A stretch of DNA of 64,000 nucleotides from Bispira polyomma (taxonomy: Eukaryota), in NCBI GenBank assembly GCA_965649765.1, contig OZ287753.1:54560001-54624000 (forward strand). Direction: 5' to 3'. Numbering within the stretch: position 1 is the stretch's first letter; each line of letters starts with the position of its first letter. Below, piece by piece: positions 1-64,000 of this stretch. The notes beneath the pieces were generated by a model. It was not told the origin of the DNA. It was given only the letters and a program-made list of their open reading frames with translations, and did not search any database. Made by a program: the position numbers and the translations under genes.

Positions 1-428
1 GAATAAGCACTATAACAAGTAGGACTGCCAAGAGAGAATCCTCTTACTAAGCTGTTCTACTTTAGTCCGTCCTTAGCTTACAACTTATATATACATAATT
101 TTATATCATCTCTGTATGCCTTAAGTACAACCCTTATATTCCAGTCATTTGTATTCTAATGAAAAATTAACAACAACTTATCAAAAATAATAGATACTAC
201 CTTCTAGTGGCTGCACATACCATTGTTGATTTAATATAGCTCCTATCCATTGCACTTTATCAATGAATTACACTGAATAAAATGTCCTTTGATTCTATTT
301 GAACAAATATGTATACATGATTCATGTATTTAGCATTTTGAAACAATGTTTTGTCAGAAATGTACAATTACCTTTAGTGACACACATACAGCTGTTATTT
401 ATCAATACTAGGTACAGGGGAGGAAACA

Positions 429-2861
429 CTAAAAAATGCTGGTTTCACTTGATTGTATTACCTTGACTTTTCCATTGAAGTTTGTGTGTTGTAGTATGAC
501 CCCAGCATGGAGTGTGGCTGGTGCTAGTGGTTTTGGTGTAGCCACCAGTGACCTTTTCTTTGTTTTTGCCCCCTTACCACTGAGGAGTGTAAGGACATTC
601 TTAGTACAAATGAAGGCGAAGCAGATATATACCCCATGCAGGCTGTTCAATACAATGAACACATACCACAGGACTGATAATTCGGTCATTGCCGCTAAGA
701 AACCAAAGACCCAGGTTAGTCCCATAATGAGACCGAGTTTGACGTACAACAGGAACAGGTGTGTCTGGTTGTTATTAGAGCGGCTGTGTCTGGTGGCCCT
801 TGAAATCAAGCACATTTTGATACTAGTGCCAATGAACAGAATGACATTGATGATCAGTATTAGGGTGACAGGGGCAATAAAAGTGATAAGGAGAGACCAC
901 TTCTGTGTGAACCAGCAGACCCCATCTCCATACATAGGCCTGAACATATCCGGTACTTCTTCTGTGAACTGTAAAACCAAGGCCACACCAATGATCAAAG
1001 CAGCTGTCATCCACACAAAGAAGGAAGCCCAGACAAAATGCATGGTATGATCTTCACTGAGGTTACTGGAAGACACAGAACGGAAGATGCCAACAGAGAG
1101 TACGTTAATCCAGAAGAAGGAAGCCAGGTAGAAGTAGTGGGTTAAAACTCCCAGGGAGAAGCAGACATCTGGGTAACTTCGAAGAGGTCCTCCGACAAGG
1201 AAGGATAGTTGGCCTAAGAGGAGAGCCACCACCAGACTGACTACACACTTCCCTGGAGTATTCCTCAGACAAGGGAACATCATATAGATGACAAAGACCA
1301 CAAACAGGCAGATGATAGATATTAGAAGTCCAATGTAAGAGATCCACATTTGTATCCTGTTATACTGAAACATTGTCATTGTGTCTGCAGAAGCATTGCT
1401 TGGTGGGGACATGGTATAGTTCTGGTTCATGAAAGGTGTGCAGATTAAGATGTCACCAGCAGTGATGTTAACATATTCCTCCATGCTGTAACTTTTGGAA
1501 TACAAAGGTACAAAAATACCCCCAGAAGGAATGAAATGATATTCAGCAGCATGGAGTGTAACAAAAGGACAATTAAGATGCTGTATTCCATTTTCAAGTC
1601 TTTCTCTATAGGTGGTATAACTTTCAGAGTTTGTTACATCATAAAGACCACTGATTACTGCTGCAGATGTGATATCTGGGGGCTGTTGTGTCGAATATAC
1701 TTTATCAAATCCTCCACCACTATGTAGTATTGATGCTACAATCTTTCTGCTGGGATCATACGGGGCAACACCATTAGTGTCATCCAGACATTCACCATTC
1801 TGAAACTTATAACCTGGCTGGCAAGCCACTAGCCTACAAATTTTAGCAAAGGGGTCATAGACATGGTTGTCTAGGCATCTCCTTAGCTCTACTGTGCTCC
1901 GAGTTATATCACCTAGCTTCTGCATTTCAGATAAAGTAGCTCTGCCGATGTTCAGATCTAGTAATATAGACAGAGGAGGTGGTTGCAGGTACTCTGGTTC
2001 CCAAGGTGAAAGATATTTAGGACTGTCGGAACAGTCCAGATCGGTAGTGTTCACAAAGTTACATTGGGCACAAAACTCATTCCTGAATATCTTCTGGAAG
2101 GCGTATCTATAAAGAGTTCCAGCCTCGCACTTCTTCTTCACCTGCTCATCTTTCCAGTCATTGTGGCACCGTGAGATGACATTCTCCTTGCAATACCTTG
2201 CCGTGTGAGTGTGATGTGAAAACATCAAGGTACATTTATTGTAAAAATCAGATTGCAATGTTTCCATAGTGTTTTCAATAGTGAATCCTTGTTCTTCAGT
2301 GTCTACTCCATAGTTACTAAAACACTTGATGTAGGTACTCCAGAAGGACAAATCTACAATTCCGTGACAGACAGCACAAAAGTAGTTCCTGTAAAGAATT
2401 CCACTGGCCTGTCCACTGGTGGGGATATTGGCAAGCATATCGTTTCTTTCACCCCTTTCGCATTGAGATTTAAAGTAGTCATCACTGTACTCTTTGGGAC
2501 ATTTATCCACCATATAAACTGGATGACATCCCGCACGCATTGTATACCCCTCTAAATTCACCTCGTCCATCTGGCGGCATGAATATGTACCATGGGGCAG
2601 TTTGTCAAAGATTTTTCCCAGATCGGAAGCTTCAAAATCTTCACAGCAGTCATTATAAGCCTGGCAGAGGTCATCACAGAAGCAGTTCATCTTCATTTCA
2701 CTTAGGAATCCCAATCGCTTCTGGACACAGCTGTCGCGTTGCAAGCATGTAGGCAGAGTCGGGTCTGGGTCCCCGAACTGACATTGTCCACTTGACCTTA
2801 CAGCTATCAAAGTCAAGGTTATAAACACCTTGACCGAATTATGTAGCACTCCAGCTGCCAT
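429..2861 (-). CDS. Class B (secretin/adhesion/Methuselah-like) 7TM GPCR with signal peptide, somatomedin-B domain and Cys-rich ectodomain, copy 1 (810 aa, intronless CDS)
   Basis: Intact 810-aa ORF; hydrophobic N-terminus; SMB motif NCFCDDLCQAYNDCCEDF; Cys-rich repeats LYRNYFCAVC and IFRNEFCAQC; seven hydrophobic helices with 7tm_2/Mth-type motifs LRNTPGK, HYFYLASFFW, YGDGVCW, MGLTWVFGF, LNSLHGVYI; splice-acceptor-like tttgactttgttttag ends at 2895, just upstream of the ATG. Confidence 0.92.
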   Translation of the reverse strand: MAAGVLHNSVKVFITLTLIAVRSSGQCQFGDPDPTLPTCLQRDSCVQKRLGFLSEMKMNCFCDDLCQAYNDCCEDFEASDLGKIFDKLPHGTYSCRQMDEVNLEGYTMRAGCHPVYMVDKCPKEYSDDYFKSQCERGERNDMLANIPTSGQASGILYRNYFCAVCHGIVDLSFWSTYIKCFSNYGVDTEEQGFTIENTMETLQSDFYNKCTLMFSHHTHTARYCKENVISRCHNDWKDEQVKKKCEAGTLYRYAFQKIFRNEFCAQCNFVNTTDLDCSDSPKYLSPWEPEYLQPPPLSILLDLNIGRATLSEMQKLGDITRSTVELRRCLDNHVYDPFAKICRLVACQPGYKFQNGECLDDTNGVAPYDPSRKIVASILHSGGGFDKVYSTQQPPDITSAAVISGLYDVTNSESYTTYRERLENGIQHLNCPFVTLHAAEYHFIPSGGIFVPLYSKSYSMEEYVNITAGDILICTPFMNQNYTMSPPSNASADTMTMFQYNRIQMWISYIGLLISIICLFVVFVIYMMFPCLRNTPGKCVVSLVVALLLGQLSFLVGGPLRSYPDVCFSLGVLTHYFYLASFFWINVLSVGIFRSVSSSNLSEDHTMHFVWASFFVWMTAALIIGVALVLQFTEEVPDMFRPMYGDGVCWFTQKWSLLITFIAPVTLILIINVILFIGTSIKMCLISRATRHSRSNNNQTHLFLLYVKLGLIMGLTWVFGFLAAMTELSVLWYVFIVLNSLHGVYICFAFICTKNVLTLLSGKGAKTKKRSLVATPKPLAPATLHAGVILQHTNFNGKVKVIQSSETSIF

Positions 2862-3406
2862 TTTGTTTTTTGTCTTTTGTCGGGGTTCTTTTCTCTAAAA
2901 CAAAGTCAAAATAGGTACAATAGGTTTATTGCACAAACAACTTCATATATTGTTTGCAATCCATCCTAAAATATATTTCTCTGTTTTTTTAAATATTTTC
3001 TCAAGCAAAGGTGGAGGCATAAATAAAGTGCAATATTTACACACATAAAAGCTATTCCCATGTTATTTCACGGCCATCCATCATAAAGTAACATGGGTTT
3101 GTGCTGGAACCATGGTTTTATGTATGAGTTATTTTACACATACCAGCACTTTTGGTTGGGCTCTCAGCTTTCTTTTTCATTTGATTTTTTTCAATACAGT
3201 TCTGGGTGTAGCATTCCCAATTTTTTACTTGTATCAGGTCTATATAATCCCAGACTAACAGGTTATCATTCTTTGTCAGTCCTTGCCTTGTAATATACAA
3301 GTTTAGAGAGCATATTATGTCATTCAATAGTACACAATCAGTATGCTAGAATTATTTAACATTTTTGTAGGAAGCTGGAGCCTACAGCAAAGCTCTTAGA
3401 ACAGTG

Positions 3407-4988
3407 ATGAGACATGTGAAAATGTACACGTGGGTTAGGGGTGTGATAAGAGGGTATACACTCACACAAATATGTTGATAGCTGCAGGGTGTGTGGTAGG
3501 AAGGCCAAGATAAAGTTTAGTTCCTGGCGTCTACGCCTAGTGGTGGAATCTGGGTTGGTGTCCTCTCCTAACCATTGCATAACAATAAAAGCCATGTTTT
3601 TCACAGAATGTTGGTCTTGTGTAAAGTGTCTAGAACAGGGGTTGATTTGTGTGGCAGGAAATTCTGAACACTACTGTAGTGTTCATACATTCTCTGTCTG
3701 AATGGCCTTTGGGTCTCTCCAATGTATTGGAGGCCACAATGAGTACAGTTGATAATGTAGATCACATGATTCAGTTCACAAGTTATTTTGTGTTTAGGTG
3801 GCAAGTTAAAACATTTATAGACATGTTTAGCAGAGATTTTGGGGCAGCATGTACACTTACCTAGTCTAGTGCAGACAAGTGTGTGTTTGGGTTTGGTATC
3901 ATAAATTGGTTTCTAGGGTACTGGATAGAGGCTTTGGTGAGCCTATCTTTACGGTTGGGTAATCTTCTGTAGCCAATCAATGGTTTTTTCACTGAAGATT
4001 TTAGTTAGTTATTCAGCGTTATATTCCAGTTGTTGTTGACGCGTGAGCTGTTGTTTGGGTTAGTGAGTTGTATTGTGTGACCATCACATTGACATCTTTA
4101 GTTTTATCTGGTTTGGTGGTCAGAAGTTCAGACTGTGTGAATGAGCTTGCTCTGTAATATGGTTTTGAGAGAGTTTAGGGGGTATATCCTCTTCAGGTAA
4201 TACCCAGTAAGCTTGTGTGCTTTGTCCTTGAAGTCCTGATCAAGTACACATATTCTCCTAAGGAGCCGGTATTGGCCATGTTGTCCCTTTTGAAGGACAC
4301 TTTCAGGGTGGGCAGAGTGATTTTCCAAGTACAGATAGGTGTCTATGGGTTTATTTTAGAGAGTTGTAATTAGTCACTGTTGGCACACTTCATATTGGAC
4401 CTTCTTAAACTGGTTCTACACAGTATGAACTTTGAATTTAATGGTGACCACTACCTCCAAATAGGAGGCACAGCTAACGGCACAGCTTTAGCACCCAACT
4501 ATGCCAACATTTTTATGGACAAGTTTGAAAGAAAAGCCAATAAAAATTACCCACTTCAACCCCTTGTATAAAAAAGGTTTATTGATGAATTTTTTATTTT
4601 GGATATTTAACGTCCACTCTAGTACCTGTTCAGGTTATATTGGGACTGGTAGTTTGAAACGCTGGAGGAAACACTGCATACAGTTGATCAAGGTTCTGCA
4701 CTGAAACCAGCGGCCTACAGTAAGGAACTACCACCTTTCCCACATAGGCATCTACGGGATTCGAACTCACGCCACCCAGAGGTGAGAGACCAGTGATTGT
4801 GAAGCGCAATGCTTGCTAACCAATAGACAACCGCAGCCCCCGAAATTTTTTGGGTATGGCCACATGCTGAAGATTCATTAAATCACTGCATAACATACCT
4901 CAATTCACTACACGACACCATTAAATTTACACATGAATATAGTAATGAAAATATCACTCTTCCAGACACCACTGTGAAATTTGGGCCT
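3407..4988 (-). mobile_element. Degenerate Penelope-like retroelement fragment (RT C-terminal half plus GIY-YIG endonuclease) with inverted 5' part
   Basis: Plus strand 4371-4985 encodes the RT core (NFEFNGDHYLQIGGTANGTALAPNYANIFMDKFE...KRFIDE...IKFTHEYS...DTTVK); minus strand 4370-3407 continues with LITTL*NKPIDTYLYLENHSAHP and GIY-YIG (NHVIYIINCTHCGLQYIGETQRPFRQRMYEH); absent from the paralogous site near 34960. Confidence 0.88.
4597..4841 (-). mobile_element. tRNA-derived SINE, family A, inserted in the Penelope RT
   Basis: Near-identical to copies at 11276, 12567 and 54750; A/B box head; flanked by gaatttttt / gaaatttttt. Confidence 0.9.
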
Positions 4989-6371
4989 TAAGTCATCTAA
5001 ATAATTTGGGTTATCTAAAACACTCAAATCCCTGCTTTACAGTATTTTTGTACTATTCAGTTATCAGACATTCATCAGTGTCAAAGATTTGGGATTTTAA
5101 AAATATTGTTTGACTCAATATAATCGCAAAAATAATTATCTTGTACTTCAACTGTTTGAAGAGACTTATCTGAGGAAACAGCAGCTGGTTAGACTGTTTC
5201 CGAGTATTGCCGAATCACTACTGTATGTGTTCCGTCCAAGTAATCATGTGTTTCCACCCGTTTCCAACTATTTTTGAGTATTTTCCCTTACTACTGTAAG
5301 TTTTACATTGTATAGATACTGTATTTTATTTAAAACTTTTATGTAAAGAAACCACATTTAACCTACCTTGTCTTAATAAACTAATTAAGGTACATACCTA
5401 GGATTACACAAGCATCACTTGCCTTGTTTCGCAATTTTATTTAATGCTTGTGTTTTCCAAGTCATTACATAAATTCACCAATTTATGGTCCTCTGGATAG
5501 GAAGCAACTAAAACACTATAGTATATCAACTAAGCACACACCTGTAGCTTTTTTCCCAAGTTCATACAAATATTTGAAAAAATCCACTTTAAATATTTGT
5601 TGTGGTCATTCCAACCACAAGATGAATACAACTAATCATGCCTTGTTTATGTTCACAATGAACAACAAGAATTTTCCACAAGAGTTCATTTAAACGCACT
5701 TGGAAATTATTTATTATTTACAATAATTAAAACTAAAGAAAAACTAAAAATTAGGCTTCTGGTGAGTCTAACCAGACAAAACTGTGCAGCCTTTATTTTG
5801 CTTGCATAATGTTGTCTATCCATAATGAAGTGTGTTTTTAAACAAACCCTGTACATACACACAAAAGCAACAATGGATGTTGCATTGAAAATAAATATGC
5901 CATTGATGCTTAATACCTTGATATCCAGCTAGATTATTTAATTTCCTTCTGGAGAGGAAAACGCACAGCAATTATCTGGAACTCACAATGGTCCAGGTTA
6001 AAAAAAAGTAGTGCAATAGAATAAATACAGTGTTTATTGTTATATTAATCACAAAAAAACAGTTTGGCACAAAACTACTAATATTTATAGCTCACTTTCA
6101 GACAAATTGTTTTAGTCATCAGGGTTTAGGAAAAATATCTGCTTGGACATTACAACAACCAATATACGATGATAATATCTATTCAGTCAAGAAACTGGGA
6201 TGTTGGTAATTTATCAAGCTGTAGTAAGAATATTTAGCCGTAAAAAGTCCTCTGTTAAATATAACTGTATTTTATAAGATATTGGTGAGCTGACAGCCTG
6301 CATCAGTGAGATAAGAAAATCCTGCTGTTTGTGACAAAAACTAAACAGTGTAAAATAAATCTCCAAAAAAG

Positions 6372-7122
6372 GAACTAGTTCCTACATCAATGCGGATTGA
6401 CCCTTGGAAATCACCCCATCATTAAGTTTTGAAACGAGTTGAAAACACCAAGGTTGCATCTAGTGGCAGTACCCCCTTATTGTGCCCACTTTTCTGCATG
6501 ACCGGGTCGAACCAGGGTGATAATGTAACATGAGAGGTCCTGTTACAATCTCCAGGGTCGAGTTGACCATGCATTACCATCGTATGGATCGAACAGTAGT
6601 TGAAACAAGATCGCTGACATCATGTCATCCACGAGTATCGGTACCAACCTGTGACTACTTATTTTTTACCCCATTATTTCTACAAAAAATGTGATGCATT
6701 CTCAACTAGTTCCTACATCAGCTGTTACAACATGTAAGACATTTAGGGTTATATGACCAATTTAAATCCTTGGTTCCACATTTGACATTTTGAGATCTCA
6801 ATATGAGGGTGAAGCAATGCGGATTGACCCTTGGAAATCACCCCATCATCAAGTTTTGAAACGAGTTGAAAACACCAAGGTTGCATCTAGTGGCAGTACC
6901 CCCTTATTGCGCCCACTTTTCTGCATGACCAGGTCGAACCAGGGTGATAATGTAACACGGGAGGTCCAGTTATAATCGCCAGGGTCGAGTTGACCATACA
7001 TTACCATCGCATAGATCGAACAGTAGTTGAAATAAGATCGCTGACATCATGTATCGGTACCACCCTGCGACTACTTTATTAGATACCCCATTGTTTCTAC
7101 CAAAAATATGATGCATTCTCAA
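6372..7122. repeat. Local direct duplication (~330 bp; 6388-6720 and 6817-7122) of part of a MITE-like element
   Basis: aatgcggattgacccttggaaatcaccccatc...gatgcattctcaac occurs twice at high identity. Confidence 0.85.
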
Positions 7123-7480
7123 CCCGATTCACAACAGCATGTACCAACTATTACATATTTAACAATCGTGAGAAGAACGCACTGGTTGCATTAGTTGCAA
7201 AGAGTTATAGTCGAGTTAAGGGCAAGTTGAGAGAGCATCTTTAACTAAAGTCAACCCTAAATTGAAAACGAATACTGTAGGTCGATTTACATCACCCAGA
7301 TCGCCCGAAGTCGCTATCCAAGATTGTGAAATTGGGAAAGGCTTTTAACGTCCAGGTCACACAAGGAAATGAAGCACCAAGGATTTGGCCACAAATTGCC
7401 ATGAATAGCTGTGATTTTAATCCATGAGTAATCATGGGAAATGATCCAAAAATTGGAAATAATATAACATAAACAAGTTG
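6763..7480 (-). mobile_element. Degenerate copy of the PIF/Harbinger-like non-autonomous element at 30195-31135
   Basis: Reverse-complement homology to 30300-31137 with the same flank (aactagttcctacatcagctgttacaacatgtaa). Confidence 0.6.
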
Positions 7481-8059
7481 ATTAATGCAAGTGTTGATAC
7501 AATATTCTGCGGTTGTAGTAAGGTAGTGTAATTAGGACATGCAAGGTGAACTGCCTCGTACAAGCTGTGGTTCTGTGGTTGAGTTTTTTGTCAAGAAACC
7601 ACTCATATTTTTAAGTATGAATTTCAAAAAGTAACACCCGGGCCCAACTAGTACATCAGAGACATTCTTCATATCCATCTTCCCTGCTGTGCCTGATAAT
7701 CACCTGATAATATAAATCTGACAACCCTTAGTTTCGCCAGGTCGATTGCTTCCAACCAATCTATGAAGGCTTATTTCCAACATAACCGTGCCCTTCTCAG
7801 ATAAAAATTAATTTAACATGCTTTTGGCCATACCCTCTACATATCTTGTCTAGAGATGCACAAGTTGATGTCAAGTTGATGCAATTAATAGTTTCAAATC
7901 GTTTGCACAGAAATGTTTGTTACCATAAATATTAATTCCCTTCGATATTGGTGGTATCTACATTATTTCATGTCTAATAAAAACAAGCTAGCATTTGAGG
8001 GAGTAGTCACTCAACAGCCCTCATGCCTCGCTTCCCTTCTCTTTTTCAGTCCCCAAAGA

Positions 8060-8372
8060 GAGGTAATATACTTTCTGTTTCTTCTGTTAAACCCTCCAGG
8101 AATGCGGGATCCAGAGCTTTCTCCATTGCAACTCCCTTGTTATGGAATAGTCTTCCAATCGACATCAGATCATCAGACACACTTATCGGTTTTAGGAAAA
8201 AGCTTATATTAACCTTACCTTCTGACCGTAGTTTCCCTCCTGTACACTCCCACATCCTTCCTTGCAACCTTGCTATGTCCATGGATCACATGATTGGATC
8301 ACTGATTCTGCTGTTGCACTTTAGAAGGTGTCTAGCATCAATAAAGTGTGTTAAATTGCATAATAATAAATC
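8060..8372 (+). mobile_element. 3' fragment of a CR1/L2-clade LINE
   Basis: Encodes [34 protein letters not shown], a typical CR1/L2 ORF2 C-terminus, followed by a 3'UTR ending in aat repeats; related copy at 63130-63405. Confidence 0.75.
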
Positions 8373-9319
8373 GATATAGCAGATCGTACAGATAAATTAC
8401 TTGTCCTACACATTTGAATGTTCTTCTGCTGTAGTGATTAAAACAGTGGAATTCTGCAAGATTGTATTAATTTGATGAAACTATTGAAAAACATAAAACT
8501 GGATCTATCTTTAAAGTACCAGATGACAAAGTAAAAATTGTACAGCAAAGTAGCAAATACTATTCAAACTAATATTCTAAATGAACTCATACAACCGAAT
8601 TTGTATACCCCCTCTGCTTGGGTGTAGTGTATTACAGCTGCTCAAAGAAACAAATTTTGTGTCCCAAATCATCTGCAGCAATCTTGGGTTGAGCATTACA
8701 GAAACTTTCTTGGTTGATTAGGAAAACATTTACCCAAAAAGATATCCATCCATATTCAGGTGGTGTTTCTAAGGTCATACAATGCAATATACAAAGTTCA
8801 TGGAAACTATTTTCAGTTTCGCCAAGCAAGTACTAGGGTTGATCAAACTGATCTAGTCTTTGGACATTTTAAGGGAGTTTGGGAATAAAGAACACGAGTC
8901 TATTACATCAATTGGGCATTTTATTAAAACATATAAAACTACATATAAAAACTACATTTAAGGCCACCTTAACTCTTTGTCATGTCTACTTACTGCGAGT
9001 TTAAGGTGACCTTAAATGTTAGAACAATTACTACTTCAGGTGAGGTTGAGGTCCCCCTCAATTAGAGGTTACCTTAAAGTTGCCTATGGTAACCTTGTGT
9101 TTAGTTTGAGGTTACCTAAAGTGAGTGACCCTTACTGCTTTGAGATGACCCCAACCCCAGCATCTTTACCTTTTACTGTTGCTAAACTACTGTAACTACT
9201 ACTATGTACACTACTATTGTTGATTGTATGTATATGTATGTAAAGTTAAAATGTAAAGTTTAAAAGAAAAGGCCAAACCCAGATTTGTTGTAGTATATGG
9301 CTTGTTGTTATTTATTACC

Positions 9320-10440
9320 TAGGTGTTGTGTGAATGTTGCTGCTACTGAAGCTGCAGCTTAAGGAGTTTTCACCAGATACCTCGAGATAACGTCGGAGCA
9401 CCAGCCCCCGTGGACTATAATATGTTGTAGGTCGACGTTATGGTCGAACACCCAGCAGGCGCCTGACCTCCTGAGCGCATGGAAACTGAACTCGCCTGGG
9501 GGAGGTTTATTTTTTCTAGCAGTGAAGTGAGCAGCCTACGTACTTGATATGTGGTGATTGTGTTCATGTGACCTTCTGTCTTGAATTGAAATACTGGAAT
9601 ATGTTTTGATGGCTTCTCAGGGACAATCTTAACCAAGGCTTTGTACTGGGCAAAGACTGGAGCTAGGAAGTGCTGGGACTTGAACCATTTGTAATTGCCC
9701 CGATGTTTGCATATTTTTTGCACATTTCGTCAACACATGAGCAGCCGGTGCCCCCAAAATGATATCATTCTGTGTGGGAAACCGTGAGGCTTGGATTTGC
9801 CTAGCTGAAAGGGGGGGACCAAAGTGGCCAGCCTAAAAAATCCCCCCCCAAAAAAAAAACACAAAAGCAAAAACAGCAAAATATTTGTTTTGTAGTGGTT
9901 ATTCCATGGAAAGCCATGAATTAAGTCTACTGTGGGCCGTTGGTTTCAGTGCAGAACCTTGATCAACTGTATGCAGTGTTTCCTCCAGCGTTTCCAACTA
10001 CCCGTCCCAATATAACCTGAACAGGTACTAGAGTGGACATTAAATAACCCAATTCAATTCAATTCAATTCAATTCAATTCAATTAGGTCGACTAACTGTT
10101 TTAGCTTGTCTGGTGTGAACACTCCCTTTATCTTGTATGTTAAGGGTGCATTGCACGAAACTGATTTTAGCACTAATGTAACCTTTTTGTGTTGAAGGGC
10201 CCCTATAGGCAGGTTGTACATCTGAAAGAAATGTTTTAGCACTGAGGTGTATCGCAGTAAAGTACCAGCCCTGTGACCCTGCTGTGCTAGAAATTCCAAA
10301 AATAAAAATATGGAGTTTAACTCCCAAGGAGAGGTAATCTGTAGGTGTACTAAGAAGGCTAAGTACAGTCTAAATTTTACCTGATACGCTGCTGAGGTGC
10401 GAGGACGAAATCCCGAGGGCACTTTGGCATTGATGTCTCG
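9320..10440 (-). pseudogene. Tyrosine recombinase of element 1 (disrupted)
   Basis: N-terminal SAM-like GFRPRTSAAYQVKFRLY; catalytic FHALRRSGA..HGGWCSDVISRY readable at ~9490-9375 on the minus strand; SINE insertion at 9928-10080. Confidence 0.85.
9928..10080 (+). mobile_element. 5'-truncated SINE family A with (AATTC)n tail
   Basis: 3' half matches other family A copies; imperfect TSD aattaagtctact / aattaggtcgact. Confidence 0.9.
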
Positions 10441-10475
10441 AAGCAGGCCTCTTATAAGTGGGTTACCAAGAATAA

Positions 10476-11060
10476 TTAAATATTATAGTTAGGCTTTAGC
10501 CAGTCTAACTTCACCCCATGCCAGGTACACGTTTTTAAATAGGCCACTTCTGCCTTAGGCGTGTTCTCATAATAATCCCATCCAGACAGAAAATCTGCAT
10601 ATGTATTATTTATGCCTCTTACGTGTTCCACATAGATTTTGATATTACATTTGGCTTCTAGTAGCCACAGATTCCTAGCGCCAGCGTTGAGGAAGACATC
10701 TCTGCATTTAAACCTGTTTAGTATGTATACCACTGCTAGGTTGTCGCAATTGATACAAACTTTTTTGTTGCCCCACCTGTGGCCCCATACATGAAACGCG
10801 ACAATGACATTGACCATTTCAAAGTGTACTATTGTTAGCGTGTCCTTAAAGTGTTGAGGGATACTGACTTCATATACCTGTTTGTCCCAGTATGCCCCTA
10901 TCCCAGTAAGTGATGCGTCAAAAAATAATTGGTTTATTGTTCCCCCAGTTTTATGCATTTCTGTTACCCCATTGTACACCTGTAAAAACTCACAAAACCA
11001 ATTAACGTCTTTGTAAAACCCTTCACCCAAGCTTATTGTTGCGTTTGCCATTGTAAACAT
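10476..11060 (-). pseudogene. RNase H domain of element 1
   Basis: FFDASLTGIGA, IVHFEMVNV, NCDNLAVV, EHVRGINNTYADFLS: DIRS/Ngaro RNase H motifs. Confidence 0.85.
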
Positions 11061-12278
11061 AATTGTTTGACTTCCTTTAATTTCTTGTTGGGTATTGTTA
11101 ACCGACTTGTGCGCGCATTAATAATAATGCCTAAGCATGTTAACTCTTCTATTGGAGAATCGACTTTGTCTTGGTTTATGGGTAATCCTAAATTCTGTAT
11201 TAGGTTAAGTAAAGTACTGAATGCTATATTAGCCTTTCCGGGAGGTGTAACCCCGATGCAGTTGTAGAGGTACGAATTTGAATTTGAATTTGGATATTTA
11301 ACGTCCACTCTAGTACCTTTTAGTAGGTTATATTGGGACAGGTAGTTGGAAACGCTGGAGGAAACACTGCATACAGTCGGTCAAGGTTCTGCAGAGAAAC
11401 CAGCGGTCCACAGTAAGGAACTACCACCTTTCCCACATAGGCATCGACAGGATTCGAACTCACACCACCCAGAGGTGAGAGACCAGTGATTGTGAAGCGC
11501 AATGCTTGCTAACGACTAGGCCACCGAGGCCCCTTGTAAAGGTATGAACATATCCAGTAGTTGTATTTATGCATGAGGTATGTAATTCCGTCCGTTGCCA
11601 TTTGGCATGCGCATGCACCCGGGACTAGGCTGAAGGGGATGCTGACGTCAGCATATAGTTTATCTTCCCAACTTTAGCCCAAAACTGAGTAATCAAACTG
11701 ATCTGTCGTCAGATTCCTATAAGCCCGTTGCAAATTAATTTTGTATAACAGACATTATGGGACTAGAGAGGCCATTTTCTGGACTATATTGTCAATTGTT
11801 GAGTACTTAATTGAAACTCTGTGTTATCGAAAATGTTGCGCGGAATACATGAATTGACACTGTGTGGCCAAGAAAGGTCCACTATAATGCGCCTAGAGCC
11901 TTTTGGCTTTGGCCTTGACATTAGTGGAGATACGTATAGTTTTTCAAATGGACTATTTACCATCGGGCCCACCATAGCCTTATGTCCTACCTCTGTTGTA
12001 AAATACTCATTAACATCCCTGGGGAACCTTAGTGCTGAGGGGTGATTATCCACATGTGTGTTATATGTGAAATTACCATAATCCAAGGACAAAGGAAAGC
12101 CAAATTGAAGGTAGTCACACACTACAGCCAAATCATAATGTTCTAAGTAAGCCCGCCAGGCCCTGATGTTTAACTGTGAAGGCACTGGCACCCTGGCCCC
12201 TTCATAGTTTGGTATACCTGTGGCTTTAACTATACTGTGGGCTTTAGTGACCCATTGTATCATGTCTTTACTTTGCAA
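11033..12278 (-). pseudogene. Reverse transcriptase of element 1 (disrupted)
   Basis: VSPLMSRPKPKGSRRIIVDLSWP, LGLPINQDKV..ELTCLGIII; interrupted by SINE 11276-11533 and frameshifts. Confidence 0.85.
11276..11533 (-). mobile_element. Full-length SINE family A
   Basis: A/B boxes; (AAATTC)n tail; TSD ttgtagaggtacgaa / ttgtaaaggtatgaa. Confidence 0.92.
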
Positions 12279-12566
12279 TTATTGTGTCTGAGCCATACTC
12301 TAGGTTCTAATAACTTGATTCAGGCTGGTGGACACAAAGCCCCTCACCCATTCTTTAAGCTTTTCCCCTTTGTTTAGTGCACCCCATTGTTAGTCCGCCT
12401 CTGAACAATGGTTAGAATGAGGCCCTTTTACGTAATGGTCTGCTTGACAACCCCCTATTTGAAACCTGAACTGGCCTTGTTTTATGGCTGTGGTAACATT
12501 GTTAGATATGTCGGCTGAGCTATTGTGACTGGATTCTATTGTTGTGCCTTATTTCTTGATTGGACC

Positions 12567-12819
12567 GGGTGGCCTAGTGGTTAGCAAGCATTGCGCTTCA
12601 CAATCACTAGTCTCTCACCTCTGGGCGGCGTGAGTTCGAATCCCGTCAATGCCTATGTGGGAAAGGTGGTAGTTCCTCACTGTGGGCCGCTGGTTTCATT
12701 GCAGAACCTTGATCAACTGTATGCAGTGTTTCTTCCAGCGTTTCCAACTACCCGTCCCAATATAACCTTATTAAGTACAAGAGTGGACATTAAATATCCA
12801 AATTCAAATCAAATCAAAC
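12567..12819 (+). mobile_element. Full-length SINE family A
   Basis: tggcctagtgg A box, gagttcgaatcc B box; (AAATC)n tail; TSD cttgattggacc on both sides. Confidence 0.92.
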
Positions 12820-13401
12820 CTTGATTGGACCTAACATTTCAGAGTTAGCATAACCTATGAAACTCTCTGATTGGGGTGTTTCCCCCATTTAAGTGACAAA
12901 CGTAAGATTTTGTCCTACTGCCGACTCACGCCGACATTGTTTATACCTGTTAGATTCTGCTCTCCCATGACATGTTATTTTCATCAGTAATACTTGAATT
13001 GTTGACATTTGTATAATAAAAGTGACACTCTCTGAAGGTGTCCCTCCTACTGTACACGCTCTGGTTGTTTAATTCATTAATAACTTGTTCACCATTTCTA
13101 TTGTGGGCCTTGTGCCCTATACTACTTGCATTTTGTATAATGCTGCACGTTTTTCTTTCAGTGGCCCCCTCCTGAGCTAGGTGTAGCACAGGAGTGGGTT
13201 GAACCTCCCCCCATTGCCTTTAATACTGTTACTTATAACTTGTAAACTTTTTGAACACTAAAACAGATGCAATGGCCTAAATGTATACTGCCCTAAAAAA
13301 TGCTTTGTTGCACTATTTTGGAATTGATCCCGCTCTGTTTTTGTTCAATGTAATTCGCTAGTTTGTTAGTTTTATTGGAACTGGGAGTGACGTCACTTCT
13401 G

Positions 13402-14747
13402 TTAAACTTTCTGTTCTACCCTGTCCCCACTGTTGTAACTCTTTACATTTGCATCTTTTACTTTACGGTTGCACTTACTTTCTGGGTGGTCAAAGTTTTT
13501 ATGCACTGCCTTAAAACAGAACCCACAAGAGTGTTTCTGCATTCCCCCCCCCCCCCCCTTCAAAATGGTCTGAATCAAATCTACACAAGACTTTGTAGTA
13601 TTTTTGACACACTGTAACTTTGCCTTGATTTGCCTGATCCCTATCTTTTGCTTGACCATTATAATAACCCGTGCCAGAACTGTAACCACCAGCATTTGTA
13701 CCTTTCACAACTCTTTGGGTAAAACATTGCCTTACTCTGTCAACTTCCCCTGGTTTCGTCCCAAGTTAAAATTCCCGTTTCAATTTCAGTTAATACTGCT
13801 GCATGAGCCTGTTTGGCTGTCGGCCATGACAGATCCATGGCGTCTTGCATAAGAACATATTGATATTGAAGCATGTTTTTCCTAGTTTCTTCCTCAGTTT
13901 CTTGAAATATACACTTTAAAAACCCCTGCACCCACTGGCACAATGTAAGTTCCTCATATGTAGGCATTTTTATTTGGTCGTTCAACATACAATTTTCATG
14001 TGGCCATGCCACTGCTACTTTTACTTTTTAGTCCCCAACTCTAAGTCTACCTGGTTTAATGGATTTTTTGTTAATGAAAATACCTGAAATGTCCTCCCTT
14101 GAAGTTTCCTGGTACTGTCTGATTCTGCGGTCCACTTTGTCCTGCATTACTGAGTCGCCCCGTAGAAAGTCGAGTGTAGGTAACTTGGCTGCCTTTCCAG
14201 CCCGGCTGTGGTCGTCTGTGCGTACACGTTGGTTCCTGGGAGCTTTCGGTGAGCTGTGAGCCGATGGGCGCGTAGACAGATCACTACCATTTCTTTCCTC
14301 CTGCCTAGTAACCCTTTCTTCCAACTGTGAAAATCTATCCAGCACCAGTTCGAACTTAGCCAAAATGCCTACGTTACCCACACACTTTTTACCCGGTGAT
14401 TTGGTCTTCTTCTGTCCTGCTTGGTTGTGATACTCTGAGTTATCTCCTACTGGTGAATTGAATGTAACTTGTCGTAAAGTTCCTGCCATTGGCTGCTGTA
14501 CTGCACCTGTCTGTCCGTGGTTCTGTTCTGGTGCGTCAGACGTTGCTCCGGTTAGCGGTTGATCCATTTCCTCCCTGTCACACTCGTCCCCCACAGGCAA
14601 TCCATGGCTGATGTTGCACTTGGAACACCGTTCTTGTGTGCTGCTTCGTGTATTATGTTTCGGCGCCGTCCAGACTTTTACCACGTCCTTTTTTGTTCTA
14701 ATACTATCTCTGTCGGTAACACTACACTTTGTATATAAAATGGCCAC
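13402..14747 (-). pseudogene. Gag-like ORF1 of element 1 (frameshifted)
   Basis: N-terminal CSKCNISHGLPVGDEC knuckle; KPGRLRVGD..VAWPHE..TYEELTLCQWVQGF..LMQDAMDLSWPTAKQAHAAV aligns with ORF1 of element 2; C-terminal Cys/His cluster (CQKYYKVLC..H..HSCGFC..H..C). Confidence 0.75.
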
Positions 14748-15074
14748 TAAAACTGTTAACTAAAATCACTAAAAACTGTGTAAAGTATATATTTATAGGC
14801 TGTATCCTCTGAGCTTTTTGTAAAAACGGTTGTTTCCACTTTGCCTAACAGTTCTTGAATGAGGTCTATCCCTCTGACCCTTCACTGGCTTTTAGGTTTT
14901 TGGTGGGAAATTTTGGCGCCCAGTGGAAGGGTTAATGAGTGTTTTAATTATAGCCTGCCAGGCGAAACTGACATCGGACGCAAAGCCATAACGACCTCGT
15001 TCATTTCAAAATTATTTCAAAGGCATTTTCAATATTATTTGAATCTATTGATTTTCAGTGCAAGTGGATATATT

Positions 15075-15262
15075 CGACCTCGGTGGTGTAATGGGAACAC
15101 ACTCGGCTTTTACTTCTGTAGTTTTGGGTTAGAATCTCAGCTCTGACATGTATGTCGGAAAGTTGGCAGTAGACCTGCTAAAGGACGGTGGTTTGCAGAG
15201 CAGAAAGTTGTGATGTAATACAAGATGTGTGGAATGTGATTTTAAACCCAAACTAAACTAAT
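15075..15262 (+). mobile_element. Old tRNA-derived SINE (family B, related to 32435-32663)
   Basis: cctcggtggtgtaatgg..acactcg head; similar body and aaaccc aaactaaact tail. Confidence 0.55.
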
Positions 15263-15889
15263 TCATTCCTAGGAATGTAGTCATGTGACAAATTGGCACG
15301 AGTAATCCACCAGGATGCTATAAAGATAATATTAATAAAATAATATTTATTAAAGTATTTAAACACAAATACAATGGAATTTTTCATCAGTGGATACATA
15401 TTATTTTTTTAAAAAGGTATTTAAATACTTCAAATACAAATACTTTTTTGTATTTGACCCCAGTTATGGAAGATGTGACCTTGATTTTGTATTGTCTGAG
15501 TGCCATGTATTCTACCATTATTCCTTGCTTCCTACTTCCAGCATGTGCAAATCATTTGACTTCATCTTTTGTTATGTCAAATTTATCCACAGAATAGGTA
15601 GAATGAACAATAAAATGACAACTATCCCTTTGAAAATGTTTGTTTGGTAAACTGTCATTTCCTTTGATATTTAGTCACATTGCAGATCAAACCATGTAAC
15701 AATTTTTTTCCCTAAATTTTCGGGAAACATACACAACACACAGGCATTAAGCGATGATTAGCAATAAGTACATGTACTAGACAAATGTACTATGGCTTAA
15801 GGCCTAGTTATTTAGGACAAATTAATATTTGTATTTATTGTTGTGTATGTTAAATTAATTATATATTGGTAACATTTATTCAATATACA

Positions 15890-16095
15890 TGTACTTCCAC
15901 CAAGGACGCTATAGTTTTGTCTATGTCCGTTGGTTTGTTTTGTCATGAGGATTACACCCAAAAAATATTAAACTGTTCTACATGAAATTTGATGGAGATA
16001 TAGGATGGGGCAGGAGCCACCGTATTATCCATTTTATGGAGCAGATCCAGGTAGAAGAGTGAATCTAGTAATTGTGAAGCATTATTGGAGGCGAA
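15890..16095 (+). mobile_element. Degenerate Helitron/Helentron-associated-like interspersed repeat
   Basis: tacttccaccaagg..gtccgttggtttgt..atgaaatttgatgg..gcagatccagg pattern recurs at ~16624 and ~53955. Confidence 0.4.
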
Positions 16096-16125
16096 GAAAA
16101 ATCATTCTATTCTTGTTACAAGACT

Positions 16126-16427
16126 TGTATTAGTGTATTGCATGAGGACTTCATGATAATACTTTGGCAAACCCCTGTTTGTGTTGTATGAGAGCATTAT
16201 GATTAGACTTTGGTATGCCTGTATTTGTGTTGTATGAAAGCATATGATTAAACTTTGGTAGACCAGTATTTGTTTTGTATGAGGGCATTATGATTAGACT
16301 TTAGTAGACCTGTATTTGTGTTGTATGAGGGTATTATGATTATACTTTAGTAGAACTGCATTTGTGTTATATGAGGGCATTATGATTATACTTTAGTAGA
16401 CCTGTATTTGTAATGTATGCGGGCACT
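16126..16427. repeat. Minisatellite, ~46-bp unit, ~6.5 copies
   Basis: Unit consensus tgtatttgtgttgtatgagggcattatgattagactttagtagacc, head-to-tail with no spacers. Confidence 0.92.
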
Positions 16428-17477
16428 TTGAGACTCCTCAATCATTTATTAATCTCAGGCCAGATAGTTAAGAATTGAGATAAAAACTGATTTAATGAAA
16501 CACCAAAGTTTGGTCTCTTCATAGTAATTTAAACTTCATCACATCTTCCTCGTGTACTTACAAGTACTTGATGAAAATTATATGGCTGTTTTCTCTCTTT
16601 CTCTGGTTGAAGTGGCCTATGTATGACCTCCACCAGGTAAGTTATGTTTTTGGCCGTGTCTCTTTGTTTGTTGGTCTGTTTGTGGAAGCCTAGCGCATGG
16701 ATTTAGGAAGAAATCATTGAATTGTTGTGCATTTAGCCATATAACGTTAAGTAACTACTAACTATTTGTTTCTATTTTAATCTGTATTTAGGTTATACCT
16801 AAACAAAAATACAAGAAATTTTTTTTATGTTTGTTTTAAAAAATAAGCTATTCACCACTTTTTAAAATACTGTGTCGGACTATATGTTAACAGATGGCCT
16901 TCTTTAAAAGGTCTGGGTCGGTAGTTAAAGCCAAATACCAATTAAGATTCTATACCTGAACAGCGGAGATTTGGCACTCTATAGAGTGCTCTTGTTTTAA
17001 TAGCTGTTCCGGTGTAGTGTGGAAGAAAGTTAAACCATTTTGTCAGTTATTTTGCCCGACCTTGATTATTAGAAGTACGATCGTTAGATCCTATTGTTGA
17101 TACAGTCGATCCTAGAGCGATATGTCAGATCCAATTTAAAAATCGGCCAATCGGTGATCGTAATTGATAGTGGAACAGCCCCGTTAAAATATGTTAATTT
17201 TAATTGGTTGCTTTAAACTCGTGATAGTAAAACAGAACATCAGCTGATCTAGGACATTTTTAATCAGTATTATGATAGTCCTTACTTGGAAATAAATAAT
17301 ATAAAGTACTAAACCCATAGTCTCCACACAATTAAACCACTCTAGTGAGGTTGCAAGAACACCGGCTAGTGGCAAGCTCGTTCAGTGACTGGGGGTCAAG
17401 GACGTCTAGCCGAACTACTTTTGTAGAAGGCTGTGTTTGTCGCAGTACATTTTTGGCACCAACTGGGACGGACGTAT

Positions 17478-17632
17478 AATTTTATTGGTAACACCGGATT
17501 TGTGTTCCAGAGAGATTTTATATCTGTGCTACAGAGATATAGTTAGTAACATCGGATTTGTGTTACAGGCAGATTTTATATATTTGTGTTAGTCAGAGAT
17601 TTTATTGGTAACACCAGATTTGTGTTCCAAGG
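17478..17632. repeat. ~60-bp tandem repeat (2.5 copies) in the 5' leader of element 2
   Basis: gtaacaccggatttgtgttcca / gtaacatcggatttgtgttaca / gtaacaccagatttgtgttcca. Confidence 0.8.
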
Positions 17633-17725
17633 AAATGGTGTAGAAAACGTTTACAAAGAGGCTCATATACTAGTGTCCCAGTTGGTGCCCGGGAATTCTC
17701 GAAAGACAAAGTAACTGTCCCAGCG

Positions 17726-19004
17726 ATGGCTAGCTTGCCAGGAGAGAAGTCTAAGAAAACCAAACAGAAAAGGACTAACGACAGCTTGTTCGGACCATCA
17801 GGTGAAGTACAGGGTCGATGTCATTTCAATGCCAATGTCTGTGATAGTGTCAAGCGGTCAGTTTCCTAGTCATACGCGAACGAGAAGTGTGGTTAAGGCG
17901 AGACTCGCAGGTGAGGCTGATAACAGGCTTCCTGTATCAGAGTTAGCTGGTCAGATGAATTCACAGCAACGACTTGGCAGTGATGGGCGTCAGATGTTAG
18001 ATGTCAGTCAGCAGTTTACTAAGGGCAGTGGTGATTCTCAGACGTTAGATGTACTTCAGCAGTTGGGCCAGTTGAGGCAGGCGGTGCTTTCTTTGAAGGA
18101 TGTTAACTCGCAACTGATGAAATGGGTGGATACTATTAAATCGAGTACAAGTTCGGATGTTGTGGCTGAGACTGGTGTCAGGGAAGCAGTACCAGTAGTA
18201 TCCGTTAACCCTCCGAAAATTTCTCCCTCACTGGGAGGGGAAAAATCCTCACTTGACCAGTTACAAACTTTCGGATCCGGTTCGAATAGTGTTAGTTCGG
18301 ATCTGGCTGTACAGCAGGAAGTTCAGAGGAGACTACTGGAGATGGAGGACCAGGAGGATCAAGTATTGGACTTTGGTATGTCAAATTTTAAAGCTAGTAA
18401 CAGAAAAGTTAAGTCTGGTCAGTTTAGAGTTGGAGGGGAAACCCCTTGTAAGAGGTTTGTATATTGGCCTCATGATCTGTGTTTCATTGGAAGTGACTGT
18501 AAACGAGTAACGTATGATGAGCTTACATTGCTACAGTGGTCATTAGGTTTCAAAAGATGTATTCTTAAAGAATCCGATTTGCAAGTACAGCAAAACATGC
18601 TTAAGTATAGTACTGAATTAATGCAGAATGCCATGGATCTCGGTTGGTCAGTAGCAAAAGGGGCTCACAGAGTCGTTATGTGTAGTATGGAGGACGGTCT
18701 GTTGACCTGGGCTGAACCAGATAAAGTTAATGAGATTAGGCGGCAGTTTGCCCAGAGACAAGTAGTGGCTAATGCCAAGTCGGGTTATGTTAAGTCAGCT
18801 TCCGGTTTCTCCAATAACAGGGAAGTCTGTACTAAATTTCAGTCGGGCACTTGTGAATCTAGTGTAGACCACAAAGTAGGCAATGTTTGGCTCAGGCACG
18901 TCTGTGTTTATTGTATGAATACAGTGAATCGGCCATATCTTCATAAGGAAATGGACTGTCAAAAGAAAAAAGAAAAAAACGGCGGCGCTACCTCTCGGCA
19001 GTAA
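17726..19004 (+). pseudogene. Gag-like ORF1 of element 2 (probable ATG 17726, one frameshift near 17860)
   Basis: 400-aa open stretch 17802-19004; KSGQFRVGG..YWPH..TYDELTLLQW..GWSVAKGAH; C-terminal CTKFQSGTC..H..HVCVYC..H..C zinc-finger-like cluster. Confidence 0.78.
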
Positions 19005-20718
19005 ATAAGGCAGTTAAAGTTAACAATTATAAGAATGTTGAGAGGTCTAGTCAAGTCACTGAAAATATTGTTTTACCACCGGCAGTACAGCCGAGTTGTA
19101 ATGTTAATGTAGGTCAAAGTGTTCACAATATTAGAAATAAAGTTATCTGTAAAGACAATCTGGACAGTGATAGCTGTAAACAGTCTAAACAGGACATTAA
19201 AACTATTTTGCAAGGCAGTAGTTCTGCCAAGTGTATAAACATTGAAGTGAAGTTAGCCAGTAATGGCTGTACATGTTGTTTAAAGTTACAGCAAGACATG
19301 TGTACTTGCATAAGATGTATATATTGTCTGGTAAAACAATCCCTTATGGGGAGGGGGCATGATAGTTCGCTTGAAGGTGAGCAGAAACCTGTTTTAAAAC
19401 AAGTATTTACTGTCAAAAGTACTAGTTGTCTGGATTTTCATCCGGTTATGTCAAAAACGTGTTAAATCTACTCAAAACGGCTGGATTTCGGCAAGTCCAG
19501 TATTTCCTTTCGCTAGCAAATCTCAAACTCACATCACTGCGCGACAGTCCACACAGAAGCCTGTAAATGGTTTGGGTGGAAATGATCCAACTCACTTGAG
19601 TTTAGGCGGCAATACTCCCACTAAGTTCTGTCAGAATGGCTCGGGAATGCACTTTAATCCTCGGAAACTTGGTTTCCGAGGGAAGCACACGCGCCACTTT
19701 TTGCGACACGTGTGGTATTGTTGTGTCTGGAGTGTTCCATAGTTTGGCGCGTGGCATTGTTTGTCGCGCATTAATACATTTTCTCTTATATGATATACCA
19801 AGTCTGGTGAGGTTGGAGCGTGTCACGTGTGCACGCGCAGGTCTATGTCTGACTAGGCGGCAGTACTCAACCAGCACTGCTGGTTCACTGACCATATTTG
19901 GGCACACACAGAAGTTGTATAATACTTTGGCCTACTTGGCTCGTGGCTTCTTCATATTGTAAGGGTATTTGCATTGAATTTATCTTACAAATGAGTTTAG
20001 CAAAATTATTAGTAGAATTTGTGTACACAAGTATGGCTCATGTACAAGCCTGGTCTTTTCTTTGATAGCAGTCTTAAATTAAAAGCAATAACCACAGATC
20101 TTATCAGTAATTCAAATACAGACTTACAGAGTCACATAACTGGTAGTTGTATGCATAGCAAGGTGTGGCCATGTATAGTTGGCACTGTTATTGGACAGTT
20201 AAAACTTGGTTGTATTAAAGCAGTGTGTAATAGTCATGTTACCTAAAGTTTGTGTAGTATTATTAAGTACATATATAGCCGTTTGTGCAGTATTCTTCAG
20301 TACATATATGGCATTTACATCTTTGTTGTTAAATGTTGTACTTATGTGTGCATGTGGCAATGGTTACAATTGTGTAACTTTACTCTTGTTCGCACAGCAC
20401 AGGTTGTACTTGACAGGGTGTACAGTTTAGTTGGTCTACACATTTGGTGGTTCTTGTACTGGTTCTCTACATATGTTGGGTATCTTATTGTTCACATTTA
20501 TAGACATACACAAAGTAATACTGTATACAGTAGTGTCCCACCAGGTCCTCAGATAGACAGTAGTCAAGACCTTTCTGTATATTATAATGGTCATTATATA
20601 CAGTGCACATATCCTGGACAATTTAAATTTGGCTAATTACCAGCAGGTAGTCAGTTAATGCCAATTAATGGCAGCTGCAATTCAATTACTTTTGACTCAG
20701 CAGTACAGCTGAACAAAG

Positions 20719-21483
20719 TTGTTAATAGTTATGGTGGCTGCTTCAATTTTCTGTATCCACGTATTCCAGTACAGTCTTCACTTAACATATCGTCATTCTG
20801 TGAATGCTAGTGTAGCTAAAGGTGTGTTTCTAAATACTAAGTTTGAATTGACTTATCCAACAGTGGATCATATGGTAGATTACATACAACAGTGTGGATC
20901 AGATTGCTACTTGTTTAAAGCGGACCTCCAGCGGGCATTCAGGAAATTTAGAGTTGACCCTCATGATTATCACTTACTAGGGCTGTATTGGCAACAGCAG
21001 TATTATATTGATAAGGCGGTCCCCTTTGGTTTAAGACATGGATCTCATTATTGCCAGCGAATGACTGACAGTATTCGCTTTATTGTGCAAACACAGGAAT
21101 ATGTTGTTTTTAACTACATTGATGACATCATAGGTATCTATGCCTCGTATGATGAGGCTATGGCAGCGTACACTTTCTTACTAAAACTGCTGGCAGATTT
21201 GGGCCTTCCAGTTAGTCCGGCTAAGTTGCAGCCACCTAGTAAATGTATCACTCGCTTAGGACTTAACATTAATGTTGAAAAGGGTACTATAAGTTTACGA
21301 CCAGATAAATTACTTAAGATTACTGAATTGTGTGTTAATTGGTCCAGTAGAAAGTTTGCAACCAAAAATCAAATTCAGAGCATTGCTGGTAAGTCATTGT
21401 ATATTAGTAAGTGTGTCAGGCCTGCTAGGTTATTCATCAATAGAATCTTACAAGTGCTTCACACTTGCCCAGAAAGAGTTTAA
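20719..21483 (+). pseudogene. Reverse transcriptase of element 2 (internally deleted)
   Basis: YIDD catalytic motif and DIRS-type RT blocks. Confidence 0.9.
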
Positions 21484-22789
21484 GATAAGCAGTTCTTTCA
21501 GAGCAGATGTCAGGTTGTTTGTACAATTTCTAGAACAATTTAATGGTGTTGTATTGTATGATAAGCCACTTCAGCATGGTAACATTGTATATGTAGATGC
21601 TAGTTTAACTGGACTTGGGGCAATATATAAAGACACTGGTTACCATGTAGAGTTGTCCAATCTCAAGGATCCTCCTAAACTTATTGTTCACTTAGAAATG
21701 CTTAATGTGTTCACTGCTCTCACTGTGTGGTTGTCTTCATTCAAAGGTTCTCATGTGATTTTGTATTGTGACAACTTAGCTGTAGTCAATGTACTCAATT
21801 TTAACAAGGGTAAGGATGCTTATCTTAATACAGTAGCTCGGCACATTTGGTTACTCACGGCGTCACATGACATTACTTTGCAGGTTAGACATGTGGCGGG
21901 TGTTGATAATGCGGGGGCGAATCTGTTATCCAGGTACTCAGACTCAGCAAAACAGGCACAATTTCATGCCAGTTTTCAGCAGTTGCAACTGCTTCAGGTT
22001 CAAATTGGGCTCACTTATTCCTGCATTCAAAATCATTTGTCAGCCCTAAAGCATTATTTCAGAAGGTTTGGATTGGATGTGGAGATTTTTAGTCATGTTC
22101 ATGTGGTCATGCTTCTCAAGGCTAACAATAACAATGTCACTAGACATGTTAAGGTAAAAGACATTTTTGGGGTGCAAGATTTAATAAATACTTGTGCTCA
22201 ATGTGACAGGATCACTCATGGTATAGTTTTTAAGGCAGTGTTCTTAGTGGCTTTCTTTGGCCTGTTTAGAATAAGTAATTTGTTGTCACATACAGTGTTT
22301 CAGTATGATTGTGAACGACTGTTGTTATGTTGTGATGTTCAGTTCCAATCACCAGGTTTGGTAATACAGGTTAGATGAACTAAAACCATGCAAAGTAGAC
22401 AGATTAGTGTGTTGTTACAGTTACCTTTTATTAACGGTTCTCCGCTTTGTCCAACACAAGCAGTTCAATGAATGTTTGATTGCTACCCGGCTTCTCCGGA
22501 TGCACCACTTTTTGTATTACCTGGTTTACAAAGTCAGTACAAAATTTTGACGGATGTCAAAGTGCGTTATGTGTTAAAGGACATTTTAGGAAACCTTGGC
22601 CTCAATACTTATACTCTTGGTTTTCATGCATTCAGGCGTTCAGGGGCTTCCCTTCTATTTCAAAATAATGTTCCCTTGCAGTGTCTTCAGGCACATGGGA
22701 CTTGGACCTCAGATGCGGTTTGGACTTATTTGCAAACTGGGGCCAATCTTTCCACCATCCCTCAAGCTTTTCAGGCCATTATATCTTAA
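21480..22789 (+). pseudogene. RNase H plus tyrosine recombinase of element 2 (stops at 22376 and 22468)
   Basis: RNase H motifs to ~21960, then recombinase with R (FRISN), HxxR (HAFRR) and Y (VWTY) catalytic residues. Confidence 0.88.
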
Positions 22790-23603
22790 AAAAAAACAAA
22801 AAAAAAAAAAAACATTAATAATTTTAAATCTAGTAAGTATTCCAACTTTCTTCTTACTTACTTGTTTGGCTTGGGGTGGTTATTATTCTAGTATTCACTT
22901 CAAATAATCACATAATCTGTAATGGTGGTAGCCATTGGCTAATACTTGTGTGTAGTAAAACCACAAACTGTCAGGGTAGTGACATAGTGATTACTATTTA
23001 TGTGATTACAAAAGAATGCATGAAAAATAAACAAAATATACCAAAAGATATTGTGTTATATATTGTGTTACCTCAAGGTCAAAAATGGACTCAACTCTGG
23101 TCACTGTACACTATTTTCACTTGCAAAATGTAACAGAATATTTGTCATATTCTACTTAATGTCGATAAAATTATGGCAGTTACTTGGGAATCAATTATAT
23201 AAATTATATAAAAAAATTTAAAAATTATATAAAAACAAAACTCTCCATGGTCCAAACAATTCAACCATTCAAACTATTTTCACCGGCAAAATGTAAGTGG
23301 ATATTTGCCATATTCAACTTTCTTGTCATTCAATGAAATACACTCAGATTTTGATATATAAGGTAACAACAACACAAAGGGCCATTGATGTAAAAGTTGT
23401 TTAAACTACATCTATAGACTACTTGTATATGCATAAAATTGGCACTTTGGGGAACAAAACTCAGAACTGATTCTGTGACAGATAATTGTACCTTATAACA
23501 AACGAATCCAATGTGTTACAATACCATCATTCACAATCGTGTTGGTTATATTTACAGAAACCCCAGTTGATAGTCTGTACACATATATATTCATAGATTC
23601 ATA

Positions 23604-24050
23604 CGGAAGCCCATTTAGGACATAATAGAAAAAAAAATTGTTTTGTTTATTTGTAAACACATACTAAAGTTATTTCACCAGGGCAATTTATACACTGCCT
23701 GCAAAATCTACAAATTGATCGGGCAAAAGAAATTTTGTTTATTTACAAACACATTTTTTTGGCCTGGGTCATTTCTAAGTTTTCCGGACGATGTAACAGT
23801 ATATAAATTGCCAGGGCGATTTTATAAATTGCCCCAGGGGATTTACGAATTAGTCAGACGATTTAGCAGTATATATATTACCCGGGCAGTTTATAAATTG
23901 CATGACAAATTATTAATTGCACGGCCAATAGAAATGTGTTAAATAAACAGAATAACAATTTTGCCCGGGAAATTTGTAGATCTACATACCTTACCATTTA
24001 TAAATATGCAAACAATTCTTTGTTTCTACTATGTCCTAAATGGGCTTCCA
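23604..24050. mobile_element. MITE with ~55-bp terminal inverted repeats and TA flanks (Tc1/mariner-type)
   Basis: ta|cggaagcccatttaggacataatagaaa ... tttctactatgtcctaaatgggcttcca|ta; internal repeats of tataaattgcc. Confidence 0.88.
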
Positions 24051-26869
24051 TAGATTTAACAGATATTTAAGAGGGGAGAACTTGAAGTAATCATTCTCTG
24101 TAAATAATAAGTACCTGTTGAAATTTAAAGGATTATTATGACATTTTAGTAACAGAAATAACTGGTTTTGAACTGAATAATAAAAAAATGAATGCCCAGT
24201 ATTTTAAACTATACCGTCATGTTAAAGTGTATGAAAAGAACAGCTTTATTCATGTCTTGAATATAAAGAAACTAAAGTCATATAACGTGTGTAACTAATA
24301 ATAATAATAATAAACTATGAAATATACATAACATTTCAATAATATATATTAGTTTGTTTAATGTGAAGTGAAACAAAATACACAAAAGTGCAGATGAATG
24401 GATATTGACCTGGTAATCACGCCCGCAAACATACTAAAGCAGGTAGGTTTAACTAATTAAATAATTAATTAAAACCTTCCTCTGGTTCGACGTACGTGCC
24501 AGATATATATAATGTGTTTTATGTGCATTTATTTTTTCTAATAGTAAAACTCGTATGTTACATACACTTAATGTGAGAACAAAATCAGCAAAAAACAAAT
24601 CCTTAATTTAGGTTTAAACTTAATATGATAACGTTCCTGAAATAATGACCAGGCAATGTTTTTAAGGTCAAAGCACAAAAGCAGAATCAGTGATCCAATC
24701 GTTAAGTCCATGGTCATAGCAAGGTCATAATGACAGATGTTGGGATGTACAGCATGGGACTACGGTGTATAGGAAAGGTTAAGCTAATCATAACATAACA
24801 GTTTCCGACATACAATGTGAAAAAGGTCTCTGGTCAATGTTATAAGTTCAATAGCATCTAAAATTAGACCATGATGACGAACATCTAAACTATCATAATG
24901 GATATTTGTACAGAATTTGAGGTTCTTGTGATAGAATCCGAAAGTGATGGTTGAAATCGCGATCGTAAATCTAAACTCAAAAGTAAACTAATGTAGATCT
25001 TTATCATGAATTAAGCCAAGGCTTTATCACATGCAATATCTAAGGGAGATAGAAACGTTAACATAAATGAATTAACTAAAATAATTGTACAAAAACATTC
25101 TAAATTCTACAAATTTATTCATTTGTATTAAGGTTAAAAACCTGATACATGAATTAGAATAGTGTTTTTTTCACATTTATTTCCAATAGTCTGGTAATAC
25201 ATGCTGAACCATTAAACAAACTATAAAGCTCTCCATCACAAGAATCTTGATTCAAATACTTCGAAAGATTATGACATATTAATGATTCATATGTTATACA
25301 CTACACATTCTTTGCAGTTGCAAATGATCTAATTCATCGTCTTGCATATTGCATTGGTTTTTGGGGAAATACAGGCATTTCTCTAAATCTAAATAACAAA
25401 ATGGTGCCAAATGACACACACTGCAGTATGCCATAAGCTGTAGAACTGTCAACGTCAAGAACTCTGTTCGCTTCACAGTAGTTACAGAGTTTCCTCTAAA
25501 TATACGTATTTACATCTAACAGGGTGCATTATGACATTCTTGGTTGATTTAAGAGGTAGCAAAAGCGTCTGTATAAGATCATAGTGCAGTCTTGTATTGC
25601 ACATCATGGAGTGACTTTAAAGGCAAGTCTAAACTTTCCTCAAGTCATTAGTATTTGAAAGACACCTCTTTCAAAGTTATTTCGAATTACCAGAATTTCA
25701 CCAGGTGTTCTTTGAGTCCTTCTGTCTCAATCATTATATGAGGGCAGTATGGATTTGTAGCTGGACACTGGTGCTGGTGTATTTCCACAGACAACACTTT
25801 GCCCTTTTCACATAGTGGAATCATAATGACTTCATGCATGGTGGATAAGGATAAAGTACAAATCTGGTATTTCACAGTCTCACAGCTGATTTACTTCCGT
25901 GCTGACATCCATAAACAAGTGGGGGTGTTGCTTTTCACCGGGGCATGTCAATAATTGTACGTCTGAAGACACAATATACCTCTGGTAGACCCATGCAAGT
26001 ACTGAGATGACATAAAATATTGATACCTACTGACGACTAAATTCTCCGAGATTTTAAAAATAAAGTACAATTTTACTCCAGAAATCTATGGCCATAATTA
26101 TTATTAGACTATTGGTCAGTACTTTATTTTAGTGTTTACATGCGATGTAGAAAGTCAATAAATTACATAACAAACTTACATGGATATCAATTTTATTTGT
26201 GAAAAGTAAATAAACAATAGAGTGGTAAATTATTTGTCCATTTTGATAGATGTGTTTGAACTCTAAACAGAAATAATAACGTCCTGAATGGTTTCCTCTT
26301 TGTTACAAATTTCAACCTAATAACAAATGAGTCATCAACATTTAGTGAGTTTAAACCAAGACTTTATAATACAGATATTCAATTATTCTTTCATGTACAC
26401 ACACTCAAACATATTTTCTGGTGCACCAGAAAAAGGTTTATCAACATAATTAAATTACAATTGTTGATTAGAAAAACAGTTCTAGAGGACCATATCTTAA
26501 AATAGTTTAAACAGCTTTACCACATACATATTATTGATTTTCCCCCCATCTCTAAAACCTCAAAGAAAGAGAGGGAGGTAGAAGCAGTCACGTGACTTGG
26601 CATCTGGATTTCGTTTGTACAGCTAAGTCAGATTCACAGTGTGTGAGGGTTTTGTATATTTGTGTATCTGCACTGTGAGCTTTTATATACTACACTAAAA
26701 CCCTTTATAATGTCTGTGTAGTATCTTATATACACACTGCTGGGCTACTGCTATTGTCTACAAACTTATGTATACATCATTTCCTCTCCCATACACTTAC
26801 TAGCCTTTCTCTGGGCTATACAGTTAAGTGGTTTCTTTATATTTAGGCATTATATAGGGAAGGTTTCCA

Positions 26870-27066
26870 TATCTGCGGGATCTTTAACCTGTCACTGGTG
26901 ATAGAACTCAGTTACAAGGGGACCACCATTTTTAAATGGTCATCCGAGCCAGTAGGCAAACACGTGTTCACATCTAACCCGAGGAATTTGTCCCACCAAA
27001 GGAAATTAGCAGGTGAACCTGTGACCTTCTAATCATCAAATCAACTCTCTAACCACTAGACCATAG
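26870..27066 (-). mobile_element. tRNA-derived CORE-like SINE (family C)
   Basis: Reverse complement ggtctagtggttagag..gatgtgaacacgtgtttgcctactggctcggatgacc matches 42240-42400. Confidence 0.7.
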
Positions 27067-29724
27067 GAGATCATGTATAACAGTAGCAGAAGTTAAATAT
27101 CATATGGTGATTTTGGTGAAATAATTATCTTTGAAGTCTACGTTTAGATCAGATTAATCGTCTCTGTATCCCAAGGTCTTCATCAATACCAAAAATGTAG
27201 ACTTATAACAACTTGCGTAGAAATGTTATAGATAATTTGTTATTCTACATATCCAGCCAGATGTACCACTACAAGGAAATCTCAGTAAGAATGTTTACTG
27301 GAATGATCCAAAACAATAGGTCCAAATTCTTGCACCCAAAGTCCAAAGCTATTCATTGTCAAAGATTCGAAAGGCTTATGACTTGATGGTATTTATTAGG
27401 AAAATTGGAACAATAGTATTTATTAGCCACAGTACATAAATACATACAGTATCAACATCAAGACCAGTAAAATCTCAAGAATTTGCTTTGAATTGCAAAA
27501 AAAACACGTTTATTTCATATATGTATAAAGACTATAATCGTCAAATTGTTTTTATTGGTGCATTTTTAAGTGCGAGAAATAAATAAATAATAATAATACT
27601 CCCAATAAAAAAATCTAGATTGTCCTTTTGAATAAGTTTTCACACAAATTAATAGATAAATACCCCCCCCCCACCCCCGCCCTTCACCAGAAAAAAAAAA
27701 AAAGCAAAAAAAAAACAAAAAATCACATTTTAAAACTTTTGGAGTGGAGGTAATGACGTAATATTGGTACCAGCAACCTGCATTCTAGCCATAAACTATG
27801 ATAAATTAGGCAAAATATATCTTTGTTCATGTTATCATGTTAGATTAATTCTTGTATGCATATGTAATGCTGTAGAGGTCTAGTTTCTTTCCTTCATTAG
27901 GTGCTACAAACTTATTTACTGTATACAGCACCCAAGCTTTTGGAGGGTTTGAGAGGTCGTGGTTTCAAATCTCTGTCCAGACATGCATGCACGAAAATTG
28001 ACAGTAGACTTGTTGAAGGCTGGTGGTTTTTAGAGCACAAATATAATGTTGAATCAAACTTTACATTAAAATCAAAACTAAACTACGTTTTTGAGCCTTT
28101 TGCAAGGCTAGATCTTCCCTTGGGGTTTACTTGCTTTCATCACCAAGAAGCAAGTGAACTGGGCAGGAGATTCTTCAGGCCTGCTGTAAAATATATACAC
28201 ATATATACCAGAAGTTTACTGGGTTCACTGTTATATACTAAAAATATATTGAACTATTATAAATTACAGCTCTGTGTTGAATATGTGAACATTTCACACA
28301 CACACACACACATTTAATATAATCACACCAACTGTTTGAATTTTGGACACAGGAAACTGTTAAACAAACTAACTGCAATTTAATGATGGGATAATATCAT
28401 ATGCTATATATATCTGCTATCTGCTGTATGTGTATAGTTACCAAAAAGTTCAAATTTGTTCTTTCTGTATCAGTAAAATAGGTTATTAAATGGTGTGTAT
28501 TTGTGTGTGTTTTAAAGGTCCATTTTAATTGTGTGTTGTTCAGTACTACAAATGCATTGAAATAACTTGGTATAAAAGAAGCATATGTGATTGGGTTTTC
28601 CTCTTCTTCTGGAATTACTGTTTTGGAGGTTGTGTAATATATTTTCTTGCATTGCATAATAATACACAGACTGTGAGATCATAAATAGTGATGGATTCTT
28701 GAGTAGAAGTTGATGATTTAGTCTTCAGATATTATGATACATGCCAGTCTTTAGTCAGTCAAGCAAATCAAACTCCCCTGCTGCTGAAAACTATAGCTGT
28801 ATATAATGATATACTGAGAGTGAAGATGCCATTTGGGTGAAGTCTGAGAAGAAATAACTCTACAATACTAACCGGTAAGTTTTTTGTAGCTGTCTTAGTT
28901 TATTGCTACAGACTTGAGTTACAATAGAAGTACTTGAGTTACAATAGAAGTACCAGTACTGACACTTTGTCATGAAAAACTATAGTATGTCTGTTGACTA
29001 AAAGTTATCCGTTTAAATTATTTGGCATTAGTTGGTGTCATTTAAATGTCTTCTTAAAGCTTGATTAACTAAATAGAATGCAGATAAAATATAACTTTGA
29101 AATACAACAATACTAGGCTCAAGTGTGGTGTATATTTTAAGCAAGAGTCTATAAAACAGGTCCCACCTCAATAGCCATTTTGTCTATGCACACTCATTAT
29201 TGGACAGGGCTCTACATTATTATATTCTTTGTACAGTCTTATTGTTTCACTGGTGGCTGTAATTTTGTGATGTGTATAGTAAAAATATGTTATCAAAGCT
29301 ATATACTTTGCTAATCATTGGTTCTGATCAACTTTACACATGTTTTTTTTCATTACACATTACGATTCCTAATATATAGTACCCCATTTAACAGTTATTT
29401 CATTTCAATATATATAACTAGCTTCTCATATATTAAAAAAAAAAAAAAAGCATTTTTCTGTTCTTTATTTTTTAATGAAATTTCAGTTACACTCTTTAGA
29501 AATATTTTGCTTTTAATTTTAATCTTATTTGCCTTCCACATAAGTGAAAAATTTCACTATAATTAATATCACATTTTTAAACAGAACTTGTTCTATGGCA
29601 GTTGTGCTATAAAGCAGGTTCCCTGTCTATAGCCACTTTGTTAATGCAATAATAATAATAATAATAATAATAATTAATAGTAAAATATTATAGTTAAACC
29701 AAGTAAAAAAATTTAATTAAAATT

Positions 29725-29990
29725 TTCACCAAGGAGAGGTCTGGTGGTTTCGAAGTTGGTTTAGTAATAAAAAGGTCTCTGGTTCAACTCCTCCTGACGC
29801 TGCTACGTTTAATGGTCGGATAACATCCTTGGGCAAGATGTGGACATGACATTGATGACCCAGGCCTTGTTTTTGGACTATCTCGTGTAGAGAATGAACA
29901 CATAAGAGGGTGATACATGAATATAAGTAAACCGAGTTCTCTGTCGCTGAAACAGCCATGTTTTTATTGTTGTGTGTGGCTGTTTCCCTC
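29725..29990 (+). mobile_element. tRNA-derived CORE-like SINE
   Basis: ggtctggtggtt..ggttcaactcc..acatccttgggcaagatgtg. Confidence 0.6.
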
Positions 29991-30194
29991 ATCGTGCTAA
30001 TAGTTTAAATAAGTTCTTCAATTAAAATTTTCACCATGAAAATAAATCGACTAACTGGTTAAGCTATAAATATTTCATAAACTTCAACAACATAGATTTT
30101 ACATGAGAAAGCAATCCTTTCCCGCCTATAATAAATCACATAATGTAATGATTAACAGCCTAAACATGCTACACTTTCTTTGTGACTATTCTTA

Positions 30195-31135
30195 AGCCCA
30201 TGTCACACACATAAGGATTAGAGCTACAGAAGTGTGAAAATTGAGATTCATATCGAACCTGGACAACGCTTCGAAAAAATTGCAGTAGCCAGTCAGCAAA
30301 TTTTCTAAATATTCATGGATTTGTACTAAAATTGTATAAGTCTTGGTGATGGAAAGGTGGAATATTCACAACAAGTCATTGTTATTTGGTTATTTATCAG
30401 AAGGTCTAATCATAAAATAATTGTCAGCAAATGTGGGACATTCGTGAATAAATCGACTTTGCTATACATGGCAATTATTGGCTGAATCCTAGGTGCTTTT
30501 TATTCCTTGTCTGGCATGGACTTTAGGCATTTTCTCACTTTCACGACCATGGCTATTGACTTCAGGGACGATTTAGGCGATGTAAAGCCATCTACAATTC
30601 GCACAGGATGTACTCTAGTCATGCTCGCTATAGGAGCAACTTTAGTGATCACACCACATGCAAGTTGCATTCTCCAATCACCCCTAACTCCACCATAAGT
30701 CGTTGTTTGTGTGACCTGTGTGCTCTTGTCACGATTGTTACATACAGGATGGTTGGTACAATCAGTTGTGTATTGAGCTAAGAAGGCACCACATTATCTA
30801 TAGAAACAATGAGGTGGTCTTATTAGGTGATCATAGGGTCCTACCAATACACACAGCTAACATGGTGGCAGCAGTCTTTGCTCAACTAACAGTGCAATCC
30901 TTGCGATGGTATTGCATTATCAACTTGACCCTGGCACTTCTAACAGTACCTCCTATGTTAAACTGTCACACGGTTTGCCTGGTTTTGCACAACAGGGACT
31001 ACTGGACAGACACCAGATGCAATCTCAGCGTTTCAAATCATTTGAAACTCGATAATGGGTGATCTGGGAGGGGCAATCCACATCACTTCAGCATCGTACT
31101 GGGATCTCAAAATCGCTAAAGTGAGAACTAGGCTT
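30195..31135. mobile_element. PIF/Harbinger-like non-autonomous DNA transposon
   Basis: Imperfect TIRs taagcccatgtcacac / gtgagaactaggcttta in T/A-rich flanks; no coding capacity. Confidence 0.6.
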
Positions 31136-32434
31136 TAAATTAGTCATACTTAGCATTGCATGTATTTTACATGTTGTAACAGCTGCTGTAGGAAGTAGTT
31201 ATATTTTTTTGGCAGATTTCTTTTTCAGTGTTTAGTTTTAGTCACTTATCTAACTGATGCAGGCTGTCAAGCCCGCCAATATCTTGTAAAATACAGTTAT
31301 ATTTTTGTTAGGAGAGGACTACACCCATGTATTCTTACTGCAGTATAAAGAAAGATAGATATCAGATTTACATGAGATAGAACAAATTAAAAAGAATTAT
31401 CTAACTTTAAATAGTGTCTTTCGAATGTTTGCTCATTAGGGTAACTGATAAACCTTCTTATCATATTTCCCGGTTGTGTTTACATACTGTTAGAAATTTT
31501 GATAAATGGTTTCTATCATTTATGTAAGTGGCACAGATTTTCTTCTCTACGCACATATACAGATACAAGTACTATGGTTATGTAACTTGCCAGTCACTGG
31601 TCACTTTGCAGTGAAAAGGTGTGTGTGTGTGGGGGGGGGGGGGGGGGGGGACTTGATTAATCATCAACACCACAGTTACATAACTGAATATATATTAACA
31701 CTATATACAGAGGCTGTTATATGTTGTCCAGGCAGATCTATTTTTTCCTAGGGTGTCAAATGCTCAACTCTTCTTTCAATTTAACAATGTTAATGCGTGA
31801 TTTAAAGCTATATATTTTTATTGTTTATGACAAACCATGTTGACTAAAACAATTGGTCTGAAATTGAGTTTTTAAAATTAGTAGTTTTGTGTCTAAACTT
31901 TTTGTTTTTGTCTTAATATATATCATAAATCAACACTGTATTTATTCTAGTGCACTACTCATTGATAACCTAGACCCTTGTGATTTCTAGATAATTGCTG
32001 TGTGTTTTCCTTTTCAGTAGAAAATTAAATATTCTACCAGAATATCAGGGTATTTTGACATATCTACCTCAATGCAATTTAGTTACTTTTGACAAGCTCC
32101 CCCCCCATACACACACATCAAAAGTAGCTTCACCACATATTCAATATAAGGGTCTACTTGAAGGGAGTTTAGGATGGTGACATCCATTCTACTCTCAGTG
32201 TAATCAGTTTGAATAGAATCATCTTATATAGTAGCCTCATATGTTATTTTATTAAACTTTCACCCCTAAAAAGGTTCAGTTTATGTTTTTTTCCTTTATG
32301 TAAGTTGCTTGATATGTGTACATTTTGTACACCATTGACCACCCAAGCTAGTCACTTTAAACTCCACCCATTACATGTCTTATTGCTTTTCATCAACTAA
32401 TTCATAGTAGTAGTTCTTCTACCCGGGTAGATAG

Positions 32435-32663
32435 GGGGCCTTGGTGGCATAGTGCTAACACACTCGCCTCTCACTTCTATGGTCCCAGTTCGAATTTCGG
32501 TCGGAGTTTTAAGTAGGAAAATTGACAGTTACATCCTGATGGTCGCTGGTTTTCATTGTAGACTCTTGACCACCTAGCAAACAGTGGTTTCCTCCAGCAT
32601 TAAAACTGCCAGTCGTGATATGACCTATTCAATGTTGAAAACGACGTTAAAGCCAAATCAAAT
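32435..32663 (+). mobile_element. tRNA-derived SINE (family B)
   Basis: ggggccttggtggcatagtg A box, gttcgaatt B box, ggtttcctcc core, gacgttaaagccaaatcaaatc tail. Confidence 0.8.
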
Positions 32664-35600
32664 CTACCTCGGGTAGAAACGATACAATGGAAATAACTCG
32701 TACATAACTCCATTACTATGGAAATGTGCTCAAACTTGTTATATGTTGCATTGTTTCCCAGAGATACATGATTTTTTAAAAAATAGAAGCATTCAATAGG
32801 TCTGCCAAAATTTTGAAAGAATACATGCCAGCTCAGTTCACACCCAATTGGGTTGAACATTTTCAAAAAAAAACAACGCACCCTCTTGAATGGAACTAAT
32901 TTATCCCACCTAAATTATAACAATGCTGTATTCACATATTTGCAAACTGGTAATGTAAAATCTATGTATCTAAGCATGATATATGTCCAGGGTTTTATGA
33001 TTTACACATGAAAATATTTCAAGGGAGCCTGTTTGTGTTGGTTACTACTAAAAAGCAATAACATTTGAACTGCTTTTTCGGTTGTTTAGGGCTGGAGCAT
33101 AGACATATATTGAATGAAACCTAATCTCCTGATTGGGCAACTTCATGTCACATGATCTTTATTAACATCATTATTGTCCAGACATTTTGTAAAACAGATT
33201 AAAAGTATATGTACAGTGTATGCATTCTCACAGACTTGATCTTTATGGTGTGGGCTGAATTTTAACCCAGCCTGTTTTCAATGTTTTTAAGCTTCACAAA
33301 AAAGGTGATAAGGTTTGTAAATAAACAATACCAGGGCATATGGCAGACCTTGCAATGTCAGAAAATGTTGCATAAAACCTTGAACTAGTGTTAAGTTAAC
33401 CATACTCCATAATGTGAATCACAAAAAAAACAACGTTTTTTTCATTCTCAGTCAAATGTTTATACGTTTCCCTAAAGAAATGGTCTATTTTTGTCTCATT
33501 GTGGGAAACTGGATAAGAAATTTAATAATGAATTCATGTTCAACATGAAGGATGGGAAAATAAAGCAAAGGAAAGCAGCCAAATTTCTGATGCTGTCAAA
33601 AAAAAAAAAGAAATTTTGTAAGATTTAGAACCCTTAAATTTATCGACAACTTTTGTGAGTTAGATTTTTGGTAATGTTTGTTACACATTCATAACACCTA
33701 CATGATTTTAAATCATTATTGTTTTTGTAACAATGATAATGAAATAAAACAAGGATAGTTACAAATAAGGTATTATAAGATGGTTAAATTTTATCTTAAT
33801 AAAATTAAGCATATAGGATGCTTCATCTCACTTCTTGTACATGAACTATCCAAGGTTTGATTTACTCCCTCCACACCACTGAGAGCATGGGGAGGATATT
33901 TACTGACTGTTCAGCTTCACATCAGTTTTCGTGATAAAAACTACATTAAGCCAGCATCCTCTCTACATATACTGGAGTTCCTCCTTGTGTAGATGTCTTG
34001 TGAAGATAAGCTACATCCACAGACAGCAGTAGGTAGCTTAAAGTGGCCAGCCCACAAACAATCATAGAGGCACTTTACAAGAGTGATCTAAACATATTTC
34101 TCTTCTGAAGAGGTCCATATCATCAGCAAGACAGGGGAATTTATTGTCTTAGGTGAGAAAACTACTTGAAGCAGTTTTCTAATCACATCTGGTGGTGAAT
34201 TTTTTGTTGGTTTCCCTAAGAGCAGATAGTTGACTCAAGATATGAGCTAGCTTATGAGACGACTAAAGAGATGGGTACAGATGTATATAGAAAGAAGTAG
34301 TGTGTATGCTGAGATGTTTACTGTGTGTGTTGAAATGTATTGTACACAAGATAACAGAAAGAAAACCAATTACATATGCTCAAAAGCTTTCCAGTTGGGA
34401 AATTGCTTTTCATCTGAAACACTCCTTGAAAAAAACCCATTTTACCAGTGCTAACATAAATATGTAAATGCTTCAATGCTAATGGAGGTAAAGTTGTATT
34501 TGTACACTATTTAATTTTACAGTAGATTTATAATCCACAATATGTTGAAGATATATATTGTTCACTAAGTATTAGGTTAAAAACCAAATACCGGTATTGA
34601 TATATGGGTCTCCCATGTATGGGAACTTTGCAGTTATCCAAACGAATCCAATGTCTCTAGAGACTTGTGGATGGATGGTTGTGGTTCTTCTGTAGACGTG
34701 TTTTCAATGGACCAGTTAGCATCCCTGCAGGTGTAACCAGCTGCTGTTGCATGAGATAACCTGTTCTTCTTATACTCTACAAACAGTTGAAATACATGAG
34801 TAGAAGATAATAGTTTTTGCGATAATATTGAGTCAAACAATATTTCCGAAAATCCAAAATCTTTGACACTGATAACTGTCTGATAACTGAATAGTACAAA
34901 AATACTGTAAATCAGGGATTTAAGTGTTGTGGATAACCCAAATTACTTAGATGTCTAAGAATACTGTTCTAATAGCCTTGCTATTAGGCCCAACATCAAA
35001 GTTTAAAAAAAATTCTGGCGAACTGATTGTGTACACCTGAATAACATAATATGCTCTAAAAACTTGTATATTACAACATAGACAGATATGTGTATATTAT
35101 TCCTTTGGGTTCGATTCAGACAAGAAAATATAGCCTGTTACTTTATGTTAAATTAGTTGTGCACATAATTTTTTAATTCATTCCAAATCAAATTAGACTT
35201 TCTGACAAACTTAAGCCTTAAGCAGGGCTATTGTAGTACTGATCAAGGAGTAAGATAAGCCATTCTATATGGATTAGGAAGAGAGGGATGATTGAGATGG
35301 TTAGACCCTGGGATTATTATCTAGACCTGATACAAGTGAAAAGTAGGGATGCAGACAAAAGTTTATATTGTTGAGAGAATCAAACGAAAAAGAAAGCACA
35401 GAGCCTAAGAGTGTTGGTATGTGTTAAAATAACTGTACAGAAAACCATGGCTCCTGTACAAACTCATGTTACTTTATGATGGATGGCCGTGAAATAACGT
35501 GGGATTAGCTTTTGTGTGTGTGAATATTGCAATGTTTTTTACCTCTACTTTTGCCTGAGCAAATAAGAAAAAAAATTGGGGGCGATGTATTTGTAAAGAA

Positions 35601-35687
35601 TATATGCTGTTGTTTGTGTAATAAACCTATTGTACCTTTTTTCCTTTGCTTTCAGAGTATAGAACTCCCACTGAAGACAAAAGCAAC

Positions 35688-38225
35688 ATGGCAGCTGCAG
35701 TGCTACAGAATTTGGTCAAGGTGTCTATGACCTTGACATTGATAGCTGTAAGGTCAAATGGACAAGGTCAGCTTGGGGACCAAGACATGTATGTTTATGA
35801 TGACTCACCTGCTCCGACTCCGCTTTCAGCGTATTACCCCAATGGAGGTATAGACTATGGAGAGTACTCTTATAACTTGGAATACACCTGCTCACAACGC
35901 GACAGCTGTGTCCAGAAGAAATTCCTGAGTGACATGCAGATGAACTGCTTCTGTGATGACCTCTGCCAGGCTTACAATGACTGCTGTGAAGATTTTGAGG
36001 CTTCTGATCCGGGTAAAACGTTTGAGAAGCTGCCCCGTGGTACGTACTCATGCCGCCGGTTGGACGGGGTAAATTTGGAAGACTACACAATGCCTGCGGA
36101 ATGCGATACGGTTTATGTGGTGGATAAATGTCCCAAAGAGTACAGCGATGACTATTTTAAATCTCAATGCGAAAGGGGTGATAGGAATGACATGTTTGCC
36201 AATATCCCAGCTAGTGGACAGGGCAGTGGCATTCTTTATAGTAACTACTTCTGCGCTGTCTGTAACGGCATTGTAGATTTGTCCTTCTGGAGTATCAACA
36301 TCATGTGTAGTAATAACTATGAAGTAGACACTGAAGAACGAGGGTTTACCATTGAAAACACTATGGAAACATTGCTTTCTAATTTTAACAATAACTGTAC
36401 CTTGATGTTCTCACATGACACTCACACGGCTAGGTATTGCAAGGAAAATGTCATCTCACGGTGCCACAATGACTGGAAAGATAAGCGGGTGAAGAAGAAG
36501 TGTAAGGCTGGAACTCTTTATAGATACGCCTTCCAGAAGATATTCAGGAATGAGTTTTGTGCTCAATGTAACTATGTAAACACTACCTACCTGGAATGTT
36601 CTGATGGCTCTGAATGTCTCCCAACTACAAGAATAGAGCCCCCTCCCCTGTCTATACTACTAGATCTAAACATCGGCAGAGCTACTTTATCTCGAAAGCA
36701 GAAGCTAGACGATGAACTAACTGATGAAACTCAGAGCACAGTAGAGCTAAGGAGATGCCTAGACAACCATGTCTATGACCCCTTTGCTAAAATTTGTAGG
36801 CTAGTGGCTTGCAGACCAGGTTATAAGTTTCAGAATGGTGAATGTCTGGATGACATGAATGGTGTTACTCCGTATGATCCCAGCAGGAAGATTGTAGCAT
36901 CTACACTACATAGTGGCAGAGGATTTGATGAAGTTGATGGCGTATATCCGACACAACAGCCCTCAGATATCACATCTGCAGCAGTAACCAATGGTGTTAA
37001 TGATGTAACAAACACTGAAAGTTATACAACCTACAGAGAAAGACTTGAAAATGGAATTCAGTATCTTGATTGTCCTTTTGTTACACTCCAGGCTGCTGAA
37101 TATCACTTCATTCCTTCTGGGGGTATATATGTACCTCTGTATTCCAAAAGTTACAGCATGGAGGAATATGTTAACATCACCACTGGTGACATCTTAATTT
37201 GCACACCTTTTATAAACCAGAACTATACCATGACCCCACCAAGCAATACTTCTGCAGACACAGTGACAATGTTTCAGTATGACAGGATACAAGGGTTGAT
37301 CTCCTATATTGGACTTCTAATATCCATCATCTGCCTTTTTGTGGTCTTTGTCATCTATATGATGTTTCCTAGTCTGAGGAATACTCCAGGGAAGTGTGTA
37401 GTCAGTCTGGTGGTGGCTCTGCTCTTGGCCCAACTATCCTTCCTTGTTGGAGGACCTCTTCGAAGTTACCCAGATGTATGCTTCTCTCTGGGAGTTTTAA
37501 CCCACTACTTCTACCTGGCGTCCTTCTTCTGGATCAATGTACTGTCTGTTGGCATCTTTCGTTCCGTGTCTTCTAGTAGCCTCAGTGAAGATCATACCAT
37601 GCATTTTGTCGGCGCTTCCTTCTTCGCATGGATGGCAGCTGCTCTGATCGTTGGTGTGGCCTTGGTTCTACAATTCATAGAAGAAGTACCGGATATGTTC
37701 AGGCCTATGTATGGAGATGGGGTTTGCTGGATCACACAGAAGTGGCCTCTCCTTATCACTTTTGTTGCTCCTGTCGCCCTGATACTGGTCATTAATGTCA
37801 TTCTGTTCATTGGCACCAGTATCAAAATATGCTTGATTTCAAGGGCCACCAGACACAGCCGCTCCGATAACAACCGGACACACCTGTTCCTTTTGTATGT
37901 CAAACTTTGTCTCATTATGGGACTAACTTGGGTCTTTGGCTTCTTAGCGGCAATGACCGAGTTATCAGTCCTGTGGTATGTGTTCATTGTATTGAACAGC
38001 CTGCATGGGGTATATATCTGCTTTGCCTTCATCTGTACTCGGAATGTCCTTACACTCCTCAGTGGTAAAGGGGAAAAAAACAAAGACAGGGTCACTGGTG
38101 GCTACACCAAAACCACTAGCACTAGCAATGGCACTCCATCTTGGGGGCATAGTAAACACAGTGTACTGGACACCAACTTCAATGGCAATGTCAAGGTCAT
38201 AGAATCAAGAGAAACCAGCATTTAG
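35688..38225 (+). CDS. Class B (Methuselah/adhesion-like) SMB-domain GPCR, copy 2 (845 aa from ATG 35688)
   Basis: Close paralogue of 429-2861 with the same domains; the ORF-track TTG start at 35646 lies in a polypyrimidine tract ending in acceptor AG at 35654-35655, so the probable start is ATG 35688 (MAAAVLQ, matching MAAGVLH of copy 1). Confidence 0.92.
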   Translation: MAAAVLQNLVKVSMTLTLIAVRSNGQGQLGDQDMYVYDDSPAPTPLSAYYPNGGIDYGEYSYNLEYTCSQRDSCVQKKFLSDMQMNCFCDDLCQAYNDCCEDFEASDPGKTFEKLPRGTYSCRRLDGVNLEDYTMPAECDTVYVVDKCPKEYSDDYFKSQCERGDRNDMFANIPASGQGSGILYSNYFCAVCNGIVDLSFWSINIMCSNNYEVDTEERGFTIENTMETLLSNFNNNCTLMFSHDTHTARYCKENVISRCHNDWKDKRVKKKCKAGTLYRYAFQKIFRNEFCAQCNYVNTTYLECSDGSECLPTTRIEPPPLSILLDLNIGRATLSRKQKLDDELTDETQSTVELRRCLDNHVYDPFAKICRLVACRPGYKFQNGECLDDMNGVTPYDPSRKIVASTLHSGRGFDEVDGVYPTQQPSDITSAAVTNGVNDVTNTESYTTYRERLENGIQYLDCPFVTLQAAEYHFIPSGGIYVPLYSKSYSMEEYVNITTGDILICTPFINQNYTMTPPSNTSADTVTMFQYDRIQGLISYIGLLISIICLFVVFVIYMMFPSLRNTPGKCVVSLVVALLLAQLSFLVGGPLRSYPDVCFSLGVLTHYFYLASFFWINVLSVGIFRSVSSSSLSEDHTMHFVGASFFAWMAAALIVGVALVLQFIEEVPDMFRPMYGDGVCWITQKWPLLITFVAPVALILVINVILFIGTSIKICLISRATRHSRSDNNRTHLFLLYVKLCLIMGLTWVFGFLAAMTELSVLWYVFIVLNSLHGVYICFAFICTRNVLTLLSGKGEKNKDRVTGGYTKTTSTSNGTPSWGHSKHSVLDTNFNGNVKVIESRETSI

Positions 38226-38459
38226 TGTTCTACTCCCATGTACCATTAGTATTTATGGATAAAAGTGTAACGGATATTTATGTAAACTAATAAACATATG
38301 TATGTGTAGTCACTTAAAGACACATTAGATTTATGGCAAAACCTTGTTTTAAAAGGCTAAATCTATGAATTCTATACGCCTATCTGTTAAATAGAAGCAT
38401 AAGACATTCAAGACAGTGTAATTAATTTATAAAGGGTAATGAATAATTATATCTATGTT

Positions 38460-38948
38460 ATATACGCACGGGTCCGTGTGTATAAAAAAAATGTTATATG
38501 TACGGAAATGATTTGTGTCTGCAAGAGTAGTTAAAGGTTAAAGTCATTCACGACTATTGTATTGGAGGATAATATTTTTTTATTGTTTATGTTTTAGGTT
38601 TATAATATATAAGTTAATTTCATCATTCTTTTAAAAAAAGTCTGTGGCTCATGTATACGTTTGATAGTGAAGCATGTGTATATAAGCGACAAAAAAAGAA
38701 TTTTATGCAAATTAGGTCGGCTATTATCGTGAAGAGCACCGACAAGGACCAACTTCTATATAAGATCCATATTTAACTGTCTCTGACCTTTGACTCGGCG
38801 TATATATTGCACAATAATTAAAGTAACACAATTTATTGATATATTATATGTTATTTTTTTTTTATTCTTCTTCGCCAACTATTTGCTTCCCGATATGCAA
38901 GGTCTGTGCGTATAACATTTTTTTATACACACGGGTCCGTGCGTATGT
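38460..38948. mobile_element. MITE-like element with ~45-bp inverted termini downstream of GPCR copy 2
   Basis: atacgcacgggtccgtgtgtataaaaaaaatgttata ... tataacatttttttatacacacgggtccgtgcgtat; absent from copy 1 flank. Confidence 0.8.
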
Positions 38949-38962
38949 CCACTGCGTAATAC

Positions 38963-39577
38963 CCTGGTCCCACCGGCCGTCACGTTAGGAGTCGTTTGAA
39001 AATTAATTTGCATAGTTTTTGCGTGGTATTTGCGGGAGCTGACGTAATATACATAAGCATACATAACATGGCGTGAGAGTTGAGATGCAAGAAATTTATA
39101 ATTTTAAACCGTTTGAAATTTGGACACGCTAGAGCTGCCAAAAGGTAATATATACCTGCTCATTCTGCGTAGCAGCAAACGGCAGCTACAACGTCCTCTT
39201 GCGGGTCATTATGTCCCCAAACGTGTTTCCACTTACATAGACCTACACAGACGACTTCAAACGTCATATATGTAAGGATGCGTGGCAGTTTGCGGGAGCA
39301 CATGTATATAAACGTACATTAAAGTAAAAAATGACAACCTTCAACGTGTATTGGCGTACTAATACGGGGTTAAAATACGTACTTTGACGTGAAGTTGTGC
39401 ATCCCCTGCGAGACCTTACAGCTTTTGACATACTAATACATGTATTTCAACGTCTGTTGACGCCGTCAACGTAGAGAAAATCAATAATTTCGAGTTTTGC
39501 ATGATGTTTTGCATCAAATATTTTACAAGGCCATGCGTGTCTTGCATATCCTAACGTAAATCCGGTGGGACCGGCCC
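38963..39577. mobile_element. MITE (PIF/Harbinger-like) adjacent to the previous element
   Basis: TIRs ggtcccaccggccgtcacgttagga / tcctaacgtaaatccggtgggacc; CpG-rich interior; absent from copy 1 flank. Confidence 0.75.
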
Positions 39578-40163
39578 ATTAAAGCGTATATTTAATCAAC
39601 AATGGCACGTGCATTGATTAAAAGACAGATATATTTCTGAAAAATTGTTATTTGAAATTGTATAAATATGTATTCAATATAAATCATTGGCACACATAAC
39701 CGGAATATGAGGGCTCTACTTAATACATAGACATATTATATTAAGGTTGTATATATATATATATATATAAATAAAAATTTACTTCATTTGACAATATTAT
39801 GAACTTACTTCATTTAACACTAATATTATTGTTTATATCTATTTGTTATATAGGACCAAAAAAAATTAACAGTGAAACTGCTGACTGGTTTATTTATAGT
39901 CAAGCTATAGTGTGTTATATTGAGTGACTTGCAGAACTACTACTACTTGTGTATTGTGTATTATTAAGTGTATACACAAGTGTGTAACCATAGTAATAGT
40001 GTTTACATATTAGTACTTGTTCAGTACAGTGAAACGATCTGGATGTGTATGTTTATTAAATATGTAGGTTGGTATATGTGTATATAATATATATTAGTGA
40101 CTGGTGTAATGCCTTTGGTAGTTTTATATGTTATTATTGTTTATCGATGACAGATTTAAACAC

Positions 40164-40590
40164 AAAAATGTTTGGCATTCTCTCGATTTGTTTCCCCCTC
40201 GGGGAAAATCAAAACAGGGAACGGAAAACGCTTCTTCGTAAATGTTGAACGTTAACATTTTAATGTTCAGAAACAAATAACCCCCGGGGACTGAAGACGC
40301 TTCTTCGTAAATGGTGAACGTTAATATTTTAAAGTTGAAAAACAAATAACCGCCGGGGGATATAACAGGATTATTGTATTATCCATAAATAATCCCCAGA
40401 GGATAAAACAGGATTATATATTAACTTCTATCACCCTATATATAAATATTTTAAATTTATGTACAACAATTAGAAATTAAATAACCCCCGCGGGTTATTA
40501 AAAAATCGAAATCTAAAAATTAAATAACCCCCGGGGGTTACATGTGTAGCTCCCTTGGAAGTTATTTGGAGAGAATGCCAAATGTTTTTT
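40164..40590. repeat. Foldback-like element with internal tandem repeats
   Basis: Inverted ends aaaatgtttggcattctctc / gagagaatgccaaatgtttt; two ~67-bp repeats and several aaataacccccgggg motifs inside. Confidence 0.65.
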
Positions 40591-42237
40591 ATATTTAGCA
40601 GTGTACGACTCGGAATTAATTGTAAACCAAACTGTACAATGTATGAATTTAATACCTATTTGTTGTATTCTCAGCAATCATCTGAACAGACTGCAGAAGA
40701 TCTTGCATAATGTTGCAAGTGGTGATTACCTGTTAATGATCCCCAAATCCCTCCACAAACTACTGAGCATTTTACCAACTGAAACAAGGATGATTAAAGA
40801 ACTTTCAAGTTTTAAATGTGCAATTAAAACAGTTTGGTTCAATAAAGCCAACAAAGGTGTAATCTAATCTGTTGTAGTGTCAGTGATTATCTTTAAATAG
40901 ATATTGGCACATTAAATTCTGTAAATAGTAGTTATATTTTACCCCAAGTAACAAAGAGAGAAAGACATTTATATGAAAATTAGTTGTATTCTCTCATTGA
41001 CACGTGTATTTATTCATCAATTATGTTCATTATTTTTTTGCAGACAGTTGTACACAAGCCATATTATAATGTACATGGGTGTATGATCCTGAATCCCTTG
41101 ACAGTCAATTTACAGTTTACAGTCAGAACCAAGGCTTCAATCCAAAACTTTATTTAAAATTAACTCAGCTTCAAATTTAAATACCAAGTGCAAACTTATT
41201 ATTTACTACTAAATAGCAGTTCCAAATTATGATATTATTGTTTTAAATATGTATAATATAATTTTTTTAAGTGTAACTATAATATCTGTATGTAATACAT
41301 CATAGGAATACTTAATGTATCCGATATATGTAAATATTACAATGTAATTGTAACCCAGATACATATTTTTTGGTGCTTACTGTAGATTGGTGCTAATGTA
41401 TTATTTTGGTATACCAATAACACATGCTTTGATATCTTAATAAAATTACACCGTGTGTAAAGTACAGTGTTTTTTCTTTGTATGTTTGCAATCTTTTTCT
41501 TTCCCTGTGAATTCTGCTTTTCATCAAGATCAAATGTTTCCATCTTGCTCTTCATATAAAAAAGATTTTCACTTTTTGTGTAAAATAATGTATAACTAAA
41601 TTAGGAGCTATCCCCTAATATTTACTGAAAAAAAGACTTGACATGGAAGCAATATCAATGCTATACTGTAAGGAATTAAACATGAAAGTGCTTCAGGTGC
41701 ACTTTTATACAACTCATGTAATTAAACCATTTACTTATTTTGCAGGATTATGCCATTGGATGGTACACTTACGTACAGTAATAGTATCCAATTAATGCAA
41801 GATCAAAACAAGATGTTTGGCTCAGACAGCTTAAAAAACGATAGACTAGTATCCAAGTTAAATCCTGATTTATAAGTTCACACAAATTCACAGACAAACA
41901 CTATCACATTAAAGTAATTTTACCTATGTAGGTATGTTAAGTAGTAAAGTTAAATTGTGAAAACTAATTCAAGTGATTCTCTTGGGAATATACATTGGTA
42001 GAATATTGTTCCAGGTTAAAGTTCCAATTTTACAGTATCTTGGTTTCAACATGACCAATAACTACATCAATTTTTAGCTAAATGAATCCCAATAGTTTTT
42101 GCTTGTGGATTGAATCTCTGTAGAGCCACATACCTTATGCTGAACATTTATGTTTAAAGTCTTGTCTTCATGCAGTAGTGAATCAAAGAATTAGTGACTC
42201 AATAATAACACCTTCTCTTGATTGTTCTCTTCTTAGT

Positions 42238-42950
42238 TACTAGTGGTTAGGGTGTTGGTCTGATTATCAGAAGGTCCCTGGTTCTATTCCGGATACCGCA
42301 AGTTTTATTTGGTGGGATAACATCCTTAGGCAAGATGTGAACACAAGTTTGCCTAGTGGCTCGAATGACCACTTAAAATGGCTGTCCTCTGTAACTAAGT
42401 AATATCTCCAGTGGCCAATTAATGATCCTTTGGAACGTTGATAAATGGCCATCCTCAAGCACCTGAGCGCCAATAGTGGCTGCCCATAAGGTAGGGCATT
42501 TGAAAATGTGCTGTGTTCTGTAAGTGCGCTATAACAAATGTACTCTTTTATTTCATTAATGACCATGCCAGGCAAAATATACACTTGACTTAATAAGTGA
42601 CATGTCCAATATCCATAAGATTGGGTTCTACTTATTGACTTGGTGGGATACATCCTTAGGCAAGATGTGAACACAAGTTTGCCTAGTGGCTCGGATGACC
42701 ACTTAAAATGGCGGTCCTCTGTAACTGAGTAATATCTCCAGTGGCAGAGTAAAGATCCTTGAGGAAGTGATAAATGGTCATCCTCAATAGTCGCTGCCCA
42801 TAAGGAAGCGCATTTGAAAGGATGGTGTGTTCTGTAAGTGCGCTATAACAAATGTAATATTTCATTTCATTATGGACCATGCCAGGCAAAATATACACTT
42901 GACTTCATGAGTCAAATGTCCGATATCCATAAGATTGGGTTCTACTTATT
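42238..42950 (+). repeat. CORE-like SINE (family C) whose 3' part plus flank is tandemly duplicated (~330 bp x2)
   Basis: ttggtgggata(a)catccttaggcaagatg...ccataagattgggttctacttatt at 42309-42636 and 42640-42950. Confidence 0.85.
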
Positions 42951-43533
42951 ACTGACTTCTCCATTTATGGTTAATTTAAAAGCTCTATTTTTTTAATTAT
43001 CGTAGAAAAAAATTGGTTATAGTTACGGAGAAATTTGACAACCTGTTCTTGTTACAGAGAGTCTTCTGTAGATAGTTACACACTATATAAGTACATGTAC
43101 ATGTAACAGCATTACATAGACTGAACAATTGAAGAAATAAATATATTAAGAAAAGAAAACATTAAACATTTTTTCCACTAATTATTAATTGGTATGTAAG
43201 CCTCCCTTTACTTCCTGAATTTTTAATTAACAAAAATTTCCAAAAATATGTACACAAACAAAAAGGAGTTTTCCAGTTGATAGTTGCCATTCATATAACC
43301 TAGCTCCAGGACGTCTTATGAATTGTCCACAAAGTGAGAAGCTTTCCATATGAGGAAGAAAATCACGAAAATGCCTTGGATGTGGACATTTTTTTTTTTT
43401 TTTTTTTTTTGGGGGGGGGGGGGGGGAATGGTAGAGGCGGGCCCAGCTAGATACACTTATATTAAAAAAAGTATTCATTCCAAGCAAACTAGAGCACTTA
43501 TATTTCACCAACTTATGAAAGAATGAGAAGAAA

Positions 43534-45199
43534 TTAGACATCAGTCTCTTCTTCCTCCGGTATGATGATAATGGCACATTCAGGAACATCACTTCCCACA
43601 AAGACATCATCATTGGCCATAGCTCTATTTGCTTTAGCTCTTCCGTCACTCTCCATGCCATGCAAATAGCCAGAAATAGTTCTTATTGCAACTGTATTTT
43701 CTGTTTGGTTGGTCATATTTGGTAATATATCAACATAGTCAGGATCAATAGCAGCAGACTGCATGCTGTTTTCATCGGTTGTTTGTCGAGCGCGTTCTTG
43801 CTGAGGACTTCTAGTAACATCACCTTCAAAACTTACAGGTTCCAAGACGACACCGGTCTGAACACTACCACTTCTCACACTATACACTTGGGGCATTCTA
43901 GAAAAGTATACAATACAATGTAAAAGCTAGCAAACAAAGTATTTGTTATAAAATTGATTTACTTTTTGTATGATATGTATAATGTGAATTATCGTTTTAC
44001 GGAGAGCCAATATACAGCCAACCAGTAACTGTCAATCTCCTAACCGAGGAGAGAGCCTTGAGGATGGCTCATTTATAAACGTCCTTCATGTTTTTTAGCC
44101 TGCCACTAGGGATAGGTTTCAAAGACAGATGGGAAGGGGTGTGGTAGTCAAATGTTTAGAAGTTCCTGCTTCACAATCACCAGCCTCTCACCAATGTGGG
44201 TTTGAATGCAGTTCGTTCCTTCATGTGGGAAATTTTATCAAGTACATGCCACAGGCTAATGGTTTCTTCCACCCCTGAATCTGGTTGTCGTAATATGACC
44301 TAAGGCTGTTATTGACAGCGACATAAAAATCAAACTAAATTTAAATTGAATGCCAGAGAACCACCATTTTAAACGGTCATTTGAGACATGGAGTATCAGC
44401 CTACACTTAGGAGCTACAGGCTGTGAGAAATCCAGATACGAAGCAAGAGAATAACCCACTAGATCACAGTGAAAATAAATGCCATTTACTTTTGCATATA
44501 CAGAAAACATTAGTTAACATTAACTTCATTAATATTATTTTTCATTGATTTAAAAGTTTATGTGATCAATCTTTTACAATATTTGTGAATTTAAAAAAAG
44601 TTTAATTTTCATGCAGTTACAACATGGGAGAATTCATCAATATATTAAAATGAGAAGTACATAATAGAAGGCTAAAAATGCAAACCAAGATATATATACA
44701 TTTTCACCGTGCTCATGTCACAATCATAAGTTACCCTTCCTGACCCGGTCTGAGGGTAATCTACTTGACGCTTACAGCATGCACCAAGAAAGCAACTCCT
44801 CTGTAGCAACGCCAGAAATTTCCACTTTAACAATCCAACAGGAATATCAATCCAACAAAACCATGACAGCCAATACACTGGCAACAGAAGGCGCCATCTA
44901 TATTGAATGTTATAAATATTAAACAGTAAGGAACCAATGCCAAAGTAACAGAACATGGCAGATATTATAATGATCACATGTCCAACAGTCAGGTTTCCAC
45001 TGTTCAAATCTGGTCGCATATTGTGGAAGTGGAATGTTACCAGCAAGGTTCCCGCCAAAAGTCCACTTGCTCCGCAGACGATATTGAAAAACGCCAAGTC
45101 ACGTGACGCTGCGCAGACTGGCGCCTGTGCAGTAGCGTGACGACAGCAAATACAGACATAGCAATGGTGTGCGCGCCGGGCGGGAATGTAGTTGTTCAT
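43534..45199 (-). CDS. Putative two-exon uncharacterised membrane protein (exons 45199-44735 and 43926-43534; ~285 aa)
   Basis: Long ORFs in AT-rich DNA; ATG at 45199; phase-0 donor agg|gtaac at 44735 joins in frame to acceptor tactttgtttgctag|43926; 2-3 hydrophobic segments then a polar, acidic tail. Confidence 0.42.
44148..44345 (+). mobile_element. Old SINE related to family A
   Basis: gcttcacaatcaccagcctctcacc..atgtgggaaa..ggtttcttccacc..atatgaccta..aaatcaaact. Confidence 0.6.
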
Positions 45200-47786
45200 C
45201 CTTGTGTTAAGTTTGAGGATAGATAGATAGATTATCCAGGTAATAATTGCTTTAACACGGTAACACAAGGCAAAGTTTTGACTTCCAGTTGAATGTAAAC
45301 AATATATCCATTTGTAAATGTTATGATTTATCTATCTTAAACAAGCGTATTTAATGTTTAAATCTATTTTGTGCATTCTTTTTGTTGTTCAGTGAACCCA
45401 GAGTACGATTTGAAATAAGTAAAATTCCCCCACTGGTTTACAAGTGTATATAAAAACAACATAAATTTGTGCTTTGTAGTTCCGACTTAAAGGTTTAGTA
45501 AATGCTCAGAATTTGACTGAAAAATAGTCGCACTATTCAGAATATTAATCGTCAAATACTAAAATCCTAATTTTTGTCCACAATTTCATAAGTTACATTG
45601 TTTAAGCTGTGAGACTATGCGTTCATTTATTCAATGATATTTTCATAGTTATCACCACTATTTCTCCATGAAACTCCCCTGTATACACATTCCCTTATGT
45701 TACCACCTATTTTACTGCTTTCATTTCATTGTCTACACATGTTGTCTGACAATTGTCTTACCTTTGGACATTATTGAAATGTCACAGGCAACAGGTAGAA
45801 TTCTTAATTGTCATGGCTTTCATATCACATAACCCCTCGTCCTTTTCACTCTCATATTATGTGCCTAAGATCCTGAAAGACACCTCATGAAATGTCAAAT
45901 GTGCCCACAATTCCAAACAAAAACACAAAACAACGTTATCTCAAAACTATTTAATTATTAGCTACCTGGCTTCCAGTAAACAAATTATTTGGGTTTTGCA
46001 AAAGTATCAGAATTTACATAAAGAAAACATTTTTAAGATTCTTTGTTAAAATATTAATTTAATTTAAGGACCGTTGTCAACAATAAATTACATGTACATT
46101 TGCAAATATTAATGTCTGCCTGTATTGAACAGACTTGTTTTGGGAACTTAGAATCTAAGAATCTATATCTTATTTCACAAAGCTACATAGGCATGGTAAG
46201 ATTTACTATGGATGCACCTTTTGTTTGACAATAGTTCACATGTATGTACAATACAGTGAAACAATACCATACAATAGAAAACACAGTTCGACCTTTAAGA
46301 CCATTTTAGATTTAGTCCTTCGACCTTTCAGAAAGCAAATACTATTTATTAAACATTCATTACAATATTATTCATTTGTTTTGGACTGAATTTATCAAAG
46401 TTTATATTTAATGTAACAGTTTTATAGCTTCATTGTTTAAATAGGCCATACAATAATTAGTATTATTACAGGACAATTTCCATAACTCGAGATATCTGCT
46501 GAGGCGCTAAAACCGTAACATTTTGATCACCTGGAAGCACCCACCATAGGCCACCAATAGAGAAAACAACAAGGTGGTATATGAGCTTACCCCTTAATTT
46601 GATCACTTCTGTTTGAGATCTAATACCATCAGGTTAATGGTTTGACTTTACAGGATCAGCCATACTAAAATGTCTATACTTGTCTGTTAATAGGTTAATA
46701 AGGTCTAAATACAGAAGACCAGTAAGAAAGGTTTTCTGTAGCAAATGTCTTTAAAACAAGAGCAAAAAGGCGTTAAAAAAATATGCAGTATTGATATGGG
46801 AAACAAAATAATTTTTTGAAGGAAGGGGAGATGTAAACCTGTGACTGATAAATGTTACGATAGAGAGCAATAATAGACCTGTTGTCAGTTTACCCTTCTA
46901 ATTCCAGAGAACAACAACCTGCAGTAGTCAAGACAGCTGCTGCCTAAAGCATTGGCAACAAGAATGCTGTGTCTCTCCCTGATGTAATTATAAAAAGAAT
47001 GCATCTTTATATCAAACATTTATATATAGCACCAAATTGATGAATCCAGTGTCAAAAGGCACTTGGAGAAGGTAGAGTGCTACAAGACAGCATTAGTTCT
47101 CATCAGTAGACAATGCCATGTTCAACTCTTGCGCAAGTATGTTGTCCCCCACAAACAATTATGACGTTATGGAAAGTTGAAACAACAACCTTCTGATCAC
47201 CAGACAAACGACCTAACCGTTAGACCATGGGAGGCTACATATAATTTGAAACATGGACTCTGAAGGAGTGATGGTAGCTGATAAGACACTCGTGTCCCAC
47301 CTCTGCCATTGTGGATTCGAATCTTGGCTCTGGCTCAGTTGGCAGTAGATTTGATGAAGGTTGGTAAATTGCAGAGAAAACCTTGACCAGCTACCCTGCT
47401 CTGATATCCTTCACCAGTGAAGGAGTGATTGGAATTCAGTGTTGTTTCTTACATCAGACTACGTTAACAATATGAACTCAATGTTTTTGTCTGGAATAAG
47501 TGTAAGCTTGGCAATACCCATTTTATTGATGTAAACCAAATATAGTAAAAGTTGAGAAATTATAAGGTGTTTTTTTTCAGTTTTATTCACCTTTTTTTTC
47601 ACAATGTTATAAGTTTAGTATCACATTGGGAAACATATTTCACATATTTACCACATAATATCTTCCCCTTTTAACAATGCCAATTATAAGTACTAATATA
47701 ATGTAAATATTACATAATTCATTTTTAATACTATAAGGATTTAATTACGATGGTTATATACGTTCTAACATAACTGTGTAGATATA

Positions 47787-50700
47787 GTTTTCTTTTTTTT
47801 TAAACATTTTATTGTTGTCATAGTATTTCAATTACAGTAGACAATGAAAAAAGTGGCATAAATTATTAATCAAAAACATACATTACATTACGAATTACAT
47901 ACACAAACATATTTCATAAAATTCTGTCTAACAAACAAGATATATTCTGTTCCATGTTTCAATAATAGCTGTTTTATTATGTTTTATTCTTCAAATTTTG
48001 TCGTTGATTCTTTTTTCCAAAAGATTTTATAAAAATGAGATCGAAAGACCTTTATATTCTATATTTTATTATTGTATATGTACCATTCGGCATATATAAT
48101 GGCAAAGTTGATGGCACTCATTACTGTTTCTTAAGAACAAGGGATACCTAATAGAACTTCTAGTACAGTTAAGTCTAGCTTTATTTTAAATGCTTCCAAT
48201 ATAAATTCCTTCACTATCAACCAGAGAAGAGGAGTTACTAAATTACAGTAATAAAAAAGTGCTCAATTGTGTCAATAGCTAGGCACTCTTCAGAATACTG
48301 AGAACCAAGATTATAATTGCAGGTAAAAATCTGTTCAAAATTTTCTATTGAAAGCTTTGTAGTCTAGGTTCCTGACAAATAATTTTAGGTAAATTAAACA
48401 CACTTGACCAATCTAAGGACTCTAGGAAAGGATAGTATTCAACCTATTTGTTAACTGCAGGTGGATAATTATCGGAATAAGTTAAATGTTCATATATGTC
48501 CTTACTTTTAAGTTTATTATGTTCTTGTGTATGTGTGGGACATCATAGAGGGTAAGTTTTTGAGGTTTGATATTTCTCTTCATGATGTTCTTCCATTCTT
48601 TTGGAATTGCACTTATTAAGGAGTTGTAAAGTGGGGAACTGGCAACTGAATTTTTCAACTACTTTGGTCTACTATCTTCCCCCAGAGAAAACTGAAAAGC
48701 AATTTGTTGATTTCTTTAACAAACGTTTGTGGTACATGTACCATACTACAGATATTAATAATGTGACTCAAAATTAGACTTTTAATAATTAAAACTTTAC
48801 CTTTTAAACTTAGAGACTTGGCTGACCAGATGTTTGTAGTTTTCTGGACACTTCTAAGTTTAGGTTTTAAGTTTAGTTCATACATCTCAGTCTTGTTGGA
48901 AGAAATCCAAACTCCTAAGGTTTTCAAATGACCGGTCCTCGGTTGTTTTCTCAAAATCTTGTCATCTACTGGTTTTCCATCAATAGAGATGATTTCAGTT
49001 TTTAGTTTTATTGAGTTCTAGACCTGAACAATAACCAAATAATTCTAATTTGTGAAATACAAGATGTAGGGATTCTTGGTCTCGAAGAAAGAGAGTCGTA
49101 CCGTTGGCTAGTTGGTTGATTTTATATTGTATTTGGTCAACTTTTATACCATGTATATCATTATCGGTTCTCAAATGGATTGTTAATATTTTAACAATAA
49201 TAAGAAGTAGTAATGCACTTAGGCAACAACCTTGCCTTATCCCACGATAAATTTTGAAAAATGATGAGGCTTTACCGTTGTTCGTTAAGCAACTTTCCAT
49301 ATCTGTGTATATGGTTTTCACTAGAGATATGAATTTTATTGCCGAAATTGAAGCTCTTAAGGCAGTTTAAGACAAAAGACCAACTAAAGGAGTCAAATGA
49401 TTTTTGACGTCTACCAGGACTAGCAGCCCAGAGAGATCAAAAGTATTACACTAATCAATTAAGTCACTTATGGTACGTATATTTTTACCAATGAATCTCC
49501 CCTTTATATAGCCGACCTTTTCAAAACTAATAAGTTTGGACAAAATCTTTTGTAAACATGAAGCATAACTTTTGTCAAGATCTAGAATCTGTGTTTAGTA
49601 CACTAATAGGTCTCCAGTTTTTCAGATCACATTCCTCTTGATCTCTCTTTGGTACAAGGGTTATGACGCCTCTTTCTTGATCAATCGATACCTGATTGTT
49701 TTTCAATGACCATTTGAAGCTGTTAAAGACAAATTTTGAATTTTACTCCAAAAAATTTTGTAAAACTCTATGGGAAGATCATCACAGTCAGGGGATTTAT
49801 TGTTGGACAAATGTTGCAGGGCTTCACCACACTCTGCTATTGTTATATTTTCATTGCAGAATATTTGATCCTCTACTGAGAGTTGTGGAATCTTTGAATT
49901 AGAGAGGAGTATGTTTTTAATTCTATCTAACTCTTCTTTTGGTATTGATGATTGATTTGTATTATAAAGGTTTTATTAGAAATTTTTCTCCTACTTCAGA
50001 ATCTTTTTTCATCAGTGATTAGCCCATTTGTTGTATTTAAACATCTGATACATTTAGAGTGATAGTTTTGTTTTTCACAGTTTTAGAAATTTTTCTCGTT
50101 TGCTTCTAGGAAATGAACTTTGGACCTTGCAATGAGACCTTTAGCTCGTACCTCATAGATATCATTCAATGATGATTTTATTTCAGAGTGAAGATCTAGT
50201 AACTCAGGTGAAGGTCTCTCGCATAATTTAGTCTCTATATCGTAGTTTAGCCAATAAAATAGTTTCAGTTTTTCATTTCTCTTTTGCCTTAAAAGAAGAA
50301 TAAGATTTTGTGACACCGCATATTCTACATTTAACATAATCCCAGAATAGCGCTTTATTAGTAAATGTAACACCTTCTTCAGTAAGCTCTTTCTGTTCAG
50401 CATTAATTTTCTCAATGTACAGTCTGTCTAGTGATAGACTGACATCAAATTTATAAAAACCTCTACCTCTGACCCAATCTGAGGATTCATTAAAATTTAT
50501 GTGTATCAGACTGTGATCGGAGTTTATGCTCGGATATATAAAAGATTTTATGTTTTGAAATTGTAATGCCTGTTATATGAAAAACATGTCCAACGTGAAT
50601 GAACCCAGCCACCTTTGCTTTTATTTCGCCAAGTATACCTGTAGGTATCAGGATGTTGTACACGCTATATGTTGCATAGGTTAAACTCTTTCAAAATATT

Positions 50701-51262
50701 GTTTAACTGTTTAGAATATTCTGAGGTTGTTTCAAAAGCACCACCCTTTCTATGTATTTTGGAATCCATGTAAGTATAAAAGTCTCCTCCTAGATTTATC
50801 GTTTTACCCATATACAGCAGTAAGTTATTTCTTATAAAGGTTAATAACTGTTTCTGTTCTTGTAAATTGTTTTTGTTGGGGCATATATATTAACAAGTAC
50901 TATCTCAGTGTCATTAATTGATATATGAAGTAATAAAAATCTGCCACTACCTTCAGTAATTTGGTCAATAACTTTAGGATTGTAGTTGTTAGGGATTAGG
51001 GTACATACACCGCTAGAGTTATTGGTTATGGCTGAACCGTACATTTTAATTTTTTAAATCGTTATGGCTGAACCATACATTTTAATTTTTTAATCTTTTT
51101 CCCAGTTAACTTCTTTTTCATTACTGGAGTGGGTTTCTTGGAAAAGAGTTTTACCTTTATAATTGTCTTCTGGCCATTGTATAACTGAAAGTCGCTTATG
51201 ATGGCTATTCAATGCATTGGTGTTCAGGCTAAAAACCTTTAGGTTATTTTTATTAGCCATAT
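47787..51262 (-). mobile_element. Degenerate L1/Tx1-clade LINE ORF2 (APE endonuclease plus RT) with poly(A) tail
   Basis: MANKNNLKVFSLNTN, LFQETHS, VLVNIYAP, INLGGDF, DHSLI (APE); YRGIRQGCCLSALL, INQLANGTTLF, SGLELNKTK, LSLKGKVLIIKSL (RT); aataaa plus A-run at 47787-47815; many stops and frameshifts. Confidence 0.9.
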
Positions 51263-52727
51263 TCATTCAATTGTTGTCAGGTTATAATTAAACATAATTT
51301 CACCATTGGAATGTATTAAGTAATAAACTGTGACAATGTTGGAACTTTTGAGCAGTACAAGTGAAGAATCACAATACAATTTTGCCAACAAAATAGTTTT
51401 TTGATAAGTTAAGACATTTGCCATTACATGAAACATAAAATAGAGTATAATTTTTGATTTTGCAATAGAAATAAAATATAAAAACATAGAAGATACAGAT
51501 GAAAAAAGAACAAAAAGCTTGTGATGGACCGAGATAGCTTAACTCAAAAACTATGGGCAGGTAAAAATACACACCTGTGTAGAAATAGTCAATCACAGTG
51601 CACATTTTGGTTTAAATATTGACTTACATACAAACCAGTTACAAATTAAGCGGCATTATTTTTCATACAGTTTTTACTAATGCCTAGAGAAATCCAATTA
51701 ACTTTTATAACTTGACTCAACTGATACAGATATAGCTTTGTGTAAGTCATGATTTGACAGTAAGGATGAAATAGAAAGAGTTACGTAAATAGAAGATGCA
51801 CATCATCACAAAACATATTATAACAAGGTATAAAATATACTAAAATACTAACAAACATTCAGTCATCAAACATAGCATCAGTGATGCCCAAACCCTGCAT
51901 GTGTGGGGTATGATATGGGTCTTTTTTGGCATGTTTAATATCCAATCAATTAGGGATCTTTTTATATCTAAAAGAATATGGCTCAGTAATAAGTAGTGAT
52001 CAATTAAATTGTCTTGTTGATTACTTATGTGGTAAATACTGTAAATTAACTATTTAGAGTTATCTGATTAACTGTCTCTTGCAGTTTGTAAATATGTTTC
52101 CAATTCTAAATATTTTTTTGTAACCTATACACAATCAGTATGAATGAATCAATAAATTTAAAATAAATATAGTTCACACGAAATTGTGAGGTTGCTCATC
52201 TACAATCCCACACATTTTTTTGTTCTAAATAATAAATTTCTGAAAAATTTAAATTATTAGATCCAAAACCGTTGATTTGTAAATGTGGCGCTATTGTAGG
52301 AAGTCATAGTGAAGCTATCATGTCATACTTAAATATACAATCCCCAACAAAATTTCTAGAAATCACAGATATACCATACCACACATCACAAAGCTTATTG
52401 TATCCCAGATAAAGCATAATACCCTACTAATCAGCCAAAGTTAGATTATACATTCACTTTTTAACATGTTCTGTAATACAAGAGTTTACTACGATAAACA
52501 TATATAAATATTGGATCATACAACAACAACAAATTTGTAAAAATAGTCAAATATTTAGCTCTTAAACTTAACTAATCTAAAAATCTTCCATTTTGTTAAT
52601 AATTTTACTAAAACTGAATTTATTTATATATCTAAAATATGGTTTTACAGTTTTGTAATCCAAAGTAATTTATTCTCTATACAATTGGCACAAAAAACAC
52701 CCCAAACTAATTAAATGTTGTTTCTTT

Positions 52728-55700
52728 TTATACAGCCATAACTCCTTCCAGCTTCAATACCCAGGCCCAATCACAGGGTATCATAGTAGCCGGTATCTTG
52801 GATACATCAATGCTCATCCCCCCTCCGGCTCCTGGCATCTGTGAGATTTCTCCGGCGTAGCCCAGTAAGGACACCTGGGACTGAGTGTATGCTTTGACGG
52901 AGCCTAACACCAGTGAGGGAGTGGGCCATTTGTTGAGTACGATGGCATAGACTGTAGTCCTGGAGCCACTTGTCTTGGAGGTGTACCTAGATAGGAAGGT
53001 GGTAGTACAGTAAGGTCTCTATTGTCAGAACAGTGTTGGAAACAATTCTGGAATTCACAAGACAGGACGTGGCCATGTTGGATTTTGGCACACGAATACA
53101 AAATAAGAAACCTTAACAACTATTTTAGGGTAATAGGTTGAAGCTAGGTGGAGTCACTAAAACACTTACGCTCAACACACTACTTTGGCATTCAATAACG
53201 GATTTTAGTATAATTCTTTTGAACAGGGAATTCTGCGGTACTGATTTTTCTATTATAACGAACTGAAGGAAACTAAAATAATATTAAAATAATGCAATAT
53301 GCTAATTATTATTGATGGAGAAGCAAAGAGAGATAAATGCTGACTCAGTATTTTAAAATAAAAGTTGTTTTGGCTCACTGATCCTCTGTGAGATTGCAGA
53401 CCAGTATCTAAAATTGTAAAATGTTGTCCCTCCTGTACCACTCACCAGAGGTTAGGGGTGATGCTGTCATTCTGATGTACCCAGGGCACTGACTCATAGA
53501 TGGCTTCACCATTCACCCCAAGCCAGGTACCCATCTGTCTCAGACGTTCCTCATAGATTGGAGCTATCCTACCAGCAAGTGTGGGGCCAATGTTCATCAG
53601 AAGGTTACCACCACAGCTAGAACAGGTTCACAATATAATCAAGTATTATGATAATCTGTGAGGTCAGTGGTATAAAGAAAGTACAGCAGAACCTCTATTA
53701 TACAAACATGACGGGAGAGCAAAATATAGTTTAGATAATTAAATGTCCATTAAACAAAAGAGGTATTTTTGTATGAAACACTGGGAACATATGAATTGGG
53801 GAGACTGACAATATCTTCATAAAATTTAATATTCGAATAACAGAAGTTCGGATAATAGAGTTTTTACTGTACATCTAGGATTTTTTCAAATTTACAATTT
53901 ACCTTGGCAAAAAGTCAGTGGTAAAAAGAAATTACATTTGTTTTTTCAGATTTTCTTCTGGCAAGGAGGTTGTGGTACCGGTCATATAAATCGGTTTGCT
54001 TGTCACCAGGATATTGCAAAATAATTACCAAAGTGATTTACATGAAATTTATGGGAGGGATGGGACATAGGCCAATGCAGAATACAAGAATTTTGGAATT
54101 ATAATGTAGCTGAAGCACACCAAATCAGTCCTCGTTTTTATGAGGTTCTAGCCACTCCGCGTAGGCAAGCTACCGATAAGCATACAGTTCCAATGGGTCA
54201 GTAACTCAATTGCAATAAAATATGGAGTTGCTCCAAGTGGAAGAGAATATTTCGGAATTTTTGTTCACTTAATGGCACTGTGGCAGTTGTGAGCGCTATA
54301 TCATAACATAACATTCCCATTTGGGTGTTGATGTTTCTAATGTTAACATGAAGAAAATAGTAACATATAAAATGTAACACAGTTTCCTTGAATTATTAGA
54401 GAAGGTCAGTGAATTATTATAAATAATATTTACTAATTTAAACCAAAAATTTGTATAAAAGGTAACATAGATTACTTCAATGCCCACAGAGGTTAAGTCA
54501 ACTTTTTTTAACCTTCATACAAACCATCATAACTCATGTATGAATCAAACATCTATCTCTTTAGAAAGAAAAGCTATAACTTTGTGTATTACAATAATTA
54601 AAGTACTACAGCTGGGCCAATAATCCCAGATATAATTCAAGCTTAAACTCAACTCAAGTGATGGCTTTGTGGAAGTCCTTCTATACAGAAATAATGTAAA
54701 CTAGTGACCATTCATTTTAGAGAAGCTTTTAGTGTTGAATTCAAAAAAAGGGGGCCGCGGTGGCCTAGTGGTTAGCAAGCATTGCGCTTCACAATCACTG
54801 GTCTCTCACCTCTGGGATCGGCTGGCATGGGTTCGACTCCCATCGATGCCTATGTGGGAAAGGTGGTAGTTCCTTACTGTGGGCCGCTGGTTTCAGTGCA
54901 GAACCTTGATCAACTGTATGCAATGTTTCCTCCAGTGTTTTCAACTACCCGTCTCAATATAACCTAAACAAGTACTAGAGTGGACGTTAAATATCCCAAT
55001 TCAAAGTGCTGAATTCAAGAATGGAGTCAAATCACTCTAGCCAGATCTGGGCTTAATTCTGAGTTGAGTGTGAGAATTTTAGAGAATACTGCTTTACCTG
55101 ACAGTTTTAGCTAGCTTGCCAATCAGGTCATTTATAGTGAAGTAGTCTGAGAATGGGGCATTTCTTCTAAAACCCCACGACTTCTTGTCGATGGTCATAG
55201 CATTTTCCCACTTGCGCTTTTGCAACTTTCCTGTAATGGGTGTTAAACAAAGTATGCTTATAAACACAGGGAACATTTATTGAATGTTTCCATCTAGCTC
55301 CCTTAGGAAACCATACAAAATATGTGGAGAAAATTATAGAAATGTTGCAACCCTAGGACTAGTGTCACCTTTCTTAAAAACATATTAGATGGAAATTAAG
55401 ATCTACTTGTCCACTTTGCATGAAATCATTGATTTTCCAGAAATATAAAAGAAACAAGAAACCTAGAAAAGGTGCAAAACAAGGGCTTGTTTCACCTATT
55501 TTTGTATTTAGGTTTTGTATCAAGAAGACTTTCCTTTTCTCATGTTTAGGTTATATGGTTACGCCACGTACAGAATCAAAAACTAAGTATCTTTGAATTT
55601 TAAAGTTACTTGAGGTCAAGATTCATTGAACAAAACTACCTATCTAAAATTGCAATACAAAATGATAAATTTATGGAATAATGGAATATTTACCGTATTA

Positions 55701-58700
55701 AAAACTAAGTTATTATAACAAATTAATATGTATATCTTGCATTTGAATTAGAAACTAGCAATGAGAATGAAAATGATTTTGTTTATGTGTTGTTTTGAAT
55801 ATTCAAATATGGCCGATTAATACTCATGTGCATGAAGTTATTGTAAGGGCCTCGATTGGGGTTATCTCCCTTAGCCTCGGAGGTTCAAATATATTGTTAA
55901 AAAAGGGTAGCTAAAGAATTTTGAAGACGAAAAAGCAACAAAAAAAAACCCACACTGTATAGATCACTCCATCGCCTTCGTACTTCCACTTGTCAACGAA
56001 TTAGTTACTCTCAGCTCCCTCATGAAGACTAACCCATTAACGGCCAGGTACCCATGTTTTCACCTGGCTGGAGATGAACAACTTTGTGTGAAGTACCCTG
56101 TCCAAGTGTACAATCTGCAGGCCAGCACTGATGATAGAACCTGGACCCTAAAATCTAACGTCAGACACTCTAACCACTATGCCATAGAGACCATAGTTTT
56201 TCTCTTTCTGACATTAGCTTCCCCTAGCTGTTAGTAGGCTTTATACCAAGCAGACCTACCTGGGATAGGTCTAAATCCACAGTATGTTAGTACTTTGAGT
56301 ATCAAGCAGACCTAACCTGGATTGTATCTGTCATGACACGTGTAGTATCCTCCATGGTGACAGGTAGAGCCAATACCCCATCTGTCATTGGTCACCACTG
56401 TGTCTTTCACTGGACTACACACCAATATAGATTCACAACATACAGTCAACAACACATCTTTTAATCTAATCTAATCACACTTTTATAGCGTTTAATCTTC
56501 ATACAAAAAATTCTAAGGCGCAACTAACCCAAATCTGACATGGCAGTTGACTATGTTTTATACAAAGGAAAAAATACGGAAATATTTTCAAATAATGATA
56601 TTCTTGTAAATAAGTGCTTATAGGTTGGCCATAAATGATAATATTGTGTATGGCTATCGGATTTAACAATACAACCACAAACTAAATGAAAAGATGTTTT
56701 TTTTTTGTCTGTTATAAGTACCATGTCAGATTTGTAAACTTTTCGCTTATGATAATCGCTATATCGCTGGGTGGCTACAAAAGCTATGAAACAGTGACAG
56801 AAAACTCGGTCTGACTATAGTGTTTAAATTTCCAATAAAAAATGTCTATGTATCTATAAAACTAGTTGACATCAAATCTATGATAGTAATTGATTTGTTT
56901 TGAAAGCATTCTGTTACACTGATTCTGATTGGTGTTACCTAGGTTCCCAAGAATACTCAGTACTACTCACCTTTCATTGTAGAGCCATGCCAGGAAGTTG
57001 GTACTGTTCCAGTACTCGGGTGTAGCTTCCCAGTCACCATCTGACCAAATGACCTCCGGCTTGTAGGTATTCACTATGTCATACAACTCATGCATTGTCT
57101 TGTCCTAAAACATATACGTTATCTTTGGAATATTTTATCTGTAAAAGTCATATTAACAGAGGTTTTAGTTACTTCAATAATAATTGTCACAACTAGTTGT
57201 ATGCGAAAAGTAACTACATTCAAACCCATTTAAGTAGAACTCTATTGAGTCAATTTTTCCAGTATAAAATCTATAGTTCATTTTTTTTTTAAATAACTTA
57301 CATAAAATCAAGCCTCAGATCAGAAGAAATAGAGTAGAACCTCTATTACAAGAAAATAGAAAAATATAAATTTTGCTAATGTATATAGAGTGGAAATGTA
57401 TTCACAAAATCGAATATTTGAATAATAATAGTTCAGATAATAGAAGTTCCACTGTGCCTCTACATAAGCAGGATCTACACTTAACAGGGTAAATTTAAAA
57501 AAAAAATATATTTTACTGGGATTACATCAATACTGCATGACAATGGTATCCTAAATAGTTTTTGTTCGGGCAAGGTTTTCTGCCCTGAAAACCACCGATC
57601 AAGTCAAGTCCACTGCCAAATTTCCAACATATATGGAAAAACCCCAAGATTTCAAACCCACGATGGCAGAGGTGGAAGGTGAGCATGTTACCACTCCTAA
57701 ATAGATTTACTTCGGTAATAAACATATATACTACATACCTGTGTACTTACCCTTACAAACGCTTGTGTCTTGAAGCCATTAGCCTTATCTTGTAGATAGA
57801 GGGGGTTGAACCATTCATACAGTGAGTGATATAAACCAAAGTGAATGTCTTTAGCCTTATGAACTGCATCAGCCAGCTCACCTATATACAATACAGGGAT
57901 AATAAACAACTGTCTCCATACTCTTTAAACTACTTAGCTAAGTTAGGTAAATACTTAACTTGATTTTTATGGCTACCCTTGCCTCTTATTGGACATATTA
58001 ATCTTTAGATTGTAGCTTTACTAGTAAGTTCATTGTTTCTCGAAAACAGTGTATTAATTGCTCTTTCATGACATATAAATCTTAAAATTTTAGCTTAAGT
58101 AATTACAGAGAAAGCAGAATTTGATCAATGCCTATTTATCACCAAACTTTTAAGATTTTTACAACAATTTCTTCACAAAGCTCAAATAATTTTCATTAGA
58201 TTTGGAAACTGTTTGGACTGTCCAAAAGCACAAAATAATAGCTTTCTGGTGATATAAAAACGAAAATTTAAGGTTAAATATTGATGAAGATAGAACAATT
58301 TAATGCAGTATAATATTAAGTAAACCATTTTTTTGTAATAATATACAGAAACCGGGGTTTTAAAATATGTGTGCAAAATTTGGGTTCCTTGTTGTCGGCT
58401 GTGTGTAGTCAATAATAATAATGCTGAACGATATTTTTTTGAACTTTATTTTTCGTAGAACTCGCTGGGAGTGTTGGGGTCACTTTCAAAATGTCTGATG
58501 AAACTGTATAACTTACTAAAATAAACTCTTATATTGGGTGTCTTGAAAATGCATACACTTGGTAAGCACTTAAAGCAGATGAGCAAGAAACACTATTTTT
58601 AGCATATTTTAACCTCTTAAGTTGAAGCATACCATAGTGTTCTCTGTTATTTTGCCCTAAAAATGATACACTTACTTCACTCTATTATGAAACCCCAAAT

Positions 58701-61700
58701 CCTATTAGCTTGCATAAATTTTAATGAGAATTTTGATAGAGCTCAAGCCAGGTCTGAATCTGGTAAACTAATATGTGAAAGACGTCAAAGTGTCAGCTAC
58801 TTTTGATTACGTTTAACATTTCAATGTAATGGTCTTACAACTTCAACAGTAATGCCCTTTATATAAAAGAGTTAAACAAAAAGATCAATAGAGTGGTTAA
58901 ATTTCTATATCACTGGCATCAATGGTAATTCAACAGAACAAACAGTTGCTTGTATCAAAGTTCACCACAATATTTCTGATTAAGATGAAATAATTGTTTA
59001 AATATATAACTGTCAAAATGACTTTAATGGCCTCAAATTTAGTTTTTCACAACATTTGACATAGTGAAATAGTTAAAATATAAAAACATATCTCGTACAG
59101 TTTAAACAGAAAAAAGTTTAAAAACCACCCTATCAATGAGTGAGACTAGCCTTGCCAGACTCACTCATTAAAAATGTGTAAACAATTAAACACTAACATG
59201 TTTTACAGTTAAGGCAGTTCTATAACGGTAGGGCATTTTACATTCTTATGTATTTGCTAAGCTAATTAAGGATTTAAGCTAAATTTTTTACGAGAATACT
59301 AACTGAAGTACTTACTTAGCTATTTGTTATACTTTATTTCATATTGCTTTAAGCCTACAGTATTTGACAAGTAATTGTTAAATTATTGTCATCAGTGATT
59401 GAGAATAGCCTCATATAAGCATGCAACACATTGTATGTATGTCTCCTATGAACTGGTCACACCTACGCATGCCATCGTCCCACAACGTTGCAAAACAATA
59501 TAAACTGAAAACGTTTCAGTTTTGTGTCAGAGTGATGTAATTTTCATAAAGTCGATTGTGAAATTTTGTGATGATGTTAGTAATTTCGAGTCGGTTGGCA
59601 TTACATTCTACTATGTTTATTCTAGGTACTAAAACAATTCAAAACGCCACACACACGTAGCTCCAGCACGTGCCTTTTACATGTGGAATCAACAATTTAA
59701 ATTTAGAGCAACCCCACAAAATCGCATTAAAACACCTGGTCACACCTACACATGCTATCGTTCTACAACGTAGCAAAGCAATATAAACTGAAAACGTTTT
59801 AGTTTTGTGTCAAAGTGATGTCATTTTCATGAAGTTGGAGTCGATTGTGACATTTCATGATGATGTTAGTACTTGTACACACTTTCTGCTACGATTTGTT
59901 TCGTTGAGGTGACGAGTGGGTGGAAAAATCAAACACTTTACTGGTAGGATATCACTACCTACTACTACGTAGAGATACTGTACTGCTACCTACTGCTGCG
60001 TTCTGCTGCGTTACGATACTTAGTGAAACATTCAATGATGAATACAGACGAGTGGAGACAATAGCACTACTTACTGCTACTTACTGCTATGTTACGCTAC
60101 GTTATGCTACTTATACAGATGAGTGTAGATGTCCTCGAGAAACGGAAAGCTTTGCCATGATTATTTAAAACAGTTTGAAATAATCGTGGCAGTGGACTAA
60201 ATGGAGACGTTTCCAAAAGGATATTATCAGTTAGGCAACGTCACAGAACAAACGCAGCAAGGATCTTCACTTTGGCATTACATTCTACTATGTTTATACT
60301 AGGTAATAAAACAATTCAAAACGCGACACACACGTAGCTCCAGCATGTGTAGGTGTGACTGGCCTTTTACATACAGAATCAACAATTTAAATTTAGAGCA
60401 ACCCTAAAAATCGCACTAAAACACATGCTCTAAATACTGGGGATAAATATTGCAAAAACAGTATTTGACTTGGTTTAATACCTTTAAGTGTATATTCTTA
60501 ATGGTACATAATTCTATAAAGCTCTCTAAAATGAGCCTTATAAATGCTTACCAACAAGATCTCTCTTTGGTCCTACCTCCATGGAATTCCAGTTAAAAGA
60601 TCGCTTTGATGGCCACATGGTATAGCCGTCATGGTGCTTACTGGTCAACACCACGTATCTACATTCAAATAATGACCAAATCTGGCTGTAAACCCTTTTT
60701 ACCGAACATTGTACATTTGATAACGAATTGGCAACCAGTGTCATTATATTTTGTCAATATAATTCTTGCAGAATTTTGTGAAAATTGGCCGAGAACTTTT
60801 GGGTTAATCCTTAATTACACCACATACTAGGTAGTACATGTACATCTTAAAAGAACAATACAACTAAATTCGGTGCACAAAACACCAAATTTTATTATCT
60901 AAATTTAGTGTATTTAATGGAAAATGTAATGTGCTATATAAAATCAGATTCTATAACATCATATTAACAATGCAACTTTTGATTTTCTACTAGACCATTA
61001 CATATGTTTTATCTATTTTCATACAACATCATGGTCATGTTCCAACATGTTCAAAGGGAGTTAATCAAGCTGCTGCTACTACACCAACATTGTTTGAATT
61101 TTTCTAATGAGATACAAGACATGAGCAAGACTACTATCTGGGCCCGTTAAGCACCATATATAGCGCCAATTATAACGACAGAATTATAATGCCATTTTAT
61201 AGATCCACAAGTTATAGCGTCAGAATCTTTAATCCACCTTAAGTGGTTTTGAGACTGGTTGAGTGAATCAATAATTTAAAGTAGGGACACACATGTTAGA
61301 GCCCCTCCCCCACTGCCCTTTGTTCGAGTAAAAGGTTTGACATCTTGTAAATTGGGGGCAATTGTATATCAGTCCCTCATTGATAGAATTGTTAATATTT
61401 TCTGTAATAATGGTTTTGATTTTCAAAAACAAGAGCTTAAACTGTACACACACGTGTTACACACTCCCCCTTCATACCCCCTCGCCACTGCCTCTCATTC
61501 CTGTAAAAAGGGTTTGCATGGTGAACATGTGTGTTGGATATCTGTGTGTGGTTATTCTGTATCATTAGTGTTTATGACCTCTATTGAATTTCTTAAATGT
61601 AGCTGCTGAAAAGCAAATGAGCTTGAACAGGTCTTTATCGCGATACTAAATATGTATACCTATACTATTAAAAAATACAATGACCTTTTTTTATTTTCAA

Positions 61701-63618
61701 AAATATGCAGAGCCAATTCAGTCAAAAAGTCTTTCTAAAAGCGTCTATGCACATTTGACCACCGGCTCTGTTATGTAATCCCAATCTCTTTCTACTAGCA
61801 ATTCAAAAATATTCTGGATCAGCATCATCAGGCCTTTATTTTGATACTAAATAAAAAATGACTTCAAAGCTCATGTAGTAGTAACAAAAATAATTTAGAC
61901 AACTAGGCTGAATGAATATTCGATTATTTTTTAACAATATTGTGAGCCTGAAGATATCGCAAGTTGAACCCTAAATGATTATAATTGTAAAACACATGGT
62001 AAAATTTCTCATTGGTATATTACAGTGTATAACATACAACAAGATGACTCATTTAACTCCTTTGTTGTTGCATATTTCCTGTTTGTGAGATGGTTGTGGT
62101 ATTTTAGAATATGCTGACCTTAAGCTGTTACATTAATAATTATTTTAGTGGCAGATGGTGTTCGGTGACCGAATATGGCCAGCATGAGTTTATAGTGTAT
62201 ATAAAATAAGTAAATACTATATCTTTCAACCAATCAGAATCTAGGTTGTTCAATTTTTTTTTGGTTTTTAATTTTAAATTTTAACTAGTAAAACCTCTTA
62301 CTTGGCACCAGATGCTTTAAAGATCTCCACCCATTCATCAGCATTGTAAAACTCAGCCGTAAACTGGTGGGCAAAGTCTGCATAGGTCCAGCTAGGTCTG
62401 TAGTTATCAGCCATGAATTTGACAGTAGCCTCAGACTTGGAACCTTGCCACCTCCACCAGAACCACTCGGAGCCAAAGCTCGGTACAGAGAAAACTCCCC
62501 AGTGGATGAAGATACCAAACTTCACCTTGTCATACCATTCTGGTAAAGGCCTGGAGGAAGACCAGGGTATACAGGAGGTAGATTTAGATTGATGCAAGGA
62601 ATAATTTACCCATGACAAACCAGGGATATTTTAGGGCAATTGAAGACAATAGTACCACAAAAAGCAACTACTGGGGATTTCTATAACTCTAAAGTGTGGT
62701 AAAAATCCCATGTAGGCTGTATATACCTGATTTGGAATAGGTTGGAACAATTCTAACATCACACATTAAAATTATCATCTAGATTTTGAAATATAAAAAA
62801 TTAAATAATGTTACTGGAGATTAAGTACAGAGAAAGGAGGATGAGGTTTACTATACTTCTGAAGCACATCAGAATATGCAAGCGTCTCTTTCACCATCTC
62901 AGTATTATATCACGATAAGCAATTTAGCCTTGGCATCCTTTCAGAATGCATTTTATCGGTCATTGTTTGATATTACCAACAGCATCCTTTCAACGTATTT
63001 CCCTCAGATCAGATCAGACTTCAGACGACGTCTGTTCCCCCATCATATTTTATTGGTCAGGGGGCAATAAAATCCGGAGGTCTGTCCAATTTTTAAACAA
63101 AAATGAAGAAAAAAATTTTTATATTAAAATATTTAGTACATATCGGATGAAAGGAAGTGCCACAACGGCTGATGGAACAGTCTCCTGGTTGACGTCAGAT
63201 CATCAGATACACTTATCGGTTTTAGGAAAAACTTAAAACCTATCTTTTTAATCCACTCTAGTTCTCTCCCGTACACCCACACATTTTTCCTCAGGACCTT
63301 GCTTTGTCCATGGACTTCACAATTGGCTGACCGATTCTGTTGTTGCATTTCAAAAATGTCTAGCATTAATACAGCACGTTAAAAATGCATAAAAATAATA
63401 AATAAGTTTCTGCAAGTATTTCACAAGGATAACCAGGAACACACATTCGCTTAGGTAAGAGCTAGGCATAATAAATTAGATATATAGCTACACGTATACC
63501 TGCTGTCCAGAGATTCCCAGGTCGGGAAGTAAGTGCGAGCCTGTTCCATAGAGTATACAGGGTAAAACTTGTAGGCAGCAACAACCATTAGAAGTAAATA
63601 GACAGCTACAGCAGACAT
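52728..63618 (-). CDS. FUCA: Alpha-L-fucosidase (GH29), 466 aa; coding exons 63618-63500, 62550-62302, 60658-60552, 57881-57751, 57104-56971, 56414-56317, 55230-55098, 53616-53446, 52986-52728
   Basis: All eight introns are GT-AG with consistent phases (1401 nt in total); signal peptide [15 protein letters not shown]; motifs [44 protein letters not shown] (nucleophile Asp), [33 protein letters not shown]. Confidence 0.96.
53684..53869. mobile_element. Small Tc1/mariner(pogo)-type MITE in a FUCA intron
   Basis: ta|cagcagaacctctattat ... ataatagagtttttactg|ta; related decayed copy at ~57332-57455. Confidence 0.7.
54750..55005 (+). mobile_element. Full-length SINE family A in a FUCA intron
   Basis: A/B boxes; TSD agtgttgaattcaaaaa / agtgctgaattcaagaa. 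Confidence 0.92.
55990..56192 (-). mobile_element. Old CORE-type tRNA SINE
   Basis: Reverse complement tggcatagtggttagagtg..cttggacagggtacttcac..ccaggtgaaaacatgggtacc. Confidence 0.6.
59453..60425. mobile_element. PIF/Harbinger-like MITE (59736-60365) preceded by an internally deleted tandem copy with duplicated flank
   Basis: TIRs ctggtcacacctacacatgct / agcatgtgtaggtgtgactgg; 59453-59735 repeats both MITE ends plus the ~65-bp right flank. Confidence 0.8.
63130..63405 (+). mobile_element. CR1/L2 LINE 3' fragment (same family as 8060-8372)
   Basis: Shared tcagatcatcagatacacttatcggttttaggaaaa and 3'UTR. Confidence 0.7.
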
Positions 63619-63719
63619 GACTACCCGTTTCTGGAATGGCAGCTGAAATAGACACAGAAAGAGGGCAAGGTTACTTGATTTATAGTTTAGTTTGGGATTA
63701 ACTTGTTTATTAGAATTTA

Positions 63720-63870
63720 ATTTATTGTGACATGGAGGGGAAAGATAAAGCCAGAGAGGGTTTCCTGGGATAATATTTTGGTTAGTAAATTATCCCACAG
63801 GGTAGGTGCTGCAACAGAGAAGGAATAGGATCCAATCTGGTTACTAGTTCTGGTTTCACAGACTGAAATT
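63720..63870 (-). mobile_element. CR1/L2 LINE 3' fragment
   Basis: Encodes IGSYSFSVAAPTLWDNL. Confidence 0.55.
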
Positions 63871-64000
63871 CTGTTCCCTGGTAAACCTGCTGAAAGACAA
63901 TAGTTAGGCAGCATATAGATAGGTTTACCGCTTTCTGTGCAGTAACATGGATCTTTTTATTTAAAAATTTATTTCTGCGCATTCCTTTGAAATGGCAAAT

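What the first reader, a model, noticed from the sequence alone, without database searches (positions are those of the whole stretch)
429..600. Paralogous GPCR C-tails read in different frames through compensating indels
Seen: after TM7 the two copies share nearly the same DNA. Copy 1 lacks 1 nt in the A-run (caaaaac vs aaaaaaac), then 3 nt, then 11 nt (15 in total). About 25 codons are therefore read in another frame before both rejoin at TNFNG. Copy 1 reads TKKRSLVATPKPLAPATLHAGVILQH; copy 2 reads NKDRVTGGYTKTTSTSNGTPSWGHSKHSVLD. The alternative frame of copy 2 (ORF 38005-38202) gives SLVATPKPLALA, confirming the frame switch. Inference: copy 2 carries a Ser/Thr cluster of the kind used for GRK phosphorylation and arrestin binding, which copy 1 has replaced with a Pro/aliphatic segment. 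Two very similar receptors may differ in desensitisation or trafficking while keeping the terminal motif.
Basis: partly seen in the sequence, partly recalled or inferred. Interest (0 to 1): 0.7.

Follow-up and report, generated by a model that had tools for sequence, protein, structure and literature searches.

The report
Frameshifted tail in duplicated receptor gene
One of two neighbouring copies of an invertebrate cell-surface receptor gene reads about 25 codons of its tail in a shifted frame and has lost tail motifs that its relatives keep, which likely reflects relaxed selection after duplication and is predicted to weaken control of the receptor's shut-off and recycling; this kind of change is already described in other genes.

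Summary
Two inverted paralogues of a somatomedin-B/7tm_2 (Mth2-like) receptor differ by a compensated frameshift over 25 tail codons. Contigs of three public runs (two samples, one study) match copy 1 exactly across the indels. Outgroups read copy 2's frame, so copy 1 is derived.

Two corrections. The '11-nt deletion' fits better as +1 C plus an in-frame 12-nt loss. The terminal motif is not kept: copy 1 ends ETSIF, not ETSI, an ending seen in 0 of 172 homologues. The conserved element lost is a distal [ST][RK]x[STN]-hydrophobic motif (12 of 21 ETSI-type relatives) more than the Ser/Thr cluster (8 of 21).

Copy 1 evolves faster (53:16 changes outside the tail) but keeps an intact frame and dN/dS 0.29. 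Nothing shows selection for the new frame (1 synonymous, 7 replacement changes).

Best reading: a tolerated compensatory frameshift in a relaxed tail. It is a known kind of event (PMC8935012, PMC8872073). Expression and trafficking are untested. The scan's notes hold no matching finding.

The parts
429..2861 (-). Copy 1: single-coding-exon somatomedin-B + 7tm_2 receptor, 810 aa; the derived, faster-evolving paralogue
35688..38225 (+). Copy 2: same receptor, 845 aa; conservative paralogue with the ancestral tail
562..575 (-). First frameshift: 1-nt loss in copy 1, within the A/G runs after the inferred helix 8; exact place ambiguous
489..563 (-). 25 codons of copy 1 read in the shifted frame (residues 767-791)
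514..515 (-). In-frame 3-nt indel (copy 2 longer, 38129-38131); polarity unresolved
484..495 (-). Compensating event: best fit +1 C (about 491) plus in-frame 12-nt loss of the SVLD codons; alternative one 11-nt loss
429..488 (-). Rejoined distal tail of copy 1, with 3 replacements and an added Phe codon; ends ETSIF
38106..38126 (+). Ser/Thr cluster of copy 2 (pXpp-type patterns); predicted GRK/arrestin site, untested
38151..38171 (+). Subfamily-conserved element SKHSVLD of copy 2, destroyed in copy 1
38211..38225 (+). ETSI-stop: class I PDZ-type ending of copy 2, conserved in the subfamily
   Evidence: definition in PMC5345131
2862..7409 (-). Upstream non-coding blocks of copy 1 that match 30461-35687 of copy 2, including an AG splice-acceptor-like site just before the ATG; shows a DNA-level inverted duplication

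Best explanation
Copy 1 is the derived member of an inverted gene duplication and carries a real pair of compensating frameshifts in its C-terminal tail, which likely fixed because that tail had come under relaxed selection while the receptor body stayed constrained, and which is predicted to leave a receptor less coupled to phosphorylation-, arrestin- and PDZ-dependent trafficking than copy 2. Steps. (1) Shown: a DNA duplication with upstream flanks, dS 0.22. (2) Shown: copy 1 took a -1 and a frame-restoring indel about 75-85 nt apart, plus other tail changes. (3) Shown from the natural frames: either shift alone would stop only 5-8 codons early, well past TM7. Inferred: such an intermediate was cheap with copy 2 intact and a single coding exon. 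(4) Inferred: the return to frame needed little or no selection. (5) Predicted: loss of the S/T cluster, of the SKHSVLD element and of the ETSI register slows desensitisation or changes scaffolding and recycling.
For: Polarity: P0001, P0002 and P0003 read copy 2's frame. The tree has (c1,c2) at 100/98, with branches 0.063 and 0.012. Body constrained: pairwise dN/dS 0.29 (CI 0.22-0.38), 0.18 in the 7TM. The copies differ at 3 of 99 family-conserved columns against 54 of 363 variable ones. No net frameshift or stop in 2.26 kb, where about 17 frameshifts and 11 stops are expected if neutral (rate from 33 gaps in 1882 flank columns). Faster evolution: copy 1-derived to copy 2-derived changes are 39:13 in the N-terminal part (p 0.0004) and 14:3 in the 7TM (p 0.013). 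Tail relaxed: 4-5 indels against 1.5 expected if neutral (P 0.07 and 0.02); 1 synonymous and 7 replacement differences in the new frame; 3 replacements in the rejoined part; two random frameshifts compensate half the time. The literature pattern matches: pCFMs are biased to gene ends and to less conserved, younger genes (PMC8935012).
Against: Only 8 substitutions lie in the shifted part, and they cannot be polarised without outgroup DNA. Judged in the old frame they are 3 synonymous and 5 replacement changes, so power is low. Four to five tail indels is at the high edge of the neutral expectation, which also fits positive selection. After the added Phe the ending still has Ser at -2 and a hydrophobic last residue, and a new pXpp pattern (SETS) has appeared, so some tail function may persist. 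The per-lineage dN/dS (about 0.47 and 0.10) assumes dS splits evenly. The flank indel rate rests on the best-aligned blocks. No expression or signalling data.
Confidence: 0.62

Rival explanations
1. Adaptive retuning: selection favoured removal of the phosphorylation and trafficking elements in copy 1, giving a long-signalling or differently localised receptor, and favoured the return to frame to regain a PDZ-type end.
For: Several independent hits fall on conserved tail elements: the frameshift, the SVLD loss, E>Q and R>S, and the added Phe. 21 changes at outgroup-invariant columns against 1 in copy 2, with the frame intact. Copy 1 also lost a conserved Tyr/Asp-rich N-terminal stretch. Loss of tail phosphosites makes human CXCR4 hyperactive (PMC11257845, abstract).
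Against: No dN/dS above 1 was found. The regained end has itself been altered. Compensation is a coin toss under neutrality. Loss of conserved motifs is what relaxation also gives.
Confidence: 0.2
2. Copy 1 has recently stopped working (silent or a young pseudogene), and the tail indels are early decay that happens to keep the frame.
For: Copy 1 evolves about 3-5 times faster. A581G falls at a column that is Ala in 31 of 33 homologues. Copy 1 has lost 29 N-terminal residues.
Against: 0 disruptions against about 28 expected limits any fully neutral phase to at most about 11% of its branch. Conserved columns are spared. Upstream blocks and the acceptor-like site are kept.
Confidence: 0.14
3. The 1-nt difference is a homopolymer assembly error, so copy 1 really reads the ancestral frame up to the second break.
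For: The site lies in A and G runs. The three runs are from one study, their library type is not on record, and they may include the assembly's own sample.
Against: A contig of depth 25.5 bridges the site with 0 differences. In the other two runs more than half of the depth lacks the extra base, and the contig that has it carries copy 2's letters. Two errors would be needed to give an open frame.
Confidence: 0.03

Closest known systems
[quoted passage not shown]
   Same: Two frame-breaking indels restore the frame and recode the segment between. Such pairs are biased to gene ends and to less conserved, younger genes. The -1/+1 type matches NCR3LG1 and SPATA24, and the span (about 75-85 nt) is within their 7-99 nt.
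   Different: Here the contrast is between paralogues in one invertebrate genome. There is no second species or mRNA carrying the derived state, which their high-confidence set required.
Type-M frameshifted duplicates (Guo et al. 2022, PMC8872073; abstract and Results part 1 of 2 read)
   Same: A duplicate pair whose derived copy has a second frameshift returning to the original frame (6 of their 80 pairs). Ks under 0.3, Ka/Ks under 1, and a C-terminal bias.
   Different: Their cases are from human, mouse, zebrafish and fly, with expression confirmed for 78 of 80. This one is an invertebrate class-B-like GPCR with expression unknown.
Methuselah/Methuselah-like receptors outside arthropods (PMC4768249) and amphioxus somatomedin-B adhesion-type GPCRs (PMC2246102)
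   Same: 7tm_2 domain, weak somatomedin B hit and no Methuselah_N hit. Named homologues are annotated Mth2-like. The family is known for lineage-specific expansions.
   Different: No ligand or signalling data exist here for this ETSI-ending subfamily. The frameshifted tail is unique among the 178 homologues fetched.
CXCR4 WHIM tail mutants (PMC11257845, abstract read)
   Same: Functional analogy only: loss of C-tail phosphorylation sites impairs internalisation and prolongs signalling.
   Different: Those are human disease alleles in a class A receptor, not a fixed difference between paralogues with a restored frame.

Membership tests
pCFM (PMC8935012) | Two indels not divisible by 3 that together restore the frame without an intervening stop | tested here: met
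pCFM (PMC8935012) | Both indels on one branch, no intermediate observed | tested here: inconclusive
   Both are on copy 1's branch and no homologue shows an intermediate, but no close orthologue of copy 1 was found
pCFM (PMC8935012) | Each indel 1-2 nt long (the paper's filter) | tested here: inconclusive
   First is 1 nt; second is 1 nt under the best fit, 11 nt under the alternative
pCFM, high-confidence set | Derived state in several species or backed by mRNA or protein | not testable with these tools
   No second species among the homologues; only read contigs back the derived state
Type-M frameshifted duplicate (PMC8872073) | Paralogue pair, derived copy fixed by an outgroup, second mutation returns to the original frame | tested here: met
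Type-M frameshifted duplicate (PMC8872073) | Ka/Ks below 1 in the common frame | tested here: met
   0.29, CI 0.22-0.38, over 724 codons
Type-M frameshifted duplicate (PMC8872073) | Derived copy is expressed | not testable with these tools
   No RNA run could be laid
Mth/Mthl receptors (PMC4768249) | 7tm_2-type seven-helix domain | tested here: met
   PF00002 at E 2.5e-23 and 2.8e-26
Mth/Mthl receptors (PMC4768249) | Falls in the Mth/Mthl clade of a 7TM tree with reference members | tested here: inconclusive
   The tree has no curated reference rows and weak deep branches; source names 'Mth2-like' come and are as the sources wrote them
[quoted passage not shown] | Copy 2 ending | tested here: met
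   ETSI; 10 of the 10 best hits also end this way
[quoted passage not shown] | Copy 1 ending | tested here: inconclusive
   Ser at -2 but aromatic Phe at 0 and no Glu at -3; wider definitions admit Phe (recalled); binding untested
pXpp arrestin-activating motif (10.1101/2022.10.10.511578) | S/T-x-S/T-S/T about 15-30 residues after helix 8 | tested here: inconclusive
   Present in copy 2, P0001 and P0002, absent from copy 1's shifted part; about 14-17 residues after an inferred helix 8; 75% of shuffles also hold one
pXpp arrestin-activating motif (10.1101/2022.10.10.511578) | Sites are phosphorylated and recruit arrestin | not testable with these tools
   Needs cell assays

The most novel reading that the evidence does not exclude
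Copy 1 is an expressed receptor that selection has uncoupled from trafficking control. A frameshift pair, a 4-residue deletion and a one-residue extension knocked out both halves of a deeply conserved two-part tail signal ([ST][RK]x[ST]-hydrophobic plus ETSI). The pair would then be a natural knock-out that reveals what this signal does in Mth-like receptors.
Probability: 0.17. Interest if true: 0.6.

Novelty: new member of a known kind. Interest (0 to 1): 0.33.

Why it matters
Well-supported compensated frameshifts are rare: 6 high-confidence genes among about 36,000 in PMC8935012 and 6 of 80 duplicate pairs in PMC8872073. This is a clean case, polarised by outgroups and backed by read contigs. 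It also hands over a natural tail swap between two receptors 92% identical in the 7TM, and points to a conserved two-part tail element in this receptor subfamily. It does not show a new mechanism, and the most likely cause is tolerance, not innovation.

Tried and rejected
Copy 2 as the derived copy: rejected, three outgroups read its frame.

A third close paralogue: DNA search of G000 found 2 of 2 candidates, the two copies. Protein search gave 11 matches, the others at most 42% identical over the 7TM. No homologue lies in the 10 kb beyond copy 1.

A relative with copy 1's tail: none among 39 near-length hits, 1 shorter hit or the best 150 of 7241 representatives. The one 5-mer match was in TM2. 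The metagenome scan gave 10 loci, all distant.

Expression: no RNA holder listed; this is no evidence either way. Polymorphism in copy 1's 5' part (1300-2861) was not examined.

Ribosomal -1 slippage at copy 2's A-run (a slippery-type heptamer, motif recalled): it would enter the other frame, which stops within about 14 codons, not copy 1's frame.

Gene conversion keeping the shifted DNA: the 33-nt identical tract at 521-553 is only the 11th longest of 16 tracts of 28 nt or more.

The first-indel placement had an offset error and was redone.

Paper searches with 0 hits: methuselah-like + somatomedin B + GPCR; GPCR + C-terminal tail + frameshift + paralogs + alternative reading frame. The library lacks most subscription journals. 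PMC11187414 (passages) gave no rule for residues upstream of SNX27 ligands, so no PDZ partner is named.

Earlier scan notes: nothing near this place; one note on an unrelated viral gene, not used.

No structure was predicted, since a fold would not decide between the readings.

Full report
The locus. The window lies on contig C6 of G000, a 1,035 Mb genome in 75 contigs. Two long open frames face away from each other 32.8 kb apart: copy 1 (429-2861, minus, 810 aa) and copy 2 (35688-38225, plus, 845 aa). Both have a 7tm_2 domain and a sub-threshold somatomedin B hit, and Pfam reports no other family. The closest named homologues are annelid and mollusc proteins, some labelled Mth2-like by their sources. 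Non-coding blocks up to 4.5 kb upstream also match between the copies, including an acceptor-like AG just before the start codon, so this was a DNA duplication. A DNA search of G000 finds only these two copies.

The observation. After TM7 the copies align with a net loss of 15 nt in copy 1, and 25 codons are read in another frame. Contigs from three public runs (two samples, one study, library not on record, possibly including the assembly's sample) were laid on 200-1300. In 3 of 3 runs a contig matches 200-550 with no difference or gap, which covers the second break, the 3-nt indel and the end of the gene. In X1 a contig of depth 25.5 spans 521-680 without a difference. In X2 and X3 the extra base appears only in a contig that carries copy 2's other letters and holds under half of the depth. 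Of 60 contig pieces 24 were shown. An assembly error is therefore unlikely.

Anatomy. The 1-nt loss has 10 equally good placements between 562 and 575. For the second break a single 11-nt gap needs 7 mismatches in 29 bases, two deletions need 5, and a C insertion plus a 12-nt deletion needs 4. The last reading also keeps the His-Thr-Lys-His register seen in P0001 and P0002, and the 12-nt gap can slide over four positions, as expected from a short flanking repeat. One complex event remains possible. Copy 1 also has three extra T before its stop.

Direction. P0001 and P0002 (79-83% identical to copy 2 in the 7TM) and P0003 (64%) all read copy 2's frame to the end. In a 7TM tree of 42 of 42 rows the copies are sisters (100/98), with branch lengths 0.063 for copy 1 and 0.012 for copy 2. 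Copy 1 is derived. Read in the natural frames, the first shift alone stops about 8 codons early and the second alone about 5 codons early. Neither touches the 7TM.

Selection. Over 724 codons (tail and two poorly aligned stretches left out) dS is 0.22 and dN/dS 0.29 (CI 0.22-0.38); in the 7TM it is 0.18. Against P0001, copy 1 has 39 derived residues to copy 2's 13 in the N-terminal part and 14 to 3 in the 7TM. At columns invariant in the three outgroups the count is 21 to 1. Yet across 33 homologues the copies differ at only 3 of 99 well-conserved columns against 54 of 363 variable ones. Flanking DNA has 33 gaps in 1882 columns, 15% of them multiples of three. At that rate about 17 frameshifts and 11 stops would have hit a neutral copy 1 body, and none has. 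The tail has 4-5 indels against 1.5 expected. The 8 substitutions inside the shifted part are 1 synonymous and 7 replacement changes in the new frame, and 3 and 5 in the old frame. The rejoined part has 3 synonymous and 3 replacement differences, the latter all on copy 1's side. Two frameshifts drawn from the flank spectrum compensate 50% of the time. Copy 1 is thus a maintained gene with a loosened tail. These are rough, small-number tests without outgroup DNA.

What was lost. Copy 2's segment has 11 Ser/Thr in 31 residues and three pXpp patterns; copy 1's has 4 in 25 and none, though a new pXpp arises at its very end. The pXpp motif activates arrestin in CCR5 and V2R (10.1101/2022.10.10.511578, passages). 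Such patterns did not predict GRK selectivity across receptors (PMC8795447, passages). A GRK and an arrestin modulate signalling in the fly pathway that uses Mthl1/Mist (PMC7054018, passages). But pXpp is easy to get by composition (75% of shuffles) and is found in 8 of 21 ETSI-type relatives against 4.2 in shuffles.

More conserved is the distal part. 21 of 178 homologues end [EQ]T[SC][IM], and 12 of these 21 carry [ST][RK]x[STN] plus two mostly hydrophobic residues 20-24 positions from the end. The shuffle mean is 0.4, but I fitted the pattern on these same rows, so that contrast is inflated. Copy 2 has the element (SKHSVL); copy 1 lost it to the frameshift and the 12-nt deletion. The 10 best representatives all end S/T-x-V/I/L, 8 with Glu at -3, which is the class I PDZ consensus (PMC5345131, passages). 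Copy 1's ETSIF moves the register by one. 0 of 172 homologues (6 adhesion-type rows, P0034-P0039, left out) end in S/T-x-F or ETxI plus one residue. What these elements bind is untested.

Mechanism. The most likely course: duplication; relaxation of copy 1, strongest in the tail; one frameshift tolerated because it only trims the tail and copy 2 is intact; a second indel that returns to frame by chance or under weak selection; further erosion of the end. The predicted result is a receptor less tied to phosphorylation-, arrestin- and PDZ-dependent trafficking (0.62). Rivals are adaptive uncoupling (0.20), recent silencing (0.14) and assembly error (0.03).

Comparison with what is known. This is a pair of compensatory frameshifting mutations in the sense of PMC8935012 (abstract and Results part 1 of 3) and a type-M duplicate in the sense of PMC8872073 (abstract and Results part 1 of 2). 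Both papers report the C-terminal bias seen here. The supplementary tables of PMC8872073 were not opened and may list GPCR type-M cases. The receptor resembles non-arthropod Mth/Mthl receptors (PMC4768249, part 1 of 3 and passages) and amphioxus somatomedin-B GPCRs (PMC2246102, passages); clade membership was not settled. Two searches found no paper on this combination, in a library that lacks most subscription journals.

Verdict. Real, polarised and well supported, but a new member of a known kind. Interest 0.33. The adaptive reading has probability about 0.17 and would deserve about 0.6.

Noticed in passing
window 35787-35885 (copy 2) versus about 2750-2763 (copy 1): Copy 1 lacks 29 residues of a Tyr/Asp-rich N-terminal stretch, best read as two in-frame deletions (27 and 60 nt), which P0001-P0003 keep. 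Such stretches can carry sulfotyrosines for ligand binding (recalled), so copy 1 may differ in ligand as well.
   Followed up: partly
window 38151-38222 and homologues P0001-P0160: A two-part tail signature, [ST][RK]x[STN]-hydrophobic about 20-24 residues from the end plus [EQ]T[SC][IM]-stop, marks a subfamily of Mth2-like receptors (21 of 178 end so, 12 of the 21 have both). Function unknown; I did not search the literature for it.
   Followed up: partly
window 1989-2003, 1924-1928 and 1817-1821 (copy 1): The pairwise aligner opened three more short paired gaps in the ectodomain (5+4, 1/1, 1/1). They may be tiny compensated shifts or clusters of substitutions.
   Followed up: no
window 10069-12278 (-) and 17715-22378 (+): Broken retroelement pieces between the two genes: a reverse transcriptase hit (20713-21480) and an integrase N-terminal hit (10072-10482). 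The layout suggests tyrosine-recombinase (DIRS-like) elements; the label is recalled.
   Followed up: partly
window 48655-49366 (-): Reverse transcriptase fragments, probably a LINE remnant.
   Followed up: no
window 43534-45331 (-): Two open frames that may be exons of a membrane protein gene; only a sub-threshold Rhomboid hit (E 0.003).
   Followed up: no
window 4592-4841, 9928-10057, 11324-11533, 12568-12808, 54750-55005: A dispersed repeat of about 200-250 nt, 88-97% alike, in both orientations.
   Followed up: no
window 200-1300: Copy 2 contigs have about a third of copy 1's depth in run X1 (8 against 23) but about 80% in X2 (12.6 against 15.7), although both runs are of one sample; unexplained.
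   Followed up: no
L005-L009 (G000 C6, C1, C4): Five more distant Mth2-like loci in the genome (29-42% identical over the 7TM); none of their tails ends in ETSI, and L009 has a stop inside the match.
   Followed up: partly
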